Shown piece after piece: positions 1 through 64,000 of a stretch of 64,000 nucleotides of DNA. Source of the DNA: Pseudolabrys sp. (GTDB taxonomy: Bacteria > Pseudomonadota > Alphaproteobacteria > Rhizobiales > Xanthobacteraceae); contig DASRLF010000020.1 of assembly GCA_035648555.1 (NCBI GenBank), forward strand, positions 2,606-66,605. Reading direction: 5' to 3'. The position numbers and the translations under genes were made by a program. Positions within the stretch are counted from its first letter, which is position 1. Every line of letters starts with the position of its first letter. The notes under the pieces are model-generated. The model saw only the letters and a list, made by a program, of their open reading frames with translations, was not told where the DNA came from and made no database searches.

Positions 1-724
<724 letters not shown>

Positions 725-1031
725 CTGACGCTCGTTTTCGTTGACACTTCACAGGCCGAACGCCGTCGCGGAACGGCGGCGCATATTGTTGGAATCCAAG
801 AGGGAATTCCGATTTACGGGAACGCGGAGGACCCCGCGGAAACCCCCATGAAATCGAGGCGCTAGCTAACACAGGGCCGGGGGCGGTGCAACATCGTGGG
901 GCTTGCAGGCAGGCTTTGCCCCGCTTTGTTTCCGCGGGCGCTGTAGGCGACAAATTTGCATCACAGGGATGCCTCGCCACGCGGATGCCCCCGCTATAGC
1001 TTGCGCCGCGGTCGAATCCTGTCGGGAACTA

Positions 1032-1940
1032 ATGGCGCAAGATAAAAAAGACATTGCCGCGACGGCCAAGCTTCTGGTCGTGTTGCTGGCCTTCGCCTGG
1101 GGCTTCAACTGGATTGCAGCCGCAGTGGCGCTGCGCGAGATCTCGCCCTGGAGCCTGCGCTTTGCCGGCTCGGCCATCGGCGCCGCCACTCTGTTCGCCG
1201 CGGCGGTCCTGACCGGCCATAACCTGAAGGTGCCGCGCGGCGAATACGTGCATGTCATGATCGCCGGCTTTCTCAACGTCGCGGCGTTTCAAATTCTCTC
1301 CGGCTTCGCGCAGCTCAGCGGCGCGACCTCGCGCGCCATTATCATCACTTATTCGATGCCGATCTGGGCGACCGTGCTCGGCCGCTTCGTGCTCGGCGAC
1401 CGGCTGAACAAGATCGGCTGGCTCGCCTTCACGCTCTGCGTCGCTGGGCTGACGACCCTGGTCTGGCCGCTGTTCGCCGACGGGTTTCCGCCGTTCGTGT
1501 TTTACTCGCTCGGTTGCGCATTGTGTTGGGCCTTCGCCACCGTCTATATGAAATGGGTGAAGGCGACGATCGAGCCGCTGGCGAATGCGGCCTGGCAATT
1601 GCTGTTCGGATTTTTGTTCATAGCCGCCGGCACTTTCGTGTTTGAACGCGATCCGCATGTCTGGCCGCTGGCCGGCCAGACGATTCTGGCTATCCTGTTT
1701 GTCGGGTTGTTCGGGGTCGGGCTCGCGCATTTCTTGTGGTGGACGATCGTCAACCGGCTGCCGACCGTCACGGCGTCGCTCGGCTCGCTGCTAGTGCCAG
1801 TGATCGGTGTCAGTGCCTCGGCCGTGCTGCTCGGCGAACGGCTGACCGTGCCCGACATCATCGGCTTCGCGCTGATTTTCGCGGCAGCCGCCTGCGTGCT
1901 GTTGCAGCCGGGCGTCAAGCACACCGAGATGCCGGAGTAG
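1032..1940 (+). CDS. DMT/EamA family transporter
   Basis: About 10 hydrophobic segments with two EamA repeats (AWGFNWIA...; LLVPVIGV). Start ATG 1032 chosen over the ORF-track start 903. Confidence 0.9.
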   Translation: MAQDKKDIAATAKLLVVLLAFAWGFNWIAAAVALREISPWSLRFAGSAIGAATLFAAAVLTGHNLKVPRGEYVHVMIAGFLNVAAFQILSGFAQLSGATSRAIIITYSMPIWATVLGRFVLGDRLNKIGWLAFTLCVAGLTTLVWPLFADGFPPFVFYSLGCALCWAFATVYMKWVKATIEPLANAAWQLLFGFLFIAAGTFVFERDPHVWPLAGQTILAILFVGLFGVGLAHFLWWTIVNRLPTVTASLGSLLVPVIGVSASAVLLGERLTVPDIIGFALIFAAAACVLLQPGVKHTEMPE

Positions 1941-1942
1941 GT

Positions 1943-3067
1943 TTAACCGCCGCCGAATTCCTTGCGCACTTTCGCGGTATGGGCGCCGAGTGCCGGCACC
2001 GGGCCGTACGCCCGTGTCTTGCCGGCCCATTGCGGCGTCGGCGCCGGAATGCTCGCTGGCCCGCTCGGCGCATCGACGCTGATGCGCCGCAAGTGCGGAT
2101 GCTTGCTCAGCAAGGCGGAACCGTTGACGCGTGCAAAAGCGATATCGGCCGCTTCAAGTTTCTTCATCAGGGGTTCGGCGTCATGCGCGGCGAACACTTT
2201 GGCGACCGCGGCGTCGGTTTGCGCACGATGCTCGACGCGCTTGGTGACCGTGGCGAATTTCGGATCGTGCCCCAGCGAGACATCGCCCAGCACCTTGTCC
2301 GCCAATACGCGCCACTCGCGGTCGTTCTGGACGGCAATAAGGATGTCGGCGCCGTCGCGGGTCTGGTACGCGCGGTAGGGCGCGATGGTCGGATGAGCAA
2401 GGCCGACGCGCTTGAACGGATTGCCGTATTCTTCGTTCAGCAGCGGTATCGTCATCCATTCCGCCATGGCGTCGAACATGGAAATTGAAATCGCCGCGCC
2501 CTCGCCGGAGCGCCCGCGCGCGATCAACGCTTCCAGGATGGTTTCGTAGGCGCTCAAGCCGGCGGCGATATCGACGATCGAAACGCCGACGCGCGCCGGC
2601 GCTTCCGGCCCGCCGGTCACCGACGAGACGCCCGATTCCGCCTGGATCAGCAGGTCGTAGGCCTTGCGCTGCGCATAGGGACCGCTCTCGCCATAGCCGG
2701 AAATCGAGCAGCAGATCAGCCGCGGATAGTCCTTGCGCAAGCGCGCGAACGCGAAGCCGAGCTTGGCCAGCGCGCCCGGCTTAAGGTTTTGCACGAACAC
2801 ATCGGCCTTCGCCAGCATCGCTTCCAGCAGCGCCTTGTCCTCGTCGCGCACGAGGTCGAGCACCACCGATTCCTTGCCGCGATTGAGCCAGACGAAGTGC
2901 GCGCTCTCGCCGTGGACCACGTGATCGTAATGGCGGGAGAAATCGCCGTCCGGCCGCTCGACCTTGATGACGCGCGCGCCGGCGTCGGCGAGCCGGCAGG
3001 TGCACTGCGGCGCCGCCACGGCTTGCTCGACCGAGACGACCAGGAGGCCTGCGAGCGGCAGCGTCAT
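1943..3067 (-). CDS. Family III (CaiB/BaiF) CoA-transferase
   Basis: EQAVAAP, LADAGARVIKVERP, WLNRGKES, ADVFVQNLKPG, AYDLLIQAESG motifs. Confidence 0.93.
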   Translation of the reverse strand: MTLPLAGLLVVSVEQAVAAPQCTCRLADAGARVIKVERPDGDFSRHYDHVVHGESAHFVWLNRGKESVVLDLVRDEDKALLEAMLAKADVFVQNLKPGALAKLGFAFARLRKDYPRLICCSISGYGESGPYAQRKAYDLLIQAESGVSSVTGGPEAPARVGVSIVDIAAGLSAYETILEALIARGRSGEGAAISISMFDAMAEWMTIPLLNEEYGNPFKRVGLAHPTIAPYRAYQTRDGADILIAVQNDREWRVLADKVLGDVSLGHDPKFATVTKRVEHRAQTDAAVAKVFAAHDAEPLMKKLEAADIAFARVNGSALLSKHPHLRRISVDAPSGPASIPAPTPQWAGKTRAYGPVPALGAHTAKVRKEFGGG

Positions 3068-3068
3068 T

Positions 3069-4241
3069 TCAATACGAGCGCGGCAGACCGAGCACGTGCT
3101 CGGCCAGATAAGACAGGATCATGTTGGTCGAAATCGGCGCCACCTGGTAGAGCCGTGTCTCGCGGAATTTGCGCTCGACGTCGTATTCCTCGGCGAAACC
3201 GAAACCGCCGTGGGTCTGCACGCACATATCGGCGGCAAACCACGAGGCGTCGGCGGCCAGGAGCTTCGCCATATTGGCCTCCGGCCCGATGTCGGCGCCC
3301 GCTTCGTATTTGGCTGCGGCCTCGTGCACCATCAATTCGGCGGCGCGCATCTGCGCATAGGCGCGCGCGATCGGAAACTGCACGCCCTGGTTCTGCCCAA
3401 TCGGGCGGCCGAACAGCGCGCGCTCCTTGGCGTAAGCGGTCGCCTTGTTGATGAACCATTTGGCGTCGCCGATGCATTCGGCGGCGATCAAAATGCGTTC
3501 GGCGTTCATGCCGGAGAGAATGTAGCGGAAGCCCTGCCCCTCTTCGCCGATCAGATTTTCCGCCGGCACCCGCAAGTCGTCGAAGAACACCTCCGTGGTG
3601 GCGTGGTTCATCATGGTGCGGATCGGGTTGATGCTGATGCTGGTGCCTGCGGCGAGCCGCATGTCGACCAGAAAGACCGATAGACCGTCGGTGCGTTTCT
3701 TGACCTGCTCCTTCGGCGTGGTGCGCGCCAGCAGCAGCAGCAGGTCGGAATGTTCGGCGCGCGAGGTCCAGATTTTCTGGCCGTTGATGACGTAGTGGCC
3801 GTTGCCTTCCCTCCGCGCCGTAGTGCGCAAAGACAGAGTGTCGGTCCCCGACGTCGGCTCGGTGACGCCGAAGGCCTGCAAGCGCAATTCCCCACTGGCG
3901 ATTTTCGGAAGGTAGATTTGTTTTTGCTCGGGCAAACCGTGCCGCAGGATCGTGCCCATGGTGTACATCTGCGCGTGGCAGGCGGCGCCGTTGCAGCCGG
4001 AGGCCTGGATTTCCTCCAGGATCGCGCAAGCAGCGCCAATCGGCAGACCGCTGCCGCCGAATTCCTCCGGGATCAAGGCTGCGAGATAGCCGGCTTCGGT
4101 GAGCGCGCCGACGAATTCAGTCGGATAAGTTCTTTCGCGATCGAGCGCCCGCCAATATTCGCCGGGAAACTTGGCGCACAAAGCGCGCACCGACGCGCGG
4201 ATGTCGGCAAAGTCCTCATGCTGGGCGCTGCGCTTGCTCAT
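3069..4241 (-). CDS. Acyl-CoA dehydrogenase family protein
   Basis: FGVTEPTSGTD, NGQKIWTS, LFGRPIGQNQ, HGGFGFAEEYDVERKFRE motifs. Start 4241 overlaps the upstream stop (ATGA). Confidence 0.93.
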   Translation of the reverse strand: MSKRSAQHEDFADIRASVRALCAKFPGEYWRALDRERTYPTEFVGALTEAGYLAALIPEEFGGSGLPIGAACAILEEIQASGCNGAACHAQMYTMGTILRHGLPEQKQIYLPKIASGELRLQAFGVTEPTSGTDTLSLRTTARREGNGHYVINGQKIWTSRAEHSDLLLLLARTTPKEQVKKRTDGLSVFLVDMRLAAGTSISINPIRTMMNHATTEVFFDDLRVPAENLIGEEGQGFRYILSGMNAERILIAAECIGDAKWFINKATAYAKERALFGRPIGQNQGVQFPIARAYAQMRAAELMVHEAAAKYEAGADIGPEANMAKLLAADASWFAADMCVQTHGGFGFAEEYDVERKFRETRLYQVAPISTNMILSYLAEHVLGLPRSY

Positions 4242-5101
4242 GAGCCTTTTACTTCTGCCCGTCCATTGTCGATCACGACCGCGTCTCGTTCCACCGCCCA
4301 CGCGCGGAACCTTACCACGCCGGCATCGCGCCAAAACTCGGTGCGGATGGTTTCGCCCGGGAACGCCGGCGCCGAAAATCGGCCGGACATCGTGGTCAGC
4401 CGGGCCGGATCATAGCCGCAAACCGCCTTGAGCAGCGCGTGACCTGCGACCCCGAAGGTCGCCAGGCCGTGCAAAATCGGGCGCGGGAAGCCGGCGGCTT
4501 TGGCGAATTCCGGATCGGCATGCAGCGCATTGACGTCGCCGGACAGCCGGTAAATCAGCGCCATTTCCGGCCTTGTCGGCAGATCGCAGACGCCGTCCGG
4601 CGCGCGCGCCGGCAGCGCATGCGGGCGCGGCGTGTCGCGCTTCACCCCGCCGAAGCCACCATCGGCGCGGCAGAATGTAGTCTGCGTCAAGGTCGCGAGC
4701 AGGCGGCCGCTCGCTTTGTCGCTGATCGCGCGCTCGGAATAAACCAGCGCGCCTTTGCCTTCGCCTTTGTCGACAACGTCGAGGATGCGGGTGCGGCCGA
4801 TCACCGTACCTTGCGGCGCGACCGGTTCATGCAGCACCAAACCCTGCTCGCCATGCACGACGTGGGTCCAGGTGATGCCGAGATCGGGCTGGCGCAGCCA
4901 ATAGGCCGAGTAGCCTTGCACCAGCGCGTAAGTCGGTAGAATTTTCAGATTTTTTTCGTAGACGAAGGCAAGTTCATCGGCGTTGAGCGGATCCTGGCCA
5001 AGGCCCAGACCCAGCGCATAGAGCATGCAATCTTTGGGGCCGTAGCTGTGCTCGACCACCGGGATTTTCAGCGCCAGCAATTTTTCGCGATCGAGCGGCA
5101 T
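4238..5101 (-). CDS. MaoC/MFE-2-type double hot-dog (R)-enoyl-CoA hydratase
   Basis: LYALGLG, VVHGEQ, YRLSGDVNALHADP..A...GFPRPILHGL hydratase-2 motif. Confidence 0.9.
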   Translation of the reverse strand: MPLDREKLLALKIPVVEHSYGPKDCMLYALGLGLGQDPLNADELAFVYEKNLKILPTYALVQGYSAYWLRQPDLGITWTHVVHGEQGLVLHEPVAPQGTVIGRTRILDVVDKGEGKGALVYSERAISDKASGRLLATLTQTTFCRADGGFGGVKRDTPRPHALPARAPDGVCDLPTRPEMALIYRLSGDVNALHADPEFAKAAGFPRPILHGLATFGVAGHALLKAVCGYDPARLTTMSGRFSAPAFPGETIRTEFWRDAGVVRFRAWAVERDAVVIDNGRAEVKGS

Positions 5102-5108
5102 TCAAACG

Positions 5109-6212
5109 CTAACCCCAGACTTCCTTTGCGACCTCAACGATCATCTTCAGCTTGGCCCATTGCTCGTCCTCCGCCAAGACATTGCCCTCCTCGGTCGAGG
5201 CGAAGCCGCATTGCGGCGACAAACAAAGCTGATCAAGCGAGATATATTTCGCCGCCTCCTCGATGCGGCGCTTGAGATCGTCCTTGTTCTCCAGCCGGCC
5301 GGTCTTGGTGGTGACGAGCCCGAGCACGACATGGCGGTCCTTCGGCACCAGTTTAAGCGGCTCGAAGCCACCGGCACGCGCGCTGTCGTATTCCATGAAA
5401 TAGCCGTGCACCTTGATGCGGTTGAACAGGATCTCCTGCTCGGCCTCATAGCCGCCCGAGCCCATGAAGGTCGATTTATAATTGCCGCGGCACAGGTGCA
5501 TCGTAATGCGCATGTCGGCGGGAATATCCGACATAGCGGTGTTGATCAAATCGCCGTAGAGTTCGCCCAGTTTTTCCGGATCGTCGCCGCGCGCTTCCAT
5601 CTGCGCGCGGTATTTTTCATCGCACAACATGGCGATGAACACCTCGTCGAGTTGCAGATAACGGCAGCCGGCATCGGCGAAGGCGCGCACGGCTTTTTTA
5701 TACGCTTGGCCGAGATCGTCGAAGAACGCGTCGAGCTTGGGATAAATATTTCGGTCGATCGGTGTCGGCACCGGCCTGCCATAAGCCGCCGATGGCGATG
5801 GAATCGTAATCTTAGGCGTGCGCTGGGTGTGCGCGGCGACAAACTTGAAATGCTCGATCATCGGATGGCCGGAGAACCCGACTTTTCCCGCGACCTTGAG
5901 GCCTTCATTGCGCGTGGTGACTGCGGCGAAGGCGATGCCGGTGTCCATCACGTGCTTTTCGATGCCGTCGAGGCCCCAGAGAAAATCGAGGTGCCACCAG
6001 GACCGGCGGAATTCGCCGTCGGTGATCGATTGCAGACCGGCGTCTTCCTGGCGCTTGATGACGCGCTCGATCTCGCGATCTTCGACCGCCTTCAGTGCGC
6101 CGGTATCGATCTCACCTTTGGCGCGCTGCTCGCGCGCCTTTTTCAGCGCGGCTGGTCGCAGCAGGCTGCCGACATGGTCGGCGCGGAATGGCGGCTTTGT
6201 TCGCATCGTCAT
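5109..6212 (-). CDS. Cobalamin-independent methionine synthase II family protein (MetE catalytic barrel only, YxjH-like); array copy 5 of 5 in transcription order
   Basis: DHVGSLLR, TDGEFRR, Zn ligands H-L-C (MHLCRGN), E (YFMEYD) and C (SPQCGF); 367 aa, about half of full MetE. Confidence 0.9.
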   Translation of the reverse strand: MTMRTKPPFRADHVGSLLRPAALKKAREQRAKGEIDTGALKAVEDREIERVIKRQEDAGLQSITDGEFRRSWWHLDFLWGLDGIEKHVMDTGIAFAAVTTRNEGLKVAGKVGFSGHPMIEHFKFVAAHTQRTPKITIPSPSAAYGRPVPTPIDRNIYPKLDAFFDDLGQAYKKAVRAFADAGCRYLQLDEVFIAMLCDEKYRAQMEARGDDPEKLGELYGDLINTAMSDIPADMRITMHLCRGNYKSTFMGSGGYEAEQEILFNRIKVHGYFMEYDSARAGGFEPLKLVPKDRHVVLGLVTTKTGRLENKDDLKRRIEEAAKYISLDQLCLSPQCGFASTEEGNVLAEDEQWAKLKMIVEVAKEVWG

Positions 6213-7321
6213 CGGCTACCCCATACTTCTTGCGCGATTTCCACGATCATCTTGAGCTTCGCCCATTGCTCGTCCTCGGCCAGGATATTCCCTTCCTCGG
6301 TCGAGGCGAAGCCGCATTGCGGCGAAAGGCAAAGTTGGTCAAGCGGGACAAATTTCGTCGCCTGATCGATGCGGCGCTTGATGGCGTCCTTGGATTCCAG
6401 CCGGCCGCTTTTGCTGGTGACCAAACCAAGCACTACGGTCTTACCCTTGGGTACGAAACGCAGCGGCTCGAAACCGCCGGCGCGATCCGAGTCGTATTCC
6501 ATGAAATAGCCGTGCACGTTGATCGCATTGAACAGAATCTCCGCGACCGGCTCGTAGCCGCCAGAGGCCACGAAGGTAGACTGGAAATTTCCGCGGCACA
6601 GATGCATGGCGATGGCCATGTCGGCGGGAATGTCGGAGATCGCGGCGTTGATCAGCCGGGCATAGGCCGCGGGCAATTGGGCCGGATCCTCGCCGCGTTC
6701 GCTGACCTGCGCCCGCAGTTTGGGATCGCAAAGATAAGCGAGATTGACTTCATCGAATTGCAGATAGCGGCAGCCGGCATCGGCAAAACCACGCACCGCC
6801 TGAGCGTAGGTCCGGCCCAGATCAGAATAAAAGTCCTCCATGTCTGGATAAATCGCGCCCGGAATGGCGTCGCGGCCGTAGCGGAAATGCAACGACGACG
6901 GCGACGGGATCGTCATTTTCGGCGAAACGCGCGTGTGCGCCTTGACGAACTTGAAATGCTCCAGCATCGGATGACCGGAAAACGTGCCGAGCTCGCCGGT
7001 CACGCGCAGCATCATCGGCTTGGGGTTATTGCCCGCGAACTTGATCTTGCGTTCGCCGAGATAGGCTTCGACGCCATCAAGCGCGCCCAGAAAATCGTAA
7101 TTCCAGAAGGCGCGGCGAAATTCGCCGTCAGTGACGGCTTTTAGCCCAATGTCTTCTTGCTTCTTAATGACGGTGGCGATCTCGCGATCCTCGATCGCCT
7201 TGAGCTGATCGGCGGTGAGCTCGCCTTTTTCGCGCTGGGCGCGGGCTTCTTTCAGCGGCGCGGTCCGCAACAGGCTGCCGACATGATCGGCGCGGAAGGG
7301 AGGACTAAGACGTAATGTCAT
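6209..7321 (-). CDS. Cobalamin-independent methionine synthase II family protein; array copy 4 of 5
   Basis: Same motifs: MHLCRGNFQST, YFMEYD, SPQCGFASTEEGN; 370 aa. Confidence 0.9.
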   Translation of the reverse strand: MTLRLSPPFRADHVGSLLRTAPLKEARAQREKGELTADQLKAIEDREIATVIKKQEDIGLKAVTDGEFRRAFWNYDFLGALDGVEAYLGERKIKFAGNNPKPMMLRVTGELGTFSGHPMLEHFKFVKAHTRVSPKMTIPSPSSLHFRYGRDAIPGAIYPDMEDFYSDLGRTYAQAVRGFADAGCRYLQFDEVNLAYLCDPKLRAQVSERGEDPAQLPAAYARLINAAISDIPADMAIAMHLCRGNFQSTFVASGGYEPVAEILFNAINVHGYFMEYDSDRAGGFEPLRFVPKGKTVVLGLVTSKSGRLESKDAIKRRIDQATKFVPLDQLCLSPQCGFASTEEGNILAEDEQWAKLKMIVEIAQEVWGSR

Positions 7322-7330
7322 GCGCGGAGC

Positions 7331-8437
7331 TTAGCGGCCCCACACTTCTTCCGCCAACTCGACGATCATGCGCAGCTTGGCCCACTGCTCGTCCTCGGCC
7401 AGCACGTTGCCTTCCTCGGTCGAGGCGAAGCCGCACTGCGGCGAAAGGCACAGCTGCTCGAGCGCGACATATTTGGTGGCCTCCTCGATGCGGCGCTTGA
7501 TGTCGTCGCGCGGCTCCAGCCGGCCGCTTTTCGAGGTGACCAGGCCGAGGACCAGTTGCTTCTTGCCCTTGGGGAAAAAGCGCAGCGGCTCGAAGCCGCC
7601 GGCGCGGTCGCTGTCGTATTCCAGGAAATAGCCGTCGAAATTGGTGTTGCCGAGCAGATGCTCGGCGACGAATTCGTAGCCGCCCTGCGCGATCCAGGTG
7701 GAGCGGAAATTGCCGCGGCAGGAATGCATGGTGATCGCCATGTCGGCGGGCTTGCCGGCGAGCGCTTCATTGGTGACGCGCGCGTAGATCGCCGGCAGCG
7801 TGTCGGGGTCATCGCCGCGCGCCTTCGACTGCGCGCGCTCGTTCGGATCGCAGATCATTGACCAGGCGGTGTCGTCGAGCTGCAGGTAGCGGCAGCCGGC
7901 GTCGTAGAAGGCGCGGATCGCCTTGCGCCAGGCGGCGGCGACGTCGGCGAAGAAGGCGTCGTAGTCGGGATAGGCCTGCTTGCTCACCATCGCCCGGCCC
8001 TGCCGGAAATGGAACGTCGACGGCGCCGGGATCGTCATCTTCGGCGTGACGTTGCAGTGCGCCTTCAAGAACTTGAAATGCTCGATCATCGGATGGCCGG
8101 TGAAATCGACCTTGCCGGAGATCTTGATTGCCTCGGCTTTCGTCTCGACACCGTGAAATTTGATCGGCGGCGCGCTGATCATCTCGACGCCCTGCAGCCC
8201 CTTGAAGAAATCGAAGTGCCACCAGGAGCGGCGGAATTCGCCGTCGGTGGCGAGCTTCAGGCCCACCGCCGCCTGCTTCTTGATGATTTTTTCGATCTCG
8301 CGGTCTTCGACGTCTTTCAGCGCGCCGGCGTCGATCTCGCCCTTGGAAAATTTGGCGCGTGCGTCTTTCAGCGGAGCGGTGCGCAACAGGCTGCCGACCA
8401 TGTCGGCGCGGAACGGCGGCGCGGTGCGGGCGCTCAT
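7331..8437 (-). CDS. Cobalamin-independent methionine synthase II family protein; array copy 3 of 5
   Basis: Start ATG 8437 (MSARTAPPF) overlaps the upstream stop (ATGA); MHSCRGN, YFLEYD, SPQCGF. Confidence 0.9.
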   Translation of the reverse strand: MSARTAPPFRADMVGSLLRTAPLKDARAKFSKGEIDAGALKDVEDREIEKIIKKQAAVGLKLATDGEFRRSWWHFDFFKGLQGVEMISAPPIKFHGVETKAEAIKISGKVDFTGHPMIEHFKFLKAHCNVTPKMTIPAPSTFHFRQGRAMVSKQAYPDYDAFFADVAAAWRKAIRAFYDAGCRYLQLDDTAWSMICDPNERAQSKARGDDPDTLPAIYARVTNEALAGKPADMAITMHSCRGNFRSTWIAQGGYEFVAEHLLGNTNFDGYFLEYDSDRAGGFEPLRFFPKGKKQLVLGLVTSKSGRLEPRDDIKRRIEEATKYVALEQLCLSPQCGFASTEEGNVLAEDEQWAKLRMIVELAEEVWGR

Positions 8438-9540
8438 TTGCCCCACACCTCTTCTGCCAGTTCCACGATCATGCGCAGCTTGGCCCACTGCTCGTCCTCG
8501 GCCAGCACGTTGCCTTCCTCGGTCGAGGCGAAGCCGCATTGCGGCGACAAGCACAGCTGATCGAGCGCGACATATTTGCTGGCCTCGTCGATGCGGCGCT
8601 TGATGTCATCGCGCGGCTCCAACCGGCCCGACTTCGAAGTGACCAGGCCGAGCACCAGCTGCTTCTTGCCCTTGGGAAAATGACGCAGCGGCTCGAAGCC
8701 GCCGGCACGCTCGCTGTCGTATTCCAGGAAATAGCCGTCGAAATTGGTGTTGCCGAGCAGATGTTCGGCGACGAATTCATAGCCGCCCTGCGCGATCCAG
8801 GTGGAGCGGAAATTGCCGCGGCAGGAATGCATCGTAATCGCCATGTCGGCGGGCTTGCCTTCGAGCGCGGCATTGGTGACGCGTGCATAGATCGCCGGCA
8901 GCGTGTCGGGATTATCGCCGCGCGCCTTCGATTGCTCGCGCTCCTTGGGGTCGCAGATCATCGCCCAGGCGGTGTCGTCGAGCTGCAGGTAGCGGCAGCC
9001 GGCATCGTAGAAGGCGCGGATCGCCTTGCGCCAGGTGGCGCCGACATCCGCGAAGAAGGCGTCGTAGTCGGGGTAGGCCTCCTTGCTCACCATCGCCCGG
9101 CCCTGCCGGAAATGGAACGTGCTCGGCGCCGGAATGGTCATCTTGGGCGTGACGTTGCAATGCGCCTTCAGAAATTTGAAATGCTCGAGATGCGGATGGC
9201 CGGCGAAGTCGACCTTGCCGGTGATCTTGACCGCCTCGGCTTTTGTTTCGACGCCGTGGAATTTGATCGGCGGCGCACTGATCAGCTCGACGCCCTTGAG
9301 TCCCTTGAAGAAATCGAAATGCCACCAGGAACGGCGAAATTCGCCGTCGGTAGCGAGCTTCAGGCCCACCTCCGCCTGCTTCTTGACGATCTTCTCGATC
9401 TCGCGGTCTTCGACTTCGCGCAGCGCGTCGGCGGGAATTGCGCCTTTGGCAAACTTGGCGCGCGCCTCTTTCAGCGCAGCGGGGCGCAGCAGGCTGCCGA
9501 CGTGATCGGCGCGGAACGGCGCGGTCGTCCGCGCGCTCAT
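8434..9540 (-). CDS. Cobalamin-independent methionine synthase II family protein; array copy 2 of 5
   Basis: Start ATG 9540 (MSARTTAPF), ATGA overlap; about 90% identical to copy 3 by hand count. Confidence 0.9.
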   Translation of the reverse strand: MSARTTAPFRADHVGSLLRPAALKEARAKFAKGAIPADALREVEDREIEKIVKKQAEVGLKLATDGEFRRSWWHFDFFKGLKGVELISAPPIKFHGVETKAEAVKITGKVDFAGHPHLEHFKFLKAHCNVTPKMTIPAPSTFHFRQGRAMVSKEAYPDYDAFFADVGATWRKAIRAFYDAGCRYLQLDDTAWAMICDPKEREQSKARGDNPDTLPAIYARVTNAALEGKPADMAITMHSCRGNFRSTWIAQGGYEFVAEHLLGNTNFDGYFLEYDSERAGGFEPLRHFPKGKKQLVLGLVTSKSGRLEPRDDIKRRIDEASKYVALDQLCLSPQCGFASTEEGNVLAEDEQWAKLRMIVELAEEVWGK

Positions 9541-10646
9541 TTGCCCCAGACCTCTTGCGAAAGATCCACGATCATCTTCAGCTTGGCCCATTGCTCGTCC
9601 TCGGCCAGCACGTTGCCCTCTTCGGTCGAGGCAAAGCCGCATTGCGGCGAAAGACAAAGCTGATCGAGCGCGACATATTTAGTCGCCTCCTCGATGCGCT
9701 TCTTGATGTCTTCGCGCGGCTCCAGCCGGCCGGATTTCGAGGTGACGAGACCCAGCACAACGATCTTGTTGCCTTTCGGGACGAAGCGCAGCGGCTCGAA
9801 GCCGCCGGCGCGGTCGCTGTCATATTCCAGGAAGTAGCCATCGTAATTGCACTTGGCGAGCAGGCTCTCGGCCACCGGCTCGTAGCCGCCGGACGAAATA
9901 AAGGTGGAGCGGAAATTGCCCCGGCAAACATGGGTCGTGATGGTCATATCGGCGGGCTTGGCCTCCAGCGCCTTGTTGATGCAGCGGGTATAGCTATCCT
10001 GCAGATGATCGACATCGAGGCCGCGCTCGCGCGCCTTCTTCAACTCGGCCTCCGAGCAGAGATAGGCCCAGGCGGTGTCATCCCATTGCAGGTAGCGGCA
10101 GCCAGCGGCGTAGAACGCCTTAATCGCCGACTGATAGGCCATGGCGAGATCGTCGAAGATGGCGTCTCGGCTCGGATAGAACTCTTTGCTCACCGCGCCG
10201 GGTTCGAGCCGGAAATGCATCACGCTCGGCGCCGGAATGGTCATCTTCGGCATGACCTTGGTGTGCGCCTTCAGGAACCTGAAGTGCTCCAGCATCGGAT
10301 GATTGGAGAAGCCGATCTTGCCTTTGACGCGGATGCTGAGCGGCTTGGTCTGCACGCCCTGAAACTGGATGCCGTGGTCGAGCTCATAAATCTCGACGCC
10401 ATCGAGCATGCCGAAGAAATCAAAATGCCACCATGAGCGGCGGAATTCGCCGTCGGTGGCGAGCTTGAGCCCGATGTCTTCCTGTTTCTTGATGATCTTC
10501 TCGATCTCGCGATCCTCGACCTCTTTGAGCTGGGCCGGGCTAATTGCGCTCTTCTCGCGTTGCGCGCGCGCCTGCTTGACCGGCGCGGTGCGCAGGATGC
10601 TGCCGACATGGTCGGCGCGGAAAGGCGGCTTGGTTCGCTGCGTCAT
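9537..10646 (-). CDS. Cobalamin-independent methionine synthase II family protein; array copy 1 of 5
   Basis: THVCRGNFRST, YFLEYD, SPQCGF; GGAGG RBS upstream of ATG 10646. Confidence 0.9.
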   Translation of the reverse strand: MTQRTKPPFRADHVGSILRTAPVKQARAQREKSAISPAQLKEVEDREIEKIIKKQEDIGLKLATDGEFRRSWWHFDFFGMLDGVEIYELDHGIQFQGVQTKPLSIRVKGKIGFSNHPMLEHFRFLKAHTKVMPKMTIPAPSVMHFRLEPGAVSKEFYPSRDAIFDDLAMAYQSAIKAFYAAGCRYLQWDDTAWAYLCSEAELKKARERGLDVDHLQDSYTRCINKALEAKPADMTITTHVCRGNFRSTFISSGGYEPVAESLLAKCNYDGYFLEYDSDRAGGFEPLRFVPKGNKIVVLGLVTSKSGRLEPREDIKKRIEEATKYVALDQLCLSPQCGFASTEEGNVLAEDEQWAKLKMIVDLSQEVWGK

Positions 10647-10690
10647 CGTTTCCTCCGCAATTCGTCCATCGGCGTTGCCGGCCGTGGGTT

Positions 10691-11545
10691 TTATTTAATG
10701 TGAGCCATAGCACGGCCCGGCTGCGGCGTGCCATGCGCCGCTTCGCATGCGTAGCGTGCAGTTTCGATGGTGCCCCCGAATGAAAAATAATGCGGCGCGG
10801 CATCGCCCAGATCGCCAGCGGCCACAAGCGCCTCAAGGATGCGGTCCGGCCCGACATGGCCAATCAGGCCGGCGGCCGCGCCCGACATCAGGCCGCGCAG
10901 CGAAGCGGCAACGCCGCAACGCTGGGCGTAACGGAACAGCGCCGGCACGCTGGTCGGTCCAGCCATACCGACTTTCACCGGCTGATTGATGCCGCAGGTG
11001 CGCAACTGCCGGAGCCAGGCGAGGATACGCTCGGGCGAAAAGGAAAATTGGCTGACGATATGTACGCCAAGTCCTTGCGCGGTGGCGGCGGCGATCTTTT
11101 CATCAAGCGCCGCTTCAAGCCGGCCGGCCGGAATGCGCGGGTGGCCTTCCGGATAGGCGCCGATGCCGATCTCTTCAATGCCGGCTTCGCGCAATTTGCC
11201 TTTCTGAATCACCGCCAGCGCGTCTGGATAAGGCCCCGCGGCGTCGACATCGCCACCGACCACGAGAATACGGCGGATGTCCGCTTCGCCACGCAGGCTG
11301 GCCAGCAGGTTTTGCAAGTCGGCGGCCGCGCCAATTCGGCGCGCCGCGATATGAACGACCGGTTCCAAGCCGGACTTACGCAGCAAAGCCGCCGCCGCGA
11401 TCAGCTCAGGCGGCTCGATCGTCGGCACCGCCGAAAAATAGACCGGCGTTCCGCCCGGCAGCAGGTCCGCCAACGCCGCAATCTCGGCCGCGCCGGGACG
11501 CGTGGCCTCAAGCGAAAACCGCCGCGCGAAGGCGTCCGGGCTCAT
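10691..11545 (-). CDS. metF: Methylenetetrahydrofolate reductase-like flavoprotein (atypical alphaproteobacterial MetF family)
   Basis: FSLEAT, PVVHIAARR, LVVGGD, GAYPEGHP, VSQFSF, GMAGP, RCGV, YFSFGG match the MTHFR barrel motifs in order. Confidence 0.8.
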   Translation of the reverse strand: MSPDAFARRFSLEATRPGAAEIAALADLLPGGTPVYFSAVPTIEPPELIAAAALLRKSGLEPVVHIAARRIGAAADLQNLLASLRGEADIRRILVVGGDVDAAGPYPDALAVIQKGKLREAGIEEIGIGAYPEGHPRIPAGRLEAALDEKIAAATAQGLGVHIVSQFSFSPERILAWLRQLRTCGINQPVKVGMAGPTSVPALFRYAQRCGVAASLRGLMSGAAAGLIGHVGPDRILEALVAAGDLGDAAPHYFSFGGTIETARYACEAAHGTPQPGRAMAHIK

Positions 11546-11549
11546 TGCG

Positions 11550-12959
11550 CTATTCGCGCCGGTGCGAGATCACGAAAGATTCGTCGTAGAACCAAAGACC
11601 GCCCTGCTGCTGCAGCACGTCGCGCGTCGCCTCGATGTAGCGGCGGTCGCTGTTGACGTCGGACAGGCGGTCGTCCTCGATTTGCGCCACGTAGATCGCG
11701 GCGTTCCAGGCCGCCAGCAGCGTCGAGGTGCCGATCGATGAGGAAATTTCCGATGGCAGCGTGTGCATCTCGTAGCGGAACAGCGAGCGCTGGTCGGAAT
11801 AGGCGTTGAAATTGAGATCGCGGCCGGCAGGCCCCAGTTCGTGTTTCACCGCCTTGAGTAGATCGTGGCGGCTATGCGCGAAGGGATTATCCTCGGGCCA
11901 AACTTTGTGGATGATTTCCATGCCGGGGTCACGCCCGTAGGAATGGATCGCGATCATACGGCCGCCGGGCCCGAGCGCGCGAGCGAGCGGCGCCAGCACG
12001 CGCTTGGCCTTGAAGTCGATCGAGGCGCGCGCGCGATAAGGCTGCGACGCGATCACCAGATCGTAGTCGGCAACCGTGGCGCCCGGTTTCGGGATGACCT
12101 GATCGAGCAGAAACTTGTGATCGTTGCGGTAAAGCACCAGCACCACCGGCCGCTCGTAGACCGGATTGCCGCTCTTCGGCGACACGCGCGCTTTCCAGTT
12201 TTCACCAAGGAACGGCTCAAGCGCGGTGATCTGCTGCTCGAACGAATGCGCGGTGTCGCCCTCGAGCGCAACTTCCTTCCAGACCATGCTGGAGGCCGCC
12301 GTCACCGACTTGACGGACAGCCACGGCGCTTCCGCGTAAGCGAGGTTGGTAAGAACAATGACGCTCGAAGGATGCTCAATGAAACGGTCCGCCATTTTCT
12401 GCAGCGTGAGGCGGACATCTTCGAGGCTGATTTCCTTGGCCACGATGTAGAACGGCATGGTCGGGTAACGGTCGTGCATCGAGCGCATGACGCGCGCCAG
12501 CACGGTGCCGTCGCCAACGCCGGCGTCGAACACACGCACCGCCGGCGGTCGCGGGTGGATGCTGGCAAGTTCGAGACTGACGCGGTTGGCGACTTCCCAC
12601 TTCTCGCTGCAGGTATTCACGAACAGCAGATATTTCTGCCTGTTGTCGAAGAATCGGAAATTGCGTTGCGGGTCGTCGCCCGCTTGACCGGAGGCGACCG
12701 GCGGGGCCGGCGGCTTGACCATCGGCAAGACCGCGGGCGGCGCCGCATCGAACAATACGCGGCGGCGAGCCGGCGCTGCGTCGGCGTTGCGCGCCATGAA
12801 GCTACGGATGCGCTCGAGCGTGTCAGTGGTAATGCGGCCGCCATTGCGCAGGCGGTTGGCGAGCTTGCCGTCATTGACCGCGCGGCGGCCGAAAGTGGAT
12901 TCGGCCAGACCGCGCTGGCGGCAGAATTCGCCGATCTCCTGGAGGATTTGATCGTTCAT
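11550..12959 (-). CDS. Fusion of an N-terminal small HTH-like DNA-binding domain and a class I SAM-dependent methyltransferase-like domain
   Basis: Residues 1-56 (GLAESTFGRRAVNDGKLANRLRNGG) are Cro/XRE-like, followed by a Pro/Ala linker and the SAM-binding motif I VFDAGVGDG. Confidence 0.65.
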   Translation of the reverse strand: MNDQILQEIGEFCRQRGLAESTFGRRAVNDGKLANRLRNGGRITTDTLERIRSFMARNADAAPARRRVLFDAAPPAVLPMVKPPAPPVASGQAGDDPQRNFRFFDNRQKYLLFVNTCSEKWEVANRVSLELASIHPRPPAVRVFDAGVGDGTVLARVMRSMHDRYPTMPFYIVAKEISLEDVRLTLQKMADRFIEHPSSVIVLTNLAYAEAPWLSVKSVTAASSMVWKEVALEGDTAHSFEQQITALEPFLGENWKARVSPKSGNPVYERPVVLVLYRNDHKFLLDQVIPKPGATVADYDLVIASQPYRARASIDFKAKRVLAPLARALGPGGRMIAIHSYGRDPGMEIIHKVWPEDNPFAHSRHDLLKAVKHELGPAGRDLNFNAYSDQRSLFRYEMHTLPSEISSSIGTSTLLAAWNAAIYVAQIEDDRLSDVNSDRRYIEATRDVLQQQGGLWFYDESFVISHRRE

Positions 12960-13041
12960 GGGTGCGTTTCCTGGCTGGCTCTCATGGCCGGCTCAGCGCC
13001 TAGGGAACCAAGCTTACTCAAATCCGTCAATCACAAAAGAG

Positions 13042-13180
13042 GCTATATAAAAGGTGGGCAAAGTGGGTGGGCTCAGCCCAACGCTATATTTATATGAATA
13101 TATTGTTCTTTGAAAAGGTGTTTCCGGCTTTCAGTGGGCTACTACCCACTTACTGCGTAAGTGTGGGCAATAAGTGGGCC
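13042..13180. promoter_or_regulatory. AT-rich upstream region of the met-like operon with repeated GTGGG boxes and three palindromes
   Basis: GTGGG at 13054, 13063, 13067, 13134, 13163, 13174. TGGGCT-C-AGCCCA 13068-13080; AGTGGG-N6-CCCACT 13133-13150; CACTTAC-N3-GTAAGTG 13147-13163. Confidence 0.55.
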
Positions 13181-13202
13181 GCGCGGTCCGGCGATAACGT
13201 CT

Positions 13203-13817
13203 TCAGATGTCGAAGAAAACCGTTTCGTCGCCGCCCTGGACGCGAATGTCGAAGCGGTAGGTGGCGGGGCCGCTGCCGGGCTGCTTGTGGGCAATAAGGG
13301 TGCCGCGGCGGTCTGCCGGCACTAGCGTCAGGATTTGATCGGCATCGTTCGCCTTCTCGTCGGAGAAATACAGCCGCGTATAGATCTGCCGCAGCATGCC
13401 GCGCGAGAAGATGCAGACCACGATATGCGGCGCCTGCGGCTTGCCGTTCGGCCCCTGCACCGCGCCGGGCTTGACGGTGTCGAACGAATAGATGCCGTCT
13501 TTGTCGGTGGCGGAACGGCCGAAGCCGGTAAACTTCGCATTCGGGCGCGGCTTCTCACCGCGCGCATGGGCATAACGGCCTTGGGCATCGGCCTGCCAGA
13601 TTTCGATCATGGCGTCGTTGATCGGCTTGCCGTCACCGTCGAGCACGCGGCCTTCGATGTGGATCTTGGTGCCGGTGGCGTCGGGTGTGATCAGATTGTC
13701 GCCGACGGTTTCCTTCCAGCTATAGTGGCCGTTCGGATCCCATTGGCAGCGGCCATCAGGCGTCAGCCCATAGGCGAAGAACGGCCCAACCGTCTGTGAG
13801 GGCGTGATTTCGGACAT
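13203..13817 (-). CDS. pcaG: Protocatechuate 3,4-dioxygenase alpha subunit
   Basis: ITPSQTVGPFF, IEIWQADAQG, QAPHI..FSRG, YRFDIRVQG..ETVFFDI. Confidence 0.96.
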   Translation of the reverse strand: MSEITPSQTVGPFFAYGLTPDGRCQWDPNGHYSWKETVGDNLITPDATGTKIHIEGRVLDGDGKPINDAMIEIWQADAQGRYAHARGEKPRPNAKFTGFGRSATDKDGIYSFDTVKPGAVQGPNGKPQAPHIVVCIFSRGMLRQIYTRLYFSDEKANDADQILTLVPADRRGTLIAHKQPGSGPATYRFDIRVQGGDETVFFDI

Positions 13818-14524
13818 TAGTGTTTATCCGTGTCTAGCGGCGTCGCCTCGCGCCCGCGCAACACGATGTTCCAGCGGAAGCAGAGCGCCCAGTCGGGAAT
13901 GGTGTTCTCCAGATCGAAGTTGGAGACCATGCGCTGGCGCGCTTTCTCGTCGGTCACCGAATTGAAGATCGGATCGAACGGAAACAGATAATCGCCGGGG
14001 AAATACATCTGGGTGACGAGGCGCGTGAGGAACGACTGGCCGAAGACCGAGAAATGGATGTGGTTCGGCCGCCAAGCATTGTGATGATTGCCCCACGGAT
14101 AGGCGCCGGGCTTCACGGTGATGAATTTGTAGTAGCCGTTCATGTCCGTGATGGTGCGGCCCGCGCCGGTGAAATTCGGATCGAGCGGCGCCGGATGCTG
14201 ATCGACGATGTGCACGTAGCGGCCGCAGGCATTAGCTTGCCAGATTTCCACCAGCGTCTCGGGGATCGGTCGCTTGTCCTCGTCCAGCACCTGGCCGTGC
14301 ACGATGATGCGCTCGCCCAAGGGCTCGCCTTTGTGCTGCTTGGTGAGGTCGTTGTCGGTGTCCTGGATCGCGTCGTGACCGAAGGCCGGACCTGAGAGCT
14401 CGGACAGCGTGTGCGGTACAATCACCAAAGGCTTGGACGGCGAGCGCTTCACCGTGCTGCGGTATTCCGGCGACAGATGCTTGGGAAAGGCGTCGAGGCT
14501 TTCCTTGGGATAGATCAGCGACAT
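13817..14524 (-). CDS. pcaH: Protocatechuate 3,4-dioxygenase beta subunit
   Basis: EIWQANACGRYVH, KPGAYPWGNHHNAWRPNHIHFS (Fe ligands Tyr/His). Confidence 0.97.
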   Translation of the reverse strand: MSLIYPKESLDAFPKHLSPEYRSTVKRSPSKPLVIVPHTLSELSGPAFGHDAIQDTDNDLTKQHKGEPLGERIIVHGQVLDEDKRPIPETLVEIWQANACGRYVHIVDQHPAPLDPNFTGAGRTITDMNGYYKFITVKPGAYPWGNHHNAWRPNHIHFSVFGQSFLTRLVTQMYFPGDYLFPFDPIFNSVTDEKARQRMVSNFDLENTIPDWALCFRWNIVLRGREATPLDTDKH

Positions 14525-14541
14525 TATCGTCGTCCTTGCTT

Positions 14542-15752
<1,211 letters not shown>

Positions 15753-15756
<4 letters not shown>

Positions 15757-16526
15757 GCCGCCTCGCCGTGGGCGCGGTTGGTGCGCGCCTGCAATTCACG
15801 CAACACTTCGAGCTCTTTCGCGGTCGGCGCCGGCGTCTCGGCGACCTTCGAGGCAAAACGTATTTTCCAGCCAGTGTTCTCCTGGATCTGCTCGCGTGTG
15901 ACGCCGGGATGAATCGAGACGACGGTCATTTCCTTGGTTTGCGGATCGGGCTCAAGCATCGCCAGGTCGGTGATCAACTTGGTCGGGCCTTTGGTTTTGA
16001 CGCCCAGTTTGGCCCGCGAGTCGCCGCCGGTGACGTGGCCGATCGACGTCACGAAATCGAGTCTGTCGACAAAGCCGCGCTTGCCCTGCGCCATGATGAT
16101 GAAAATCTCGCCGCACGAGGTGGCGATCTCCGGCGCGCCGCCGCCGCCGGGCAGCCGCACCTTCGGCTTGTCGTAGGGACCGACCACGGTGGTGTTGAGA
16201 TTGGCGTATTTGTCGATCTGCGCGCCACCGAGGAAGCCGATCTTGATGCGGCCGCCTTGCAGCCAGTAGCGGAACATTTCCGGCACCGACACGGTGGTGA
16301 CCGCAGTCTCGCACAATTCGCCGTCGCCGATCGACAGCGGCAGGATGTTGGGCTTGGTGGCGAGCGTGCCGGATTCGTAAATCAGCGTGATACCGGGCGC
16401 ATGCGTGAGGCGCGCGAGATTGCAGGCCGCCGAGGGCTGGCCGATGCCGACAAAGCAAACGTCGTCGTTCTTCAAAGCGCGCGCCGCAGCGATCGTCATC
16501 ATCTCGTTGGGCTTGTAGTCGGCCAT
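15753..16526 (-). CDS. pcaJ: 3-oxoadipate CoA-transferase subunit B (GctB/CatJ type)
   Basis: FVGIG, LIYESG, GGAQIDKYANLN, RLPGGGGA. Confidence 0.88.
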
Positions 16527-16531
16527 GCTTC

Positions 16532-17395
16532 TTACTCCGCCGCCGAACTAAGTTTGCGCGCGTGCACGGCAAAAGCCTCGGGGCCTTTCGCCAGCACGTT
16601 TTCCTTCATCCATGAAAGGAACGAGTCGCGCTCGCGCGAGACCGCATCCCATTGCTTGTAGAAACTGTTGTTGCGCGGGTAATAGCCCTGCGCATACGAC
16701 GGGAACGCGCCGCCCGGTACCTCGACCACATGGCCGACGGTCCAGTGCGGCAGCACCACCGCATTGAGGCTGCGATCCGGCGGCAGCTCGTCGACGATCT
16801 CCTCCACCGTCACCACCGAGCGCTTCGACGCCAACACCGCTTCCTTCTGCACGCCGAGCACGCCCTCGATCATGACGTTACCGGCTTTGTCGGCGCGTTG
16901 CGCATGGATCATCGCGACGTCTGGCCGGTGCGCCGGGATCGCGGCCAGTTCCTCGCCGGTGAAAGGACAGGTCACCCGCTTGATCTTGGAATTCACTTTC
17001 GGCAGGTCGCCGCCGATATAGCCGCGGAAAATCGCGCAAGGCAGCCCGGCAGCGCCCGCTTCATAGGCGTTGGCCATGGCGGCGTGCGAATGCTCCTCTA
17101 TTTCCAATTTATGCGGCCAGCCGTTTTCTACTGCGTCGCGAAAACGATACAGCGAGCCGACGCCCGGATTGCCGCCCCATGAGAACACCAGTTTCTTGAC
17201 GCACCCCATGCCGATGAGCTGGTCGTAAACCAGGTCTGGCGTCATGCGGATCAGCGTCAGGCCCTTGCGGCCCTGGCGGATGATCTCGTGGCAGGCGGCA
17301 TGGGGAATGAGATGGGTGAAGCCCTCCAGCGCCATCGTGTCGCCGTCGCGAACGGCATCTTTAATGGCTTCGGCGAGAGACGAAATACGCGCCAT
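16532..17395 (-). CDS. pcaI: 3-oxoadipate CoA-transferase subunit A (GctA/CatI type)
   Basis: ALEGFTHLIP, RMTPDLVYDQLIG, WGGNPGVGSL. Start ATG 17395. Confidence 0.88.
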   Translation of the reverse strand: MARISSLAEAIKDAVRDGDTMALEGFTHLIPHAACHEIIRQGRKGLTLIRMTPDLVYDQLIGMGCVKKLVFSWGGNPGVGSLYRFRDAVENGWPHKLEIEEHSHAAMANAYEAGAAGLPCAIFRGYIGGDLPKVNSKIKRVTCPFTGEELAAIPAHRPDVAMIHAQRADKAGNVMIEGVLGVQKEAVLASKRSVVTVEEIVDELPPDRSLNAVVLPHWTVGHVVEVPGGAFPSYAQGYYPRNNSFYKQWDAVSRERDSFLSWMKENVLAKGPEAFAVHARKLSSAAE

Positions 17396-17467
17396 GCGAG
17401 GCTGCTTCCCGGTTGCGGCACCGTATTTACGGCTGGTCACAGGCAGGGTCAAATGGCGAAATAGGCG

Positions 17468-17487
17468 TAAGTTTGAGCTCCAACGAA
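17468..17487. promoter_or_regulatory. Putative MarR operator, degenerate copy (TAAGTTTGAGCTCCAACGAA)
   Basis: 13/20 match to the 22321 palindrome; abuts the DUF3237 start codon in the pcaI/DUF3237 divergent gap. Confidence 0.5.
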
Positions 17488-17948
17488 TGGCAGCCATGCT
17501 GGGCAAAGAACCGATCTTCACAATTCACGCCGACTTGGCGGACATCATGAATTTCGGCCGCACGCCCTATGGCGAGCGCCGCGTTATCGGCATCCTCGGC
17601 GGCAGCGTGCGCGGACCCAAGTTGCAAGGGCGTATCCTGCCGGGCGGCTTCGACTGGCAAATCATACGCAATGACGGCGCGGCGGATATCAGCGCGCGCT
17701 ACACCATCGAGACGGATGCCGGCGCGCGCATCCTGGTGTCGAGCGACGGCTTGCGGCATGGTCCGCCCGACGTGATGGCGCGGCTGGCGCGGGGCGACAG
17801 TGTCGACCCCTCGCACTATTATTTCCGCACGGTGATGCGGTTTGAGACTGCCGATCCGGCGGTGGACTGGCTCAACCGGATTCTCGGATTGACGCGCGGA
17901 CAGCGCGAGGCCAACGCCGTGCGTCTCGATGTCTATGAGGTCAAATAA
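17487..17948 (+). CDS. DUF3237 family beta-barrel protein
   Basis: TPYGERRVI.I.GG.V.GPKLQG..LPGGFDWQ, ARYTIETD, YYFRTVMRFET pattern. Confidence 0.85.
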   Translation: MAAMLGKEPIFTIHADLADIMNFGRTPYGERRVIGILGGSVRGPKLQGRILPGGFDWQIIRNDGAADISARYTIETDAGARILVSSDGLRHGPPDVMARLARGDSVDPSHYYFRTVMRFETADPAVDWLNRILGLTRGQREANAVRLDVYEVK

Positions 17949-18742
17949 TGGCGGATCGGCTGGACGTAAAACTGCCTGCCTCGCTCGCCGCCGAGCGACA
18001 GGGCGCGGTGGCGATATTGCGCCTGGCGCGGCCCACCAAGCGCAACGCATTCAACGACGAGACCATTCTCGGCATCGAGACATTCTTCACGTCGCTGCCG
18101 GACGGCGTCGGCGCGGTGCTGCTGCACGGCGAGGGCGAGCATTTTTCCGCCGGGCTCGATTTGAGCGAGCTTAAGGAGCGCGACGTCGCGCAGGGCATCG
18201 CGCATTCCGGACTGTGGCATCGCGCCTTCGAGAAAATCCAGTTCGGCAAGGTGCCGGTGGTCGCCGTGCTGCATGGCGCGGTGGTCGGTGGCGGGCTGGA
18301 ATTGGCCGCCAGCGCGCACGTGCGCGTCGCCGAACGCTCGGCTTATTACGCGCTGCCGGAAGGCAGCCGCGGCATCTATGTCGGCGGCGGCGGCTCGGTG
18401 CGGTTGCCGCGGTTGATCGGCATCGCGCGCATGATGGACATGATGCTCACCGGCCGCACTTATTCCGCCGAGGAAGGTCACGCCATGGGGCTAACGACCT
18501 ATCTGGTCGAGCCGGGCCAGGGTTTTGCCAAAGGTCTCGAGCTGGCGACGGCAATCGCCGGCAATGCGCCGCTCACGAACTTTGCGGTGATGCAGGCGCT
18601 GCCGCGCATCGCCGAGATGGATCCGGCCAGCGGCTACGAAGTCGAGGCGCTGATGTCGGCGATCGCGCAGGCCGATCCCGAGGCAAAAGCGCGGCTGAAG
18701 GAATTTCTGGCAAAGCGCGCGCCAAAGGTGACGCGGCCTTGA
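17948..18742 (+). CDS. Enoyl-CoA hydratase/crotonase family (hydroxycinnamoyl-CoA pathway context)
   Basis: HFSAGLDL, GAVVGGGLELA, LPEGSRGIYVGGG; adjacent to fcs. Confidence 0.88.
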   Translation: MADRLDVKLPASLAAERQGAVAILRLARPTKRNAFNDETILGIETFFTSLPDGVGAVLLHGEGEHFSAGLDLSELKERDVAQGIAHSGLWHRAFEKIQFGKVPVVAVLHGAVVGGGLELAASAHVRVAERSAYYALPEGSRGIYVGGGGSVRLPRLIGIARMMDMMLTGRTYSAEEGHAMGLTTYLVEPGQGFAKGLELATAIAGNAPLTNFAVMQALPRIAEMDPASGYEVEALMSAIAQADPEAKARLKEFLAKRAPKVTRP

Positions 18743-20586
18743 GCGCACCGCTACGCCCCGTGCGCCTCGGCGCGCTCGATCCGGTGTTGGAGCGGCGCGG
18801 CGACGGCGTAATTCATATCCGCGCCAAGCAGGTGCTACCGCCTTATCACGCCAAGCTGAGCGAGCCGTTGCAGCATTGGGCCAACGCCGCGCCCGAGCGC
18901 GTGTTCCTGGCGCAGCGCGGCGCGCAAGACCGCTGGCGCACCCTGTCGTATGCGGAAGTTCTGGCGCGCGTGAAGCGCATCGGCGCTTCATTATTGCGCC
19001 GCGGGCTGTCGGCCGAGCGGCCGATCGCAATCATTTCCGGCAACGACATCGAGCACGCGCTACTGGCGCTGGCGGCGATGTATGTCGGCATTCCTTACGC
19101 GCCGATTTCGCCGGCTTATTCACTGCTATCGAGCGACTTCGGTAAATTGCGCGCCATCATCGATTTGCTGACGCCCGGCCTGGTGTTTGCCAATGACGGC
19201 GGGCCGTTCGCGCGCGCGCTTTATCAAACGGTGCCGGACGATATCGAACTGGTGGTGACGCGCAATCCGCTGGGCGACCGCCCCACCGCGCTGTTCGCCG
19301 ATCTCACCGGCGCCGACGACGACGCGGGCGTTGCCGCCGCGCACGCGAAGGTCACGCCCGACACGATCGCAAAATTTTTATTCACCTCTGGCTCGACCGG
19401 ATCGCCCAAGGCAGTCGTCAACACCCAGCGCATGCTGTGCGCTAACCAGGCGATGCTGGCGGCCGGTTTTTGTTTCGTCGCCGACCAGCCGCCGGTGGTG
19501 GTGGACTGGCTGCCGTGGAGCCATACCTTCGGCAGCAACCACAACTTCAATATGGTGCTGGTAAACGGCGGCTCGCTCTACATCGACGACGGCAATCCGA
19601 CGCCGCCGGGCGTGCCGAAGACCGTGCGTAATCTGCGCGAGATCGCGCCGACCATCTATTTCAACGTGCCGAAAGGTTACGAGGCGCTGGTGCCGCATTT
19701 CCGCGCCGACAGACAATTGGCGCAGAATTTCTTCAGCCGGCTGAAGGTGCTGTTTTACGCCGGCGCCGGGCTCAACCAGACCACCTGGGACGATCTCACC
19801 AAGCTCGCGATCGAGACCACCGGGGAGCGCATTATTTTTCTGTCCTCGCTCGGCTCGACCGAAACCGCGCCGCTGGCGCTGGCCTGCACCTGGGATTTCG
19901 GCCGCCCCGGCAATATCGGGCTGCCGGCGCCGGGCGTCGAACTCAAACTGGTGCCGAACGAAGGCAAGCTGGAGGCGCGCCTGCGCGGGCCGCACATCAC
20001 GCCGGGCTATTGGCGGCAGGATCAACTCACGCGTGAGGCGTTCGATGAGGGAGGCTTTTATAAATTGGGCGACGCGCTGAAATTCGTCGACCCCAACGAT
20101 GCCGGCAAGGGTCTGCTGTTCGACGGCCGCATTGCCGAGGACTTCAAGCTTTCGACCGGCACCTGGACCAGTGTCGGTCCCTTGCGCGCCCGCTTCATCG
20201 ATCACTTTGCGCCCTTGGTGCGGGATGTCGTGTTCGCCGGGCCCGACCGTGACGATATCGTGGCGCTGGTGATCCCCGATATCGAAGCCTGCCGCAAATT
20301 CGCCGGCCTTACGGCTGATGCGGCACCCGCCGCTGTGCTGGACGAGCCGCGCCTGCGCGCGAAATTCACCGAACTGCTCAACCAACTTGCCGTCACGAGC
20401 CGCGGCACCTCGACCCGGGTGACGCGCGCCATTCTGATGGCGGAGCCGCCATCGATGGACAAAGGTGAAATGACCGACAAGGGCTCGATCAACCAGCGCG
20501 CGGTCCTCAAAAACCGCGCCGCGCTGGTGGACGAGCTTTATGCCACGCCGCTATCCTCGCAGGTGATCGCCACCGACAGCGCCTAA
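18739..20586 (+). CDS. fcs: Feruloyl/hydroxycinnamoyl-CoA synthetase
   Basis: LFTSGSTGSPK, DWLPWSHTFGSNHN, YFNVPKGYE, LGSTETAP, EMTDKGSINQRAVL. TTG start overlaps the ech stop. Confidence 0.88.
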   Translation: MSAPLRPVRLGALDPVLERRGDGVIHIRAKQVLPPYHAKLSEPLQHWANAAPERVFLAQRGAQDRWRTLSYAEVLARVKRIGASLLRRGLSAERPIAIISGNDIEHALLALAAMYVGIPYAPISPAYSLLSSDFGKLRAIIDLLTPGLVFANDGGPFARALYQTVPDDIELVVTRNPLGDRPTALFADLTGADDDAGVAAAHAKVTPDTIAKFLFTSGSTGSPKAVVNTQRMLCANQAMLAAGFCFVADQPPVVVDWLPWSHTFGSNHNFNMVLVNGGSLYIDDGNPTPPGVPKTVRNLREIAPTIYFNVPKGYEALVPHFRADRQLAQNFFSRLKVLFYAGAGLNQTTWDDLTKLAIETTGERIIFLSSLGSTETAPLALACTWDFGRPGNIGLPAPGVELKLVPNEGKLEARLRGPHITPGYWRQDQLTREAFDEGGFYKLGDALKFVDPNDAGKGLLFDGRIAEDFKLSTGTWTSVGPLRARFIDHFAPLVRDVVFAGPDRDDIVALVIPDIEACRKFAGLTADAAPAAVLDEPRLRAKFTELLNQLAVTSRGTSTRVTRAILMAEPPSMDKGEMTDKGSINQRAVLKNRAALVDELYATPLSSQVIATDSA

Positions 20587-20598
20587 GGACACGAGATC

Positions 20599-21360
20599 AT
20601 GGACATCAAGGGACAGGCGGCCATCGTCACCGGCGGCGCATCGGGATTAGGCGCGGCCACTGCGCGTGCGCTCGCCACCGCCGGCGCCAAGGTGGCGGTG
20701 TTCGATCTCAACGAGAAAGGCGCGGCCGACGTCGCCGCCGACATCAAGGGCATCGCGGTGGCCTGCGACGTCGCCAGCGCGCAGAGCGCCAAGGCCGCGA
20801 TCGAGACCGCCAGCGCCGCGCATGGGCCGGCGCGCATTCTGATCAATTGCGCCGGCGTCGGGCCGGCCAAGCGCATCGTCGGCCGCGACGGGCCGATGCC
20901 GCTGGAAGATTACGAGAAGGTCATCCGCGTCAACCTGATCGGCACCTTCAACATGATGCGGCTCGCCGCCGCCGCCATGGCGCCGCTCGACCTGTTGCCG
21001 GAGGGCGAGCGCGGCGTGATCGTTTCGACCGCCTCGGTCGCGGCCTTCGAAGGCCAGATCGGGCAATCCGCTTATTCGTCATCCAAGGGCGGCGTCGCCG
21101 CCTTGACGCTGCCGGCGGCGCGCGAGTTCGCGTCATTCGGCGTGCGCGTGCTGGCGATCGCGCCCGGAATCTTCGGCACGCCGATGCTGCGCGCGTTGTC
21201 GCAGGAGGTACAGGACTCGCTTGGCGCCGCGGTGCCGTTCCCCAAACGCCTAGGCGAGCCGAGCGAATTCGCCGCGCTGGCGATGCACTGCATCAACAAT
21301 ACCTATCTCAACGGCGAGGTCATCCGCCTCGACGGCGCGATACGCCTGGCGCCGCGTTAA
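20599..21360 (+). CDS. SDR family 3-hydroxyacyl-CoA dehydrogenase (type II, HSD17B10-like)
   Basis: [33 protein letters not shown]. Confidence 0.9.
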
Positions 21361-21776
21361 TGATCACAAACAGCCGCAAGGTTCGTATCGAATGGGGCGA
21401 CTGCGACCCCGCCGGCATTATTTTCTATCCGCGCTATTTCGAAATCTTCGACGCCTCGACCTCGGCGTTGTTCGAGCGCGCGATGGGCATGACCAAAATT
21501 CAATTGCTCAAGACCTTCAACTTCGCCGGCTATCCGCTGGCGAAAACGCGCGCGCGGTTCCTCAAGCCCACGCGTTTCGGCGACGACGTGACGGTGGATA
21601 CGTCCGTCAAATTCGGCCGCGCCAGTTTCGAGATCGAACACCGGCTCAGCCTGAACGGCGAGACTTGCGTCGAATGTTCGGAGACCCGCGTCTGGGTGGT
21701 GCGCGATCCGGCAACCGGCGGCATCAAGTCGCACGCGGTTCCGGCGGCGGTGCTGGCGAAGTTCAAAGCGCCCTAG
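21360..21776 (+). CDS. Acyl-CoA thioesterase (4-hydroxybenzoyl-CoA thioesterase family)
   Basis: IEWGDCDPAGIIFYPRYF motif; ATG overlaps the SDR stop (TAATG). Confidence 0.9.
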   Translation: MITNSRKVRIEWGDCDPAGIIFYPRYFEIFDASTSALFERAMGMTKIQLLKTFNFAGYPLAKTRARFLKPTRFGDDVTVDTSVKFGRASFEIEHRLSLNGETCVECSETRVWVVRDPATGGIKSHAVPAAVLAKFKAP

Positions 21777-21781
21777 CGGCC

Positions 21782-22312
21782 TTACTCGATCTCCGCCGCC
21801 AGCCTTTTCAAAATCTGGATGAACCGCTTGCGGTCGCGTTGCCCGATGATGCCGTCCATCACGCGCTCGTGCCGGCGCGCGCAGCGCGTCAGGTCGGTGA
21901 GCGTCTTCTTGCCGGCCGGCGTCAAATTCAGCCGATAGGTGCGCCGGTCCTGGCGGGTGCGCTTGCGCTCGACCAGGCCGCGCCGCACCAGATCCTCGAC
22001 CACCGGGGTGAGGCTCGATTTGTCGCGGCCGTTGGCATGGCTCAACTCGGTCTGGCTGATGCCGGGGTTGCGCGCGATGATCGTCAGCGTGGCGAAACGG
22101 CCCGGGCTTTCGCCGATCTCCTGCGAACGGCGCGAAAACGCCTGAAAGGAGGACTCCTGCGCCATGCGCAGATTGAAGCCGACCCAGTACTCGAGCGGTC
22201 CGAATCTGACCGATTCGGCAATGGCTTCGCCGTTCTTGCCGCGCCGCACCCGATTGGCGCCGTTGGTCGCCCGCACTGTCGTTGCCCTCACCCGGCCGCC
22301 TGCACTCCGCAA
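21782..22312 (-). CDS. MarR family transcriptional regulator (start codon uncertain)
   Basis: PGISQTELS...DKSSLTPVVEDLVRRGLVERKR..DRRTYRLNLTPAG winged helix. Confidence 0.92.
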   Translation of the reverse strand: MRSAGGRVRATTVRATNGANRVRRGKNGEAIAESVRFGPLEYWVGFNLRMAQESSFQAFSRRSQEIGESPGRFATLTIIARNPGISQTELSHANGRDKSSLTPVVEDLVRRGLVERKRTRQDRRTYRLNLTPAGKKTLTDLTRCARRHERVMDGIIGQRDRKRFIQILKRLAAEIE

Positions 22313-22320
22313 GCCGGTAC

Positions 22321-22340
22321 ATAGTTTGATATCAAACTAT
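22321..22340. promoter_or_regulatory. Putative MarR operator, perfect 20-bp palindrome ATAGTTTGATATCAAACTAT
   Basis: Exact self-reverse-complement between divergent marR and dctP. Confidence 0.75.
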
Positions 22341-22422
22341 AACCTTTACAACGTCCACGACATGCGGCTGAATAATAAAAAAGTTGGCAAGCAAACCAAC
22401 ACCCAACCGAGGGAGGAAGTCC

Positions 22423-23448
22423 ATGAAAATTCGCTTCGCCGTCAGCGCGGTGGTGATCGCCGGCCTGATCAGCGGCCCGGCGCTCGCCCAGGAAAAGACC
22501 TTCGAACTCAAGCTTTCGCACTGGGTGCCGGCCTCGCATCCGCTGCAAAAGGCGCTGGAAGACTGGGGCGCCGCGGTCGAGAAAGCATCCGGCGGCACGC
22601 TGCATTACAAAGTTTATCCGGCGCAGCAGCTCGGCAAAGCCTTCGACCATTACGACATGGCGCGCGACGGCATCGCCGACCTCACTTATATCAATCCCGG
22701 CTATCAGCCCGGCCGCTTCCCGATCATCGCCGCCGGCGAATTGCCGTTCTTGATTTCGGACACCAAGGGCGGCTCGGAAGGACTCGACGTCTGGTATCGA
22801 AAATATGCAGCAGCCGAAATGAAGGACGTGAAATTCTGCCTCGCCTTCATCCACGCGCCGAGCTCGTTCCACTCGAGCACCAAGAAGATCGTGCTGCCTG
22901 GCGACATCAAGGACATGAAGATACGTCCTGCCGACGCGACCATCGCGAACTTCGTCACGTTGCTCGGCGGCACCAACGTTCAATCGTCGGCCCCCGAAGT
23001 ACGCGACATCATCGAGCGCCACGTCGCCGACGCCGTGACCTTCCCGTGGGGATCGCTGGTGCTGTTCGGCATCGACAAGGTGACGAAGTATCACATGGAT
23101 GCGCCACTCTACGTCACCACCTTCGCCTTCGTGTTCAACAAGGACAAATACAACCAGATGTCCGATCGGCAGAAGAAGGCGATCGACGACAACTGCAACA
23201 CCGAAGCAGCCGCCCGTGTCGGCGGGCCATGGGGCAAGTTCGAGGACGCCGGCGTCGACAAGGTGAAGGCTGAACCTGGACAAGAGGTTTACAAGCTCAC
23301 GGCCGAGCAGACCGCGGCGTGGAAGAAAGCGGCCGAGCCGCTGGTCAAGACCTGGGCCGATGGCGTCAAGAAGGTTGGCGTCGATCCCGACGTCGCGATG
23401 AAGGAACTTCGCGCCGACCTTGCTAAATATAACGCGCTGGCGAAGTAA
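22423..23448 (+). CDS. dctP: TRAP transporter substrate-binding protein (DctP family; aromatic-acid context)
   Basis: Signal peptide; LKLSHWVPASHP, YPAQQLG, IRPA, DAVTFPW; GGAGG RBS. Confidence 0.9.
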   Translation: MKIRFAVSAVVIAGLISGPALAQEKTFELKLSHWVPASHPLQKALEDWGAAVEKASGGTLHYKVYPAQQLGKAFDHYDMARDGIADLTYINPGYQPGRFPIIAAGELPFLISDTKGGSEGLDVWYRKYAAAEMKDVKFCLAFIHAPSSFHSSTKKIVLPGDIKDMKIRPADATIANFVTLLGGTNVQSSAPEVRDIIERHVADAVTFPWGSLVLFGIDKVTKYHMDAPLYVTTFAFVFNKDKYNQMSDRQKKAIDDNCNTEAAARVGGPWGKFEDAGVDKVKAEPGQEVYKLTAEQTAAWKKAAEPLVKTWADGVKKVGVDPDVAMKELRADLAKYNALAK

Positions 23449-23473
23449 ACCGGCGCGCCAACGATATTGGACT

Positions 23474-23502
23474 ATCGGCGGCGGGGATCCCCCGCCGCCG
23501 AT
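23474..23502 (+). terminator. GC-rich 13-bp hairpin between dctP and dctQ (attenuator or mRNA-stabilising stem, no U tract)
   Basis: ATCGGCGGCGGGG-ATC-CCCCGCCGCCGAT. Confidence 0.55.
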
Positions 23503-23531
23503 TCTACTGACTGTCGGAGTCTGGTGCGGCC

Positions 23532-24041
23532 ATGAAACGCGTCACCATGGATCGTTTCATCGATACGATCGAATGGATCGCTGCGTTTTTTATCGGCATT
23601 GTCGCACTCAACATTTTCGTCGCCGTGCTGCTGCGTAACATTTTCAATTACGCGATTCCGGATTCTTACGACTTCGGCCGGCTGCTGCTCGGCATTCTTA
23701 TTTTCTGGGGCATCGCGGCGACGTCGTATCGCGGCGGCCATATCACCGTCGATCTGATCTGGGCCAATGTCGGCCCGAAATACCAGCGCATGATCGACGT
23801 GTTCGCGACGCTGGTGCTGCTGTTCGTCGTGGCGGTGCAGACCTACACGCTGTTCGACAAGGTGCGCGGCACTTATTACGACCACGTGCTGACGTTCGAC
23901 CTGCGCCTGCCGACCTGGCCGTTCTTCGCGGTCGCCTGGATCGGCGACGTGTCCGCCGTGCTGCTGATCGCGGTTCGCACCTACCGTCTGATCTTCCAGC
24001 CGGATTTAATGCACGACACTAAAATCAAACCGGTTGAGTGA
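23532..24041 (+). CDS. dctQ: TRAP transporter small permease
   Basis: 4 TM segments; GGHITVDL motif. Confidence 0.9.
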   Translation: MKRVTMDRFIDTIEWIAAFFIGIVALNIFVAVLLRNIFNYAIPDSYDFGRLLLGILIFWGIAATSYRGGHITVDLIWANVGPKYQRMIDVFATLVLLFVVAVQTYTLFDKVRGTYYDHVLTFDLRLPTWPFFAVAWIGDVSAVLLIAVRTYRLIFQPDLMHDTKIKPVE

Positions 24042-24051
24042 AAGAGACGCG

Positions 24052-25362
24052 ATGAGCACCGAGGCCGTCGCAATTCTGGGCTTTGTCTCGTTGTTCGGCT
24101 TGATGCTGCTACGCGTCCCGGTCGGCATGGCGATGGGCTTGGTCGGCGTCACCGGCTTTAGCTATCTGGTCGGCGCCGGGCCGGCGCTCAAGCTGGTCGG
24201 CGCGACGTCGATGCGCACCGTCACCGACTACACTTTCGGCGTCATCCCGATGTTCCTGCTGATGGGCACCTTCGTGTCCAATTCCGGCATGAGCCGGCAG
24301 CTGTTCAGTGCGGCCAACGGTTTCGTCGGACATCTGCGCGGCGGCCTGGGCTTCGCCACCGTCGCCGCTTGCGGCGGCTTTGCCGCAATCTGCGGCTCGT
24401 CGGTGGCGACCGCGGCGACATTCTCCGCCGTCGCCTATCCGGAGATGCGGCGCCACGGCTACCCGCAGAGCTTCGCCACCGGCGTCATCGCCGCCGGCGG
24501 CACGCTCGGCGCCATGCTGCCGCCGTCAACGGTGCTCGCGGTTTACGGCATCATCACCGAACAGGATATCGGCAAGCTGTTCATGGCCGGAATAGTTCCC
24601 GGCATTCTGGCGATGCTGATGTATCTCTGCACCATTGCGGTCATCGGCTATGTGCGGCCCGGTTTTCTGCCGACCGGCCCGCGCGCCAGCTGGGCGCAGC
24701 GAATGTCCGGGCTGAAGGAAATCTGGGCGCCCGCGCTGCTGTTTATCTTCGTCATCGGCGGGCTCTATGGCCTGCCGTTCCTGCCGCGCTTCACGCCGAC
24801 CGAAGCCGGCGGCGTCGGCGCCAGCGGGGCACTCGTGATCGGCGTCCTTACCGGCAAGCTCAACAAAGAGAAAATCCTGATGTCGCTGCTGCAGGCGACG
24901 CGCACGGCGGCGGCGGTATTCACGGTGCTGATCGGCGCGCTGATCTTCGGCTATTTCCTCACCATCACGCAGACGCCGCAGCGGGTCACCGAATTTCTCA
25001 CCGGGCTCGGGCTCGGCAGTTACGGCGTGCTGGCACTGATCATGCTGATGTATCTGGTGCTCGGCTGCCTGATGGATGCGATGGCGATGATCATCCTGAC
25101 CGTGCCGATCATCTTCCCGGTCGTGACCCATCTCGGTTTCAATCCGATCTGGTTCGGCGTGATCATCGTGATGACGGTCGAACTCGGGCTCATTCATCCG
25201 CCGGTCGGGATGAACGTGTTCGTGATCAAAAGCGTGGTGAAGGACGTGAGTTTCGCCACGATTTTCAAGGGCGTAATCCCCTTTATCATCACCGATCTGA
25301 TCCGGCTGGTGATCCTGATCGCCTTCCCGATTCTGGCGCTTTGGCTACCCTCGCATATGTAA
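24052..25362 (+). CDS. dctM: TRAP transporter large permease
   Basis: IPMFLLMG, FAAICGSSVATAA, GGTLGAMLPPS, GLIHPPVGMNVFV. Confidence 0.93.
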   Translation: MSTEAVAILGFVSLFGLMLLRVPVGMAMGLVGVTGFSYLVGAGPALKLVGATSMRTVTDYTFGVIPMFLLMGTFVSNSGMSRQLFSAANGFVGHLRGGLGFATVAACGGFAAICGSSVATAATFSAVAYPEMRRHGYPQSFATGVIAAGGTLGAMLPPSTVLAVYGIITEQDIGKLFMAGIVPGILAMLMYLCTIAVIGYVRPGFLPTGPRASWAQRMSGLKEIWAPALLFIFVIGGLYGLPFLPRFTPTEAGGVGASGALVIGVLTGKLNKEKILMSLLQATRTAAAVFTVLIGALIFGYFLTITQTPQRVTEFLTGLGLGSYGVLALIMLMYLVLGCLMDAMAMIILTVPIIFPVVTHLGFNPIWFGVIIVMTVELGLIHPPVGMNVFVIKSVVKDVSFATIFKGVIPFIITDLIRLVILIAFPILALWLPSHM

Positions 25363-25377
25363 CCCCAATCTGGTAAT

Positions 25378-25397
25378 ATAGTTGGGGTCCCAACTAT
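25378..25397. promoter_or_regulatory. Putative MarR operator, third copy (ATAGTTGGGGTCCCAACTAT)
   Basis: Palindromic at 18/20 positions, 14/20 identical to the 22321 site, 16 nt upstream of the iorA ATG. Confidence 0.65.
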
Positions 25398-25413
25398 CTA
25401 CCAAGGCCTGACG

Positions 25414-27567
25414 ATGGAACGCTCGTTTAAAAAAGAGGTGCAGGCGCTCAGGCTGGGCGACGGCGAGACCTTCCGCGGCGAAGGCATCCTGGCCGTCACC
25501 AAGGCGTTGCTGCAATCGGGCGTGTCCTATGTCGGCGGCTACCAGGGCGCGCCGGTGTCGCATCTGCTCGACGTGCTGGTGGATGCCGAAGACATCATGG
25601 CCGAGCTCGGAGTCCATCTGGAAACCTGCTCGAACGAAGCCTCCGCCGCCGCCATGCTGGGCGCTTCGATCAATTATCCGCTGCGCGGCGCGGTGACCTG
25701 GAAATCGATCGTCGGCACCAATGTGGCCGCCGACGCGTTGTCCAATCTGTCGTCGCCCGGCGTGGTCGGCGGCGCCATGATCATTCTCGGCGAGGATTAC
25801 GGCGAAGGCGCCAGCGTGATCCAGGAACGCTCCTATGCCTATGCGCTGAAATCCTCGATGTGGCTGCTCGATCCGCGCCCCGATCTGCCGTCGATCGTGC
25901 GCATGGTGGAGAAAGGCTTCGAGCTGTCGGAGGCAAGCCACGCGCCGGTGATGCTGGAGCTGCGCATCCGCGCCTGCCACGCTACCGGCGAATTCGCCGC
26001 CAAGGATAATCGCAAGGGTGCGATCTCCGGCCTCGACAAGCTGGCCGGCCCGCCGCGCTTCAACTATGGCCGGCTGGCCCATCCGCCGGTGATCTTCAGC
26101 CAGGAGAAACTGAAGATCGAGGAACGCCTGCCGGCTGCGCGCGCCTTCATCCGCGAGCATAAACTCAACGAATGCATCGCTGGCGATCTCGGCGATATCG
26201 GCATCATCGTCATGGGTGGGTTGACCAACTCTGTGCTGCGCGCGCTCGAGCGCATCGGATTGGCCGACGTATTCGGCGTCTCGCGCGTGCCGCTGCTGGT
26301 GCTCAACGTGGTCTATCCGCTGGTGCCGGAGGAAATCCGCGAATTCTGCGCCGGCAAGCGCGCCGTGCTTATCGTCGAGGAGGGCAACCCCGACTACATC
26401 GAGCAGGCGGTCAACGTCGAATTACGCCGCGCCGACATCCAGACCCGTGTGCTCGGCAAGGGTCCGCTGCCGCAGGCCGGCGAATACACCTCCGACGTAC
26501 TGCTGGAAGGCCTGGCGGCATTTCTGCAAACCGCGAAGCCGAACGGCGTCGACGCCGAGACCGTGGCCGAAAAAGCCCGCGGGCTGATCGCCCATAAAGC
26601 CAAGGCTGCCGCGGCGCTTGGGCCATTACCCCCGCGCCCCCCGGCCTTCTGCACCGGCTGCCCGGAGCGCCCCGTTTTTTCCGCCATCAAACTGATGCAG
26701 CGCGAACTGGGGCCGACCCACATCAGCGCCGACATCGGCTGCCATTCGTTCGCGACCTTCGCGCCGTTCAGCATGGGCAATTCGATTCTGGGCTACGGCA
26801 TGTCGCTGGCGAGCGCCGCGGCGGTGACACCGAACATGGACAAGCGCCCGATCGCGATCATGGGCGACGGCGGCTTCTGGCATAATGGGCTGATCACCGG
26901 CGTCGCCTCGAATTTGTTCAACAAAGGCGACGGCGTTTTGATCGTGATGCAGAACGGCTACGCCTCCGCGACCGGCCAGCAATACATCCCGTCGAGCGTG
27001 ACCAGCCGCGACGGCGCGGTACCCGGCATGGATATTGAGCAGACGTTGCGCATCATGGGCGTGAAATGGCTGCGCACCGTGCGCACCTATAGCGTCAGCG
27101 TGATGGTGAAGGCGCTGAAAGAAGCCATGCGCACCGCCGAGCGCGGCCTCAAGGTCATCATTGCCGATGGCGAATGCCAGCTGGCGCGCCAGCGCCGCGT
27201 GCGCGCCGAGGACGCCGTCAAGCTCGAGCGCGGTGAGCGCGTGACACGCACACGCTACGGCGTCGACGACGAGATCTGCACCGGCGATCATTCCTGCATT
27301 CGTCTGTCCGGCTGCCCATCGCTGACGGTGAAACCGTCTACCGACCCGCTGCGCAGCGATCCAGTGGCAACGGTGATCGAGTCTTGCGTGGGCTGCGGGC
27401 TGTGCGGCGAAGTCGCGCATGCGGCAGTACTGTGCCCCTCGTTTTACCGCGCAGAGATCGTGCGCAACGCCACCTGGCGCGACCGCGCGGCATTTCGCAT
27501 CCGACAGAAAGTCATCGGCTGGCTCGGCGGCTATGGCGGCGAGGCTGCGGCAAAGGCCGCATCATGA
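25414..27567 (+). CDS. iorA: Indolepyruvate:ferredoxin oxidoreductase-like alpha subunit
   Basis: GGYQGAP, FCTGCPERP, DIGCH, TPP motif GDGGFWHNG, C-terminal ferredoxin CTGDHSC...CVGCGLC. Confidence 0.88.
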   Translation: MERSFKKEVQALRLGDGETFRGEGILAVTKALLQSGVSYVGGYQGAPVSHLLDVLVDAEDIMAELGVHLETCSNEASAAAMLGASINYPLRGAVTWKSIVGTNVAADALSNLSSPGVVGGAMIILGEDYGEGASVIQERSYAYALKSSMWLLDPRPDLPSIVRMVEKGFELSEASHAPVMLELRIRACHATGEFAAKDNRKGAISGLDKLAGPPRFNYGRLAHPPVIFSQEKLKIEERLPAARAFIREHKLNECIAGDLGDIGIIVMGGLTNSVLRALERIGLADVFGVSRVPLLVLNVVYPLVPEEIREFCAGKRAVLIVEEGNPDYIEQAVNVELRRADIQTRVLGKGPLPQAGEYTSDVLLEGLAAFLQTAKPNGVDAETVAEKARGLIAHKAKAAAALGPLPPRPPAFCTGCPERPVFSAIKLMQRELGPTHISADIGCHSFATFAPFSMGNSILGYGMSLASAAAVTPNMDKRPIAIMGDGGFWHNGLITGVASNLFNKGDGVLIVMQNGYASATGQQYIPSSVTSRDGAVPGMDIEQTLRIMGVKWLRTVRTYSVSVMVKALKEAMRTAERGLKVIIADGECQLARQRRVRAEDAVKLERGERVTRTRYGVDDEICTGDHSCIRLSGCPSLTVKPSTDPLRSDPVATVIESCVGCGLCGEVAHAAVLCPSFYRAEIVRNATWRDRAAFRIRQKVIGWLGGYGGEAAAKAAS

Positions 27568-29096
27568 CCAGCACACGCCCCATCACCTTGCTGATCGCTG
27601 CGCTCGGCGGCGAAGGCGGCGGCGTGCTGACCGACTGGATCGTCTCGGCGACGGCCGAGGCCGGTTTTCCGGTGCAGAGCACGTCGATCCCCGGCGTCGC
27701 GCAGCGCACCGGCGCCACCACCTACTACATCGAGATTTTTCCGGTTCAGGCGCGCGGGCTTGGCGGCAAGCGGCCGGTGTTGGCGCTCACGCCTGGCGTC
27801 GGCGACATCGACATCGCGATGGCGAGCGAAATGCTGGAAGCCGGCCGCATGGTGGCGAGCGGCTTCGTTACGCGGGAGCGCACGCATCTCATCGCGTCGC
27901 TCAGCCGCTTCTATGCCATGGACGAAAAGATCGCGATGGGCGACGGCCGCTTCGACCAGGACAAGCTGATCAAGACCGTCAAGGACAATGCGCGCGACGC
28001 ACTTCTGATCGACATGGACGCGCTGGCAAAGCTTAGCGGCTCGATCATCAGCGCGGTGATGCTCGGCGCCATCGCCGGCTTGCAGCGGCTGCCGCTGACG
28101 GCCGAGCAATTCGAAGCCGCGATCCGCGCCGACGGAAAGTCAGTCGACAGCAATTTGCGCGGCTTCCGCGCCGGGTTTGAGGCCGCGCGCGCCAAAATGC
28201 CGCCGGTCAAAACCGCTGACAAAAAGAACAACGCGCCGACCACGCCCGATCTGCTCGAACATGAAGTGACGTACTCGCTACCCGCCTTGGCGCAGCCGAC
28301 GGCGATCGAAGGCGTGCGGCGGCTCATCGCATATCAAGGCGTCGGTTACGCGCGGCTCTATCTCGACCGGCTGCGCGCTTTGGTCGATGCCGACGCTGCC
28401 GGCGGCGCACCGGGCAAGCTGCTCAAGGAAGTCGCGCGCCATCTTGCGGTGCGCATGTCGTACGAGGACGTGGTGCGGGTGGCGCAAGCCAAGATCGCGC
28501 CGTCACGCATGCGCCGCATCGCGCGCGAAGAATTGCGCGTGAAGAACGAGCCTTATTCGGTGCACGATTTCCTCAAGCCCGGCATCGAGGAAATGTGCCA
28601 GCTGCTGCCGTCGTTCCTGGCGCGGCCGATCCTGTCGTTCAGCGAGCGCCGGGGCTGGCTCGGCCGGGTCTATTTCGGCATGGAGATCAATTCGACCTCG
28701 ATCAGCGGCTATCTGCGTTTCCTGATGCTGGCCAAGTTGCGCGGCTTGCGTCCGCACGGCCATCGCTACAAGCAGGAACAAGTACAGATCGAATCTTGGC
28801 TGGCGCTGATCGCCGAGGCGGCGCGGCAGCCGGGTGAACTGGCGCGCGAAGTCGCGGAATGCGCGCGGTTGATCAAAGGTTATGGCGACACTTATGCGCG
28901 CGGCCTTTCCAACTACCGCAGCATCGAGGCCCGCGTGATCCGCCCGGCACTGGCGGGCCATATCCCACCGCAACGCGCCGCCGACGCCGTCGCCAGCGCG
29001 CGCACAGCCGCGTTGGTCGATCCCGAGGGCGAAAGCCTCGCCAAATGCCTGGCCGAAATCGATGGAACCGGAACTTTCCGGATCGCGGCCGAATAG
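27564..29096 (+). CDS. iorB: Indolepyruvate oxidoreductase beta-subunit family, long form with C-terminal extension
   Basis: LGGEGGGVL, TSIPGVAQRTGATTYY; ATGA overlap with iorA. Confidence 0.85.
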   Translation: MTSTRPITLLIAALGGEGGGVLTDWIVSATAEAGFPVQSTSIPGVAQRTGATTYYIEIFPVQARGLGGKRPVLALTPGVGDIDIAMASEMLEAGRMVASGFVTRERTHLIASLSRFYAMDEKIAMGDGRFDQDKLIKTVKDNARDALLIDMDALAKLSGSIISAVMLGAIAGLQRLPLTAEQFEAAIRADGKSVDSNLRGFRAGFEAARAKMPPVKTADKKNNAPTTPDLLEHEVTYSLPALAQPTAIEGVRRLIAYQGVGYARLYLDRLRALVDADAAGGAPGKLLKEVARHLAVRMSYEDVVRVAQAKIAPSRMRRIAREELRVKNEPYSVHDFLKPGIEEMCQLLPSFLARPILSFSERRGWLGRVYFGMEINSTSISGYLRFLMLAKLRGLRPHGHRYKQEQVQIESWLALIAEAARQPGELAREVAECARLIKGYGDTYARGLSNYRSIEARVIRPALAGHIPPQRAADAVASARTAALVDPEGESLAKCLAEIDGTGTFRIAAE

Positions 29097-29208
29097 CCGC
29101 GCCGGTCCGTTGTCAGCCCCCGCCTCTGTCGCGTAAAAGACCAGCAACAACACGGCGTCCGGGGGGACACCTTGCCAAGCTTCGCCGCGGACGCCTGAGG
29201 GCGACGCA

Positions 29209-30915
29209 ATGGCCGTGACACCGACTGGACGCGAACGGCCGGCCATCGCCGCCGAGGCCTTCCTGCGCGCGCTCGCCGACCACGGTACCGAGTATTTCTT
29301 CGCCAATCCGGGCACTGATTTCCCGCCGATCGTGGAAGCCTTCAGCCGCGCCAAGAAGACCAATGCCAAGGTGCCGAGGCCCGTGCTGGTGCCGCACGAA
29401 AATCTCGCGGTCGGCATGGCGCACGGCGCCTACCTGATGACCGGCCACCCGCAGGCGGTGATGGTGCACGTCAATGTCGGCACCGCCAACACCATCAACA
29501 ATCTCACCAATTTGTCGCGCGACCGCGTGCCGCTGATCCTCGCCGCCGGCCGTACCCCGATCACGGAAAAAGGTTCGTTCGGCTCGCGCTCGCGGCCGAT
29601 CCACTGGGCGCAGGAAATGTTCGACCAGGCCGGCATGGTGCGCGAACTAGTGAAGTGGGATTACGAATTGCGCCAGCCCAACCAGATCGGCGACATGGTG
29701 GCGCGCGGCGTGGAAGTCGCCATGGCGCATCCGCGCGGGCCGGTCTACATGGTGCTGCCGCGCGAGCCGCTGTCGGCGCCGCTGTCCGAGCCGATCGCGC
29801 CAATGAAACCACGCGCGCAAGCCGCCGAGACGCATCCCGATCCGAAGGCGATCGCGACTTTGGCCGAATGGATCGTGGCGGCCGAGCGGCCGCTGATCGT
29901 CACCGCCACGCTGCCGGCCGACGCGGTTGCAGCGCTCGCGCATCTCGCCGAGCGCTGCGCGATCCCCGTGGTGACGCATAATCCGCGCACCGTTTGCATG
30001 CCGTCGAGCCATGCCATGCATTTCGGCTTCGAGCCGGGCGTACTGCTCGCCGACGCCGACCTCGTGATCTCGCTCGAATCCGACGTGCCGTGGATTCCGC
30101 ATTTGCAGCATCCGCCGGGCGGCTGCCGCGTCGCCCATATCGGCGAGGAACCGCTTTACGTGCGCTATCCGATGCGCAGCTTTCCGAGCGATCTTGCCGT
30201 GCAGGCCGGCCCGCTCAACGCACTCGACGCGCTCATCAAAGCAGTGGAGGCGCGCCTGCAAATGGCGGAAGCACGGATCGCCGCGCGGCGCGCGCGGCTG
30301 ACCGAGCGCATGCGCACAAGGCGCGCGCAGCTCGCCAAGGATTCCGCGCCGGGCCCGACCATCTCGCCGGAATATCTGTCGCGCGTGATCGGCGAGACGG
30401 TCGGCGATGACGCCATCATCGTCAACGAATATCCGCTGCGGGCCGACCATTGCGCGCGCGAGAAACCTGGCACGCTGTTCGCGCTCGGACCGGCCGGCGG
30501 GCTCGGCTGGGGTTTCGGCGCAGCGCTTGGCATCAAGCTCGCCGCGCCCGACGCCTTCGTGGTCGCGACGCTGGGCGACGGCGCCTATATGTTCGCCAAT
30601 CCGATGGTCGGACACTGGGTAGCCGCCAATCACAAGCTGCCGATCCTCACGATCGTGTTCAACAACAGCCGCTACGGCGCGGTGCGCCGCGCCACGCTGT
30701 CGATGTTCAAGGACGGTGCTGCCGGCGAAGACGACGGCCGCACGCTTGCCGATCTTGGGCCCTCGCCGGCTTTTGAGGCGATGGCACAGGCACAAGGCGC
30801 CTATGCCGAGCGCGTCGAGAAGCCGGCCGACCTGACCGACGCGCTCATGCGCGCCCGCGATGCCGTCGTCAACGGGCGCCGCCAGGCGCTGCTCAACATC
30901 ATCACGCCCTATTGA
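29209..30915 (+). CDS. Thiamine-diphosphate-dependent enzyme (acetolactate synthase/benzoylformate decarboxylase superfamily)
   Basis: PHENLAVGMAHG, GGLGWGFGAALG, GDGAYMF...NN TPP-binding motif. Confidence 0.88.
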   Translation: MAVTPTGRERPAIAAEAFLRALADHGTEYFFANPGTDFPPIVEAFSRAKKTNAKVPRPVLVPHENLAVGMAHGAYLMTGHPQAVMVHVNVGTANTINNLTNLSRDRVPLILAAGRTPITEKGSFGSRSRPIHWAQEMFDQAGMVRELVKWDYELRQPNQIGDMVARGVEVAMAHPRGPVYMVLPREPLSAPLSEPIAPMKPRAQAAETHPDPKAIATLAEWIVAAERPLIVTATLPADAVAALAHLAERCAIPVVTHNPRTVCMPSSHAMHFGFEPGVLLADADLVISLESDVPWIPHLQHPPGGCRVAHIGEEPLYVRYPMRSFPSDLAVQAGPLNALDALIKAVEARLQMAEARIAARRARLTERMRTRRAQLAKDSAPGPTISPEYLSRVIGETVGDDAIIVNEYPLRADHCAREKPGTLFALGPAGGLGWGFGAALGIKLAAPDAFVVATLGDGAYMFANPMVGHWVAANHKLPILTIVFNNSRYGAVRRATLSMFKDGAAGEDDGRTLADLGPSPAFEAMAQAQGAYAERVEKPADLTDALMRARDAVVNGRRQALLNIITPY

Positions 30916-30959
30916 AACTCTAGCCCAAAAGAACAATCGCCAGTCACGGAGGACAGTCT

Positions 30960-31976
30960 ATGCGCATCGATGCCTACACCCACTTCATCCCGGAAAAGTT
31001 TTTCAACAAGATCGTGGAAAGCGGGCACCACGACATCGGCAAACGCGTGCGCGAGATCCCGTGCATCCACGACATCGAGGTGCGCCGCAAGATCGTCGAC
31101 GGCTTCAAGGATTATGCGCAGATCATTTCCTACCCGATGCCGCCGCTCGAACTATTGGCCAAGGGCGATGCCGCGCTGGTGGAGGAATACACCAAACTAG
31201 TGAACGACGGCTTTGCCGATATTTGCGCGAAATATCCCGACCAGTTTCCCGGCTGGGTGGCGCAGGCGCCGCTGGCGGCCGCCGACGCCGGCGTGCGCGA
31301 ATGCGAGCGCGCCCTCAAAAACGGCGCGCTCGGCGTGCAGATCTACACCAACGTCGCAGGCCGGCCGCTCGACGATCCGGCATTCGAGCCGTTCTTTGCC
31401 GCCATGAACAAAAACGGCAAGCCGATCTGGATGCACCCGGCGCGCGCCGCTAATTTCCCGGATTACCTTTCAGAGAAAAAATCGAAATACGAAATCTGGT
31501 GGACCTTCGGCTGGTCCTACGAAACCGCGGCGGCGATGGCGCGCCTGGTGTTCTCAGGCATCATGGACAAATACCCGAACCTGAAGATCATCACCCACCA
31601 CTTCGGTGGCATCGTGCCGATGCTGGAAGGCCGCATCGGCCCGGGCTGGGATCAGCTCGGCTCACGCACCTCGGACGAGGACTTGAGCCTGGTGCTCAAA
31701 CGGCTGAAGAAGCGCCCGCTCGATTATTTCAAGCACTCGTTCTATGCCGACACCGCGGTGTTCGGCGGCGAACCGGCGACCCGCGCCGGCTTCGAGTTCT
31801 ACGACCACGACAAGATCGTGTTCGCCTCCGACTGCCCATTCGATCCCGAAAAGGGCACGATGTACACGCGCGAAACGCTGCGCATCGTCGATGAATTGGA
31901 CATGCCGAAGGCCGACAAAGAGAATATCTGGCACGGTAATCTCGAGCGGATCACAGGGGTAAAATTCAAGTCGTAG
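30960..31976 (+). CDS. Amidohydrolase_2 family protein (ACMSD/LigW-like decarboxylase or hydratase)
   Basis: IDAYTH, IWMHP, ITHHFGG, FASDCPF. Confidence 0.85.
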   Translation: MRIDAYTHFIPEKFFNKIVESGHHDIGKRVREIPCIHDIEVRRKIVDGFKDYAQIISYPMPPLELLAKGDAALVEEYTKLVNDGFADICAKYPDQFPGWVAQAPLAAADAGVRECERALKNGALGVQIYTNVAGRPLDDPAFEPFFAAMNKNGKPIWMHPARAANFPDYLSEKKSKYEIWWTFGWSYETAAAMARLVFSGIMDKYPNLKIITHHFGGIVPMLEGRIGPGWDQLGSRTSDEDLSLVLKRLKKRPLDYFKHSFYADTAVFGGEPATRAGFEFYDHDKIVFASDCPFDPEKGTMYTRETLRIVDELDMPKADKENIWHGNLERITGVKFKS

Positions 31977-31998
31977 TCGACGCCTTGGCGCAGAAAGG

Positions 31999-32031
31999 GC
32001 GTGGATGCCCGGCATAAAGCCGGGCATGACG
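31999..32031. repeat. Rhizobiales-type REP palindrome
   Basis: GCGTGG-ATGCCCGGC-ATAAA-GCCGGGCAT-GACG (9-bp stem), resembling the GTCATGCCCGG...CCGGGCATCCAC REP class. Confidence 0.75.
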
Positions 32032-32078
32032 CCGCGCTTGGGTGGAAGCCCAGCCCACTTCTGCTAGCATCGCCGCTT

Positions 32079-34817
32079 ATGGCGCTCACCCACCCCATCG
32101 GAATGTCCGAATCCGAACCGCCGCCGCCAGGCGACGGCAACGGACGCCCCAGTCCGATGCTGGAGCAGTACATCGAGATCAAGGCCGCCAATCCGGACTG
32201 CCTGCTGTTCTACCGGATGGGCGATTTTTACGAGATGTTCTTCGACGACGCCGAAATCGCCTCGCGCGCGCTCGGCATAGTACTCACCAAGCGCGGCAAA
32301 CATCAGGGCCGCGATATCCCGATGTGCGGCGTACCCGTGGTGCGCGCCGATGAATATCTGCACCGGCTGATCGCGCTCGGCCACCGCGTCGCGGTCTGCG
32401 AACAGCTCGAAGATCCGGCGGAAGCGCGCAAACGCGGATCCAAGAGCGTGGTGCGGCGCGATGTGGTGCGGCTGGTGACGCCCGGCACGCTCACCGAAGA
32501 CACGCTGCTGGATGCCAGGCGCAACAATTATCTGCTGAGCGTCGCGCGCGCACGGCTCTCATCCGCCGGCGAGGACGCGCGTTTCGCGCTCGGCTGGATC
32601 GATATTTCCACCGGCGAATTCCACATCACCGAATGCGACCGGCTGTCGCTGCCAGCTGAGATCGCGCGGCTGGAACCGAGCGAGATCATCGTCTCCGACG
32701 CGCTCTATGCTGACGCCGATTTGGTGCCTTATTGGCGCACGCTGCCCGCCGTGACGCCGCTCACCCGCGACGTGTTCGATAGTGCGACCGCCGAGCGGCG
32801 GCTCACCTCGTTCTTCGCGGTGGCGACCAGCGAGACTTTCGGCGCGCTGACCCGGCTCGAACTTACCGCCGCGGCGGCCTGCGTCACCTATGTCGAGCGC
32901 ACGCAAATCGGCAAACGGCCGCCGCTGTCGCCGCCGTTGCGCGAAAGCGCCGGCGCGACGATGGCGATCGACCAGGCGACGCGCGGCAATCTCGAACTGA
33001 TGCGCACGCTGTCCGGCGAGCGGCGCGGCTCGCTGCTGGAATCGATCGACCGCACGGTCACCTCGGCCGGCTCGCGGCTGCTGGCGCAAAGATTATCCGC
33101 GCCGCTCACCGATCAGGCAGCCATCGCGCGCCGGCTCGACGCGGTGGCGAGCTTCGTCGATGACGCGACGGCGCGCGCCGATACCCGCGCGCGCTTGCAG
33201 GCTTCGCCCGATCTGGCGCGTGCACTCGCTCGCCTGGCCGTTGGCCGCGGCGGTCCGCGCGACCTCGCCGCCATCCGCGACGGCGTGCTGGCCGCCGCCG
33301 ATCTCGCCCGCGCTTTGGGCCCGCTCAAAGACGCCCCGGCGGAAATCTCTGACGCACTGAAGTCCTGCCGCCGCCCGGACGGCATGCTGGCCGCCGAGCT
33401 TGCCGCGGCGCTCGCCGCCGAGCTGCCCGCGTTCAAACGCGACGGTGGCTTCGTGCGCGAAGGCTATGACACGAGCCTCGATGAGACGCGTGCATTACGC
33501 GATGAATCCCGCCGCGTGGTTGCGGCGCTGCAGTCGCGCTACGCCGAGGAGACCGCTGTCCGCGGTCTCAAGATCCGGCACAACAACGTGCTTGGCTATT
33601 TCGTCGAGGTCACCGCGCAGCACGGCGAAAAATTGCTGGCCGCGCCGCTTAACGCCACTTTCATCCACCGCCAGACGCTGGCCGGCCAAGTGCGCTTTAC
33701 CACCACCGAATTGGGCGACCTGGAGGCCAAGATCGCCAGCGCTGCCGACCGCGCGCTCGGGCTTGAGTTCGAGATTTTCGACCGGCTGGTGGGAAGCGTC
33801 CTCGCACAAAGCGCAGAGATCAAGGAATGCGCCGAGGCGCTCGGCAGCCTCGATGTAGTGAGCGCCCTGGCCCATCTTGCGGCCGAGCGCGATTACGCGC
33901 GGCCCGTGGTCGACGACGGCCACGGCTTCGTCATCGAAGGCGGCCGCCACCCGGTGGTGGAACAAGCGCTGGCGCGCGACGGCACGCCGTTCGTCGCCAA
34001 TGATTGCGATCTGTCGCCGCCGAAAGACGCCGAGGCCGGCCGCATCTGGCTGATCACCGGGCCCAACATGGCGGGCAAATCCACCTTCCTGCGGCAGAAC
34101 GCGCTGATCGCGATCCTGGCGCAAATGGGCTCGTTCGTGCCGGCGAAAGCCGCGCATATTGGCGTCGTCGACCGATTATTTTCGCGCGTTGGCGCCGCCG
34201 ACGATCTGGCGCGCGGGCGCTCGACCTTCATGGTCGAGATGATCGAGACCGCCGCAATCCTCAATCAGGCCGGCCCGCGCGCGCTGGTGATCCTGGACGA
34301 AATCGGCCGCGGCACCGCCACGTTCGATGGCCTGTCGATCGCCTGGGCGACCGTCGAGCATCTGCACGACGTCAACAAATGCCGCGCGCTTTTTGCCACC
34401 CATTTCCATGAATTGACCGCGCTGGCCGCGCGGCTCGACCGCCTGCACAACGCTACGGTGAAGGTGAAAGAATGGCAGGGCGACGTGGTGTTTCTGCACG
34501 AAGTGGTGCCGGGCTCGGCCGACCACTCCTACGGTATCCAGGTCGCAAAGCTGGCCGGCCTGCCGGCGAGCGTGATCGAACGCGCCAAACTGGTGCTGGC
34601 CAAGCTCGAACAGGACGACCGCGCCAAACCGAAGGGCTTCGAGGACCTGCCGCTATTCGCGGCGCCCTACAAGCCGCCGGAGGACATGCAGGACGACGCC
34701 CTCGACCTGGTGGTAGCCGCTGTCGCCGCGCTCAATCCGGACGAGATGTCGCCGCGCGATGCCATGGAAGCGCTCTACATGCTCAAGCAGAAGCTGGCTA
34801 AGACCGAGAAGAAGTAG
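32079..34817 (+). CDS. mutS: DNA mismatch repair protein MutS (start uncertain, 32079 or 32103)
   Basis: [59 protein letters not shown]. Confidence 0.98.
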
Positions 34818-34823
34818 CGCGTG

Positions 34824-36581
34824 ATGAACCTCGCCGAAGGCAAGCGTGTGACGGCGCCGGAGGCCGCGGAAAACTGGCTGATGCGTTTCGCCGAGGCCTT
34901 GCAGGCGCAGGACGCCCACGCCGCCGCCGACATGTTTCTCGCCGACGGACTGTGGCGCGACGTGCTGGCCTTTACCTGGACTATCGAGACGATGGCCGGC
35001 CGTTCCGCGATCGAGGCGGCGCTAAACCAGACGCTGGCGCGCACCAAGCCTGCGCACTTCCATATTCCACCCCAGCGCACGCCGCCGCGCCGGGTCAGCC
35101 GCGCCGGCACGGAATCGATCGAGGCCATTTTCGAATTCGAGACCGCCTTCGGCCCCGCGCACGGCATCGTGCGCCTGGTGCCCGACCCGCAGACGCCGCG
35201 ATTACGCGCCTGGACGCTGCTCACGAGCTTGCAGGAACTGCGCGGCCACGAGGAGGCATTCAAGCGGCGCGTGGCGGAAGATGCAACGCGCGACTTCGGC
35301 GCCGTCAACTGGCTCGATCGCCTCGACACAGCGCGCGCCTATGCGGATCGCGATCCGGCGGTGATCGTGGTCGGCGGCGGCCAAGCAGGCTTGTCGATCG
35401 CGGCGCGCTTGCAGCAGCTCAGCGTCGATACGCTAATCGTCGACCGGCACGAACGGATCGGCGACAACTGGCGCAAGCGCTACCACTCGCTGACGCTACA
35501 CAATGAAGTGCATGTCAATCATCTGCCTTACATGCCGTTCCCGCCGAATTTCCCGGTATACATTCCGAAGGACAAGCTCGCGAACTGGTTCGAATCTTAC
35601 GTCGAAGCGATGGAGCTCAATTTCTGGACTGGCACCGAGTTGGTTGGCGGCAGCTATGACAATGCACGCAAGCAATGGTCGGTGACACTCCGCCGCGCCG
35701 ATGGCAGCGCGCGTGTCATACATCCGCGCCATCTCGTCTTCGCCACCGGGGTCAGCAGCATTCCGGTGACGCCGGAGCTGCCCGGCCTCGCCGACTTCGG
35801 CGGCACCGCTGTGCATTCCGGCGCGTTCAAGAACGCCGAACAATGGCGCGGCAAGAAAGCTTTGGTGCTCGGCAGCGGCACCAGTGGCCACGATGTCGCG
35901 CAGGAACTGCACGCGCACGGCGCCGACGTCACCATGATCCAGCGCAGCAAGACCTATGTCGTGAGCCTGCAGGAAGCGCAAAGCGTCTACGCGATCTACT
36001 CCGAAGGCATCGCCTTCGAGGATTGCGACCTGCTGGCGGCGTCGTTCCCCTACCCCGTGCTGCAACGCTCCTATCAGCTCTCGACCGCGCGCGGCCGCGA
36101 GGTCGACAACGCGCTGCTCGACGGCCTCGAAAAATCCGGTTTCCGCCTGCATTACGGAGAAGACGAGACCGGTTTTCAGATGATGTATCTGCGGCGCGGC
36201 GGCGGATATTATTTCAACGTCGGCTGTTCCGACTTGATCATCGCCGGAAAAATCAAGCTGCTGCAATTCACCGACGTCGAAAGATTCGTCGCGCAAGGCG
36301 CGCAGCTGCGCGACGGCAGCATCGTGCCTGCCGACTTATTGGTGCTGGCGACCGGCTACAAGAACCAGCAGGACACGGTGCGCGCCTATCTGGGCGACGC
36401 CGTCGCCGACAAGATCGGTCCGGTCTGGGGCTTCGACGAGGGCGGCGAATTGCGCAACATGTGGCGGCGCACCGCGCAGCCGGGCTTGTGGTTCACCGCC
36501 GGCAGCCTAGCGCAATGCCGGATTTTCTCGCGCTATCTGGCAATCCAGATCAAGGCGCTGGAGACCGGGCTTTTGCGCTGA
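34824..36581 (+). CDS. Flavin-containing monooxygenase with N-terminal SnoaL/NTF2-like extension (type II FMO-like)
   Basis: GGGQAG FAD motif, GDNWRKRY, HSGAF, GSGTSGHD, LATGY; about 170-aa N-terminal extension. Confidence 0.85.
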   Translation: MNLAEGKRVTAPEAAENWLMRFAEALQAQDAHAAADMFLADGLWRDVLAFTWTIETMAGRSAIEAALNQTLARTKPAHFHIPPQRTPPRRVSRAGTESIEAIFEFETAFGPAHGIVRLVPDPQTPRLRAWTLLTSLQELRGHEEAFKRRVAEDATRDFGAVNWLDRLDTARAYADRDPAVIVVGGGQAGLSIAARLQQLSVDTLIVDRHERIGDNWRKRYHSLTLHNEVHVNHLPYMPFPPNFPVYIPKDKLANWFESYVEAMELNFWTGTELVGGSYDNARKQWSVTLRRADGSARVIHPRHLVFATGVSSIPVTPELPGLADFGGTAVHSGAFKNAEQWRGKKALVLGSGTSGHDVAQELHAHGADVTMIQRSKTYVVSLQEAQSVYAIYSEGIAFEDCDLLAASFPYPVLQRSYQLSTARGREVDNALLDGLEKSGFRLHYGEDETGFQMMYLRRGGGYYFNVGCSDLIIAGKIKLLQFTDVERFVAQGAQLRDGSIVPADLLVLATGYKNQQDTVRAYLGDAVADKIGPVWGFDEGGELRNMWRRTAQPGLWFTAGSLAQCRIFSRYLAIQIKALETGLLR

Positions 36582-37371
36582 GCCGGCGCAAAGCCCACAG
36601 CAGCGCGTTCCAGGTGAGCCCGACGCTCAAGCCCGCGGCATAGGACCACCACACCCCGGCCGGCTCCGCCAAGAGATGCACGACCAGCAGACCGAGACCC
36701 AAGCCGATCAGCGGCGTGAGCACATGCGCCGCCACGCTGGCCGAAGCCTTGCCGCCGATGCGCGGATGCAGGATCACGAAAAACGACCCCATCGCCACCG
36801 GGAAAAACGCGAAAACGCCCGAGAAATATGAGCCGATCGAGTGGCTCGCGGCGGTGACGATAATGACGCAAATCGTCACCACGCCGGCGCGCCAGGCAAG
36901 ATCGCGGGCGGTCAGGCTAACGCGCTTGATCGCGCCTTCGGCGCGAAAGCGGCTGCCGGCCAGGATCGCCAGCGGATAGACCACGGCATTGAGCAGTACG
37001 GCTTCGGTCGCGCTCCAGTCCACAAGGCGCGACAGCAGCGCGCCCGTCAGCCACACCGCAAAAGCGCCACCCAGGCTCACCGCCAGCGAACGCTTCTGTG
37101 CCAGCGTGGCATAGGTGAGCGCGAACGCCGCACACACCGCGTTGGCAATCAGGCTACCGACCGCGCTGGCCGCGATGAAGTCCGGTGGATGTTCGATGGC
37201 GAGAATGATCAACGCAGCGCCGCCCGCGGTCGGCAGCGCGGCGATCAGCGAACCGATGAACGGCCCGCTGCGCTCGACCACCACCGAAGCCGCCACCACG
37301 ATGGTCGCGGTCAGCGCGATCTTGAACGCGAGGCCGTACCAAAAGATCGGGTTTGTCAGAATGTCGGTCAT
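36550..37371 (-). CDS. Uncharacterised polytopic membrane protein (internal two-fold repeat), paralog B
   Basis: About 9-10 TM segments; ERSGPFIGSLIAALP repeated as SIGSYFSGVFAFFP. Confidence 0.7.
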   Translation of the reverse strand: MTDILTNPIFWYGLAFKIALTATIVVAASVVVERSGPFIGSLIAALPTAGGAALIILAIEHPPDFIAASAVGSLIANAVCAAFALTYATLAQKRSLAVSLGGAFAVWLTGALLSRLVDWSATEAVLLNAVVYPLAILAGSRFRAEGAIKRVSLTARDLAWRAGVVTICVIIVTAASHSIGSYFSGVFAFFPVAMGSFFVILHPRIGGKASASVAAHVLTPLIGLGLGLLVVHLLAEPAGVWWSYAAGLSVGLTWNALLWALRRLSAKARSPAP

Positions 37372-38162
37372 GCCGCGGCCGACCGCCGGCGAACGACATA
37401 AATCAGCCAGTTACAGCAGAGCGAAACCAAAACCGTGAGCGCGAGCGCGATCCACGATCCGAGCCGGTCGGCGGTCAGATCAAGCACCACCAGCGCGACA
37501 CAAAAGCCGCCCAAGCCGATCACCGCATTGGCCATCACGGCCGCGGTCGCCGGCCCGCCGACCCGCCGGCGCAAAATGATCATGATGCTGGTGAGCACGA
37601 TCGGAAACACCGCAAGATTGCCGCTGGCGACCGGGCCGATCCGGAAACTGAGCGTGATCACCGCCCCAACCAGAAGCGCCACCATGCCCGCACGCAGCAC
37701 GAGGTCATACCAGCGCCGCTGCACGCGCGGCATCGGCGCGTGCCGCAACGGCGCGGATAGCCAGAACGAAAATCCGACCACGACGATATTCAGCACGACC
37801 GCCGACACCAGCGTCCAGGCCACCGCCTCGGATACCCACATCAACGCAAACCAGATCGCGTAAGCGCCGGCCAAGGTGACCGGCAGCGAGCGCTTTTGCG
37901 CCAGCAGCGCGCAGCTCAGCGCAAAAACCACGTTGTCGGCATTGGTGACGAGGCTGCCGAGCGCGCTTTGCGCGATGAAATGCGCGTCGTGATCGAGCGC
38001 CAGGAAGATGTAGACCGGCCCGGCGCTGATCGGCAGCGTCGCCACCAGGCCGCCAACCAGCGGACCGAACCGCTCTGCCGATACCGTCGCCACCAGCAGG
38101 AAGCCGGCGGTGATGGCCATCTTCACGATGAGCGTGAGCGCGAAATAAAGGTCGGGCGGCAT
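37368..38162 (-). CDS. Uncharacterised polytopic membrane protein, paralog A
   Basis: ERFGPLVGGLVATLP / RIGPVASGNLAVFP; ATGA-coupled to paralog B. Confidence 0.7.
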   Translation of the reverse strand: MPPDLYFALTLIVKMAITAGFLLVATVSAERFGPLVGGLVATLPISAGPVYIFLALDHDAHFIAQSALGSLVTNADNVVFALSCALLAQKRSLPVTLAGAYAIWFALMWVSEAVAWTLVSAVVLNIVVVGFSFWLSAPLRHAPMPRVQRRWYDLVLRAGMVALLVGAVITLSFRIGPVASGNLAVFPIVLTSIMIILRRRVGGPATAAVMANAVIGLGGFCVALVVLDLTADRLGSWIALALTVLVSLCCNWLIYVVRRRSAAA

Positions 38163-38202
38163 TTTCTGCTTCTACCTCTTTCCGCGAGGAAAGAGGTAAG
38201 TT

Positions 38203-39261
38203 TCAACCGGTTGCCGGCGTGAGCACCACGCGGCCGACGATCTTGCCAGCGCGCAACTGATCCATCACCGCGTTCACATCCTTCAGCGGACGCGTCGCGA
38301 CCGGCACCGGTGGCAGACCGGTGCGCTTCACTAGTTCGATCAGCTCCTTCATCTCCGGCAGGCTGCCAACGTAAGAACCCTGGATGGTCACAGCCCGCAT
38401 CGGGATCGGCGGCAGCGACACGGTGAGGTCGCCGCCGTACAGACCGACGATGATGTATTTGCCGCCCTTGATCAGGCTGTCATAGCCTAGCCGCGCGCTT
38501 TGCGACGAGCCGACCAAGTCGATCACCCCCCAGGCGCCGCCTTTGGTGAGATCGATGATCTGCTGCGCGGCATCGGGCGCGGCGCCGTCGATCACGGCAG
38601 CGGCGCCAGCTTTCTTCGCTGCCTCGCGCTTGACCGGATCGATGTCGACCACGATCGCCGAGTGGCCGCCCATCGCCTTGTGCAGCGCCTGGCACATCAG
38701 TCCGAGACCGCCGGCGCCGATGATCACCGTCGGCTCGCTGGCGAGCGTCGGAACTTTCTTGAGCGCGCCGAAGGTCGTGACGCCGGAACAGGCGAGCGGC
38801 GCGGCGCGCTCGGGCGACAGGTCGCCGATATCGAACAGATAGCGCGGATGCGGCACGATCAGATAATCCGCGTAGCCGCCATTGCTGAACACGCCGAGGC
38901 TCTTCATGGCGCGGCAGAGATTTTCCTCGCCGCGCTTGCACGGGCCGCAATTACCGCAGCCGATCCAGGGATGGGCCAGCATGCGCGCGCCGATCTTGAC
39001 GCTTTTGGCCTCGGGCCCGACCGCGACCACTTCGCCGACATTCTCGTGGCCGAGCGTCACCGGCAGTTTCATGCCGCGGTCTTGCAGGCTCATGCGCTTG
39101 CCGCCGCCGAGGTCGAACCAGCCGTCGGCGAGATGCAGGTCGGAATGGCAGACGCCGGCGGCGATGACTTTCAGCAGCACCTCGCTGCCCTTGGGCTCGG
39201 GCGTCGGCGCCTCGCTAAGCTGCAGCGGCTGGCCGCACACACAGACTTGAAACATACGCAT
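38203..39261 (-). CDS. Zinc-dependent alcohol dehydrogenase (MDR)
   Basis: GVCHSD, LGHE, structural Zn C-x2-C-x2-C-x7-C, GAGGLG. Confidence 0.95.
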   Translation of the reverse strand: MRMFQVCVCGQPLQLSEAPTPEPKGSEVLLKVIAAGVCHSDLHLADGWFDLGGGKRMSLQDRGMKLPVTLGHENVGEVVAVGPEAKSVKIGARMLAHPWIGCGNCGPCKRGEENLCRAMKSLGVFSNGGYADYLIVPHPRYLFDIGDLSPERAAPLACSGVTTFGALKKVPTLASEPTVIIGAGGLGLMCQALHKAMGGHSAIVVDIDPVKREAAKKAGAAAVIDGAAPDAAQQIIDLTKGGAWGVIDLVGSSQSARLGYDSLIKGGKYIIVGLYGGDLTVSLPPIPMRAVTIQGSYVGSLPEMKELIELVKRTGLPPVPVATRPLKDVNAVMDQLRAGKIVGRVVLTPATG

Positions 39262-39529
39262 GGCATTTCCTCCCGGCCGCGCTAATTTTTGTCACTTCTT
39301 TATAGCGCCCGGCGCGGCCAAAGCATCGGTGCCTGTGTCTGGTTTAACGGCGGTCCGCCATGCGATGATTCCATGCTGTAAAATGATATTTGCTAGGGTA
39401 AAACTGCTGTTTCTATCATATTTCACGTTAAAATAACAAAATTATTCCCACGCGCCACGATGGACGATTTCAGCGATTCTTGCAGCGGCGGCGGTGACTT
39501 CACGCCCGGCCTCCGCTATCCGATGCGCC

Positions 39530-42367
39530 ATGGCCTCCCTCGCCCTCGAACAAGACACGCGCGCGCCGTCCGCACCGCCGTCTAAGGCGTCGAGCGAATT
39601 GATCGATAGCCGCGCCGCCGCCGCCGATCTGGAAAAGATCGCCAAAAGCCATGCCGGCAACGAACGCGACATGCGCAGCGCGGTCGCTCAACGCCTAAAG
39701 GCCGCGCTGATCGAGGGCCGCGCCAAGGCCGAGCAGATGCTGCTCAAGGATCGCCACGGCCGGCGCTGCGCCGAGCGGATCTGCAAACTGGAAGACGAGA
39801 TCATCCGCCTGCTGTTCGAGTTCGCGCGCAAACATCTCTATCCGTCGCAGAATCCGTCCGAGGCCGAGCGCATGACGGTGATCGCCACCGGCGGCTATGG
39901 CCGCGGACTGCAGGCGCCCGGCTCCGACATCGATCTGCTGTTCCTGTTGCCTTACAAGCAGACCGCCTGGGGCGAGTCGATCGCGGAAGCGATCCTCTAC
40001 TGCCTGTGGGACACCGGGCTCAAGGTCGGCCATGCCACCCGCTCGGTCGACGAATGCATCCGCCAGGCCAAGGCGGACATGACCATCCGCACCGCCATCC
40101 TGGAAGCGCGCTTTCTGCTCGGCGATAAAAAACTGTTCGACGAATTACAGACGCGCTTCGACAAAGAAGTGGTGCGCAATACCGCGCCGCAATTCGTCGC
40201 CGCCAAACTGGCCGAGCGCGAAGACCGCGTCCGCCGCACGGGGCAATCACGCTATCTGGTCGAGCCGAACGTCAAGGACGGCAAAGGCGGCCTGCGCGAT
40301 CTCCATACGTTGTTCTGGATCGCGAAATACGTCTACCGCGTGCGCGAGCCGGACGAACTGATCAAGCGCGGCGTGTTCGACAAGCCAGAGTATCAGCGCT
40401 TCCGCGCCTGCGAGGATTTCCTCTGGTCGGTGCGCTGCCACATGCATTTCGTCACCGGCCGCGCCGAGGAGCGGCTGTCGTTCGACATCCAGCGCGAGAT
40501 CGCGGTGCGGCTCGGCTATACCGAGCATCCGGGCCAGCAAGACGTCGAGCGCTTCATGAAGCACTACTTCCTGATCGCCAAGGACGTCGGCGATCTGACC
40601 GCGATCCTGTGCGCCGAGCTGGAAGACAGCCACGCCAAGAGCGTGCCGGTGCTCAGCCGCGTGATGGCGAAATTCCGCCCGGTCAAACGGCGCAAGCTCG
40701 CCGAAAGCGACGACTTCATCGTCGACAAGAACCGCATCAATGTCGCCAGCGCAGGGATTTTCAAGCGCGATCCGGTCAATTTGATCCGCATCTTCCATCT
40801 GGCGCAGAAGCACAATCTCGCCTTCCACCCCGACGCCATGCGCGCCATCACGCGCTCGCTCAAGCTGATCGACGGCAAACTGCGCGAGGATGAGGAAGCC
40901 AACCAGCTGTTCCTGGAAATCCTTACCTCCAAGAACGACCCGGAAACCGTGCTGCGGCGGATGAACGAAGCCGGCGTGCTCGGCCACTTCGTGCCGGCCT
41001 TCGGCAAGGTCGTGGCGATGATGCAGTTCAACATGTATCACCACTATACGGTCGACGAGCACCTGCTGCGCTGCATCGGCATGTTGACCGAGATCGAGCG
41101 CGACGGCGGCGAGACGCCGCTCGCCAGCGAACTGTTTCACAAATTGCTGCCCGGCAACCGCACGGTGATTTACGTCACCATGTTCCTGCACGATATCGCC
41201 AAGGGCCGGCTCGAGGATCACTCGATCGCCGGTGCGCGGGTGGCGCGGCGGTTTTGTCCGCGCCTGGGATTCTCGGCGACCGACACCGACACCGTCGCCT
41301 GGCTGATCGAGCAGCACCTGACGATGTCGAGCGTGGCGCAGTCGCGCGATCTGTCCGACCGCAAAACAATTGAGAATTTCGCCGCGGTGGTACAATCGGC
41401 CGAGCGGCTGAAGCTGCTGACCATTCTCACCACCGCCGACATCCGCGCGGTCGGTCCCGGCGTGTGGAACGGCTGGAAGGCGCAACTGCTGCGCACGCTT
41501 TATTACGAGACAGAGCCGGTGCTCACCGGCGGCTTCTCGGAAGTGAACCGCGCCCAGCGCGTCGCCATGGCGCAGGCCGAATTCCGCGAGGCGATCAAGG
41601 ATTGGCCGCGCGAGCGGCTGGAGACCTATATCGCGCACCTCTATCCGGCCTATTGGCTCAAAGTCGATCTGCCGCACAAGATCGAGCACGCCAAATTCGT
41701 GCGCGTCGCCGAGGACGCCGGCAAATCGCTTGCCACCACCATCGCCTTCGATGCCGGGCGCGCGGTGACCGAGCTCACGGTGCTGGCGCCCGACCACCCC
41801 TGGCTGCTGTCGATCATCGCCGGCGCCTGCGCCATGGCCGGCGCTAACATCGTCGACGCGCAGATCTTCACCACCACCGACGGGCGTGCGCTCGACACCA
41901 TTTCACTGTCGCGCGAATTCGACCGCGACGAGGACGAGGAACGGCGCGCCAACCGGATCGCCGACTCGCTCGAAAAGGCGCTGCGTGGCGAATTGCGGCT
42001 ACCCGACGTGGTGGCCAAGCGCGCGCCCCCGAAAGGACGCATCAAGGCCTTCGCGATCGAGCCGTCGGTTACCATCAACAACCAGTGGTCCCACCGATAC
42101 ACCATGGTGGAAGTGGCCGGGCTCGACCGCACCGGGCTACTCTATGAGATGACCACGACGCTGTCGAAGCTCAATCTCAACATTATCTCGGCTCACGTCG
42201 CCACCTTCGGCGAGCGCGTGGTGGACGTGTTCTACGTGACCGATCTGTTGGGCGCGCAGATCACTTCGCCGACCCGCCAGGCTGCCATCAAGCGCGCGCT
42301 GATCGCTTTGTTCGCGGGCCTCGAAGCGGAGGCCAAAAGTAGAGCCAAAAGCGACGCCAAGGCGTAA
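39530..42367 (+). CDS. glnD: [Protein-PII] uridylyltransferase / uridylyl-removing enzyme
   Basis: ATGGYGRG..APGSDIDLLFL, EPNVKDGKGGLRD, HHYTVDEH, LHDIAKG, two ACT domains. Confidence 0.97.
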   Translation: MASLALEQDTRAPSAPPSKASSELIDSRAAAADLEKIAKSHAGNERDMRSAVAQRLKAALIEGRAKAEQMLLKDRHGRRCAERICKLEDEIIRLLFEFARKHLYPSQNPSEAERMTVIATGGYGRGLQAPGSDIDLLFLLPYKQTAWGESIAEAILYCLWDTGLKVGHATRSVDECIRQAKADMTIRTAILEARFLLGDKKLFDELQTRFDKEVVRNTAPQFVAAKLAEREDRVRRTGQSRYLVEPNVKDGKGGLRDLHTLFWIAKYVYRVREPDELIKRGVFDKPEYQRFRACEDFLWSVRCHMHFVTGRAEERLSFDIQREIAVRLGYTEHPGQQDVERFMKHYFLIAKDVGDLTAILCAELEDSHAKSVPVLSRVMAKFRPVKRRKLAESDDFIVDKNRINVASAGIFKRDPVNLIRIFHLAQKHNLAFHPDAMRAITRSLKLIDGKLREDEEANQLFLEILTSKNDPETVLRRMNEAGVLGHFVPAFGKVVAMMQFNMYHHYTVDEHLLRCIGMLTEIERDGGETPLASELFHKLLPGNRTVIYVTMFLHDIAKGRLEDHSIAGARVARRFCPRLGFSATDTDTVAWLIEQHLTMSSVAQSRDLSDRKTIENFAAVVQSAERLKLLTILTTADIRAVGPGVWNGWKAQLLRTLYYETEPVLTGGFSEVNRAQRVAMAQAEFREAIKDWPRERLETYIAHLYPAYWLKVDLPHKIEHAKFVRVAEDAGKSLATTIAFDAGRAVTELTVLAPDHPWLLSIIAGACAMAGANIVDAQIFTTTDGRALDTISLSREFDRDEDEERRANRIADSLEKALRGELRLPDVVAKRAPPKGRIKAFAIEPSVTINNQWSHRYTMVEVAGLDRTGLLYEMTTTLSKLNLNIISAHVATFGERVVDVFYVTDLLGAQITSPTRQAAIKRALIALFAGLEAEAKSRAKSDAKA

Positions 42368-42376
42368 CATCCGCCC

Positions 42377-43264
42377 GTGATGAGTTCCTCCCCCGTTGCC
42401 ATTGTCGGTCTGGGCTTGATGGGCGAGGTTTACGCCCAACGCCTGATCGACGCTCGTATTGCCGTCACCGGCTTCGACATCGACCCCGCCCGGCGCGCGC
42501 GGCTCAATGAGATCGGCGGCAAGGCGGCCGACAACATTGCCGCGCTCGCCAAGCGCACGCGCTGCATCATCGTCGCGGTGTTCTCGACCGATCAGGTCGC
42601 GGACGTGATCGAGAACCACCTGTTGCCGGCGCTCGGCGAAAATTCGAACAAGATCGTGCTGGTCATGAGCACCTGCGATCCCGATGAGGTGGCCGCATTG
42701 GCCGCCCGCGTGATGCCGCGCGGCATTCGCTATTTGGACGTGCCGGTGTCCGGCACCAGCGATCAGGTGCGGCGCGGCGACGGCGTCGCCTTGATCGGCG
42801 GCGATCCGAAAATCGCCGACGAGGTCGGCGACATCATGGATGCGCTGTTCGCGCGGCGCTTTCACGTCGGCAAAATCGGCGACGGCGGGCGCGCCAAGCT
42901 CGCGGTCAATCTGATCCTCGGCCTGAACCGGCTGGCGCTGGCCGAGGGCCTGGTGTTCGCCGAACGGCTCGGGCTCGACCCGGCGGCCTTTCTGGATGTG
43001 GCGCGCGGATCGGCCTCATACTCGCAGGTGATGGAGACCAAGGGGCCGAAAATGGTGCGCGGCGACTTCTCACCCGAAGGCCGCGCCAAGCAGACCCTGA
43101 AAGACGTTCATCTGATGCTCGATCAGGCAGCCGGCGTCGGGCAGAAACTGGCGATGCTCGAATTGCATGCCGACGTACTTGAAGCCTGCGTGCGCGCGGG
43201 CGAAGCTGACATGGATAACAGCGTCATCATAAAAGAGGTTCGCCGGCGGCGTGTCAAAAAATAA
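42377..43264 (+). CDS. NAD(P)-dependent oxidoreductase, 3-hydroxyisobutyrate dehydrogenase family
   Basis: GLGLMG, LDVPVSG, AKLAVN, KDVHL. Confidence 0.88.
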   Translation: MMSSSPVAIVGLGLMGEVYAQRLIDARIAVTGFDIDPARRARLNEIGGKAADNIAALAKRTRCIIVAVFSTDQVADVIENHLLPALGENSNKIVLVMSTCDPDEVAALAARVMPRGIRYLDVPVSGTSDQVRRGDGVALIGGDPKIADEVGDIMDALFARRFHVGKIGDGGRAKLAVNLILGLNRLALAEGLVFAERLGLDPAAFLDVARGSASYSQVMETKGPKMVRGDFSPEGRAKQTLKDVHLMLDQAAGVGQKLAMLELHADVLEACVRAGEADMDNSVIIKEVRRRRVKK

Positions 43265-43291
43265 GTCGGCAACCGGTCTGGGGAGGATGTC

Positions 43292-44254
43292 ATGAAGAAG
43301 CTTTGGTTCGCGCTCGCCGCTTTGCTGCTGAGCGTCACTGCCGCGCCAGCGCAGGACTTTCCGCAGCGTCCCATCCACATGATCATCGCGTTCGGGCCCG
43401 GCGGCGGCTCCGACATCATCGGCCGCATCCTGGCGGATTCGATGCAGGCCAAGCTCGGCCAGGCCATCGTCGTCGAAAACAAACCGGGCGCCGGTGGCAT
43501 CCTGGGCAACGACTATGTCGCGCGCGCCGCGCCCGACGGTTACACGGTCGGAGTCATGACCGCGGGCCAGATTATCGCCGCCGTCACCACCAAGAAGATG
43601 CCGCACGACGTGCTGACCGCGTTTGCGCCGATCGGCCAGATAGCGACTGCCAGCCTGATGATCGTGACGCGGCCGGATTTCCCGGCCAACAACATCAAGG
43701 AGTTGATCGCTTACGCCAAGGAGCATCCCGGCAAGGTCGTGTTCGCCAGTCCGGGCTTTGCCGCCACCCAGCATTTCGCCGGCGAGATGTTCAAGCAGAC
43801 CGCCAAGATCGATCTGCTGCACGTGCCGTTCCGCACCACGCCGGAAGCCCTCAACGCGGTGCTCGGCAAGCATGCCGACATCATGTTTGACACGGTGTCG
43901 GCGGTGATCGGCCAAGTAAACTCCGGCCAGCTCAAGGCGCTCGCCGTCACCGGCAAGGACCGTTTTCCGGCGGTACCGAATGTGCCGGCGGCCATCGAGT
44001 CCGGTCTGCTGCCCGGCTACGACGTCACCACCTGGTACGGTCTGTTTGCGTCGCGCGGCACGCCGCCGGACGTCATCGCCAAGCTGAACAAGACGCTCAA
44101 TGAGAGCCTCGCCGACGAGACCGTCAAGAAGCGCCTGGAAACGGTCGGTGTGGTGGTCCAGGGCTCGACGCCGCAGCAGTTCGGCGATTTCCTGGCGAGC
44201 GAATACAAAAGATGGAGCGACGTCCGGATCGCCGCCGGTCTGCCCCAGCAATAG
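43292..44254 (+). CDS. Bug/TctC tripartite tricarboxylate transporter substrate-binding protein
   Basis: Signal peptide; FP.RPI..IIAFGPGGGSD, VVENKPGAGG, APDGYT, HVPFR. Confidence 0.93.
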   Translation: MKKLWFALAALLLSVTAAPAQDFPQRPIHMIIAFGPGGGSDIIGRILADSMQAKLGQAIVVENKPGAGGILGNDYVARAAPDGYTVGVMTAGQIIAAVTTKKMPHDVLTAFAPIGQIATASLMIVTRPDFPANNIKELIAYAKEHPGKVVFASPGFAATQHFAGEMFKQTAKIDLLHVPFRTTPEALNAVLGKHADIMFDTVSAVIGQVNSGQLKALAVTGKDRFPAVPNVPAAIESGLLPGYDVTTWYGLFASRGTPPDVIAKLNKTLNESLADETVKKRLETVGVVVQGSTPQQFGDFLASEYKRWSDVRIAAGLPQQ

Positions 44255-44264
44255 GAAACGCACC

Positions 44265-44648
44265 ATGGACGACAAAGATCAGCACGCGCGCGGACTGAAG
44301 CTGCGCACAGAGATGTTCGGCCGCGAAGCGGTCGAAAAGCGCATGAGCGCATTCGGCGAATTCGGCAAGCCGCTGCAGCACATCATCAATGCTTATGCAT
44401 ACGGCGATGTCTGGAGCCGCACGGCGCTGCCGCCCGCGACCAAATCGCTCGCCATGATCGCGATGATGGGCGCGGCCGGGCATTCAAACGAACTGCGCGT
44501 GCATCTCAATGGCGCTATGAAGAGCGGCTGCACGCCAGAGCAGATCCAGGAAGTGCTCCTGCTGCTTACTCTTTATTGCGGCATTCCGGCATCGAACGAG
44601 GCGCACCGGATCGCCGCCGAGGTGCTGCGCGAACACGGCAAACTGTAG
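44265..44648 (+). CDS. Carboxymuconolactone decarboxylase (CMD/AhpD-like) family protein
   Basis: AYGDVWSR..L, ELRVHLNGA..GCT.EQIQEVLL...YCGIPA. Confidence 0.85.
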   Translation: MDDKDQHARGLKLRTEMFGREAVEKRMSAFGEFGKPLQHIINAYAYGDVWSRTALPPATKSLAMIAMMGAAGHSNELRVHLNGAMKSGCTPEQIQEVLLLLTLYCGIPASNEAHRIAAEVLREHGKL

Positions 44649-44770
44649 GTCCGCAAGACCCCGCATTTGCTCGCTAATTCCCGCTTAACGGCCCCTTAAA
44701 TCGCCCGCTTTAGCGTGCCTTTTGGGGGCCGGCGCCGTTGCCGCCGGCATGTATAAAGTCGGGTTGCGTA

Positions 44771-46879
44771 ATGGCGGGACGGGGACAAACGGGCGCGCGC
44801 CGGGAGCCGGTGTTCGACAGCGGTCCCGATTTGCGCGCCGACGCGAGCGAGCGGCCCGGCAACGGCAAACCACCCACAAAACGAAGACGTCCGAAAAAAT
44901 CGCGCAAGAAGCGATCGCGGCGCTCGCTGCTCGGCCGCATGATCTATTGGAGCTTCGTGCTCGGCCTGTGGCTGGTGATCGGCGCGGTCGGCGTCGTGGC
45001 CTGGACCGGCGCGCATCTGCCGCCGATCCAGTCGCTGGAAATTCCGAAACGCCTGCCCTCGATCCAGATCGTCGACGTCAACGGCCGCCCGCTCGCCACG
45101 CGTGGCGACGCCGGCGGCGCCGTGCTGCCGCTCAAGGAAATGCCGGGCTATGTGCCAAAAGCCTTCGTCGCCATCGAGGACCGGCGCTTCTACGAGCATT
45201 ACGGCGTCGATCCCTGGGGCATTTCGCGCGCGCTGATCGCCAACATCCTGCACCGCGGCGTGGCGCAAGGCGGCTCCACCATCACGCAGCAGCTGGCGAA
45301 GAATCTGTTTCTCACTCAAGAGCGCACCATCCATCGCAAACTGCAGGAGGCGATGCTCGCGATCTGGCTGGAGCGAAAATTCACCAAGACGCAGATTCTC
45401 GAACTCTATCTCAACCGCGTTTACTTCGGTTCGGGCGCCTATGGCATCGAGCAGGCCGCGCAGCGTTATTTCGGGAAATCCGCGCGGCAACTCTCGCTGC
45501 CGGAAGCGGCGATCCTCGCCGGCCTGGTGAAGTCGCCGTCACGGCTGGCGCCGACGCGCAATTTCGACGGCGCCGAACAGCGCGCGCAGACCGTGCTCGC
45601 CGCCATGGCCGAGCTCGGTTTCATCAGCGAGGCCAGTTCGCACGCCGCGGTCGCGCACCCGCCGCATGTGGTGGCGCAGGGCGGCTCCAGCTCGGCCAAT
45701 TATGTCGCCGATTGGGTGATGGACGCGGTCAACGACGTGCTCGGCCACGTCGAGGAAGACATCGTGGTCAAGACCACGATCGACAGCGCCTTGCAGGCGA
45801 ACGCCGAGGCGTCGCTGATCGATGAACTGGCGCAGAAGGGCGACAAGGCCGGCGTCTCGCAAGGCGCGCTGGTGGCGATGACGCCGGACGGCGCGGTGCG
45901 CGCCATGGTCGGCGGACGCAATTACGCCGAAAGCCAGTTCAACCGCGCGGTCGCCGCCAAGCGCCAGCCTGGCTCGGCTTTCAAGGCCTTCGTCTATCTC
46001 ACCGCGCTCGAACACGGATTGACGCCCGACACGATACGGCAGGACGCGCCGATCAAGATCAAAGGCTGGCAGCCGGAAAACTACGGCCATCAATATTACG
46101 GCCCGGTCACGCTGACCCAGGCGCTGGCGATGTCGCTCAATACGGTGTCGGTGCGCCTGACGATGGAATTCACGCCGATGGCGGTGATCCGCACGGCCTA
46201 TCGCCTCGGCATCGCATCGAAACTCGAGCCCAATGCCTCGATCGCGCTCGGCACCTCGGAAGTCTCGCCGCTCGAACTGATCAGCGCTTATGCGCCGTTC
46301 GCCAATGGCGGGCTGGCCGTGGTGCCGCACGTGGTCGAACGCATCACCGCGAGCAACGGCAAGGTGCTTTATACCCGCAACGAACAGCCGCTCGGCCGCA
46401 TCATCGACGCGCGCTACGTCGGCATGATGAACGACATGATGGCGCAGACCTTGACCATCGGCACCGCGCACAAGGCCGCACTGCCCGGCTGGCCGGCCGC
46501 CGGCAAGACCGGCACCAGCCAAGATTTTCGCGACGCCTGGTTCATCGGCTACACCGCGCACCTCGTCACCGGCGTTTGGCTCGGCAATGACGACGGCACG
46601 CCGACCAAAAAAATCACCGGCGGCAGCCTGCCGGTCGATATCTGGAGCCGCTTCATGCGCACCGCGCATCAGGGCGTGCCGGTTGCCGCCCTGCCCGGCC
46701 CGCCGGCCGCTGGTGTGATGTCCGGATTGTTCAGCAACAACGCGCCGGCACCCGCAACCGAGAGCGCAGCGCCAACGCCACCGGCGCCGATTCAATCGGC
46801 CGGCAATACGCCCAATGCACGCGGCGCCAGTCTCGACGGCTGGCTGCTCGACAATCTGTTCGGGCGCAGCAGAAATTAG
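44771..46879 (+). CDS. Class A penicillin-binding protein (PBP1A family)
   Basis: EDRRFYEH, GGSTITQQLAKN, RKLQE; transpeptidase motifs SAFK, SLN, KTG. Confidence 0.95.
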   Translation: MAGRGQTGARREPVFDSGPDLRADASERPGNGKPPTKRRRPKKSRKKRSRRSLLGRMIYWSFVLGLWLVIGAVGVVAWTGAHLPPIQSLEIPKRLPSIQIVDVNGRPLATRGDAGGAVLPLKEMPGYVPKAFVAIEDRRFYEHYGVDPWGISRALIANILHRGVAQGGSTITQQLAKNLFLTQERTIHRKLQEAMLAIWLERKFTKTQILELYLNRVYFGSGAYGIEQAAQRYFGKSARQLSLPEAAILAGLVKSPSRLAPTRNFDGAEQRAQTVLAAMAELGFISEASSHAAVAHPPHVVAQGGSSSANYVADWVMDAVNDVLGHVEEDIVVKTTIDSALQANAEASLIDELAQKGDKAGVSQGALVAMTPDGAVRAMVGGRNYAESQFNRAVAAKRQPGSAFKAFVYLTALEHGLTPDTIRQDAPIKIKGWQPENYGHQYYGPVTLTQALAMSLNTVSVRLTMEFTPMAVIRTAYRLGIASKLEPNASIALGTSEVSPLELISAYAPFANGGLAVVPHVVERITASNGKVLYTRNEQPLGRIIDARYVGMMNDMMAQTLTIGTAHKAALPGWPAAGKTGTSQDFRDAWFIGYTAHLVTGVWLGNDDGTPTKKITGGSLPVDIWSRFMRTAHQGVPVAALPGPPAAGVMSGLFSNNAPAPATESAAPTPPAPIQSAGNTPNARGASLDGWLLDNLFGRSRN

Positions 46880-48078
46880 TGCGGCTGAGCGACGCGCGCC
46901 CGTAACGCACGCGTCAAAATCCACAATAACAATGTCGCGCAGCCCATGACCGCCACCGCGGCGGCCAGCGGCCAGGCGTTTGCACCAAGCAGAGTGCCGA
47001 CCACCGCCCCACACAGCGCGGCCATCGTCTGCTGCACAAACCCCAGCAGCGACGACGCCGCGCCGGCCCGCTCCGGAAACGGCGTCATGGCGCCGGCAAA
47101 CGACTGCGGCAGGACCATGCCGAGGCCGGCGAGATAGATCGCCACCGGCATCACCAATGACGCCGCCGATGTCAGGCCAAGCGCGAGTACCGCCATCATG
47201 ATGAGACCGCCGGCAGCGCAGGCGCTAGCGCCGATACCAATGGTTCGGTCTAGCCCGACTTTGACCACCAGCCGCGCGGCCAGCGCCGTACCGGTCATGT
47301 AGCCGACCGAGCCAAGCGCGAAGGCAACGCCGAAATTAAACGGCGTGAGCCCGTAAAGATTTTGCAACACGAAGGACGCGCCGGAAATCCAGGCAAACAA
47401 GCCGGCATAACTGGTCGAGGCGAGGCCGAGATAGGCCAGATAAGCCGGATTGCGCGCCACCACGCGATAGGATTTGAGCATCGAGGCCGGCGACACCGGC
47501 TCGGCCGCGCGCCGGGTCAGTGTTTCCGGCAATAACAGCCAGATGGTGCCGGCGCCAAAAAGCCCGGCCACGACCAGTGTGAAGAAAATCGATCGCCAGC
47601 CGAAGCCGGTCTGCAAGGCCCCGCCGACGACCGGCGCCAGCACCGGCGCCAGCGCCATCACCGAGCCGATCAGCGACAATTCGCGCCCCGCACGCGCGCC
47701 CGAATAAAGATCGCGCACGATGGCGCGCGCCAGCACGATGCCGCCGGAGCCGCCGATCGCCTGCAGCGCGCGTGCCGTAATCAGCATTTCGATCGAGGTC
47801 GAGAGCGCGCAGGCGAGACTAGCCGCGCAGTAAAGCCCGAGCGCGGCCAGCAGCACCGGCTTGCGGCCGTGCCGGTCGGACACCGGACCGTAGAGGATTT
47901 GCCCGATGGCAAAGCCAATCAAATAGGCGGAGATGGTGAGCTGCACCTGCGCGGTCGGCGCGGCGAGCTGGCGCGCGATGTCGGGCAGCGACGGCAGATA
48001 CATGTCGGTGGTGAGCGGGCCGATCGCACTCAATGCCGCCAGCAGTGCCGTGAGCGCGAAAGTGCCGGAGCGCAACAT
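46876..48078 (-). CDS. Bcr/CflA family MFS drug efflux transporter
   Basis: DMYLPSLP, GPVSDRHGRKPV, 12 TM segments. Confidence 0.93.
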   Translation of the reverse strand: MLRSGTFALTALLAALSAIGPLTTDMYLPSLPDIARQLAAPTAQVQLTISAYLIGFAIGQILYGPVSDRHGRKPVLLAALGLYCAASLACALSTSIEMLITARALQAIGGSGGIVLARAIVRDLYSGARAGRELSLIGSVMALAPVLAPVVGGALQTGFGWRSIFFTLVVAGLFGAGTIWLLLPETLTRRAAEPVSPASMLKSYRVVARNPAYLAYLGLASTSYAGLFAWISGASFVLQNLYGLTPFNFGVAFALGSVGYMTGTALAARLVVKVGLDRTIGIGASACAAGGLIMMAVLALGLTSAASLVMPVAIYLAGLGMVLPQSFAGAMTPFPERAGAASSLLGFVQQTMAALCGAVVGTLLGANAWPLAAAVAVMGCATLLLWILTRALRARVAQPH

Positions 48079-48110
48079 CAGGTGTGACTACAGCAAGCGC
48101 CGCCGCGATG

Positions 48111-48875
48111 CTAGCGCGAGGCGTCCGGCAGCCCATAGCGATGGAGATTGCTGCCATGCGCGTCGAGCCAGGCCTTGGCGCGCGCGACATGGGGGCAGAT
48201 GCGCTCGACCACGCGCCAGAATCGCCGCGAATGGTTCATCTCGATCAGATGCGCGGCCTCGTGCGCGGCGAGATAGTCGAGCACGAACGGCGGCGCGAAG
48301 ATCAGTCGCCAAGAATAAGACAGTACGCCGGTGGTCGAGCACGAACCCCAGCGGCTCGACGGATCGCGGATCGACACCCGCTTGAAGGGAACGCCGAGAT
48401 CCTCGGCCGCGCGCCGGCTGGCGATCTCCAGATCGGTTTTGACCTCGCGCCTGAGATAATCCGAAACCCTGCGCGCAATGTGCGGCGCCTCGCCGGCGAC
48501 ACATAGCAAACGCTCGCCACTGTCATCGGTCTCGGTCCACACCGTGCCGCGTGACCCGCGCCGGTGCACGATGCGGTGGTCGATGCCGCGCAGCGGGATC
48601 GTAGCACCAGGCGCGAACGGCGCCGGCGCCGGCAATCGGCCGAGCCGCGCGGCGATCCAGCCGCCGTGCTTCTCCGCGAATTCGCGCGCCTGCTTCAGGC
48701 TGCCGCGCGGCGGCATGGTGAGCACGACTTCGCGGGTGGCGGACTGGATGCGCAAGGTGTAACGCCGCGCTTGCCGGTGACGCCGCACGCGCACCAAATA
48801 GATCTCGCGGTCGAAGGTGACGCTGATCGCCGGCGGCTCGCTCGGCCGTCGGTAAAGAAGCGCGCGCAATGGCAT
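48111..48875 (-). CDS. M48/YgjP (DUF45) family metal-dependent hydrolase
   Basis: SRWGSCS, LSYSWRL, HEAAH zinc motif, NHSRRFW. Confidence 0.88.
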   Translation of the reverse strand: MPLRALLYRRPSEPPAISVTFDREIYLVRVRRHRQARRYTLRIQSATREVVLTMPPRGSLKQAREFAEKHGGWIAARLGRLPAPAPFAPGATIPLRGIDHRIVHRRGSRGTVWTETDDSGERLLCVAGEAPHIARRVSDYLRREVKTDLEIASRRAAEDLGVPFKRVSIRDPSSRWGSCSTTGVLSYSWRLIFAPPFVLDYLAAHEAAHLIEMNHSRRFWRVVERICPHVARAKAWLDAHGSNLHRYGLPDASR

Positions 48876-48993
48876 GCGAAGGGTCCGCCCGATCCCGAAA
48901 TGTCTCGGAAATATTGCCATATTCGCCGCCGTTCGCCACGCGGTTTTGCGCGGCCGAAAATGCCGCAATGACGCAAGGGCTTACACGTAAAGA

Positions 48994-50400
48994 CTAGCGG
49001 CGGGCCGCGGCCACCTTGGCCGGACGGGCGGCACTGCCGCGTCCGCCATTATGCGACAGCGCGAAGTCCGCGATGCGGGGCGCGATCTCGGCGCGGAAGC
49101 GCGAGCCGTTGAACACGCCGTAATGGCCGACCGCCGGCTGGAGATAATGCGCTTTATTCTCGGCCGGAATGCCCGAGCACAAAGCGTGCGCGGCCTCGGT
49201 CTGGCCGACCCCGGAAATGTCGTCGTGCTCGCCTTCGATGGTCAACAGCGCGACGCGCGTGATCATGCCCGGATCGATCATGCGGCCGCGATGGGTCATC
49301 TCACCTTTCGGCAGCGCGTGGCGGATGAACACCGTGTCGACGGTCTGCAGATAGAACTCGGCGGCGAGATCCATGACGGCGAGATATTCGTCATAGAACT
49401 CGCGGTGCTTCTGCGCCGAATCGCCGTCGCCTTTGACCAGATTGGTGAACAGTTCGCGATGCGCCTCGAGATGGCGCTCGAGATTCATGGTCATGAAGCC
49501 GCTGAGCTGCAGGAAGCCCGGATAGACATCACGCATGAAACCGGAATGCGGGAACGGTACCTTGGTGATGACATGGGTGCGGAACCATTCGAGACCGCGA
49601 TCCTCGGCCAGCTTGTTGACCGAATTTGAATTGATGCGGGTGTCGATCGGCCCGCCCATCAGCACCATCGAATGCGGGACGTAAGGATCCTTGTCGGCTT
49701 CCATCAGTGCGACCGCCGCCAGCACCGGCACCGAAGGCTGGCACACCGCGATCACATGCACGTCGCCCGCCAGCATGTGCAGAATGGAAATGATGTAGTC
49801 GATATAGTCGTCGAGATCGAAACGGCCGGCGCTGACCGGCACCGAGCGGGCGTTGCGCCACTCCGTGATGTAGACGTCGTGGTTGGGCAGAAAGGTCTCG
49901 ACGGTGCCGCGCAACAGCGTGGGGTAGTGACCGGACATCGGCGCGACGATCAACAATTTCGGCTGCGGACGCCGCGGCACATGCGGGAAGGCGCGCTCGA
50001 AGTGCAGCAGCCGGCAGAACGGGCGCTCCCACACCGTGTTGATGTGAACCGGCACGCGTTCGCCGCCGACGGTCGTTGAATCGATCCGCCACTCCGGCCG
50101 CGCATAACGGCGCGTCGACCGCTCGAACAATTCCGCGGCGGCCGCGACCGACTTGCCGTAGGTGGTGTGTGCGAACGGATTGGCGGGGTTCTTGAAGAAC
50201 AGCCGTGTGGCGTCGGCTAGCGCGCGCGACGGATCGAGCGCGGCCTGGCCCATCTCGTAAAGCCAGTACATCGGGGTCGACAGCAAAACGCCGTTGTCGC
50301 CGGGCAGCGTTGCTGCCCCGTCGAATTCGCCAATCGGCATCTGCCTTTTCCCCGCCCTCGCGCTTTGCTGCGCTGCAGCAGGGTGTCGTTTTTCGGTCAT
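48994..50400 (-). CDS. phaZ: Intracellular polyhydroxyalkanoate depolymerase (start may be 50340)
   Basis: LIVAPMSGHYPTLLRGT, AVCQP (Cys nucleophile), GGPID, VYPGFLQL, EGEHDDISG, GHYGVFNG. Confidence 0.93.
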   Translation of the reverse strand: MTEKRHPAAAQQSARAGKRQMPIGEFDGAATLPGDNGVLLSTPMYWLYEMGQAALDPSRALADATRLFFKNPANPFAHTTYGKSVAAAAELFERSTRRYARPEWRIDSTTVGGERVPVHINTVWERPFCRLLHFERAFPHVPRRPQPKLLIVAPMSGHYPTLLRGTVETFLPNHDVYITEWRNARSVPVSAGRFDLDDYIDYIISILHMLAGDVHVIAVCQPSVPVLAAVALMEADKDPYVPHSMVLMGGPIDTRINSNSVNKLAEDRGLEWFRTHVITKVPFPHSGFMRDVYPGFLQLSGFMTMNLERHLEAHRELFTNLVKGDGDSAQKHREFYDEYLAVMDLAAEFYLQTVDTVFIRHALPKGEMTHRGRMIDPGMITRVALLTIEGEHDDISGVGQTEAAHALCSGIPAENKAHYLQPAVGHYGVFNGSRFRAEIAPRIADFALSHNGGRGSAARPAKVAAARR

Positions 50401-50485
50401 GGCGTCAATATAGAGCTAAGCCCTTGGCGTCCGGTTTACACCCCCGAAGCCGCCGAGAAAGCACTAAAAACGCGGACTTTTCGAC

Positions 50486-51298
50486 TTATTCACCGCCCTG
50501 AAGCAGCGACCCATGGATCCGGGCGCTGGCCAGCAGCTTGAGGAAGGCAAATGACGCAGCTGCGAACAGCACGACATTAAACGCCAGCGCCTCCAGCATT
50601 AGATCGACGCGGAACACATGCTCGATCAGCAGCGCGCGCATGCCTTCGAACACATAAGTCGGCGGCAGCGACCAGGCGACGTATTGCAGCCAGCCCGGCA
50701 ACACCGTCACCGGATAATAGACGCAGGTGAGCGGCAGAAACAAAAACATGATGGTCCAAGCCATACTCTCGGCGCCCATGCCGTTGCGCAGCAAAAGCCC
50801 GGCGACGAAAATCCCGATCGCCCAGCTGGTCAGCATCAAATTGGCGAAGAAAGCGACCAGCGCGAAGCCGAGCGACCACAGGTTAAATTCGAAAAACGCC
50901 AGCGCCAGTAGCGTCACCGGAATCATGCCGATCAGCAAGCGCACGATGCTCATGATCATCAGGCTGGCGATGAACTCGACCGGGCGCAGCGGCGACATCA
51001 TCAGGTTGCCGAGATTGCGCGACCACATTTCCTCGAGAAACGAAATCGAAAATCCGAGCTGGCCGCGGAATAAAACGTCCCACAACAATACGGCGCCGAT
51101 GAATACGCCGGCGGCGCGCACGAACGGACCGCCGTTCTGCGATACGTATAGCTGCAGGAAGCCCCACATCAGCATCTGCACCGTCGGCCAATAGATCAGA
51201 TCGAGGATGCGCGGCCAGGACGAGCGCAGCAGATACCAATAGCGCCGCACCATGGCGGCGACGCGATTGACGGAAAAATCGACGCCGGCGTCGCTCAT
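50486..51298 (-). CDS. ABC-2 type transporter permease
   Basis: 6 TM segments; EEMWSRNL, VYYPVTVLPGWLQ...LPPTY. Confidence 0.9.
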   Translation of the reverse strand: MSDAGVDFSVNRVAAMVRRYWYLLRSSWPRILDLIYWPTVQMLMWGFLQLYVSQNGGPFVRAAGVFIGAVLLWDVLFRGQLGFSISFLEEMWSRNLGNLMMSPLRPVEFIASLMIMSIVRLLIGMIPVTLLALAFFEFNLWSLGFALVAFFANLMLTSWAIGIFVAGLLLRNGMGAESMAWTIMFLFLPLTCVYYPVTVLPGWLQYVAWSLPPTYVFEGMRALLIEHVFRVDLMLEALAFNVVLFAAASFAFLKLLASARIHGSLLQGGE

Positions 51299-52062
51299 TG
51301 CGCGGCCTCGCGTTGACCGTTACGTCCGCGTGCGACGTCGAGAAACACCTCTTCCAACGTTTCGCGCCCGTAACGCGCCAGCAGCCGCTGCGGCGTGTCG
51401 TCGTCCTCAATACGGCCGGTCTTCATGATGATGACACGCTCGCACAATCGCTCGACTTCCGTCATATTATGTGAGGCGAGCAGCACGGTCGCGCCATGCG
51501 TGACGCGATGATGCTCGAGCCTGGAGCGCACCCAATCGGCGGTGTCGGGGTCGAGCGATGCTGTTGGTTCGTCGAGTAGCAGGACTTCGGGGCGATTAAG
51601 CAGCGCCTTGGCGAGCGAGACGCGGGTCTTCTGCCCGGCCGACAGCTTGCCGGTGTCGCGGTCGAGAAATTCAGTAAGATCGAGATCGGCGGCCAGCTCG
51701 GCGATGCGCTTGCCGATATCGGCGACCGCGTACAACTGCGCGAACACCGAGAGATTTTGCCGCACCGTCAACCGCAGCGGCAGAGCCACATAGGGACTTT
51801 CGAAATTCATCCGATGCAGCACGTCGTAACGCTGCTGCGGCATTTGTGCGCCCAGCACGGTGACGGTGCCGGAGGTGGGCGCGATCAGGCCCATGATGGT
51901 GGCGATGGTAGTGGTCTTGCCGGCGCCATTGCCGCCGAGCAGCCCGGTGATCGAACCCGGCGCGAGGCGGAACGAAATGCCGTCGACCGCCGCCACGGTC
52001 TTGTAGCGCTTGACCAGGTTTTCGACGGCGACGGCCGGCGTGTCAGAGTGCGGCAAAATCAC
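51295..52062 (-). CDS. ABC transporter ATP-binding protein
   Basis: GGNGAGKTT, LSAGQ, LLLDEPT, ASH; GTG start overlaps the mmcB stop. Confidence 0.93.
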   Translation of the reverse strand: MILPHSDTPAVAVENLVKRYKTVAAVDGISFRLAPGSITGLLGGNGAGKTTTIATIMGLIAPTSGTVTVLGAQMPQQRYDVLHRMNFESPYVALPLRLTVRQNLSVFAQLYAVADIGKRIAELAADLDLTEFLDRDTGKLSAGQKTRVSLAKALLNRPEVLLLDEPTASLDPDTADWVRSRLEHHRVTHGATVLLASHNMTEVERLCERVIIMKTGRIEDDDTPQRLLARYGRETLEEVFLDVARGRNGQREAAQ

Positions 52063-52547
52063 ACCACATCGCCGTAAGGCCCGGCCGGATCGGCGAGCGA
52101 CTGCAAGCGCTGCGCTGCGGCGCGCGCGAATAGTAGCAGCATGGCTTTGCGCGTCGGCGCCGGCAATTTGTGCTCGGGCGCCGCGCACACCATTTGCGCG
52201 CCGAAGGCATCGGCCACGATCAGCCCGGTGTCGGGCGGGAAAATCTCATTTGGCACGTCCATGCACGTGGCAAAGAACAGCCGGTCGCAATGGGTGCGGT
52301 AGTCCTGCCATTTCTGGTCGGCGCGATAATCAGCAACCGAGGATTTGATCTCGACGATCCAGATTTCGCCGCCGGCATCGAGCGCGACCAGATCGGCCCG
52401 GCGGCCGGAGGGCAGCGGCAATTCGCTGACCACGCTGAAGCCGTGGGCGTGCAGCAGCCGCGCGGTGCCGCGCGCGACCCGTAAAGCGGTTTCCGACTGG
52501 CGGCCGTCAACGGGGAGTTCCAGCGGCTGTTTGGCGGCGAGGTTCAT
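52059..52547 (-). CDS. mmcB: MmcB-family DNA repair endonuclease (PD-(D/E)xK)
   Basis: [30 protein letters not shown]...CDRLFFA. Confidence 0.88.
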
Positions 52548-53641
52548 GGCGTCAGTTTAGCACGTTCCGGAAACGCGGCGGCAAGCGCGGCGCGGCTCGC
52601 CGCAATCACGCCGCGCTCGGTGATCAGCCCCGTGACCAGTCGGGCCGGCGTGACGTCGAAACCGTAATTGGCTACCGGCGAACCATCCGGAACGATCTGC
52701 ACGGCTTCGATGCGGCCGTCTTTGGTCTTGCCGGTCATCATGGTGACCTCGTCGGCGCTACGCTGCTCGATCGGGATTTCGCTCAGTCCGTCGCTAATGG
52801 AAAAGTCGATGGTCGGCGACGGCAGCGCCACATAAAACGGCACTTTGTTGTCGTGGGCGGCCAGCGCCTTTAAATAAGTGCCGATCTTGTTGCAGACATC
52901 ACCCTGCGCGGTAACGCGGTCGGTGCCGACGATGACAAGATCGACCATGCCGTGCTGCATCAGATGGCCGCCGGTATTGTCCGGAATGACGGTGTGCGGC
53001 ACGCCGTGATGGCCGAGTTCCCAGGCCGTCAACGAGGCCCCCTGATTGCGCGGCCGGGTCTCGTCGGCGAACACATGCACGGGTAAACCCTTGTCGTGCG
53101 CCATATAGATCGGCGCGGTCGCGGTACCCCAATCCACCGTCGCCAGCCAGCCGGCATTGCAGTGCGTGAGCACGTTGACACGCCCGCCCTTTTTGCGCGC
53201 CACGATTTCCTCGATCAGCTTGAGGCCGTGGCGGCCGATTCCTAAGTTGATCGCGATATCTTCCTCGGCGATTTCATTGGCGCGCTTGAGCGCCGCAGCG
53301 GCGCGCTCAGCCCGCGGGCGGTTACGCACCGCGGCGAGCATTTCGTCGAGCGCCCATTTGAGATTGATCGCGGTCGGCCGCGTGGCAGCGAGCGCCGCGC
53401 AGGCGAGCTCGAGATTGTCGTCGGAGGCATCAGCACGCAGCGCCAGCCAGATGCCATAAGCGGCGGTTGCGCCAATGAGTGGCGCGCCGCGCACCTGCAT
53501 GGATTTGATCGCGTGCACGGCGCCGGCGAGATCGTTAAGCCGCACAATGGCGAAGCGGTGCGGCAGCAAGGTCTGGTCGATGATGCCGACGCCGTCGCCC
53601 GCGACCCAGATCGTGCGCATTTGCTTGCCGTCGATTTTCAT
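52544..53641 (-). CDS. mtnA: S-methyl-5-thioribose-1-phosphate isomerase (methionine salvage)
   Basis: [52 protein letters not shown]. Confidence 0.96.
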
Positions 53642-53717
53642 GGGCTAGAGATAACGCTGTTTGCAGTCCAGGCAAAGCCGGGTAGCTTTCCCGCCGCAAC
53701 AACCGGAGAAGCAGCCC

Positions 53718-54563
53718 GTGCCGCCCATCGACTATGAAAAGGAATACGACAACCGCGGCCGGGTGCCCGAGCATGAAACGATTTTTGCCGGCATGGCCCG
53801 CAATTCGGGGGCCTATCGCGCGGCGGCGCGGAAGGCCGAACTCGGCATTTCCTATGGCCCGAGCGCGCGCCAGATCATCGACTTCTTTCCCGCTGCCGGC
53901 GCGAACGCGCCACTCGCCGTCTTCATTCACGGCGGCTATTGGCGCTCGCGCGACCCGTCGAGCTACAGCCACTTCGCAAAAATCTTGAACGCCAACGGCA
54001 TTTCGGTGGCGGTCGCCGGCTACGATCTGGCCCCGCAGGTCAGCATCGCCGACATTATCGAACAGATGCGCGCGGCGTGCCTGCATCTGTGGCGAAAGCA
54101 CAAACAGCGCCTGTTCGTGTTCGGCCATTCCGCCGGCGGCCACCTCACCGCCTGCATGCTGGCGACCGATTGGAAGAGGCTCGATTCGAGCGCGCCGCCG
54201 GATCTGGTGCCCGCCGCCTATGCCATCTCCGGCGTGTTCGATCTCATGCCGCTGCTGCATGTGTCGACCAATGCCGACTTCAAGCTGAATGAAGCTTCCG
54301 CCCGCGCGTCGTCGCCGGTTTACTGGAAGGTACCGGCCGGGCGCATATTCGACGCCGTGGTCGGCAGCATCGAATCGGACGAATTTATCCGCCAGACCCG
54401 AATGATCGCCGACGAATGGGCGAAGCATGGCGTCACGACGCGATACGGCGAGATTGAAGGCGCCAACCATTTCACCGTGGTCGACCCGCTCAACGATCCC
54501 GATAGCGCGATGAGCTTGCGGCTGATCGAACTGGCCAAACAGGTGAAGGCGCTGCCGCTCTAG
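53718..54563 (+). CDS. Alpha/beta hydrolase (kynurenine formamidase/esterase-like)
   Basis: FIHGGYW, GHSAGG nucleophile elbow, NHF; GTG start after GGAG. Confidence 0.88.
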   Translation: MPPIDYEKEYDNRGRVPEHETIFAGMARNSGAYRAAARKAELGISYGPSARQIIDFFPAAGANAPLAVFIHGGYWRSRDPSSYSHFAKILNANGISVAVAGYDLAPQVSIADIIEQMRAACLHLWRKHKQRLFVFGHSAGGHLTACMLATDWKRLDSSAPPDLVPAAYAISGVFDLMPLLHVSTNADFKLNEASARASSPVYWKVPAGRIFDAVVGSIESDEFIRQTRMIADEWAKHGVTTRYGEIEGANHFTVVDPLNDPDSAMSLRLIELAKQVKALPL

Positions 54564-54573
54564 AACTTTGCGC

Positions 54574-54614
54574 GTGATCTTTTCCGAAAATCGGTTCCCA
54601 CTTTTCGGGATCAC
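54574..54614. repeat. Rhizobiales-type palindromic intergenic repeat between convergent genes
   Basis: GTGATC-TTTT-CCGAAAA-TCGGTTCCCAC-TTTTCGG-GATCAC; the minus strand reads ...DPEKWEPIFGKDH..., a familiar repeat-derived pseudo-peptide. Confidence 0.7.
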
Positions 54615-54617
54615 CCG

Positions 54618-55832
<1,215 letters not shown>

Positions 55833-55959
55833 GGCGATCTCCTCGGAATTTCTTGGCGGGCATTATAGCGCGGCCTGTAGCTGGCTAGCCAACGCTCCGC
55901 TCGCCCTATTCTTTGCGGCGGGGGTACGCCGTATTCTTCCCGCCTTCACGGGGACAAGC

Positions 55960-56347
55960 TTTTCCCCTCGCATAAAGCGAGGGCGTGGAGCGCCAAGCGG
56001 CGCACCAGTCTTCCGTCTAGCCGCATCCTCTTTGAAGGATGCGGGCGCCTCTCGGCGCTCCACAGCGGCGTTTTCCTTCCGGCGCCGGGCCGCGCTTTCG
56101 GGGTCCGTTTCGCCTTGCCGTTGGCTCTGAGTTGCGATGCCTTACGGGTCAATCGCGCCTTTCGAGCTTCGGGCAAGCCTCAACGGCCCGCCATCAGCCA
56201 GCTCCTGGCAGGGACCCATAGTGGTCCCGGGCGGAGCCCTGGCGCTGCCCGGATGCGGGGGGGTACGTTTCGTCCCCTGCCCGCAGGCGCCGCACTCTGC
56301 TCCATCTCCGAAACGTCTCGCGAAGACGCCCCCAATGAGCAAAGCTC
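55960..56347 (-). ncRNA. Candidate large structured non-coding RNA or structured interspersed element (~390 nt)
   Basis: Continuous nested helices and GNRA loops on the minus strand; G.U pairs valid only on the minus strand; upstream TTGACT-N17-TATATT promoter; no credible ORF. Confidence 0.55.
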
Positions 56348-56351
56348 TTGG

Positions 56352-56380
56352 AATATAATCCTACCATAGAAAAGAGTCAA
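56352..56380 (-). promoter_or_regulatory. Sigma70-like promoter driving the structured element
   Basis: Minus strand: TTGACT (56380-56375), 17-nt spacer, TATATT (56357-56352). Confidence 0.65.
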
Positions 56381-56391
56381 GCCGGATTTTT

Positions 56392-56548
56392 CTTCCCCTC
56401 TCCCCTTTTGGGGAGAGGGTGCCGAGCGAACGTCAGTGAGCGAGGCGGGTGAGGGGTTACGGACTATCGTGAGACTATGACCCATCACCCGGCTCGCGCT
56501 TCGCTATCGCTCCGCGCGATCCACCCTCTCCCTCAAGGGAGAGGGAAG
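56392..56548. repeat. REP doublet / miniature inverted-repeat element (CCCTCTCCC...GGGAGAGGG class)
   Basis: Left hairpin CCCTCTCCCC-TTTT-GGGGAGAGGG (56396-56419); right hairpin CCCTCTCCCT-CA-AGGGAGAGGG (56524-56545); inner GGGTGAGGGG/CCCATCACCC; outer CTTCCC/GGGAAG. Confidence 0.8.
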
Positions 56549-56590
56549 TAAGAAGAGCGCCTCACAAAACAGAATCTTCAGCCCACAAAC

Positions 56591-56620
56591 AAAAACCCCG
56601 CCGGCGTCCCGGCGGGGCTT
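56591..56620 (-). terminator. Rho-independent terminator of hup
   Basis: Stem CCCCGCCGG-CGTC-CCGGCGGGG; plus-strand A5 gives a U tract on the minus strand; about 25 nt after the hup stop. Confidence 0.85.
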
Positions 56621-56643
56621 TGCGCGCCTAACAGAAGACGGCG

Positions 56644-56928
56644 TCAGATCGCCATCTTGAGTTCCTTGGTGGCGCGAAACGCTACCTTGCGGCTGGCCTT
56701 GATCTGGATCGGCTCGCCGGTCGCGGGATTACGGCCCATGCGGGCGGCGCGCTTGCGCACTTGCAGGATGCCGAGCCCGGCGATCTTCACCCGCTCGCCC
56801 TTTTTCAGGTGCTTGGTGATCAGACCGACGAGGTCTTCGAGCATTTCCTTGCCCTGCTTTTTCGTGAGTGAATGCTGATCGGCCAGCGTGTCGGCCAGAT
56901 GCTTGGTGGTGATCGGCTTGTCTGCCAT
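56644..56928 (-). CDS. hup: HU family DNA-binding protein
   Basis: LKKGERVKIAGLG.LQVRKRAARMGRNPATGEPIQIKAS.KVAFRA; AGGAG RBS. Confidence 0.95.
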   Translation of the reverse strand: MADKPITTKHLADTLADQHSLTKKQGKEMLEDLVGLITKHLKKGERVKIAGLGILQVRKRAARMGRNPATGEPIQIKASRKVAFRATKELKMAI

Positions 56929-57049
56929 GACGTAGCTCCTGTTGCGCACCATGCGCCGTTGAATCAGCCCTATGAGATTCGCAGCCATCGGGAAAGGGCG
57001 AATACGCATAAAAACACAGAAAGTCGGGCTTTTTTGCAGTGCGGTGGGG

Positions 57050-57080
57050 CGTTGCCGCTGGCGGGGGTTTCGTCTATTCC
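57050..57080 (+). repeat. 31-bp direct repeat copy 1 (sigma70-like promoter TTGCCG-N17-TATTCC)
   Basis: CGTTGCCGCTGGCGGGGGTTTCGTCTATTCC, identical to 58221-58251. Confidence 0.9.
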
Positions 57081-57142
57081 GACCCGGGGCGCCCTCCAGA
57101 CGTCCTTCCGAGGCGCGTCGACGATGGCCGCACAGTATTCCG

Positions 57143-58204
57143 ATGGGTGATGTCTACAAACCGGTGCGCGTCGCGGCAGTGCAAGCCGCTTCTGTTTTTC
57201 TCGACCGGGAGGGATCGACCGAGAAAGCATGCCGGCTCATTCGTGAAGCCGGCGCGCAGGGCGCCCGCGTGATCGGCTTCCCCGAAGGCTTCATTCCGGC
57301 GCACCCGGTCTGGTTTCACCATCACGCCGCGACCGCCGGCATCTCGAACAGACTGTCGGTGGAGCTGTTCAAGAACGCCGTCGAAGTCCCCGGCGCCGAA
57401 ACGGAGGCGCTCTGCGCGGCGGCGCGCGACGCCAACGCCTATGTCGTCATCGGCTTGTGCGAGAAACTTCCGAACACGCTGGGCACCCTGTTCAACACGC
57501 AGCTCTATATCGGACCGGACGGCGGCCTCATCCGCAAACATCAGAAGATCATGCCGACAGTCGGAGAACGGCTGGTGCACGCCGGCGGGCATGGCGACAC
57601 GTTCGGCGCATTTGCGACCGAGTTCGGGCCGGCATCCGGCCTGATATGCGGCGAGAACTCAAATCCGCTGGCGATCTTCGCGCTGATCGCCGAAGGCACC
57701 CGCATTCACGTCATGAGCTGGCCCAATCATTTTCCGACCAGCGGAGATCCGCTGCGCAACCGGGTCGCCATCGACTCGCAGGCCTTCGCCCAGATGAGCA
57801 AGGCCTTCGTGATTTCCGCCTGCGGAACCGTCGACGAAGCGATGATCAAGATGCTCAATGTCGGTCCCGAGGGCGAACGGTTCCTAAGAAACCCGGACTG
57901 CTGCGGCGGCAGTTTGATTGTCGACCCGATGAGCCGGATTATCGCGGGGCCGATGGGGCCGGAAGAAGGGATTCTGTACGCCGACTGCGACCTGGAACTC
58001 GCCATCCAGATGAAACTGCGGCACGATTTCGCGGGCCACTACAATCGCCCCGATATTTTCCAGCTTCATGTCAATCGCGCGGCGCCGCAGCTCTATCACG
58101 TGCACAACGCCGAACTCCCTCTGGAGCTCGGAACGGATGCGCCAGGCGCCCTGCCGCGGCCGACGGGGCGTTTAGCGCCGCCCGAAACAGAACCGCAGCA
58201 ATAA
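57143..58204 (+). CDS. Nitrilase (carbon-nitrogen hydrolase superfamily)
   Basis: RVAAVQAA, catalytic E (FPEG), K (HQKIMPT), C (ICGEN), GHYNRPDIF. Confidence 0.9.
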   Translation: MGDVYKPVRVAAVQAASVFLDREGSTEKACRLIREAGAQGARVIGFPEGFIPAHPVWFHHHAATAGISNRLSVELFKNAVEVPGAETEALCAAARDANAYVVIGLCEKLPNTLGTLFNTQLYIGPDGGLIRKHQKIMPTVGERLVHAGGHGDTFGAFATEFGPASGLICGENSNPLAIFALIAEGTRIHVMSWPNHFPTSGDPLRNRVAIDSQAFAQMSKAFVISACGTVDEAMIKMLNVGPEGERFLRNPDCCGGSLIVDPMSRIIAGPMGPEEGILYADCDLELAIQMKLRHDFAGHYNRPDIFQLHVNRAAPQLYHVHNAELPLELGTDAPGALPRPTGRLAPPETEPQQ

Positions 58205-58220
58205 TCCGATCTGCCAGGCC

Positions 58221-58251
58221 CGTTGCCGCTGGCGGGGGTTTCGTCTATTCC
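58221..58251 (+). repeat. 31-bp direct repeat copy 2 (probable tRNA-Arg promoter)
   Basis: Identical to 57050-57080; ends 9 nt before the tRNA 5' end. Confidence 0.9.
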
Positions 58252-58260
58252 TGCGTTCAG

Positions 58261-58337
58261 GCGCCCGTAGCTCAGCTGGATAGAGCGTTGCCCTCCGAAG
58301 GCAAAGGTCGGACGTTCGAATCGTCTCGGGCGCGCCA
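58261..58337 (+). tRNA. tRNA-Arg (anticodon CCG)
   Basis: Acceptor GCGCCCG/CGGGCGC, D arm with GGA, anticodon stem TTGCC/GGCAA with loop CTCCGAA, T loop TTCGAAT, encoded CCA. Confidence 0.98.
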
Positions 58338-58421
58338 GTCTCAAAACTCCGCCATGCCGGACCATTCCAAGCATCACGGCGGATCAACGCCGGGCGACAA
58401 AAAACCAAAAACCGGGAGGAC

Positions 58422-59408
58422 ATGATGCCGATTTCACGCCGCACGCTGATCGCCACGCTCGGCCTCGGCTCGACGCTCGGCCTGTTGCCGCGCTCGGCCT
58501 TTGCCGCCTATCCGGATCGGCCGATCCATCTGATCGTGCCGTTCGCGCCCGGCGGCAACGCCGACATCGTCGGCCGCATCGTCGGCGAACGGATGAGCGA
58601 CGCGCTCGGCCAGCCGGTGGTGGTCGATAACCGCGGCGGCGCCGGCGGCAGCATCGGCGCCGAGGTGGTGGCGCGCGCCACGCCCGACGGCTACACGCTG
58701 CTCGTCGGCTCGAACGGGCCGCTCACGGTCAATCCGTTCGTGCAGGCCAAGCTCGGCTACGATCCGCTGAAAGATTTCGCGGCGGTGGCGCTGACCAGCT
58801 ACGTGCCGCACGTGATCATCGTCAACGACAAGGTCGAGGCCAAGACGCTACCGGAATTCATCGAATTGTCGAAGAAGGCGCCGATCAACGTCGCCACCAG
58901 CGGCGTCGGCAGCGCCTCGCACATGACGCTCGAGCGCTTCAAGGCGGCGACCGGCGCGCAGATCACGCATATCCCCTACAAGAGCGGCGGCCAGCTGATG
59001 CCGGATCTGATCGGCGGCAATATCCAGGCGGCGATGACGGAATTTTCCACCGCGCTGCCGCAGCACAAAGGCGGCAAGGCGCGCATCATCGCGGTGGCCG
59101 CGGCCAAGCGCTCGCAGCTGGCGCCCGAGATTCCGACCTTCATCGAGGGCGGCGTCAAGGGTTTCACCGCCGCGAGCTATATCGGCATCGTGGCGCCGGC
59201 GGCGACCCCGCCTGCGATCCTCGCGCAATTGCAGCAGGCGGTGGTCAAAGGGCTGAGTGGAGGTCCGGCGCCCGACAAGTTACGCGGCATGGGCTCGGAA
59301 ATCGCCACGCCCGAGGAAATGACCTCCGCCGGCTTTGCCGTCTACATCCACACCGAGTTCGAGCACATGCGCGAAGCCGCCAAGCTCGCCGGCATCGTGC
59401 CGACATGA
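58422..59408 (+). CDS. Bug/TctC substrate-binding protein (Tat-like signal, RRTL)
   Basis: YPDRPIHLIVPFAPGG, VVDNRGGAGG, TPDGYTLL, HIPYKSGG. Confidence 0.93.
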   Translation: MMPISRRTLIATLGLGSTLGLLPRSAFAAYPDRPIHLIVPFAPGGNADIVGRIVGERMSDALGQPVVVDNRGGAGGSIGAEVVARATPDGYTLLVGSNGPLTVNPFVQAKLGYDPLKDFAAVALTSYVPHVIIVNDKVEAKTLPEFIELSKKAPINVATSGVGSASHMTLERFKAATGAQITHIPYKSGGQLMPDLIGGNIQAAMTEFSTALPQHKGGKARIIAVAAAKRSQLAPEIPTFIEGGVKGFTAASYIGIVAPAATPPAILAQLQQAVVKGLSGGPAPDKLRGMGSEIATPEEMTSAGFAVYIHTEFEHMREAAKLAGIVPT

Positions 59409-60250
59409 GCGGCGCGCTGCCGCAAGGCGCCTGCGATTGTCATTGCCATGTGTTCGGACCAGCGGCGCGCTTTCCTTACGCCGAGCCGCGCAGCTACACA
59501 CCCGACGACGCGCCGCTCGAAGCCTACCTCATGCTGCTCGAACTGCTCGGCTTCGAGCGCGGCGTGCTGGTGCAGCCTTCCGCCTATGGCCGCGACAACA
59601 CCGCGATGCTCGACGCGCTGACGCGTGAGCCAAAAATGCTGCGTGGTGTCGCGGTCGGCGGCGCGGAGTTGACGCCCGCCACGCTCAAGCAATGGCACGC
59701 CGCGGGAGTGCGCGGCTTGCGCGCCAACGAATTCCGCCGCGACGGCAAGCCCTATTATCAGAACGGCGTGACTTTAAAGGAAATCGAGCCGCTGCTGCCG
59801 CAACTCGCCGAGCTCGGCTGGCATTTGCAATTGTGGGTCGACGCGCGCGACCTGTCCGACATGGCGAGCGCGCTGGCGCGTGTGCCGGTGCCGGTGGTGG
59901 TCGATCACATGGGGCGGCTCGAGCATCATCACGGCATCAACAATGCCGGCTTCCAGGCGCTGCTGCGCGGCGTCGGCGACGGCAAATTGTGGGCGAAACT
60001 TTCCGGCACCTACCGGCTGGGCGCGACGGCGCCCGATTACGCGCAAGCCCGCCCGTTCCACGACGCGCTGGTCGCGGCCAATCCGGCGAATTTGGTCTGG
60101 GGCACCGACTGGCCGCATCCGCGGCCCGAAGGTCCGGTGCCGGACGCGGGCCGACTGCTGGCGGTGTTTCTCGATTGGACCAAAGGTCCGGCGCGCCAAG
60201 CCGTCCTCACCGATAATCCGGCGCGACTGTATGATTTCCCGGCCGCCTAG
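59405..60250 (+). CDS. Amidohydrolase, 2-pyrone-4,6-dicarboxylate lactonase (LigI)-like family
   Basis: DCHCHVFG, VLVQPSAYGRDN, VVDHMG, KLSGTYR, WGTDWPH. Confidence 0.85.
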   Translation: MSGALPQGACDCHCHVFGPAARFPYAEPRSYTPDDAPLEAYLMLLELLGFERGVLVQPSAYGRDNTAMLDALTREPKMLRGVAVGGAELTPATLKQWHAAGVRGLRANEFRRDGKPYYQNGVTLKEIEPLLPQLAELGWHLQLWVDARDLSDMASALARVPVPVVVDHMGRLEHHHGINNAGFQALLRGVGDGKLWAKLSGTYRLGATAPDYAQARPFHDALVAANPANLVWGTDWPHPRPEGPVPDAGRLLAVFLDWTKGPARQAVLTDNPARLYDFPAA

Positions 60251-60726
60251 GCCGCGCGCGGATCGGTCTTGGCGCGCGGCTCAGGTACATAATTCTCGCC
60301 GAGCTGCATCATCTCGCGCGGCTTGACCATGATCGACATCAGCCGGTCGCGCAGCGCCTTGGGCGAGGTCGGCTTGACCAGATATTCATGCACGCCGGCC
60401 TGCAGCGCCTCGCGTACCGACGAGCGGTGGGCGCGGTCGGTCAACATGATGATCGGTATATTGGGGCGCGGAAACACGCCGGGCGAGCGCACGATGCGCA
60501 TCAGCTCCATGCCATCGAGCAGCGGCACGTCCCATTCGAGCAGCACGACATCCGGGTTGCAGTCGCGGATCGCGTCGAGCGCGGCAAGACCGTCGGCGGC
60601 TTCGGTCACCGACCGGGCGCCCAGATTCATCAGCATCATGCGCGTGAGCCGGCGCATGAAGGAATTGCCGTCGACAATCAGGATGTCGAGGCCCTGAATC
60701 AAAGTCTCAAGCGGCTTGTCTTGCAT
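60247..60726 (-). CDS. Stand-alone response regulator receiver protein
   Basis: ILIVDGN, DVVLLEW (phospho-acceptor position appears to be E), PIIMLT, EYLVKP. Confidence 0.85.
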   Translation of the reverse strand: MQDKPLETLIQGLDILIVDGNSFMRRLTRMMLMNLGARSVTEAADGLAALDAIRDCNPDVVLLEWDVPLLDGMELMRIVRSPGVFPRPNIPIIMLTDRAHRSSVREALQAGVHEYLVKPTSPKALRDRLMSIMVKPREMMQLGENYVPEPRAKTDPRAA

Positions 60727-60914
60727 GGCTTCCCGGGGAGGAATTGGCGTTTAGACTGGGCGGAATCTATTCAAAAAGTCTGGATTTTTGCCAAACCCAA
60801 TCGTTCAAATTTTCTGCATTGCGGCTGGCGGGCCGCGAAACCGCCCCCAAATAAAACGCCCAGGCATAGCCGTTCAGGCAAAATTCACTCTATCCGCAGC
60901 GAGGCCAAGCGCCC

Positions 60915-61274
60915 ATGAAAGTCCCCGGTCCCGACCATCCGATCAGCATTGCGCGCAACCCCAAGCGCGTGCGCGTCAGCTTCGCCGGCACGACGATTGC
61001 CGACACCACGCAGGCGCTGACGCTCAAGGAAGCGAGCTACCCGGCGGTCCATTATATCCCGCGCGCCGACACCAACATGAACCTGCTCAAGGCCAGGGCG
61101 CATGCCAGCCATTGCCCCTACAAAGGCGACGCCAGTTATTTTTCGATCGAGGCGGATGGCCGCACGGCCGAAAACGCCGTGTGGAGTTACCAGCGGCCGT
61201 TTCCGGCGATGGCGGAGATCAAGGACTATCTGGCGTTCTATCCCAGCCGCGTCGACAAGATTGAAGAAGGCTAG
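60915..61274 (+). CDS. DUF427 family protein
   Basis: LKEASYPAVHYIPR, SHCPYKGDASYF, NAVWSY..P. Confidence 0.9.
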   Translation: MKVPGPDHPISIARNPKRVRVSFAGTTIADTTQALTLKEASYPAVHYIPRADTNMNLLKARAHASHCPYKGDASYFSIEADGRTAENAVWSYQRPFPAMAEIKDYLAFYPSRVDKIEEG

Positions 61275-62242
61275 TGCATGCGCGGGGCTTTAAGAAACTT
61301 CTGCCGGTCGGACGAATTCACCCGCACGTCGAAGGTGATGCCCTCGCGGTAGAGCGTCAGCGGCACTTCGACGCCGGCTTGGCCGAGCGCCCAGACCTTG
61401 CGGTAGAACGAGGCAAGCGTCGAAACGGTCTCACCTTTGACCGCCAGGACCACGTCGCCGGTTTTAAGTTCGGCGCGCGCCGCCGGGCCCTTGGGCGCGA
61501 TGCCGACGGCGACGATCTTGTCTTCGATTTCGGTCGAATAGAGCCCGAGCCAGGGCCGCGCCGGCTTGTTGACGCGGCCGAACTTGCGCAGGTCGTCGAG
61601 AATGGGCGCCAGCAGGTCGATCGGCACCACCATGTTGAGATGCTCGTTTTTGCCCTCGCGCGCGCGCTCGAGCTGGAGCGAGCCGACACCGATCAATTCG
61701 CCTTGCGCTGAGATCAAGGCCGTGCCGCCCCAATTGGGATGCGCAGGCGAGGTGAAGATCGCCTCGTCGAGCACGTATTCCCAATAGCCGGCGAATTCCT
61801 GACGCGCCGCGATGCGGCCCGCCAGCGAGCGGGTGCGCCCGCCGGCGCCGCCGATGACGACGCGTTCGCCGATGTCGACGGCGGCCGAGGAGCCGATCGG
61901 CAGCACCGGCAGATCGAGTTTGCCCAGCACCTGCACCAGGCCGAAACCGGTCTCCTGGTCGAAGCCGAGCGCGTGGCCTTCCGCCACGCGGCCGTCACCA
62001 AGGTGCAGCCAGACGGTCGCGGCCTCGGTGATAAGATAGCCGACGGTGAGCACCAGGCCGTTGTCAATCAGCACGCCATTGCCGGCGCGCTCGACGCCCA
62101 GGGTTTCGGCGGTGAAGCCGTCGGGCGGGATGATCGAATGCAGCCCGACCACCGAGGACAGCGCGCGCTCGAGATCGTAACTATAGTCCTCGGCGCGCGG
62201 CTGCGCGGAGGGTGGCACCTTCCATTCGATCAACGCGGCCAT
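61271..62242 (-). CDS. HtrA/S1C trypsin-fold plus PDZ protein lacking the catalytic triad
   Basis: Fold motifs GNGVLID..LVLT, GELIGV, PWLG, GPAARAELKTGDV; triad positions read Y/G/W. Confidence 0.8.
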   Translation of the reverse strand: MAALIEWKVPPSAQPRAEDYSYDLERALSSVVGLHSIIPPDGFTAETLGVERAGNGVLIDNGLVLTVGYLITEAATVWLHLGDGRVAEGHALGFDQETGFGLVQVLGKLDLPVLPIGSSAAVDIGERVVIGGAGGRTRSLAGRIAARQEFAGYWEYVLDEAIFTSPAHPNWGGTALISAQGELIGVGSLQLERAREGKNEHLNMVVPIDLLAPILDDLRKFGRVNKPARPWLGLYSTEIEDKIVAVGIAPKGPAARAELKTGDVVLAVKGETVSTLASFYRKVWALGQAGVEVPLTLYREGITFDVRVNSSDRQKFLKAPRMH

Positions 62243-62322
62243 GGGATCTCCGATGATGCAATCTATCATACGCATCTGGACGCGGGCGGGAAGATGGCGT
62301 CCGGCATGATAGAGTCCCCGCC

Positions 62323-63324
62323 ATGACCCCGTTGTCCATCCTCGACCTCTCGCCGGTATCGGCCGGCTCAACCGGCGCGCAGGCGATCCGCAATTCGCTC
62401 GACCTGGCGCGGCTCGCCGACGGGCTGGGCTATGTGCGCTATTGGGTGGCCGAGCATCACAATCTGCCGTCGATCGCCAGTTCCGCCCCCGACATCATGA
62501 TCGGGCAAATTGCCGCGATTACTAAAAATATGCGCATCGGCTCCGGCGGCGTGATGCTGCCCAACCACGCGCCGTTGATGGTGGCCGAGCGCTTCAAGGT
62601 GTTAGAGGCGCTGTTCCCCGGCCGCATCGATTTGGGGCTGGGCCGCGCGCCGGGCACCGATCCGGCAACGTCCTATGCGCTGCGCCGCCGCCAGGGCGTC
62701 GCCGACGAAGACGACTTCCTCGAGCGGTTTCAGGAACTGATGCTGCTGGAGAACCGCGGATTTCCCGTGGGTCATCCGTTCCATAATGTGCGGGCGATGC
62801 CTTCGGATGTCGCGCTGCCGCCGATTTATCTGCTCGGTTCGTCCGACTATTCCGCGCAACTGGCCGGGCAGATCGGCGCCGCCTTTGCCTTCGCGCATCA
62901 CTTCGCGACTTTCCCCGCCGACGAGGCGATGCGGCTTTATCGCGACAGTTTTCGCCCCTCGGCGTCGCACGCCAAACCGTTCGCAATTTTAGGGACTCAC
63001 GTGGTGTGCGCCGACAGCGATGAGGAGGCCGACCGGCTCGCCAAAACGGTCGATCTCAATATCGTGCGCCGCGCCAAGGGCGAATATCTGCCGCTGGCTT
63101 CGCCGGATGACGCAGCCGCTTACGACTACTCGCCCGCCGACCGCGCGCGCATCGCGCAGAACCGCACCAAGCTGTCGATCGGCGCGCCGGCGACGGTGAA
63201 GGCCCGGCTCAAGCCGCTAATCGAGGCGACCAAAGCCGACGAGGTGATGGTGACGACCATGATTTTCAGCCACGAAGCACGCAAGCACTCCTATGAGTTA
63301 CTGGCGCAGGCGTTTGCCAGCTAG
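62323..63324 (+). CDS. LLM-class (luciferase-like) flavin-dependent monooxygenase
   Basis: RYWVAEHH, RIGSGGVMLPNH, FPGRIDLGLGRAPG, LLGSS. Confidence 0.92.
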   Translation: MTPLSILDLSPVSAGSTGAQAIRNSLDLARLADGLGYVRYWVAEHHNLPSIASSAPDIMIGQIAAITKNMRIGSGGVMLPNHAPLMVAERFKVLEALFPGRIDLGLGRAPGTDPATSYALRRRQGVADEDDFLERFQELMLLENRGFPVGHPFHNVRAMPSDVALPPIYLLGSSDYSAQLAGQIGAAFAFAHHFATFPADEAMRLYRDSFRPSASHAKPFAILGTHVVCADSDEEADRLAKTVDLNIVRRAKGEYLPLASPDDAAAYDYSPADRARIAQNRTKLSIGAPATVKARLKPLIEATKADEVMVTTMIFSHEARKHSYELLAQAFAS

Positions 63325-63397
63325 CTGGTTTGCCCGCCAGCCGCCGTGCTAGAAACCGCGCGGGCGTATTTCTTGACAGCGTTTAAGGGAGGCTTCC

Positions 63398-64000
63398 TTG
63401 GGTAAGCAGTTCAAACTCACCACCACCGACAAACATTCGCTCGGCGCCTATCGCGCCGATCCGCAGGGCACGCCGAAGGGCGGCATCGTCGTGGTGCAAG
63501 AGATTTTCGGCGTCAACCACCACATCCGCGCGGTGTGCGACCGGCTGGCGGCGCTCGGCTATGTAGCGGTGGCGCCGGCGGTGTTCGACCGCTTCGTGCG
63601 CGATTTCGAAAGCGGCTATACGCCCGACGAGATCGCCAATGCGCGCAGCTATCTCGGCAATCTCAACTGGGACCACATGATGGCCGACATCGCGGCCGCG
63701 CAAGACGACCTCAAGGGCGTCGGGCCCCTTGGTGTAATTGGATTTTGCATGGGCGGCACCGCGGCATTTCTGGCTGCCTGCCGGTTGCCCGGCCTCTCAG
63801 CAGCGGTAGCCTATTACGGCGGCATGATCGGCAAGTTCGCCGACGAGAAGCCGAAATGCCCGTTGCAGATGAACTTCGGCGAAAAGGACGAAGGCATCCC
63901 GATGAGCGTGGTGGACGAAATCAAGAAGAAGCAGTCGCAGGCCGAGACCTATGTTTATCCAGGCGCCGCGCACGGCTTTTATTGCGACGAGCGCGCCAGC
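63398..64000 (+). CDS. Dienelactone hydrolase family protein, partial (runs off the right edge; not in ORF track)
   Basis: Manual translation from TTG 63398 after AGGGAGG: MGKQFKLTT...VVVQEIFGVNHHIR...VIGFCMGG...YYGG...HGF. Confidence 0.9.
   Translation, partial: MGKQFKLTTTDKHSLGAYRADPQGTPKGGIVVVQEIFGVNHHIRAVCDRLAALGYVAVAPAVFDRFVRDFESGYTPDEIANARSYLGNLNWDHMMADIAAAQDDLKGVGPLGVIGFCMGGTAAFLAACRLPGLSAAVAYYGGMIGKFADEKPKCPLQMNFGEKDEGIPMSVVDEIKKKQSQAETYVYPGAAHGFYCDERAS

Follow-up and report, generated by a model that had tools for sequence, protein, structure and literature searches.

We identified in Pseudolabrys sp. an MTHFR, P0001, that is most likely a 5-methyl-THF oxidoreductase, the direction being read from its sequence. 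Its partner set, consisting of P0002 and five PRK06520 MetE-like genes, is new for a type 4-like MTHFR. Taken as a whole, it is fairly probable that P0001 oxidises CH3-THF and serves as the folate-side outlet for the methyl groups of lignin aromatics in a row of pca, P0002, and ME genes. The row lies in the window, the whole 64,000-nucleotide stretch of DNA that was analysed, and its features are the following:

14542..17521, minus strand: thiolase (pcaF-like) and two CoA-transferase subunits (pcaIJ-like), order conserved
13817-14524, minus strand: pcaH, protocatechuate 3,4-dioxygenase subunit (Pfam Dioxygenase_C, PCDO_beta_N)
13203-13817, minus strand: pcaG, protocatechuate 3,4-dioxygenase subunit (Pfam Dioxygenase_C, PCDO_beta_N)
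12960..13202, no strand: intergenic spacer of 243 nt separating pcaG from P0002; no other spacer in the row is sizeable
11550..12959, minus strand: P0002, 469 aa (no Pfam/NCBIfam match; alignment; AF2 fold)
10691..11545, minus strand: P0001, S6MTHFR-like ("type 4"-like) MTHFR, 284 aa (ORF and motifs)
9537..10646, minus strand: ME1, PRK06520-type half-size MetE-like Zn methyltransferase (NCBIfam; 1ypx match)
8434..9540, minus strand: ME2, PRK06520 paralog, start at an inner ATG
7331..8437, minus strand: ME3, PRK06520 paralog, start at an inner ATG
6209..7321, minus strand: ME4, PRK06520 paralog (NCBIfam PRK06520)
5109..6212, minus strand: ME5, PRK06520 paralog (NCBIfam PRK06520)
4238-5101, minus strand: MaoC-type hydratase, distal end of the row
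3069-4334, minus strand: acyl-CoA dehydrogenase, distal end of the row
1943-3067, minus strand: family III CoA-transferase, distal end of the row

The P0001 gene is an intact minus-strand ORF, ATG to TAA, that spans exactly 10691-11545, and its translation contains all the MTHFR motifs quoted in the initial annotation (RRFSLEAT, HIAARR, VVGGD, GAYPEGHP, and RCGV). It scores 32.1 bits against the Pfam MTHFR family (PF02219, cut-off 24) and stays below the canonical MetF cut-offs (30.1 vs 293.7 bits for TIGR00676 and 19 vs 382 bits for PRK09432). The resemblance to the MetF of Sphingobium SYK-6 that had been proposed for it was borne out, as S6MTHFR is by far its closest solved protein, in both sequence score and Foldseek TM. 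In phmmer, P0001 matches PDB 7xg9/7xlf over residues 9-265 with an E of 1e-53 and 186 bits, compared with 33 bits or less for the canonical MetFs among PDB proteins; the AF2 model (pLDDT 92) has 7xlf as its top Foldseek match at a TM of 0.85, with canonical MetF at about 0.68. Relatives of P0001 fall into 318 clusters (50% identity, E <= 1e-30) among 1.8 billion representatives. An order-level search with the P0001 protein alone yielded one other genome at E <= 1e-50, and the sampling was therefore widened to class level. In the tree, P0001 and 86 S6MTHFR-like sequences group together and are separated from the canonical MetF of its own genome (SH-aLRT 95); the branch of P0001 forms a separate, well-supported clade of 14 rows (SH-aLRT 97). 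The tree was built without S6MTHFR itself, whose kinship was judged by the scores of clade profiles against 7xg9: S6MTHFR reaches 284, 270, and 274 bits with the profiles of three S6MTHFR-like subclades, 284 being the score of P0001's clade, whereas canonical MetFs score below 60 bits with the same profiles. From these comparisons, we infer that P0001 depends on a flavin, presumably FAD, and is an MTHFR of the S6MTHFR ("type 4") kind.

Read against the residue roles described for S6MTHFR (PMC11868366), P0001 keeps the catalytic residues E13, D99, and Q166 (Glu21, Asp107, and Gln175 in S6MTHFR). In S6MTHFR, Leu48-Pro49, held by Arg78, blocks NADH (PMC11868366); loop beta2-alpha3 of P0001 has V40-P41 and R70 at these positions, whereas canonical MetF has Gly-Ala. 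The Leu48 position varies between V, L, and I in P0001's clade, and the change from Leu to Val is conservative. Helix alpha8 has Y206 and C210 (F215 and C219 in S6MTHFR), Tyr being the commonest residue in the wider family. Loop beta8-alpha11 reads Ser255-Phe256-Gly257-Gly258-Thr259, compared with Pro268-Phe269-Gly-Gly-Leu in S6MTHFR; the replacement of Pro268 by Ser extends across the whole 14-row clade, and Phe-Gly-Gly is retained. The canonical MetF of the same genome has Gly-Ala at the NADH site and a Thr-Met-Asn loop, where P0001 has Val-Pro and Ser-Phe-Gly. Those pterin/pABA-contact residues of 7xlf that were checked are all conserved or conservatively replaced. Pro268 is stated to be conserved in type 4 MTHFRs, and exchange of the Pro268 loop gave S6MTHFR a forward, NADH-dependent activity (PMC11868366). 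As Ser255 takes the place of Pro268 and the canonical residue is Thr, the reaction direction could differ in P0001's branch, and, as Pro268 is absent, we file P0001 as a variant branch of type 4, without strict membership.

A canonical MetF (312 bits) is encoded on another contig of the genome, beside a SahR-like regulator and then a 1248-aa MetH, and canonical MetF is also present in 5/5 other genomes with a P0001-like enzyme. Given this canonical sahR-metF-metH locus, P0001 would be an extra, specialised enzyme. The initial annotation had left two options, namely that the enzyme supplies methyl-THF to the MetE-like barrels or that it drains methyl groups to C1 oxidation. The drain is favoured by the same locus, with its separate canonical MetF, and by Val40-Pro41 and Phe256-Gly-Gly, and the supply of methyl-THF to the barrels is the less favoured alternative. 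Nevertheless, neither PurU (above cut-off) nor Fhs, the usual steps after CH2-THF, was found in the 92%-complete MAG, which counts against the main explanation.

The stop codon of P0002 lies 4 nt ahead of the P0001 start codon. No Pfam or NCBIfam domain was matched in P0002, which begins with an N-terminal HTH-like head (residues 1-60), followed by a disordered linker (65-105) and then by a body that resembles class-I SAM methyltransferases. The family alignment has about 70 invariant residues, FDAGxGDG among them, and the AF2 model (pLDDT 86.5) comes closest in fold to histamine N-methyltransferase and further small-molecule methyltransferases. Our guess is that the body is a candidate SAM-dependent enzyme. 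P0002 homologs are 59-84% identical even beside MTHFRs that are only 40-48% identical, and the family adjoins S6MTHFR-like genes at 8/74 loci. The P0002-family body also exists without the HTH and repeatedly adjoins MTHFR-family genes; because of these body-only forms, a role of P0002 as a pure transcription factor was rejected.

On the other side of P0001, ME1 starts 44 nt past the stop codon, with its own GGAGG ribosome-binding site, and ME1-ME5 follow in tandem, each of about 367-370 aa (ME2 and ME3 from the inner ATG). Their earlier description as synthases that lack a folate-binding domain holds, as their matches are limited to the catalytic domain, Meth_synt_2, and to NCBIfam PRK06520, and no N-terminal Meth_synt_1 domain scored above cut-off in any of the five. 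ME1 matches PDB 1ypx, a Listeria YxjG/YxjH-like protein, at 436 bits. Aligned to full MetE, it keeps the zinc ligands H-x-C, E, and C and the homocysteine-site motifs VGS, GE, and DD, and the Trp of the MetE GW(V/I)QSYGSR stretch, which we take to be a folate-contacting residue, is replaced. With the homocysteine-site motifs kept, the MetE-like neighbours probably make methionine, without making methyl-THF, which weakens the main explanation.

The order pcaIJFHG-P0002-MTHFR-ME(x1-5)-ACAD-CoA-transferase is found in about 80 species-level genomes of Pseudolabrys/Undibacter, the search behind this number having returned close relatives from this group only, and it is also found in a 66%-identical relative. 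Most of the 80 related loci have pcaHG ahead of P0002, and most also keep the distal MaoC, acyl-CoA dehydrogenase, and CoA-transferase genes, as does L162. In the gap at 12960-13202, a possible internal promoter or operator region, neither a sigma-70 consensus nor an intrinsic terminator was called. Across Alphaproteobacteria, the MTHFR, P0002, and PRK06520 ME families co-occur, in counts uncorrected for kinship: among 401 genomes, the P0002 family and PRK06520 ME are associated (26/38 genomes vs 35/363; odds ratio about 20), and an ME gene is present in the genome for 8/8 S6MTHFR-like genes that adjoin P0002 and for 3/56 without P0002. The MetE-like genes next to the MTHFR in L116 (26% identity to ME1) and next to P0002 in L183 (18%) were left out of the count of PRK06520-type neighbours. 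A peat metatranscriptome (X19) contained short contigs that matched ME1 and P0002 at 92-97% and none on the MTHFR gene.

A search for known sources of methyl-THF and for rival demethylases found no LigM/DesA/DmdA-type, corrinoid-type, or VanA-type demethylase in the MAG, which is incomplete (92%). Its sole GCV_T-family match is YgfZ, its pterin-binding and B12 domains belong to MetH only, and neither RACo nor VanA_C was found in it. The same demethylase types were not found in 4/5 fuller relatives, themselves MAGs; the fifth, G798, has one GcvT-like gene (155 bits).

In the explanation that we favour, P0001 would convert CH3-THF to CH2-THF and pass the electrons to a non-pyridine-nucleotide acceptor, as an enzyme distinct from the CH2-THF reductase of the cell, the canonical MetF. 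It would be made from one gene row with pcaIJFHG, P0002, and the five PRK06520 MetE-like enzymes, and would pass the methyl groups of methoxylated lignin aromatics, the presumed source, into C1 oxidation or assimilation. Two candidate routes could lead to folate: the MetE-like enzymes may methylate THF directly, or they may methylate homocysteine, the methyl group then returning to folate via SAM, a step for which the P0002 body is a candidate. A specific form of this scheme, which we regard as speculative and rather unlikely, is a corrinoid-free and GcvT-free demethylation in which the methyl group travels from an aryl methyl ether to homocysteine, SAM, THF (through P0002), and P0001, or from the MetE-like enzymes to THF directly. 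In the relay, each PRK06520 enzyme would take the methyl group from its own methoxylated aromatic, different for each, and hand it to homocysteine, methionine would be converted to SAM, the P0002-family body would transfer the methyl group from SAM to THF, and the Ser255 MTHFR P0001 would oxidise the resulting methyl-THF.

Several observations could also be read as an alternative module for methionine supply or SAM recycling, in which P0001 reduces CH2-THF and feeds the ME methionine synthases, with P0002 as a SahR-like SAM/SAH sensor. The order of regulator, metF, and synthase mirrors sahR-metF-metH, the ME proteins keep their Zn and homocysteine-site motifs, and Ser255 is nearer to the canonical Thr than to the Pro of S6MTHFR (PMC11868366). 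In addition, SAM-cycle genes are neighbours elsewhere (AhcY-MTHFR-ME in L087 and ME-P0002-MetK in L183, two loci of one genome), so methionine-cycle housekeeping fits as well as catabolism. However, the NADH-blocking Val40-Pro41 and Phe256 are retained, canonical MetF is present in 6/6 genomes checked, with an adjoining MetH in the P0001 genome, and the ME proteins have no N-terminal barrel and, in ME1, no GW(V/I)QSYGSR Trp. Five paralogs behind pca genes are also poorly explained by housekeeping, and we consider such a forward role improbable.

It is likewise doubtful that P0001 acts as a valve that P0002, sensing SAM/SAH, would induce against a methyl-folate trap created by the canonical MetF, the proximity to the pca and ME genes being an accident of how operons were assembled in this lineage. 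P0002-MTHFR pairs without an adjacent ME do exist (L089, L098, L100, L103, L106, and L163), and five genomes have P0002 relatives next to an MTHFR-like gene of a third class. Nevertheless, all eight genomes with an adjacent P0002-MTHFR pair carry a PRK06520 ME and the odds ratio is high, both uncorrected for kinship, the ME and pca genes keep their order in the 80 species-level genomes, and the P0002 forms that lack the HTH cannot be transcription factors. Finally, the low Pfam score of 32 bits and a constant partner from an uncharacterised family might suggest that P0001 uses the same fold for another job, on another reduced pterin or as the flavoprotein partner of P0002. The checked pterin/pABA contacts and the 284-bit match between the clade profile and S6MTHFR argue against this idea, which we hold to be very unlikely.

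From a biological perspective, the P0001 branch breaks the demethylase-pairing rule of type 4 MTHFRs. Its hosts are abundant soil and peat bacteria that have hydroxycinnamate and protocatechuate pathways and no recognisable O-demethylase among the types searched, and in the literature we found no link between the PRK06520 family and either MTHFRs or the O-demethylation of aromatics. If the pairing is functional, it would point to a hitherto undescribed removal of methoxy groups from lignin monomers that feeds C1 metabolism and would give a first functional handle on the PRK06520/YxjG-type "methionine synthase II" and on the P0002 family. The relay through homocysteine, or its direct variant, would, if true, represent a new three-family methyl-transfer module in roughly 1/20 Alphaproteobacteria. 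As a natural Pro268-to-Ser variant, P0001 is also useful for testing what sets the catalytic direction of MTHFRs.

S6MTHFR founded the type 4 MTHFRs, which oxidise methyl-THF (Yu 2025, PMC11868366). This type was established in 2025 on the basis of its members' pairing with THF-dependent demethylases of the LigM, DesA, Dmt, or CmuAB type, and it also includes N20MTHFR of Rhizorhabdus dicambivorans and a CM4 homologue (PMC11868366). With S6MTHFR of Sphingobium lignivorans SYK-6 (7XG9/7XLF), P0001 shares a single-domain TIM barrel of about 285 aa, the catalytic Glu/Asp/Gln, a bulky residue and Pro with Arg, the aromatic residue and Cys of alpha8, and Phe-Gly-Gly, and it differs by Ser for Pro268, Val for Leu48, and Thr for Leu272. 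The lignin-aromatic context with protocatechuate genes is similar, and a glycine-cleavage T protein, absent from SYK-6, was not found in the P0001 genome either. However, no type 4 partner of the LigM, DesA, Dmt, or CmuAB type was found with P0001. In SYK-6, methyl-THF is described as coming from demethylation alone (PMC11868366); the P0001 genome, by contrast, encodes a canonical MetF as well.

MTHFRs of P0001's broad family are also part of corrinoid islands in other Alphaproteobacteria (B12-binding protein, DUF1638, pterin-binding MeTr, and RACo), to which the MtgBCDE systems are comparable (PMC12478193), and this corrinoid set is present at at least 25/74 loci with S6MTHFR-like genes. These enzymes presumably share with P0001 a role as a methyl-THF outlet, but they form a separate 43-row clade with Pro at the 268 position, and none of the island components except MetH was found in the P0001 genome. 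ME1-ME5 resemble the core-MetE/MesA-D and YxjG/YxjH-type PRK06233/PRK06520 proteins (PDB 1YPX) in having the catalytic barrel only, with intact Zn ligands. Described core synthases draw the methyl group from corrinoid proteins or depend on MesX and oxygen (PMC7005905, PMC7857596); apart from MetH, no corrinoid protein was found in the P0001 genome. Finally, the canonical MetF of the E. coli type (TIGR00676) has the same fold and catalytic residues as P0001, and the order of P0002, P0001, and the ME genes, as regulator, MTHFR, and methyl acceptor enzyme, is reminiscent of sahR-metF-metH.

The ORF listing places a 284-aa frame with an ATG start at 10691-11545 (minus strand). It encodes P0001, and its translation contains all five of the variant MTHFR motifs from which the initial annotation had deduced an atypical MetF. 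That assignment held up: the gene is real and intact, and in a search of solved structures its top match is the MetF of Sphingobium SYK-6 (S6MTHFR, PDB 7xg9/7xlf; E 1e-53 over residues 9-265), with canonical MetFs ranking next at a maximum of 33 bits. The Pfam MTHFR hit is weak (PF02219, 32 bits over residues 49-212), and with the canonical MetF equivalog model, whose cut-off is 294 bits, P0001 scores 30 bits. The AlphaFold model of P0001, made with 60 relatives as input (pLDDT 92), has 7xlf as its nearest fold (TM 0.85; canonical enzymes ~0.68). Because S6MTHFR is matched about equally by the profiles of P0001's clade (284 bits), a corrinoid-linked clade (270 bits), and the remaining S6MTHFR-like sequences (274 bits), and canonical enzymes stay below 60 bits on all three, P0001 is, judged by its sequence, a distinct branch within a broad S6MTHFR-like family.

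S6MTHFR reacts hardly at all with NADH (Yu et al. 2025, PMC11868366), an exclusion attributed to three parts of the protein: Leu48-Pro49, which Arg78 holds in place; Phe215 and Cys219 on helix alpha8; and Pro268-Phe269-Gly-Gly-Leu (PMC11868366). The P0001 equivalents were read from a HMMER alignment and an 89-row alignment.

Equivalent residues in P0001 and S6MTHFR
E13, D99, Q166 in P0001: catalytic E21, D107, Q175 in S6MTHFR
V40-P41, R70 in P0001: L48-P49, R78 in S6MTHFR
Y206, C210 in P0001: F215, C219 in S6MTHFR
S255-F256-G-G-T259 in P0001: P268-F269-G-G-L272 in S6MTHFR

The gene lies in a row that runs on one strand.

Gene row around P0001, from its start
minus strand, row start: two CoA-transferase subunits, thiolase, pcaH, pcaG
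243-nt gap after pcaG
11550-12959, minus strand: P0002, HTH and methyltransferase-like protein
10691-11545, minus strand: P0001
5109-10646, minus strand: ME1-ME5, five PRK06520 half-size MetE-like genes
minus strand, row end: MaoC hydratase, acyl-CoA dehydrogenase, family III CoA-transferase

Four nucleotides separate the end of P0002 from the start of P0001, and 44 nt the P0001 stop from the start of ME1, which is preceded by GGAGG. Neither the two junctions nor the 243-nt gap had a site in a consensus scan, and every terminator-like match that the scan returned lies within a gene. The gene order, with one to five MetE-like copies, is conserved in 80 species-level Pseudolabrys/Undibacter genomes and is also kept in a relative whose MTHFR is just 66% identical. 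Exact contigs of 9537-12959 were found in one soil and one peat metagenome from different studies; a word search also listed leaf-litter runs for this stretch, with a share of at most 0.23. Short contigs of a peat metatranscriptome fall on ME1 and P0002 at 92-97% identity.

The family HMM matched 75 of 401 sampled alphaproteobacterial genomes. For each match ~20 kb was fetched, and the neighbours were clustered and the clusters named with Pfam.

Neighbours within 6 kb of the MTHFR gene (74 loci)
corrinoid methyltransferase set (B12-binding protein, pterin-binding MeTr, RACo; often with DUF1638 and a small PF13769 protein): at least 25
GcvT-family protein (DmdA-size, dimethylglycine-dehydrogenase or sarcosine-oxidase type): 15
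P0002 homolog: 8
MetE-like gene: 5

Enzymes of the S6MTHFR kind were named type 4 MTHFRs and defined by their pairing with the THF-dependent demethylases LigM, DesA, Dmt, and CmuAB (PMC11868366). Most loci reproduce this pairing rule, and P0001 belongs to a minority class. The P0002/MetE-like class barely overlaps with the others, as among its ten loci the corrinoid set occurs in one (L116) and a GcvT-family neighbour in none, and in the tree its MTHFRs fall outside the large corrinoid-linked clade. L116 (G304:C11, ~1.10-1.12 Mb) is a methyl-transfer island that mixes corrinoid and MetE-like parts: an S6MTHFR-like gene shares one row with genes for a pterin-binding MeTr, RACo, a B12-binding protein, a URO-D-family methyltransferase, a family III CoA-transferase, and a MetE-like protein that is only distantly related to ME1 (26% identity).

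The P0002 family occurs in 38 of the 401 genomes, and homologs next to an MTHFR gene are 59-84% identical, compared with just 40-48% for the adjacent MTHFRs. The body is predicted to have a class-I methyltransferase fold, nearest to small-molecule methyltransferases, and its alignment has ~70 invariant residues and an intact FDAGxGDG motif. There are two forms, a long one with an N-terminal HTH head and a body-only one (370-430 aa) without the DNA-binding part; because the latter exists, we infer for the body a separate role that goes beyond transcription-factor sensing, either enzymatic or as a partner protein of MTHFRs. P0002 genes adjoin S6MTHFR-like genes in eight loci and, in five more genomes (L165, L170, L172, L173, L177), a third-class MTHFR-like gene whose product is 47-58% identical to one from the source genome (on contig C6); the family is therefore paired with two MTHFR classes. 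Other members adjoin MetK and a MetE-like gene (L183) or a 466-aa GcvT-family gene (L166). In genome G050, one contig carries AhcY-MTHFR-ME (L087; ME, MetE-like gene) and another ME-P0002-MetK (L183; ME on the opposite strand), so that all parts of a homocysteine/methionine/SAM loop lie beside genes of the P0002 and MetE-like families.

Genomes with a PRK06520 MetE-like gene
with P0002 family: 26/38
without P0002 family: 35/363
with S6MTHFR-like gene, no P0002: 3/56
with S6MTHFR-like gene and P0002 anywhere: 15/19
with adjacent P0002-MTHFR: 8/8

The co-occurrence of P0002 and ME has an odds ratio of ~20 (Fisher 2e-15), uncorrected for kinship, with positives across many families.

The source MAG (2.99 Mb, 92% complete), in which the window is contig C20, holds three MTHFR-family genes. 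The canonical MetF (312 bits) has as its two neighbours an ArsR + methyltransferase (SahR-like) gene and MetH (1248 aa, identified by its pterin-binding and B12 domains). Because a canonical MetF is present in the MAG and in all five other genomes with a P0001-like enzyme, P0001 is argued to be a specialised extra enzyme and not the methyl-THF supplier for methionine synthesis. The third-class protein (G000:C6:20206-21357, locus L002:1465-2616, minus strand; 383 aa, PF02219 ~115 bits) has the C-terminal half of a bifunctional YitJ-type model as its best NCBIfam match. No full-length MetE was found in the 92%-complete MAG, where MetH seems to carry methionine synthesis. About six further half-size Meth_synt_2 genes lie beyond the tandem array (contigs C42, C17, C11, C8, C59, C5).

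A GCV_T-family search of the MAG matched YgfZ alone, pterin-binding and B12-binding domains occurred there in MetH only, and RACo, formate-THF ligase, and a VanA-type oxygenase were not found in it. The same absences were seen in five fuller relatives that carry this cluster (3.5-4.6 Mb), except that one of these has a single GcvT-like gene. In these searches, which covered GcvT-family, corrinoid-type, and VanA-type proteins, neither the demethylase types that define type 4 pairing nor the common oxygenase alternative were seen. The glycine-cleavage T protein was likewise not found in the MAG or in four of the five relatives (G799-G802); Sphingobium SYK-6 is also reported to lack it, and S6MTHFR is said to replace glycine cleavage as a CH2-THF source (PMC12585457).

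Between the two directions proposed in the initial annotation, supply of methyl-THF to the MetE-like barrels or drainage to C1 oxidation, the second is favoured: P0001 most likely converts methyl-THF into methylene-THF by oxidation and would form the folate-side exit from a methyl-transfer module co-expressed with the protocatechuate pathway. FolD, for the following step, is present in the MAG. ME1, the sole paralog aligned to full MetE, keeps the Zn ligands and the motifs for the amino-acid end of homocysteine and has lost the Trp of the GW(V/I)QSYGSR stretch, which we take to be a folate-contacting residue. For these reasons the MetE-like paralogs look like X-methyl:homocysteine methyltransferases with differing donors. 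They might put the methyl group onto THF directly (route i), or they might make methionine, the methyl group returning to folate via SAM with the P0002 body as the candidate SAM-dependent step (route ii). Mammals dispose of methyl groups comparably, via glycine N-methyltransferase and sarcosine dehydrogenase. The G050 neighbours (AhcY, MetK, ME, P0002, and MTHFR) fit route ii and a plain SAM-cycle regulon equally.

It is possible that the MTHFR runs forward and supplies MetE-like methionine synthases, as Ser255 and the SAM-cycle gene contexts elsewhere would allow; however, the NADH-blocking residues that P0001 retains and the canonical MetF and MetH in the genome make this less likely. P0001 could also be an overflow valve independent of the ME array. 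The synteny across 80 genomes and the occurrence of ME in every genome with an adjacent P0002-MTHFR pair speak against this possibility, although the pair is also found without an adjoining ME.

In a literature search, we found no paper tying MetE-like proteins to S6MTHFR-type enzymes or to aromatic O-demethylation. The S6MTHFR kind of enzyme has been known since 2025; neither the Ser255 branch nor its partner set has been described. P0001 is of interest for its implications for the neighbouring genes. Compared with S6MTHFR, P0001 retains the catalytic residues and most of the NADH-excluding residues, but a Ser replaces Pro268, which is reportedly conserved (PMC11868366). Ser-Phe-Gly-Gly is shared by all members of the well-supported 14-row clade that includes P0001 (SH-aLRT 97), whereas canonical MetF has Thr at the position of Ser255.

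What the first reader, a model, noticed from the sequence alone, without database searches (positions are those of the whole stretch)
11550..12959. HTH-methyltransferase fusion: possible SAM/SAH-sensing regulator convergent with SahR
SEEN: a 56-aa N-terminal domain (MNDQILQEIGEFCRQRGLAESTFGRRAVNDGKLANRLRNGGRITTDTLERIRSFMA), a ~45-aa Pro/Ala linker, then a ~360-aa domain with DAGVGDG motif I. It is the first gene of the met-like operon. KNOWN: the N-terminus resembles small Cro-like HTH proteins of alphaproteobacterial phages; SahR uses an MTase fold as a ligand sensor for methionine-cycle genes. INFERRED: a new regulator class coupling SAM/SAH status to operon expression, or a DNA-tethered methyltransferase.
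Basis: partly seen in the sequence, partly recalled or inferred. Interest (0 to 1): 0.8.

Follow-up and report, generated by a model that had tools for sequence, protein, structure and literature searches.

The report
HTH-methyltransferase-fold autoregulator of methyl-folate genes
This gene encodes an unannotated, widespread alphaproteobacterial protein that joins a phage-type DNA-binding head to a SAM-methyltransferase-like body, sits in front of a methyl-folate-oxidising enzyme, and most likely controls its own operon according to the cell's methyl-group status, as the unrelated regulator SahR does.

Summary
ORF 11550-12959 (minus strand, 469 aa) has a 56-aa four-helix N-domain, a disordered Pro/Ala linker of about 44 aa, and a 369-aa domain with DAGVGDG. 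It heads a tightly spaced operon.

It matches no Pfam, NCBIfam or PDB sequence, yet belongs to a large family found only in Alphaproteobacteria.

- **Folds.** Models place the N-domain with XRE/Cro-type HTH proteins. The C-domain is a class I small-molecule SAM-methyltransferase fold, nearest to histamine N-methyltransferase, with SAM-binding motifs that match the class I pattern.
- **Neighbour.** The next gene is a type-4, methyl-THF-oxidising MTHFR (E 1e-53 to S6MTHFR). In other genomes the neighbours are other MTHFRs, MetK, MetE-like or LigM-like genes.
- **Operator.** Arrays of GCCCAC/GTGGGC boxes next to a conserved TTTGTGGTTGAC block lie upstream of 81 of 90 homologues that have the HTH. 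They lie upstream of 0 of 11 that lack it, and in 2.7% of random controls.
- **History.** HTH-less forms are basal in the tree, so the body existed as a free-standing protein first.

Best reading: a local autoregulator with a SAM/SAH-binding, possibly still catalytic, methyltransferase-fold domain. It is convergent with SahR, which this genome also has. The effector, the sign of regulation and any catalysis are untested.

The parts
11550..12959 (-). Whole gene for the 469-aa HTH-linker-methyltransferase-fold protein (called X469 here)
   Evidence: ORF. Homologues. AF2 model.
12792..12959 (-). N-terminal domain, aa 1-56: four-helix XRE/Cro-like HTH. Helix 2 is residues 20-28 and helix 3 is 33-38. 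The FG..AVNDGK..RLR core is nearly invariant.
   Evidence: AF2 of the domain alone, pLDDT 87.3. All top PDB fold matches are XRE HTH proteins (HipB, C.Esp1396I, SinR; TMq 0.58-0.70, rmsd about 2 A, but E >= 0.46). Viral matches have TM 0.76-0.81. phrog_7669 E 1.7e-6. Alignment A4.
12660..12791 (-). Pro/Ala-rich flexible linker, aa 57-100
   Evidence: pLDDT below 50 for residues 62-105. Hypervariable in length and sequence among homologues.
11553..12659 (-). C-terminal domain, aa 101-469: class I SAM-methyltransferase fold. It has a cap insertion of about 90 aa between beta3 and beta4 and a conserved N-terminal helix FRFFDNRQKYL.
   Evidence: Foldseek against PDB: HNMT 1jqd E 8.5e-8, fatty-acid O-MTase 5f2k, TmtA/GtmA, RoqN. 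Invariant residues include D145-A-G147-x-G149-D150, K175-E176, T204-N205 and D300..A304-S-Q-P307. hhalign to the SahR methyltransferase domain matches only the beta4-beta5 region.
12507..12527 (-). Motif I, DAGVGDG (aa 145-151)
13134..13179 (-). Distal operator-like cluster: GCCCAC-N5-GCCCAC ... GTGGGT-N4-GCCCAC, including the palindrome CCCACTTAC-GCA-GTAAGTGGG
   Evidence: It forms the densest CCCAY/RTGGG box cluster found in the 3-Mb genome.
13050..13072 (-). Proximal operator-like boxes, GCCCACCCACTTTGCCCACCTTT, 12 nt upstream of the -35-like block
   Evidence: Conserved in Pseudolabrys loci. In other families a palindrome TTGCCCAC-N7-GTGGGC occupies the same position.
13002..13037 (-). Conserved promoter-like block: TTTGTGATTGAC (13026-13037, contains TTGACG), then N13, then CTTGGTTCCCT (13002-13012)
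   Evidence: Anchored alignment of 69 homologous upstream regions. It does not fit the E. coli sigma-70 consensus.
10691..11545 (-). Second gene: type-4 (S6MTHFR-type, methyl-THF-oxidising) methylenetetrahydrofolate reductase, 4 nt downstream
   Evidence: E 1e-53 to PDB 7xg9. Only 32 bits to Pfam MTHFR. Family described in PMC11868366. Adjacent to X469 in most Xanthobacteraceae loci and several other families.
5109..10646 (-). Five tandem core-MetE (PRK06520-type) paralogues, probably co-transcribed cargo
   Evidence: The copy number varies from 1 to 5 among Pseudolabrys loci.

Best explanation
X469 is a local, self-regulating transcription factor built from two unrelated modules. A phage-derived XRE/Cro-type helix-turn-helix head (aa 1-56) is tied by a disordered linker to a class I SAM-methyltransferase-fold body (aa 101-469).

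The head, presumably as a dimer or higher oligomer formed through the body, binds the array of GCCCAC/GTGGGC boxes next to the promoter-like block TTTGTGATTGAC upstream of its own gene. This sets transcription of the operon it heads. The cargo is a type-4 MTHFR, which drains 5-methyl-THF to methylene-THF, followed by five MetE-core methyltransferases and a CoA module.

The body keeps sequence motifs that match the SAM-binding motifs of class I methyltransferases. It most likely reads the methyl status of the cell by binding SAM and/or SAH, or by turning SAM over, and passes this to DNA binding. Methyl-folate oxidation and methyl-transfer genes would then be expressed only when the methionine/SAM pool allows it.

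The body descends from a free-standing protein that was already linked to MTHFR and MetK genes. It may therefore still be a working small-molecule methyltransferase. The protein would then be an enzyme/regulator hybrid in the manner of BirA, PutA or NadR.

Shown: the domain architecture, the folds (predicted), the motif conservation, the conserved gene context, the co-occurrence of operator and HTH, and the order of evolutionary events.

Inferred: DNA binding by the head, the identity of the ligand, the sign of regulation, and catalysis.
For: 1. N-domain. It is predicted as a four-helix XRE HTH. The listed PDB fold matches are almost all XRE-family DNA binders.

2. Box arrays.
- Upstream of homologues that carry the N-domain, 81 of 90 have at least 3 CCCAY/RTGGG boxes within 250 nt (mean 4.6).
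- Among homologues without it, 0 of 11 do (mean 0.45).
- Among 2100 random 250-nt segments of the same loci, 2.7% do (mean 0.50).

3. Shared architecture. 69 promoters from several families share ..GCCCAyyA..TTGCCCAC-N7-GTGGGC-N4-TTTGTGGTTGACs-N13-cTTGGTTCGCT.

4. Independent changes.
- Two HTH-less forms nested inside the HTH-bearing clade (L113, L114) have also lost the boxes.
- A stand-alone 68-aa copy of the head (L125) has ATCCCAC boxes upstream.
- The recognition-helix region NDGK..RLR is nearly invariant, and so is the CCCAC core.

5. Own genome. Direct GCCCAC-N5-7-GCCCAY occurs three times in the window's genome, twice at this promoter. The densest box cluster is also here. This points to local autoregulation.

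6. Body. It is a class I methyltransferase fold (HNMT E 8.5e-8). Motif I, the beta2 acidic residue E176 and the post-beta4 residues are invariant.

7. Context.
- The type-4 MTHFR is adjacent in most Xanthobacteraceae loci.
- It is adjacent in 7 of the 13 class-wide genomes that have both genes. Six of these are HTH-bearing forms and the seventh is a contig-end fragment of unknown form.
- Elsewhere the neighbours are a second MTHFR type, MetK, a LigM-like GcvT and MetE-like genes.
- In large same-family genomes (6-9 Mb), a paralogue precedes a MetK-like gene, and GTGGGCAGA-N33-TCTGCCCAC lies about 5-30 nt upstream of the start codon.

8. Pseudoenzyme relatives. A divergent HTH-bearing subfamily (P0133, P0136) has lost motif I and the beta2 acidic residue but keeps the head. 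It is therefore probably not a SAM-dependent methyltransferase.

9. No riboswitch lies in the leader.
Against: - No experiment. DNA binding, ligand binding and regulation are all inferred.
- The fold matches of the 62-aa head have non-significant E-values (0.46-1 against PDB). Pfam HTH_3 does not match even at E 10.
- The long-versus-short contrast is partly phylogenetic. The long forms are one clade, and only about 3 independent changes support the link. Many of the 90 long loci are close relatives.
- The proximal palindrome lies upstream of the -35-like hexamer rather than over it. A simple repressor model is therefore not evident, and in Pseudolabrys the palindrome is degraded to direct repeats.
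- No intrinsic terminator separates pcaG from this gene, so read-through is possible.
- The body is very highly conserved, with many invariant polar residues outside the SAM motifs, and HTH-less forms share the same invariant residues. This is what an active enzyme would look like, so 'sensor' may be the lesser part of its function.
- No further operator sites were found elsewhere in this or eight other genomes. There is thus no regulon beyond the gene's own promoter to corroborate the motif assignment.
Confidence: 0.55

Rival explanations
1. X469 is first of all an enzyme: an active SAM-dependent small-molecule methyltransferase of the methyl-folate/SAM cycle, with an unknown acceptor. The HTH only provides simple autoregulation of enzyme level, with the catalytic intermediate or substrate as co-regulator (BirA/PutA/NadR logic). 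It is not a dedicated SAM/SAH sensor.
For: - HTH-less forms are ancestral and occur in about 12 of 28 genomes sampled. They share the same invariant residues as the long forms.
- Several HTH-less forms also sit next to MTHFR or MetK genes (L113, L116, L117, L122).
- The nearest folds are all active small-molecule methyltransferases with a cap domain.
- There are many invariant polar residues outside the SAM site: R102, D105, N106, R107, K109, E195-H196, R278, D280, R309, W354, E404, T411-S412-T413 and D459-E460.
Against: - No acceptor can be named. No Pfam or NCBIfam family matches.
- A divergent HTH-bearing subfamily has lost the SAM motifs but kept the head. At least some members therefore work without methyl transfer.
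- This reading overlaps the best explanation more than it excludes it.
Confidence: 0.25
2. The body is a SAM-sensing protein partner of MTHFR. It would be a trans-acting counterpart of the SAM-binding regulatory domain of eukaryotic MTHFR and would control enzyme activity by protein-protein contact. In long forms the HTH adds transcriptional control on top.
For: - The most conserved neighbour across the family is an MTHFR of one type or another. It is type 4 next to most long forms, and the c19 type next to one long and three short forms.
- Short forms cannot act on DNA.
- The type-4 MTHFR paper notes that this enzyme class may regulate methionine biosynthesis and lacks a known electron acceptor or partner.
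Against: - 16 of the 29 genomes with X469 have no type-4 MTHFR.
- Many loci have neither MTHFR type nearby.
- No interaction evidence exists, and no co-folding could be run.
- The eukaryotic regulatory domain has a different fold (own knowledge).
Confidence: 0.1
3. The N-domain does not bind the boxes. The GCCCAC array is the site of another regulator, or a promoter feature, that happens to travel with this clade. The head mediates protein-protein contacts.
For: - Fold-search E-values for the head are not significant and Pfam HTH models do not match.
- The box/HTH association rests on few independent evolutionary changes.
Against: - The listed fold neighbours are almost all DNA-binding XRE domains.
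- Boxes also precede a stand-alone copy of the head in an unrelated genome.
- Boxes disappear in the two nested HTH losses.
- Palindromes with half-sites about one turn apart suit a dimeric HTH.
Confidence: 0.07
4. X469 is a DNA- or RNA-modifying methyltransferase. Its HTH tethers it to DNA and autoregulates it, as in M.SsoII/M.EcoRII-type restriction-modification methyltransferases.
For: - The architecture, an N-terminal HTH plus a methyltransferase, resembles M.SsoII-like enzymes (own knowledge).
- The best fold matches of the head include restriction-modification controller proteins.
- The sequence S305-Q-P-Y308 loosely recalls the SPPY motif of amino-methyltransferases.
Against: - The body's fold neighbours are small-molecule methyltransferases, not DNA methyltransferases.
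- hhalign places ASQPY at the ordinary post-beta4 position of Methyltransf_11-type enzymes.
- No endonuclease gene is nearby and the context is one-carbon metabolism.
- GCCCAC is not avoided in the genome (observed/expected 0.87).
Confidence: 0.03

Closest known systems
SahR / SamR (ArsR-family, SAH- or SAM-responsive regulators of SAM-cycle genes in Proteobacteria; PMC4239095)
   Same: An HTH is fused to a class I SAM-methyltransferase-like domain. The gene stands at the head of, or beside, metF, methionine-synthase and metK genes. Palindromic operators lie at its own promoter. The presumed logic is that methyl-cycle status controls methyl-cycle genes.
   Different: - The DNA-binding domain differs: an XRE/Cro four-helix HTH rather than an ArsR winged helix (PF01022).
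- The methyltransferase-fold domain differs and matches no Pfam model. It is HNMT-like with a 90-aa cap, and hhalign relates only the beta4-beta5 region.
- A long disordered linker is present.
- The partner is a type-4 (oxidising) MTHFR rather than the biosynthetic MetF.
- The genome has both systems: sahR-metF-metH on contig C31.
BirA (class II biotin protein ligase), PutA, NadR: enzyme/repressor hybrids
   Same: An optional N-terminal DNA-binding domain is added to an enzyme that exists without it in other taxa. The hybrid autoregulates its own pathway genes.
   Different: The enzyme folds and DNA-binding folds are unrelated. Catalysis by X469 is unproven.
Histamine N-methyltransferase and other capped small-molecule class I methyltransferases (1jqd, 5f2k, 5egp, 5w7m)
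   Same: Best structural matches of the body (E 8.5e-8 to 1e-5, TM to target 0.5-0.63). They share a Rossmann-type SAM-binding core plus a substrate cap.
   Different: About 11% sequence identity. The insertions differ. None has an HTH. The substrate of X469 is unknown.
Restriction-modification controller (C) proteins and HipB/SinR-type XRE repressors
   Same: Best structural matches of the head. These are small dimeric HTH proteins that bind tandem palindromic operators just upstream of, or over, the -35 region of their own promoters.
   Different: They are stand-alone or fused to other partners. Sequence identity is about 15-20%. Pfam HTH_3 does not match.
phrog_7669 and small hypothetical proteins of Agrobacterium phage Atu_ph08 and Synechococcus phages
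   Same: The only sequence-level relatives of the head outside the family (E 1.7e-6; 39-43% identity).
   Different: They are free-standing and of unknown function.

Membership tests
SahR/SamR family | N-terminal ArsR-type winged HTH (Pfam HTH_5, PF01022) | tested here: not met
   No Pfam hit for X469 at E <= 10. The predicted fold is a four-helix XRE type. The genome's own SahR-like protein does hit HTH_5.
SahR/SamR family | C-terminal Methyltransf_11/25-type domain homologous to that of SahR | tested here: not met
   hhalign of the family profile against the genome's SahR-like protein matches only 40 columns (beta4-beta5), probability 51%. There are no Pfam methyltransferase hits.
SahR/SamR family | SAH (or SAM) binding that modulates DNA binding | not testable with these tools
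   Needs ITC or DSF and EMSA.
Class I (Rossmann-fold) SAM-dependent methyltransferase superfamily | Seven-stranded alpha/beta fold similar to solved class I methyltransferases | tested here: met
   AF2 pLDDT is above 90 over most of residues 120-400. Foldseek gives 66 PDB matches with E <= 1e-3, and the 50 listed are all methyltransferases.
Class I (Rossmann-fold) SAM-dependent methyltransferase superfamily | Motif I (D/E-x-G-x-G-x-G) and an acidic residue at the end of beta2 | tested here: met
   D145-A-G-V-G-D-G151 and K175-E176 are invariant in 27 homologues. Both are lost in the divergent P0133/P0136 subfamily.
Class I (Rossmann-fold) SAM-dependent methyltransferase superfamily | Methyl transfer from SAM to an acceptor | not testable with these tools
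   No acceptor can be inferred. An enzyme assay is needed.
XRE / Cro-C1 HTH DNA-binding domains | Helical bundle with the HTH formed by helices 2 and 3, superimposable on solved XRE domains | tested here: inconclusive
   Top PDB matches are HipB, C.Esp1396I, SinR, DdrO and CapH (TMq 0.58-0.70, rmsd about 2 A over about 51 residues). E-values are 0.46-1 because the domain is short. Viral HTH_XRE models give TM 0.6-0.8.
XRE / Cro-C1 HTH DNA-binding domains | Match to the Pfam HTH_3/HTH_31 sequence models | tested here: not met
   No family at E <= 10.
XRE / Cro-C1 HTH DNA-binding domains | Cognate repeated or palindromic operator at the regulated promoter | tested here: met
   Box arrays are present in 81/90 loci with the domain, 0/11 without it and 2.7% of controls. 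The conserved TTGCCCAC-N7-GTGGGC lies next to the promoter-like block. This is co-occurrence, not binding.
M.SsoII-like HTH-DNA methyltransferases | DNA (C5 or amino) methyltransferase catalytic domain with a target-recognition domain and a linked restriction gene | tested here: not met
   The fold neighbours are small-molecule methyltransferases. No restriction-modification context.
Type-4 MTHFR (neighbour gene 10691-11545) | Close similarity to S6MTHFR, and its motifs (Leu48-Pro49, Arg78, Pro268-Phe269) | tested here: inconclusive
   E 1e-53 over 257 residues to 7xg9. Read off that alignment, the motifs correspond to Val-Pro, Arg-Arg (conserved) and Ser-Phe. Two of the three motifs are kept, Leu is replaced by Val, and Pro268 is replaced by Ser. 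The direction of activity was not tested.

The most novel reading that the evidence does not exclude
The methyltransferase-fold body is a trans-acting SAM sensor for bacterial MTHFRs. It would be the functional counterpart of the SAM-binding regulatory domain that only eukaryotic MTHFR was thought to have. Fusion to a phage HTH then turned it into a two-level controller of the branch point between the folate and methionine cycles, acting on both enzyme activity and transcription. If it also supplies the missing partner of the type-4, methyl-THF-oxidising MTHFR, it would explain how these enzymes are kept from starving methionine synthesis.
Probability: 0.1. Interest if true: 0.8.

Novelty: new variant of a known kind. 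Interest (0 to 1): 0.6.

Why it matters
The family is large and restricted to Alphaproteobacteria. It has thousands of sequence clusters, includes large same-family genomes (6-9 Mb) and abundant soil Xanthobacteraceae, and has no name, no Pfam or NCBIfam model and no paper that I could find.

It marks a second, independent invention of an 'HTH plus methyltransferase-fold' regulator for methyl-cycle genes, and it coexists with SahR in the same cell.

It is tied to the type-4 MTHFRs described only in 2025. Those enzymes run 'backwards', and their control and electron partner are open questions. A defined operator and a cultured carrier make the hypothesis directly testable. Pseudolabrys sp. Root1462 is one such carrier.

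The family also offers a clean case of a free-standing enzyme captured by a phage HTH, with pseudoenzyme derivatives. For annotation, it would turn a recurrent 'hypothetical protein' next to metF and metK genes into a named regulator.

Tried and rejected
Searches that found nothing:
- Pfam, NCBIfam and PDB sequence searches of the whole protein and of each domain gave nothing usable.
- The Rfam scan of the leader and operon start found no riboswitch.
- The sigma-70 and terminator consensus scan of 12850-13300 found nothing. The promoter is therefore inferred only from conservation.
- The literature search for a described regulator of this architecture found nothing.

Search for a wider regulon:
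- Box clusters, direct repeats and palindromes in the window's whole genome gave only this promoter as a convincing site.
- The exact palindrome in eight other genomes was no commoner than its reversed control.
- The type-4 MTHFR genes that lie away from X469 in G050 and G089 follow ahcY and metK and have no boxes of their own.

Ideas rejected:
- A restriction-modification-like role. GCCCAC is not avoided (observed/expected 0.87), and ASQPY aligns to an ordinary post-beta4 segment.

Technical problems:
- The first, length-greedy ORF caller picked antisense ORFs in these GC-rich loci and was replaced by a GC3-aware one. Neighbour calls remain crude.
- The search for related loci with the 13-sequence alignment failed for lack of a conserved stretch.
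No transcript start or co-transcription evidence could be obtained.
Full report
**1. The observation**

The ORF 11550-12959 on the minus strand encodes 469 aa beginning MNDQILQEIGEFCRQRGLAESTFGRRAVNDGKLANRLRNGGRITTDTLERIRSFMA. It is a real, strongly conserved gene.
The listed ones are 86-95% identical over the full length. All are 'hypothetical protein', and the few named ones are from Pseudolabrys.
- An exhaustive search of 50%-identity representatives found 2122 relatives.
- Pfam, NCBIfam and PDB sequence searches found nothing, for the whole protein or for either domain.

AlphaFold2 on a 27-sequence alignment (mean pLDDT 83.7) shows four helices in residues 2-57. It also shows a disordered stretch at 62-105 and a confident alpha/beta domain from about 106 to 469. 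The linker is Pro/Ala-rich here and hypervariable in length and sequence among homologues. Motif I, DAGVGDG, is residues 145-151.

**2. Position in the operon**

A 243-nt gap separates the gene from pcaG upstream. Only 4 nt separate its stop codon from the next start. Then follow an MTHFR-like gene, five tandem core-MetE paralogues (NCBIfam PRK06520), a MaoC hydratase, a further ORF with no Pfam match and a family III CoA-transferase. All are on the minus strand with short gaps or overlaps.

The MTHFR-like protein scores only 32 bits against Pfam MTHFR. It matches PDB 7xg9 at E 1e-53. That entry is the Sphingobium SYK-6 enzyme S6MTHFR, the founding member of the 'type 4' MTHFRs. These oxidise 5-methyl-THF to methylene-THF and work with THF-dependent demethylases (PMC11868366).

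The genome also has:
- a canonical MetF (312 bits);
- a third MTHFR (117 bits);
- a canonical SahR-like gene (HTH_5 plus Methyltransf_11) directly upstream of metF-metH on another contig.

X469 and its operon are thus a second, parallel module and not the cell's main methionine-cycle control.

**3. The two domains**

*Head.*
- Modelled alone, the head has pLDDT 87.3.
- It superimposes on HipB, the restriction-modification controller protein C.Esp1396I, SinR, DdrO and CapH, with TM 0.58-0.70 and rmsd about 2 A over about 51 residues. Almost all the listed PDB matches are XRE-type HTH proteins. The E-values (0.46-1) are not significant for so short a query.
- Against viral models the best matches are uncharacterised Caudovirales proteins (TM 0.76-0.81) and many HTH_XRE or CI-like repressors.
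- At sequence level it matches phrog_7669 of unknown function (E 1.7e-6). It also matches hypothetical proteins of Agrobacterium phage Atu_ph08 and three Synechococcus phages.
- Free-standing copies of 65-140 aa occur in other alphaproteobacterial genomes.

*Body.*
- The body matches histamine N-methyltransferase (E 8.5e-8), mycobacterial fatty-acid O-methyltransferase, the thiol methyltransferases TmtA/GtmA, RoqN, OxaG and other capped small-molecule class I methyltransferases. Sequence identity is about 11%.
- Residues invariant in 27 diverse homologues include motif I, K175-E176 at the end of beta2, T204-N205 after beta3 and D300..A304-S-Q-P307 after beta4. I assign these to SAM binding by pattern, not by a structural overlay.
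- Many polar residues outside these motifs are also invariant.
- A subdomain of about 90 aa is inserted between beta3 and beta4.
- A profile comparison with the genome's SahR-like protein aligns only the beta4-beta5 segment, at 51% probability. The two regulators share no more than the generic fold.

**4. Distribution and history**

In an even sample of 300 genomes of the class, 29 carry the body. In 400 genomes spread over the phylum, all hits are again in the same class. The family is therefore alphaproteobacterial.
- Of the 28 genomes with a scorable 5' end, 16 have the head and 12 lack it.
- A maximum-likelihood tree of the body places the HTH-less forms basally. All HTH-bearing forms fall in one derived clade, with two nested HTH-less members. 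This fits one gain and two losses.
- The body therefore existed, and still exists, as a free-standing protein.
- A divergent HTH-bearing subfamily (P0133, P0136; about 40% identity) has lost motif I (FEANLGEG, FISQMDNG) and the beta2 acidic residue, but keeps the head.

**5. Gene context across the family**
- In nearly all Xanthobacteraceae loci the type-4 MTHFR follows directly, at 42-95% identity, even where the pcaHG genes and the MetE array are absent.
- Across the class, X469 and type-4 MTHFR co-occur in 13 genomes, against about 5 expected from their frequencies.
- They are adjacent in 7 of these 13. Six are HTH-bearing forms and the seventh is a contig-end fragment of unknown form.
- Other neighbours are a second MTHFR type, MetK, a LigM-like GcvT-family protein and MetE-like genes. 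The second MTHFR type lies next to one long and three short forms. MetK lies near one long and one short form.
- In large same-family genomes (6-9 Mb), a paralogue lies directly upstream of a divergent MetK-like gene.
- Type-4 MTHFR genes that lie elsewhere in two genomes directly follow ahcY or metK.
- The constant theme is the junction of the folate and SAM cycles.

**6. The operator**

The 243-nt gap holds GCCCAC/GTGGG boxes in two groups (13134-13179 and 13050-13072). A block TTTGTGATTGAC (13026-13037) follows them.

Anchoring 69 homologous upstream regions on that block gives a shared architecture:

..tGGGc..GCCCAyyA..tTGCCCAC-N7-GTGGGC-N4-TTTGTGGTTGACs-N13-cTTGGTTCGCT

The start codon lies 66-138 nt further on. 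In most families the proximal element is a clean palindrome, often preceded by a second one about 34 bp upstream. In Pseudolabrys, including this window, the right half-site is degraded and direct repeats remain.

| Set | Share with >= 3 boxes in 250 nt | Mean boxes |
|---|---|---|
| HTH-bearing homologues | 81/90 | 4.6 |
| HTH-less homologues | 0/11 | 0.45 |
| Random 250-nt segments | 2.7% of 2100 | 0.50 |

- The two HTH-less forms nested in the HTH clade have lost the boxes.
- A free-standing copy of the head in an unrelated genome is preceded by ATCCCAC boxes.
- In the window's genome the arrangement is essentially unique to this promoter.
- Exact palindromes are not enriched elsewhere in eight other genomes.

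This pattern fits a local autoregulator whose head recognises the CCCAC core. The near-invariance of the NDGK..RLR helix region matches the invariance of that core.

**7. How it most likely works**

The head, dimerised through the body, binds the box array and controls the promoter of its own operon.

The body binds SAM and/or SAH and modulates this binding. The type-4 MTHFR diverts 5-methyl-THF away from methionine synthesis. It would make sense for that enzyme and the attached methyl-transfer genes to be expressed only when the SAM pool is adequate. Where the cargo is a MetK-like gene, the same logic gives product feedback.

The sign of regulation is open. The proximal palindrome lies just upstream of the -35-like hexamer, as in C-protein operators. 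In the large same-family genomes a wide inverted repeat lies just upstream of the start codon.

The body is ancestral, free-standing in many genomes and conserved like an enzyme. It may therefore still catalyse methyl transfer, which would make this a BirA/PutA-type hybrid. The pseudoenzyme subfamily shows that at least some members probably work without SAM-dependent methyl transfer.

I put 0.55 on the autoregulator-with-methyl-status-sensing reading. I put 0.25 on 'mainly an enzyme with simple autoregulation', and smaller weights on the other rivals.

**8. Comparison with known systems**

It works like SahR/SamR but is not a member. The ArsR HTH and the SahR-type methyltransferase domain were both tested and not met. 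It belongs structurally to the class I methyltransferase superfamily. Its head belongs, by predicted fold only, to the XRE HTH class. I found no description of it in the searchable literature.

Earlier notes of this scan on relatives in other genomes reached a similar reading. I treated them as leads and re-derived the fold, context and operator evidence independently here.

**9. Limits**
- Everything about binding, ligand and regulation is inferred.
- The long/short contrast rests on few independent events, and many long loci are close relatives.
- Neighbour gene calls came from a crude GC3-based caller.

Noticed in passing
window 10691-11545 (-): The 'MetF-like' gene is a type-4 (S6MTHFR-type, methyl-THF-oxidising) MTHFR. 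It matches PDB 7xg9 at E 1e-53. Arg78 is kept, Leu48-Pro49 is Val-Pro, and Pro268-Phe269 is Ser-Phe. The genome has two other MTHFR-family genes: a canonical MetF on C31 and a 117-bit type on C6.
   Followed up: partly
window 5109-10646 (-), and the whole genome: Five tandem core-MetE (PRK06520) paralogues follow the type-4 MTHFR. Type-4 MTHFRs are said to work with THF-dependent demethylases, yet tblastn finds no LigM-like GcvT gene in this 92%-complete genome. Pseudolabrys sp. Root1462 has one inside the equivalent cluster (L053). The MetE-like array may be the source or sink of the methyl-THF here. The copy number varies from 1 to 5 among Pseudolabrys loci.
   Followed up: partly
genome contig C31:38695-44367 (outside the window): A canonical sahR-like gene (HTH_5 plus Methyltransf_11, 334 aa), metF and metH form an operon. 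The cell therefore carries both the classical and the new HTH-methyltransferase-fold proteins.
   Followed up: partly
window 13002-13012, and 69 related loci: A second conserved block, cTTGGTTCGCT, lies 13 nt downstream of TTTGTGGTTGACs. It is too far from the TTGAC hexamer for a standard -10 element. Together the blocks look like direct TGGTT repeats about 24 nt apart. It could be an unusual promoter, a second factor's site or a leader element.
   Followed up: no
L142-L146 (same-family genomes of 6-9 Mb): A paralogue of X469 (61-64% identity) lies directly upstream of a divergent MetK-like gene (35% identity to a canonical MetK), often with a MetE-like gene on the other side. Its upstream region has a wide inverted repeat, GTGGGCAGA-N33-TCTGCCCAC, about 5-30 nt from the start codon. 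Some genomes carry two long paralogues about 34 kb apart.
   Followed up: partly
proteins P0133 and P0136 (alignment A1): An HTH-bearing subfamily at about 40% identity has degenerate motif I (FEANLGEG, FISQMDNG), has lost the beta2 acidic residue and has an altered ASQPYRAR segment. These are probable pseudo-methyltransferase regulators with another ligand or none.
   Followed up: no
L136 (G050:C143) and L137 (G089:C420): Type-4 MTHFR genes that are not next to X469 directly follow ahcY (G050) or metK (G089). This ties the enzyme class to the SAM cycle and not only to aromatic demethylation.
   Followed up: no
L130 (G211:C11): A small free-standing protein carries two tandem copies of the head domain. 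It is preceded by an inverted TCCCA...TGGGA repeat.
   Followed up: no

Follow-up and report, generated by a model that had tools for sequence, protein, structure and literature searches.

Several MarR-family regulators of hydroxycinnamate catabolism have been described. In R. palustris, CouR (RPA1794, PDB 6c28) controls couAB, TarPQM and CouPSTU (PMC3610893); its binding site as used in PMC9594313, which we took from primer sequences in the supplement of that biosensor paper, is CTGTGCAGAATAGTTATAGAGTATAACAA. In A. fabrum, HcaR is a MarR repressor of SpG8-1b that also represses itself (PMC7797058), and in R. jostii RHA1 four operons have a CouR box that overlaps their -35 (PMC4737184). The known hydroxycinnamoyl-CoA-responsive MarR proteins share no common ligand signature (PMC4737184).

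We analysed a stretch of 64,000 nucleotides of Pseudolabrys DNA, referred to below as the window. The original prediction for this DNA was that three copies of a 20-bp palindrome place hydroxycinnamate activation, TRAP uptake and IorAB under a single MarR repressor of the CouR/HcaR type. We compared the sites, the genes and the regulator with those of related genomes.

Palindromic sites of the window

Direct reading of the sequence recovered all three palindromes, i.e. one perfect copy and two that match it at 14 and 13 of 20 positions. Together with a fourth site they are:

17468-17487, no strand: site 1, TAAGTTTGAGCTCCAACGAA, identical to site 2 at 13/20 positions
22321-22340, no strand: site 2, predicted primary operator, ATAGTTTGATATCAAACTAT, a perfect 20-bp palindrome
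25378-25397, no strand: site 3, ATAGTTGGGGTCCCAACTAT, paired arms of 9+9, identical to site 2 at 14/20 positions
22380-22399, no strand: site 4, auxiliary or uncertain, AAAGTTGGCAAGCAAACCAA, a weaker copy in the marR-dctP gap

All these palindromic sites are intergenic, and their consensus is (A/T)TAGTT(T/G)G-N4-C(A/C)AACTA(T/A). The expected position ahead of operon starts or in divergent gaps also holds, sites 1-3 lying 8-16 nt before the starts of marR, iorA and DUF3237. Site 2 is 8 nt 5' of the longest marR start (a TTG) and 4 bp 5' of a conserved -35-like TTTACA in the predicted dctP promoter. Site 3 lies in the 51-bp gap between dctM and iorA, the iorA ATG following 16 nt further on. Site 1 occupies the right edge of the 100-bp divergent gap between pcaI and DUF3237, and 8 nt separate it from the DUF3237 ATG that is conserved (17496); it touches an alternative ATG at 17487, which is not conserved in the locus alignment.

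Site 4, absent from the initial list of three, has the dctP ATG 23 nt downstream. The element that is truly conserved there is GTTGG-N8-CCAAC (22383-22400). In 75 loci the flanks, AAAGTTGG and AACCAA, are conserved at 84-100%; with the canonical N4 spacing, site 4 reaches a weight-matrix score of at least 12 in only 12 of these 75 loci.

Genes next to the sites

The genes that surround the four sites are the following:

21782-22312, minus strand: MarR-family regulator, 176 aa from the longest start (Pfam MarR, MarR_2)
22423-25362, plus strand: dctPQM-type TRAP transporter, with DctP 22423-23448, DctQ 23532-24041 and DctM 24034-25362 (Pfam)
25414-31976, plus strand: iorA operon, with iorA 25414-27567, iorB about 27570-29096 (POR + DUF6537), a TPP enzyme 29209-30915 and an Amidohydrolase_2 protein 30960-31976
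17496-21776, plus strand: DUF3237 operon, with DUF3237 17496-17948, enoyl-CoA hydratase 17948-18742, a feruloyl-CoA-synthase-like acyl-CoA synthetase about 18739-20586, SDR 20599-21360 and a 4HBT-type thioesterase about 21357-21776
13203-17395, minus strand: pca operon, divergent from DUF3237, with pcaI 16532-17395, pcaJ 15753-16526, the thiolase gene pcaF 14542-15756, pcaH 13817-14524 and pcaG 13203-13817

DctP is a TarP homologue, 56% identical (E 2.5e-119) to PDB 7nqg, an entry that we identified as RPA1782 TarP by matching published primers. With a TarP-homologous binding protein, a DctQ and a DctM (Pfam) the transporter is, by homology and gene set, of TarPQM type; TarP itself binds 4-hydroxyphenylpyruvate with a Kd of 42 nM. 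IorA scores 260.2 bits on TIGR03336, for which the cut-off is 650.9: it is a member of the IOR family and not an equivalog, and its name is provisional because a score below the cut-off indicates a relative at the family level only. IOR-type enzymes convert arylpyruvates to arylacetyl-CoA. The ligase of the DUF3237 operon comes close to the PRK12582 cut-off (750 bits vs 777), and the gene set of this operon matches the beta-oxidative route by which A. fabrum degrades hydroxycinnamates (PMC7797058).

Motif statistics in the window and the genome

The pattern AGTTNGNNNNCNAAC gives seven strand matches in the window, corresponding to five distinct sites, against 0.11 expected, and none of 100 shuffles had at least seven matches. 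The longer form ATAGTT-N8-AACTAT with up to two mismatches retrieves sites 2 and 3 only. The fifth site, at 39819, has a weight-matrix score below 8; it was taken as a chance match and dropped.

The genome-wide weight-matrix scan called for in the original prediction placed the window sites at the top. The six best scores in the 3-Mb genome are 34.9, 30.7, 25.1, 21.9, 19.5 and 15.2, and they include site 2 (34.9, the highest), site 3 (30.7), site 1 (25.1) and site 4 (15.2). Three shuffled genomes were empty in the bins of at least 16. The score of site 4 is borderline against the shuffles, and two further sites are above chance, both conserved in part of the genus. One is 5' of a gene for a LivK-type ABC binding protein and is kept in 9 of about 12 close orthologues; the other precedes a DUF952 gene and recurs in 11-12 of 30 genomes. 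PDB 4ey3, 4eyg and 4eyk are presumably hydroxybenzoate- and vanillate-binding proteins. The loose 9-base pattern shows no enrichment genome-wide (25 strand matches vs 42 for the reversed control), and it is informative only with flanks, as a weight matrix or via synteny. The signal of the motif is its clustering, palindromy and conservation, not the abundance of the loose pattern.

Conservation among Pseudolabrys loci

In Pseudolabrys-like genomes the motif is found 5' of marR in 79/80 cases, of iorA in 67/71 and of DUF3237 in 48/55. At weight-matrix scores of at least 12 there are 203 positions over 1.36 Mb, and 194 of them fall at the same three syntenic places. The matrix was trained on these syntenic sites, so these counts are partly circular; independent support comes from the window-derived pattern and from pattern-free alignments. 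The window-derived pattern marks the same three places in the 80 loci and nearly nothing else per 20 kb. These 80 loci belong to a single genus and do not count as independent, and the related Pseudolabrys genomes compared are nearly all metagenome-assembled.

In the alignments the columns of site 2 have a mean identity to the window of 0.89, vs 0.72 for the remaining marR-dctP gap, and those of site 3 reach 0.82 vs 0.54 for the remaining dctM-iorA gap. Site 1 (0.73 vs 0.75 for its gap) is no better conserved than its highly conserved surroundings. The pattern is that of a footprint, i.e. conserved arms, variable centres and less conserved flanks. Three loci (L049, L051 and L069) have marR and iorA side by side in divergent orientation, separated by a gap with a single site. 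The iorA link is, on this comparative evidence, the most robust part of the predicted regulon.

Predicted promoters

Generic promoter and terminator scans of the three gaps were unusable for sites 1 and 2, and promoters were assigned by conservation: a generic sigma-70 scan did not call the dctP promoter and found none at sites 1 and 2. Two promoters are proposed:

22345-22373, plus strand: predicted dctP promoter, TTTACA (22345-22350), N17, CTGAAT (22368-22373)
17452-17424, minus strand: predicted pcaI promoter, -35 TTGACC (17452-17447), N17, -10 TAAATA (17429-17424)

The first is suggested by its hexamers, which are 96-100% conserved in 75 loci with a varying spacer. Site 2 would lie at about -41 to -60 of this promoter, a position that activators use too. 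The pcaI promoter lies within a block at least 90% conserved, and site 1 is at about -61 of its predicted start point. Site 1 thus precedes this start point by some 60 bp, a poor location for repression; judged from this position, direct control of pcaIJFHG seems unlikely, and the suggestion that these genes might belong to the regulon becomes doubtful.

The regulator and its clade

The window MarR contains a MarR-type winged helix-turn-helix domain (Pfam MarR, E 1.1e-11). Its closest solved structure is R. palustris CouR (PDB 6c28, E 6e-15), to which it is 30% identical over 144 aa. In the tree, CouR and other paralogues form a clade separate from that of the window MarR (clade A), with support 100/99, and against 6c28 the paralogue of locus L089 scores 109 bits vs 59 for the window MarR. 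The operator differs as well, its GTT...AAC span being 14 bp vs 15 bp in the CouR type, with other inner bases. The label of a CouR/HcaR-type regulator holds only in part: orthology with CouR has to be given up, and the comparisons place the window MarR in clade A, a sister clade of CouR, and not in CouR itself. The layout is that of an autoregulated system, with an inverted repeat 5' of marR that recurs ahead of the predicted target genes. The best NCBIfam match, the Saro_0803 (resveratrol) MarR family, was rejected at 71 bits for a cut-off of 200.

The same clade in other genera

Outside Pseudolabrys the site adjoins marR in 17 of 18 loci, with MarR identities of 42-66%. Of the 40 genomes with the MarR 22 have the strict motif, as have 27 of the 161 that lack the gene (odds ratio 6.1, p 2e-6), and 13 of the matches in MarR genomes are within 4 kb of marR. 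In L089, L094-L096 and L103 a marR-iorA-iorB operon diverges from dctPQM, and the intervening gap holds the site. In L087 and L088 the MarR orthologues are in unrelated gene contexts, and the palindrome is still just 5' of them. One genome devoid of the MarR (G124) has two perfect copies of the motif; they belong to one duplicated element between convergent genes and were set aside as unrelated.

Clade A outside Pseudolabrys accompanies dctPQM and iorAB, without the ligase and hydratase genes; the hydroxycinnamate operon there has its own CouR-like (clade-B) MarR, as in L131 where TTTGTTATAGACTATAACAAA lies upstream of the clade-B gene. In other genera the region 5' of DUF3237 lacks the motif and carries a different palindrome, TGTTCG-N6-CGAACA, or the hydroxycinnamate genes are located elsewhere with a clade-B MarR. 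The sampled Pseudolabrys genomes lack the CouR-like paralogue and are the sole carriers of the DUF3237 site. Judged from gene neighbourhoods, the conserved core of the predicted regulon across genera is the TarP-like TRAP transporter with IorAB, its oldest partners.

Because the motif is conserved ahead of all three modules and adjoins orthologous marR genes elsewhere, the three modules appear to form one MarR regulon in Pseudolabrys, and a regulon with a shared operator is well supported by the comparisons. This part of the original prediction stands with the motif shared among about 80 Pseudolabrys genomes; for the hydroxycinnamate operon it does not carry over to other genera, where that operon has its own CouR-like MarR.

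Model and alternative explanations

The 20-bp palindromes are very probably binding sites of the neighbouring MarR, presumably a repressor. We infer binding by this protein, its mode of action and the promoter positions from the arrangement of the sites. It is likely that a homodimer of the MarR (21782-22312) represses through the palindromes, that an aromatic effector releases it, and that a clade-A core was extended in Pseudolabrys. The effector-free protein would sit on site 2, which lies in the marR leader and adjoins the -35 of the dctPQM promoter on the divergent side; the weaker site 4 (about +1 to +20 of dctP) possibly acts jointly with site 2. The protein would also occupy site 3, immediately 5' of the iorA operon with its TPP-enzyme and amidohydrolase genes. 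In the DUF3237-hydratase-ligase-SDR-thioesterase operon it would cover site 1, at roughly +7 to +27, and elsewhere in the genome it would bind before the LivK-type ABC transporter and the DUF952 gene. Release by the aromatic effector would switch on uptake, CoA activation and side-chain shortening together. In Pseudolabrys, without a CouR-like paralogue, acquisition of site 1 would have brought the hydroxycinnamate operon into the regulon. The effector might be an aryl-CoA thioester, e.g. hydroxycinnamoyl-CoA or the acyl-CoA product of IorAB, a guess to which we give slightly less than even confidence; a free aromatic acid or a 2-oxoacid is the alternative guess.

Binding of the motif by another factor encoded elsewhere (e.g. 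of IclR, GntR or TetR type), the MarR being a mere neighbour, would be consistent with the further highly conserved blocks of the pcaI/DUF3237 gap, which leave room for a second regulator, and with TGTTCG-N6-CGAACA 5' of DUF3237 in other genera. But the best site is always directly 5' of marR, across genera and rearrangements, the occurrence of the motif tracks that of the MarR, and the L087 and L088 orthologues keep their palindrome in unrelated contexts, which makes such a factor very improbable. The same mobility bears on whether the palindromes are kept for non-regulatory reasons, as terminators, REP-like elements or by plain inheritance. Site 3 does come after the dctM stop codon, site 4 is flagged as terminator-like on the minus strand, and the G124 copies lie between convergent genes. 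However, sites 1-3 are excluded as RNA hairpins by loops of 0-2 nt, too short to fold, their arms are fixed while the centres vary, and the sites move with marR through rearrangements, the weight-matrix scan revealing no genome-wide dispersal of the palindrome; we give this explanation hardly any credit.

What the protein senses and how it acts leave more latitude. The MarR could functionally be a CouR, sensing only ligase-made hydroxycinnamoyl-CoA, with iorAB as an accessory hydroxycinnamate branch: CouR is its nearest structural relative and the Pseudolabrys ligase operon carries a predicted operator. Elsewhere, however, the clade goes with TRAP and iorAB and without ligase and hydratase, which have their own CouR-clade MarR; hydroxycinnamoyl-CoA would not be made there by the regulon's own genes. 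The TarP ligand 4-hydroxyphenylpyruvate, moreover, is a 2-oxoacid of the kind used as IOR substrate. We regard a functional CouR as unlikely, while granting it real weight. An activator or dual regulator at dctPQM, acting as a repressor at sites downstream of promoters, is suggested by the end of site 2 just 4 bp before the predicted -35, a class-I/II-like position, and dual action is known for some MarRs, FerR among them (PMC10458429). Nevertheless, CouR, HcaR and FerC, the relatives that have been characterised, are repressors, the dctP promoter assignment is only predicted, and site 2 is also within the marR leader, which fits autorepression; activation thus seems improbable to us, and we retain the repressor model.

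Beyond this model, a wider proposal is speculative and, taken as a whole, rather doubtful. This MarR clade may define an undescribed module, widespread in Xanthobacteraceae, in which a TarP-like TRAP transporter takes up aryl 2-oxoacids (e.g. 4-hydroxyphenylpyruvate) and a two-subunit IOR-like enzyme of these aerobic soil bacteria turns them into the aryl-CoA effector. The Pseudolabrys regulator would then have displaced the CouR paralogue via one operator, bringing arylpyruvate and hydroxycinnamate catabolism and hydroxybenzoate uptake under a single signal.

Significance

The regulon prediction is solid and fairly ordinary, except for the CouR-sister regulator and for TRAP and IorAB as oldest partners. 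It offers a testable operator consensus and a regulon of five to six promoters for an uncharacterised MarR clade in Pseudolabrys, a genus common in soil, and it corrects an easy mis-annotation, the window MarR not being CouR. The conserved unit of MarR, TarP-like TRAP and IorAB may be an aryl 2-oxoacid route in aerobes. The locus would be a clean natural case of a regulon that grew through a new operator once a paralogous regulator had been lost. A repressor/operator pair responsive to aryl acids or aryl-CoA could become a biosensor part, as both CouR proteins did (PMC9594313).

Comparison with known systems

A search for a described MarR/TRAP-linked IorAB module found none in the papers covered. 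R. palustris CouR, the best structure match, is a MarR repressor encoded, like the window MarR, in a locus for aromatic acids, and its regulon also combines CoA activation with a TarP-type TRAP and a LivK-type ABC transporter (PMC3610893); iorAB is not reported there. Its operator starts with ATAGTT, as in the window sites, but reads GTTATA-N3-TATAAC (15 bp) vs GTTKG-N4-CMAAC (14 bp) in the window. The hydroxycinnamate genes of the window, which include an SDR and a thioesterase, belong to the beta-oxidative type; the route in R. palustris is non-beta-oxidative.

In A. fabrum, SpG8-1b has the same enzyme set as the window, with a feruloyl-CoA synthase, an enoyl-CoA hydratase, an SDR dehydrogenase and a final CoA-ester-cleaving enzyme, controlled by the self-repressing MarR HcaR (Atu1422) (PMC7797058); TRAP and IorAB genes are not described in SpG8-1b. 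R. jostii RHA1 offers the same architecture, one MarR with an inverted-repeat box before four beta-oxidative hydroxycinnamate operons. Its box is different (ATTGA-N5-TCAAT, overlapping the -35), its CouR is just about 25% identical even to R. palustris CouR, and its Arg36/Arg38 mechanism is not conserved in the proteobacterial regulators. Finally, the window enzyme shares with IOR-type 2-oxoacid:ferredoxin oxidoreductases a TPP-binding alpha subunit and a POR-domain beta subunit, but its IorB is about 500 aa long with a DUF6537, and its IorA reaches 260 bits vs 651.

Palindromic sites and adjoining genes

Direct reading of the sequence bore out the three palindromes of the original prediction (sites 1, 2 and 3), and a pattern scan found a fourth, previously overlooked, in the gap already occupied by site 2. 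The gene calls were likewise borne out by Pfam and NCBIfam.

Operator-like sites in the window
17468-17487: site 1, inverted repeat, weaker; pcaI/DUF3237 gap
22321-22340: site 2, perfect 20-bp palindrome; marR-dctP gap
22380-22399: site 4, AAAGTTGGCAAGCAAACCAA; marR-dctP gap
25378-25397: site 3, complementary arms 9+9; dctM-iorA gap

Genes around the sites (Pfam/NCBIfam)
13203-17395, minus: pcaG, pcaH, thiolase, CoA-transferase subunits pcaJ and pcaI
plus: DUF3237, enoyl-CoA hydratase, acyl-CoA synthetase (~620 aa, PRK12582 type), SDR, 4HBT-type thioesterase
21782-22312, minus: MarR gene
plus: dctPQM, iorA, iorB (POR + DUF6537), TPP enzyme, Amidohydrolase_2 protein

Alignment of relatives places the true DUF3237 start at the ATG at 17496 and the pcaI start at 17395. 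Thus every site is intergenic, 8-23 nt from a start codon. Five distinct places in the 64-kb window match the pattern common to the sites, AGTTNGNNNNCNAAC, where 0.11 would be expected, and the stricter ATAGTT-N8-AACTAT matches sites 2 and 3 only. The loose pattern is not enriched across the whole 3-Mb genome; the case therefore rests on clustering, palindromy and conservation.

Conservation in Pseudolabrys-like genomes

A MarR protein search gave 80 loci of Pseudolabrys-like genomes (MarR identity 74-95%). The pattern derived solely from the window recovers the same three syntenic places in them, with almost no further match in the 20 kb of each. At a matrix score of at least 12, a site is present upstream of marR in 79/80 loci, of iorA in 67/71 and of DUF3237 in 48/55. 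These three places hold 194 of the 203 positions scoring at least 12 in 1.36 Mb, a figure that is partly circular since the matrix was trained on those very sites. In pattern-free alignments of the three gaps the arms stand out as conserved blocks, and the centres vary. Mean identity is 0.89 in the columns of site 2 and 0.82 in those of site 3, versus 0.72 and 0.54 in the remainder of their gaps; site 1 (0.73 versus 0.75) does not rise above its surroundings because the entire pcaI/DUF3237 gap is conserved. At L049, L051 and L069 marR and iorA are immediate divergent neighbours, separated by a single site.

One regulon joining marR/dctPQM, iorAB and the DUF3237 operon, as originally proposed, is thus well supported by comparative genomics; the predicted iorA link is its most robust part.

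Proposed assignment to the adjacent MarR

We infer that the palindromes are operators of the adjacent MarR. Orthologues of this protein (41-75% identity) occur in 40/201 genomes sampled across the family, and the strict motif TAGTTKGNNNNCMAAC is found in 22/40 genomes with MarR versus 27/161 without (odds ratio 6.1, p 2e-6), with 13 matches at most 4 kb from marR. Regardless of gene order, the gap adjoining marR contains a matrix match in 17/18 loci from other genera. Two further orthologues (L087, L088) lie in unrelated gene context and still have the palindrome directly upstream. Together, this co-occurrence, the 17/18 loci and the two orthologues in other surroundings support the assignment. 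The sole clear motif copy in a genome without MarR (G124) belongs to an element that is duplicated and lies between convergent genes.

Predicted promoters and position of the sites

In the alignment of the marR-dctP gap two hexamers 17 nt apart are invariant, TTTACA (22345-22350) and CTGAAT (22368-22373); they look like the dctP promoter. Site 2 would end 4 bp ahead of its predicted -35 and also lie inside the marR leader, while site 4 would cover about +1 to +20 of dctP. At site 4 the conserved element is a GTTGG-N8-CCAAC inverted repeat (22383-22400), whose arms are 84-100% conserved in 75 genomes; the canonical spacing is found in only 12-24 of the 75 loci. This repeat could be a binding site of a second mode or a 5'-UTR hairpin. 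It is preceded by an A-run and followed closely by the dctP ribosome-binding site; a scan marked it as resembling a minus-strand terminator, although that strand has nothing to terminate here.

The pcaI/DUF3237 gap contains a block at least 90% conserved (17405-17460), which includes the palindrome CCGTATTTACGG. Its sequence fits two overlapping divergent promoters with -10 and -35 elements interdigitated on opposite strands; a site for a distinct regulator of the pca genes may be present in the block as well.

Predicted promoters in the conserved block
rightward: DUF3237 operon, TTTACG-N17-TCAAAT
leftward: pcaI, TTGACC-N17-TAAATA

With these two predicted promoters, site 1 would span about +7 to +27 relative to the DUF3237 operon, a position usual for repression, and lie at about -61 relative to pcaI. 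Direct repression of pcaIJFHG, originally put forward as possible, is therefore unlikely and its place in the regulon doubtful. Site 3, 16 nt ahead of the iorA ATG, must either overlap a promoter inside the 51-bp gap or stop transcription running on from dctM.

Further sites in the genome

The genome-wide weight-matrix scan that the original prediction had proposed added two sites outside the window. Six matches in the window's own genome score beyond the range of the shuffled sequences or at its edge, four of them the window sites. The fifth, GTAGTTGGGGTCCCAACGAT, is 18 bp upstream of a DUF952 gene (G000 contig C34, 24483-24502; L081 4984-5003) and is kept in 11-12 of 30 Pseudolabrys genomes. 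With a strong site in ~40% of genomes, this protein of unknown function appears linked to the aromatic-acid regulon. The gene's surroundings hold an ECF sigma/anti-sigma pair and a fasciclin-domain gene.

The sixth, TTAGTGGGATTCCCAACTAA (contig C5), stands 31 bp upstream of the gene for an ABC binding protein of the LivK type, with permease and ATPase genes behind it; of about 12 close orthologues from other Pseudolabrys genomes, 9 have the site. A paralogue of this binding protein has a borderline site (score 13.1) in front of it. For both proteins the nearest PDB entries are 4ey3/4eyg/4eyk, which we take to be R. palustris proteins that bind 4-hydroxybenzoate, vanillate and protocatechuate.

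Candidate effectors and pathway

The binding protein of the TRAP transporter shares 56% identity with R. palustris TarP, whose PDB entry was matched to RPA1782 via published primers. This offers a reason for the pairing of TRAP and IorAB: the transporter would import an aryl 2-oxoacid, which the IOR-like enzyme would turn into an acyl-CoA. A second TPP enzyme nearby would be in keeping with 2-oxoacid chemistry too. The set of ligase, hydratase, SDR and thioesterase corresponds to the beta-oxidative route of A. fabrum (PMC7797058). The end products of that route are hydroxybenzoates, which feed pcaHG. Candidate effectors are a hydroxycinnamoyl-CoA, the IorAB product, a common aroyl-CoA and a free acid.

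In other genera (L084-L086, L122, L127, L130) the DUF3237-hydratase-ligase operon includes a thiolase gene of its own, ~39% identical to pcaF, between ligase and SDR. The window's operon is without one; Pseudolabrys may therefore use the thiolase encoded by the divergent pcaF, or the thioesterase, instead.

Other genera and proposed history of the regulon

In other genera the window's MarR clade is found with dctPQM and iorAB. A frequent arrangement is a marR-iorA-iorB operon that diverges from dctPQM, the site lying between the two (L089, L094-L096, L103); in L097 and L098 the order is iorB-iorA-dctMQP-site-marR. One such locus (L089, 14513-18362) encodes Amidohydrolase_2, DHDPS-family and short MetE-like (Meth_synt_2) proteins between iorB and a CouR-like MarR. 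Outside Pseudolabrys, the loci examined have no such site ahead of DUF3237. In genus g51 (L085, L086) a different palindrome, TGTTCG-N6-CGAACA, stands ~20-40 bp upstream of DUF3237 in place of site 1, which suggests another regulator of the hydroxycinnamate operon there.

In several genera the DUF3237-hydratase-ligase-SDR-thioesterase operon adjoins another MarR paralogue, which shares 41-47% identity with CouR (L122, L123, L127, L130); this CouR-clade paralogue is absent from the five Pseudolabrys genomes sampled. In the simplest history MarR, TRAP and IorAB would be the old unit; Pseudolabrys would have lost the CouR-like regulator, and gain of site 1 would have put the hydroxycinnamate operon under the present MarR.

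Relation to CouR and HcaR

The best solved relative of the window MarR is R. palustris CouR (6c28; E 6e-15, 30% identity). A maximum-likelihood tree, in which CouR's own branch is long, splits the CouR clade from that of the window protein with support 100/99. The operator of R. palustris CouR, taken from primer sequences, is AATAGTTATAGAGTATAACAA, and a CouR-clade gene in locus L131 has TTTGTTATAGACTATAACAAA upstream. The CouR-clade operator is thus GTTATA-N3-TATAAC, whereas that of the window is GTTKG-N4-CMAAC. The window MarR belongs to a sister clade and differs in operator and conserved core, so the original assignment to the CouR/HcaR type was wrong in detail.

Beside another MarR (L124 6564-6588, genome G100) is a 10+10 palindrome, AATTAGTTTGCTAATCAAACTAATT. 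This protein forms a basal branch of the window's clade, with 36-37% identity to both the window MarR and CouR. The arms GTTTG/CAAAC are shared with the window motif but the centre is 5 bp, possibly an intermediate form of operator.

The system is of a known kind, a ligand-responsive MarR repressor of aromatic catabolism; it contributes an operator consensus, an unassigned MarR-TRAP-IorAB module and a probable case of regulon merger.

Follow-up and report, generated by a model that had tools for sequence, protein, structure and literature searches.

A stretch of 64,000 nt from Pseudolabrys sp., referred to here as the window, contains what is probably a free-standing gene, with its own sigma70-type promoter, for a structured non-coding RNA of about 460 nt that belongs to an apparently undescribed multi-copy family of the Rhizobiales; this reading, which includes a proposed dimerisation through the loop of the second hairpin (P2), does not make it a leader of the gcdH-like gene that follows. 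Comparison of the copies establishes the predicted transcribed strand, the fixed position of the promoter and the independence of the element from any particular neighbour gene, along with a predicted architecture of P1 to P5, a central arm, P7, P8, P9 and a terminal hairpin locked by a pseudoknot. The features of the locus are as follows.

58261-58334: tRNA, the sole Rfam match of the whole window at the gathering threshold
56644-57009, minus strand: HU-family DNA-binding gene, upstream of the RNA promoter
56621-56592, minus strand: intrinsic terminator of the HU-family gene
56389-56550: long imperfect palindrome of about 160 nt, scoring equally against a hairpin model on both strands
56352-56380, minus strand: sigma70-type promoter, -35 box TTGACT (56380-56375), 17-nt spacer, -10 box TATATT (56357-56352)
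55887-56345, minus strand: RNA body, about 460 nt, ends predicted from alignments of 15 and then 97 copies
55867-55862, minus strand: -10 box (TATAAT) of gcdH
55832, minus strand: start of a gcdH-like acyl-CoA dehydrogenase gene, 55 nt downstream of the RNA

The start of the RNA is the position predicted about 7 nt past the -10 box and its 3' end is the limit of family-wide similarity, which in the copy alignments begins at about 56345, exactly at the start predicted from the promoter, and stops at about 55887. An earlier sequence-only reading had described a structured RNA of about 390 nt on the minus strand behind a TTGACT-N17-TATATT promoter. That promoter is present at 56380-56352, with one such site found in the promoter scan against 0.4 expected, and the strong folding claimed for the stretch is borne out, as the 401 nt past the promoter fold on the minus strand at -217.6 kcal/mol compared with -178.2 +/- 6.5 for shuffled sequence (z = -6.0); the opposite (plus) strand gives z = -5.1. 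The extent had been underestimated, since the element runs about 70 nt further and stops at about 55887, so that it also includes a terminal hairpin, a pseudoknot and a tail. None of the eight ORFs of the RNA region, on both strands, has a Pfam match, which agrees with the earlier judgement that no credible ORF is present, and the copies differ by indels of 1-2 nt; a coding reading was rejected on these grounds.

The Rfam scan that had been proposed as a check matched no known family. Searching the region against Rfam 15 at E <= 10 gave weak chance matches to miRNA and sRNA models only, and 20 diverse family members gave no match at the gathering threshold; the Rfam 15 models without a match include RNase P, tmRNA, SRP, 6S, group I and II introns, HEARO, OLE, ROOL, GOLLD, raiA and riboswitches. 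A description of the RNA family was likewise not found in the full-text literature searched, although absence there or from Rfam 15 is no proof of novelty.

Alignments were built for the 5' domain (76 copies) and the 3' domain (57 copies) and pairs were counted for the alignment-derived structure, so that the covariation statistics cover these two domains. The elements of the predicted RNA structure, all on the minus strand, are listed from 5' to 3'.

56295-56344, minus strand: P1 helix, CUUUGCUC (56344-56337) with GAGCAGAG (56302-56295), enclosing P2
56311-56331, minus strand: P2 hairpin, GGGCGUC / GACGUUU, with three G.U pairs and a 7-nt loop
56323-56318, minus strand: P2-loop palindrome, UCGCGA in the window copy
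56304-56327, minus strand: alternative helix X, GUCUUC (56327-56322) with GGAGAU (56309-56304)
56241-56293, minus strand: P3, long irregular hairpin with a variable tip, GCGGCGCC...GGCAGCGCC
56211-56228, minus strand: P4 hairpin, GGGACC-ACUAUG-GGUCCC
56197-56209, minus strand: P5 hairpin, GCCAG-GAG-CUGGC
56100-56190, minus strand: variable, dispensable central arm, including a GUAA-capped hairpin
56066-56087, minus strand: P7 hairpin, CGGCG...CGCCG, with the invariant GAAAGCGCGGCCCGGC just before it
55985-56063, minus strand: P8 four-way junction, closing helix GUGGA/UCCAC, with the arms GCGCC-GAGA-GGCGC, a variable hairpin CCGCAUCCU/AGGAUGCGG and GCGCC-GCUU-GGCGC
55965-55983, minus strand: P9 hairpin, CCCUCGC-UUUAU-GCGAGGG
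55938-55955, minus strand: optional inserted hairpin GUCCCCGUGAAGGCGGGA, in some copies only
55904-55930, minus strand: P10 and H-type pseudoknot, GGCG-UACCCC-CGCC, linker CAAAGAAUA and GGG back to the loop
55887-55903, minus strand: 3' tail, CGAGCGGAGCGUUGGCU

Strong covariation supports this predicted fold of about 12 helices with its GNRA-capped four-way junction and its 3' H-type pseudoknot. In the 5' domain 94.2% of cells are paired compared with 44-54% when the partners are slid, and 275 double changes were counted where shuffling gives 79 +/- 11, a number as high being reached in none of 500 shuffles. The 3' domain behaves similarly, with 90.4% of cells paired (36-50% in the slid controls) and 202 double changes compared with 74 after shuffling. 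G.U pairs are numerous, for example GU73, UG42 and GU30 in P2 within the 5'-domain alignment, which indicates that the RNA strand is the minus strand.

Every complementary segment listed in the sequence-only reading is present in the sequence, and most but not all of its helices are those which the family has kept. Its helix GGGGCGUC/GACGUUUC with strand-dependent G.U pairs is P2 and is supported, like the other conserved helices, by 57-76 homologous copies. The nested arm it proposed stands in its inner part, as GGCGC/GCGCC, UGCGGG/CCCGCA and GGGG/CCCC form P3 and covary (97.8% paired, eight pairs with changes on both sides), while the outer GGAGC/GCUCC is not conserved; GGAGC is instead the 3' strand of the covarying P1 (CUUUGCUC/GAGCAGAG), where seven of nine pairs show double-sided changes (e.g. 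UA36/CG13/GC5 and UA36/CG18/UG19). The GGGACC/GGUCCC helix recurs in the homologous copies as P4, with compensatory changes in four of five pairs (GC55/CG15; GC54/AU17; GC45/CG9/AU8/UA4), and is followed by P5, whose middle pair alternates between GC43 and CG27. A long-range GCCGUUG/CAACGGC pairing is not conserved, relatives having a local hairpin GGGCC-loop-GGCUU. The central arm itself aligns poorly and has a weak consensus structure; it falls into length classes of about 20, 32, 55 and 93 nt and is replaced by a plain covarying hairpin in 21 copies.

P7 is 98.9% paired, with one-sided changes only. The four-way junction closed by GUGGA/UCCAC and holding GCGCC-GAGA-GGCGC, the CCGCAUCCU hairpin and GCGCC-GCUU-GGCGC finds support among the homologs as P8: its closing pairs vary (AU38/GC16, CG47/AU8), its variable hairpin is compensatory in eight of eight pairs, and its first arm is an invariant hairpin with the loop GAGA or GAAA. 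Covariation does not distinguish this junction from a single 10-bp helix, owing to the palindromic GGCGCC repeats, and the junction is preferred because the GAGA/GAAA loop stays GNRA. The CCCUCGC/GCGAGGG hairpin also survives as P9 (74% paired in a noisy alignment), with five pairs changing on both sides. The stem of P10 covaries (GC25/CG18/UG8), as does the pseudoknot (one pair GC36/CG17, or GC58/CG34 across 97 copies), in which the loop pairs with the four nucleotides after CAAAGAAUA in the variants CCCG:CGGG, CCCC:GGGG, UCCC:GGGA and GCCC:GGGC. Further optional hairpins are inserted after P1, in P9 or before P10 in some copies. The inserted hairpin GUCCCCGUGAAGGCGGGA is of the same kind as REP-like hairpins scattered through the carrier genomes.

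The P2 loop shows a pattern of a different sort. A palindromic hexamer occupies it in 131 of 140 distinct copies (94%), among them copies from other genera and from further families of the order, and at least seven forms occur: UCAUGA (62 copies), UCUAGA (31), UCGCGA (15) and UCCGGA (13), so that all four possible UCNNGA palindromes are represented, and the rarer CUCGAG (4), CUGCAG (3) and GUCGAC (1). Most of the nine exceptions without a perfect palindromic hexamer are one substitution away from one. Since 20% of shuffled 16-nt windows have a palindromic hexamer by chance, the argument rests on the 94% frequency together with the fixed position and the switching between forms. Adjacent nucleotides cannot pair inside one hairpin loop, so the pattern points to pairing between two molecules and suggests that the P2 loop pairs with that of a second copy of the RNA as a symmetric kissing loop. 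The dimerisation initiation site of HIV-1 is a 6-nt palindromic kissing loop with variants that carry alternative palindromes, and its loop can be masked when a competing pairing forms within the molecule. P2 resembles it in having a 6-nt self-complementary sequence in a small loop, alternative palindromes and a competing pairing, but the retroviral genome is an unrelated context and the likeness is an analogy of mechanism only. Covariation of adjacent nucleotides as a palindrome also underlies the case made for symmetric kissing loops in OLE and GOLLD, which were confirmed by cryo-EM, and the palindrome-switching loops OLE L9.3 and GOLLD L21a each mark a symmetric intermolecular kissing loop (PMC12286853).

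The competing pairing is helix X, in which the 3' part of the 5' strand of P2 and the first loop nucleotides pair with the segment before the 3' strand of P1. It covaries (CG39/UA28/UG8 and CG31/UA21/UG22) and shares nucleotides with the inner pairs of P2 and with half of the palindrome. Because the 3' strands of P2 and helix X lie only about 1 nt apart, the two helices were judged too close to coexist as a classical pseudoknot. We read helix X as a likely alternative conformation that would hide the kissing loop, and it could possibly also form as an intermolecular strand swap. In the mechanism that we propose from sequence alone, two RNA molecules would join by symmetric kissing of the 6-nt P2-loop palindrome, the different palindromes could serve the paralogs as pairing codes, helix X could provide a switch between monomer and dimer by hiding half of the loop, and the assembled RNA would serve as a scaffold or a sequestering particle. 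A more far-reaching version, which we put forward tentatively and would not expect to hold in full, is that the family represents a new class of RNA-only quaternary assemblies, in which up to about 20 paralogous RNAs of about 400 nt per genome would be sorted by palindrome into homodimers or larger particles, switched by helix X, with differential promoters setting which particles form. The sorting code would then consist of UCAUGA, UCUAGA, UCGCGA, UCCGGA, CUGCAG and CUCGAG, and the differential promoters of at least two classes of upstream element.

The window element is one copy of an apparently undescribed multi-copy RNA family, as judged by sequence comparison, in soil Rhizobiales. A strict pattern made of two invariant stretches provided the source loci in public genomes, and the matches listed were all soil MAGs labelled Pseudolabrys, Undibacter, Methyloceanibacter, Hyphomicrobiales or Bradyrhizobiaceae; from the pattern-matched public loci nhmmer recovered at least 102 distinct full-length copies of 349-580 nt. 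Besides a second full copy, the assembly of the window contains one that is truncated by a contig end and several fragments of the 3' part. BLAST detected pieces, frequently at contig ends, in 18 of 24 congeneric genomes and gave no match in 16 further families of the order. A covariance model built on the 5' domain only (157 positions; E-values are rough, the calibration being short) matched 105 of 201 genomes of the same family, in 39 of 62 genera, where a count of 14 per genome means at least 14, and 16 of 301 genomes in a sample of the order. The order matches include seven other families, one with at least nine copies at E about 1e-21; a genus with large genomes (7-9 Mb) gave no covariance-model match in that search. 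Outside the order a single genome matched among about 300 sampled from the class. According to nhmmer, copies from other genera have both domains, 5' and 3'.

Within the genus of the window the copy number ranges from 0 to 18, with two full copies in the window genome, 15, 17 and 18 in high-quality congeners and none in five others. Since the zero-copy congeners include genomes that are 98-99% complete, the RNA is dispensable. A range of 0-18 copies would equally be expected of a selfish repeat. Truncated or internally deleted copies are numerous in the family.

To our knowledge few large structured RNA classes of bacteria are left unassigned, and we know of no found class among OLE, ROOL, GOLLD, raiA and HEARO that did not open new biology. 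The present family has very strong comparative support and is abundant in common soil Rhizobiales, and its combination of features is, as far as we know, new: many diverged paralogs that bear promoters, 0-18 copies per member of a genus, a palindrome-switching loop from which RNA-RNA assembly is predicted, and a reusable 3' pseudoknot module. It poses testable questions about the self-assembly of RNA and about how an RNA gene multiplies without a recognisable transposase. As a practical matter, the annotation pipelines now in use overlook these RNA genes, which number 10-20 per genome and cause breaks in assemblies.

Evidence that the element is a gene in its own right comes from what its copies share and what they do not. 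An exact TTGAC at -33 to -36 with a -10-like box is present in 48 of 101 copies and in none of 269 control windows, many further copies have near-consensus promoter boxes, and the upstream sequence of the paralogs is otherwise not conserved. A distinct conserved upstream element is found in 28 other copies and consists of an A-rich run, AACTTATCCCCGC, a variable hairpin and then TTATnATG. Downstream, co-directional (44 copies) and convergent (45 copies) nearest genes are about equally common, and clustering of the flanking ORFs gave no recurrent flanking protein family or gene class, the best cluster covering 8 of 102 loci; a partner gene in cis was rejected on the same clustering. The sequence-only reading had asked whether homologs keep the promoter while changing neighbours, and this is what we observe, with a promoter at a fixed distance in most copies and no recurrent neighbour. 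Its principal proposal, a large structured RNA that had escaped annotation and has a promoter of its own, is supported by the strand-specific covariation, the fixed-distance promoter and the lack of an Rfam match.

The whole cassette from -35 box to tail can be present or absent as a unit at an orthologous site. The site of the second copy of the window genome contains the element in G000 and G006 and lacks it in G010; in this one pairwise comparison (G000/G006 with G010) the flanks are only about 71% identical, too diverged for a target duplication to be recognised. Both ends of the element carry a TTGNC-like motif. Variable copy number and insertion/deletion polymorphism are features that the element shares with mobile repeats.

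Such observations bear on the main rival explanation, that the element is a selfish non-autonomous mobile cassette of the MITE, BOX or REP type, spreading at the DNA level with hairpins that serve mobility or are passengers and with an incidental RNA. BOX, ERIC, Correia/NEMIS, REP/BIME and RIME elements are multi-copy, intergenic, modular repeats whose number varies between close relatives and which sometimes contain promoter elements. The window family is likewise multi-copy, intergenic, modular and variable in copy number. The differing numbers among species of one genus, the many copies at contig ends, the occupied and empty orthologous sites, an internally deleted remnant upstream of gcdH in G003, the modular build with its optional hairpins and separately occurring 3' module, and the fact that the similarity of close paralogs begins exactly at the -35 box would all be expected of a cassette. 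We nevertheless consider this explanation on its own unlikely. The elements are much larger (350-580 nt) than BOX, ERIC or REP-type repeats and have no cognate transposase; no terminal inverted repeat joins their two ends, and no target duplication could be recognised between the diverged flanks of the one empty-site comparison. TnpB (PF07282) exceeded the cut-off in none of 25 genomes of the genus, while 8 of 14 control genomes matched, and the RNA-rich genomes G002, G006, G009 and G013, which have 11-18 copies, lack the Y1/RAYT transposase (PF01797). Some copies are syntenic across species. A phage or plasmid origin was rejected, as blastn and pattern searches found no copies in plasmid, phage or viral collections. 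Above all, paralogs that are only about 70% identical retain compensatory pairs, G.U-dependent helices, GNRA loops, the pseudoknot and the spaced promoter, which argues for long-term selection on the RNA, and the complex strand-specific fold is held by compensatory changes across genera and families, unlike in BOX/ERIC/REP-type repeats. A decayed palindrome or MITE, which the sequence-only reading had associated with a lack of covariation, does not fit the strong covariation among the homologs. The two readings are not mutually exclusive and both hold if this is an RNA gene that multiplies.

The alternative that the RNA is a long cis-acting 5' leader, riboswitch-like or an attenuator, controlling gcdH 55 nt downstream seems very improbable to us, although the window locus has some features that suggest it. 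The terminator scan found no clear or consensus intrinsic terminator between the RNA and gcdH, so transcription may continue into gcdH; elsewhere in the family some copies have weak stem-plus-U tails or neighbouring REP-like hairpins at the 3' end. At least five species (G000, G002, G006, G009, G013) share an orthologous RNA copy upstream of gcdH, and the tail of the window copy supplies a -35-like TTGGCT located 19 nt upstream of the gcdH -10 box. However, gcdH has that -10 box of its own, in the congener G007 it has its own promoter and no RNA, in G003 the copy upstream of it is reduced to the promoter and the 3' end, and the even division between co-directional and convergent downstream genes, with no recurrent gene class, is not that of a leader family; the regulatory leader for gcdH that had been suggested earlier thus finds no support as a family-wide function. 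Because of the missing terminator and the TTGGCT in the tail, the RNA at the window locus may also influence gcdH transcription, as a local side effect.

Least probable of all is a guide or template RNA for a trans-acting mobile-element or defence protein, of the TnpB/IscB omega RNA or retron/DRT type, for while HEARO/IscB omega RNAs and TnpB guide RNAs are also multi-copy, structured RNAs of 200-400 nt with pseudoknots and the sequence here too diverges past a conserved 3' pseudoknot, no conserved ORF adjoins any copy, the genus lacks the TnpB domain that control genomes matched, neither HEARO nor any other Rfam model matches, the promoter lies directly at the first helix with no guide segment, and the sequence after the scaffold takes two conserved forms and is not a free guide sequence.

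As a free-standing RNA gene the element is comparable to the large self-assembling bacterial RNAs OLE, ROOL and GOLLD, which likewise span several hundred nt, contain many helices, GNRA loops and pseudoknots and do not code for protein (Kretsch et al. 2025, PMC12286853). With OLE and GOLLD it also shares a hairpin loop that switches between palindromes, the assembly of the window family being a proposal drawn from its sequence. It differs from all three in having no sequence or structure homology to them (no Rfam match), in its up to 18 or more promoter-bearing, diverged paralogs per genome compared with one or a few copies, and in its distribution, as OLE, ROOL and GOLLD belong to Firmicutes or phages whereas this family belongs to Rhizobiales and is absent from phage collections.

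The 3' end of the RNA has an existence of its own. Its tail takes two forms in the family, the second being GAUGRCGCNUGNC. A long-range pairing between GGCGGAGC in the 3' tail and the invariant GCUCCGCC of the 5' domain, complementary at 13 of 16 nt in the window copy, was tried and not adopted because variants on the 5' side are uncompensated and because stand-alone modules have the tail too. The preQ1-I and SAM-II aptamers are examples of H-type pseudoknot modules whose linker is rich in A. The 3' module resembles them in combining a hairpin of 4-5 bp and its 7-nt loop with the linker CAAAGAAUA and a 4-nt segment that pairs with the loop, but it matches neither Rfam model and lies at the 3' end of the RNA, not in a leader; it is also found alone, including downstream of genes.

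Parts of the RNA also occur outside its full-length copies. The 3' module, which consists of a hairpin, CAAAGAAUA, the pseudoknot and the tail (~55 nt), is found alone as well in G000, the genome containing the window, where only 3 of the 11 modules are part of full RNAs. Solitary modules there lie a short distance past the stop codons of protein genes, and the module may be a general 3'-end element. The same genome contains a subfamily of shorter related RNAs that have the P7-P10 3' domain in common with the full RNA, lack P3-P5 and carry a -10-like box of their own, GATTATATTCC, together with a hairpin with a UCAUGA loop. These were not detected by the 5'-domain covariance model used to count the family across genomes, and the superfamily therefore exceeds the family counts.

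Solitary 3' modules (loci L232-L234) and shorter related RNAs (loci L229-L231) in G000, by contig
C26:13070-13124, solitary 3' module
C71:25181-25233, solitary 3' module
C59:10632-10686, solitary 3' module
C8:4101-4400, shorter RNA
C42:124700-125042, shorter RNA
C54:45354-45700, shorter RNA

Sequence elements also recur beside the RNA copies. The motif GCTGTTTGA(C/A)AAT(T/C)GAATC, within which lies a perfect TTGACA, is found just 3' of the RNA tail in many copies (L005, L086, L102, L145, L169, L170 and others), either abutting the tail or separated from the RNA by an inserted hairpin; it is near-absent from G000, with a single chance-like match in apparent coding sequence. A second class of conserved element occupies positions -70 to -1 of the RNA in 28 of 101 copies (L025, L027, L049, L100, L103, L116 and others) and comprises, in order, an A-rich run, AACTTATCCCCGC, a hairpin whose variation consists of compensatory changes, and (C/T)TTATnATG ~7 nt ahead of P1. 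Either a promoter of unknown type or an RNA extended at its 5' end could account for this element.

Features around the RNA (minus strand) in the window
55862-55895, TTGGCT of the RNA tail, with the TATAAT box of gcdH 19 nt downstream
56389-56550, long imperfect palindrome (~160 nt), with the HU-gene terminator on one side and the promoter of the RNA on the other
58261-58334, tRNA gene scoring 65.9 bits against the Rfam tRNA model

The promoter of gcdH, the downstream acyl-CoA dehydrogenase gene, appears to take its -35 box from the RNA element; the TTGGCT/TATAAT arrangement is present in the ortholog from the congener G013 too and is retained in the remnant in G003, another congener. The palindrome contains CCCTCTCCCC/GGGGAGAGGG hairpins. 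In relatives, many RNA copies are bordered by REP-like hairpins resembling these (TTATCCCTCCCC...GGGGAGGG, GTCGTCCCCGCGAAGGCGGGGAC, GTCATTCCGGGGCGCG...), and some RNAs carry such hairpins as internal insertions. The tRNA gene lies ~1.9 kb upstream of the RNA and is not adjacent to it.

The second RNA copy has as its neighbour a divergent regulator gene, putatively GntR-like by eye. Adjoining this gene is a conserved palindromic box, ATAGTAAAGATACTATCTT (C33 of G000 at ~15530-15560, also in orthologs; columns 398-425 of alignment A4), which is probably the operator of that regulator.
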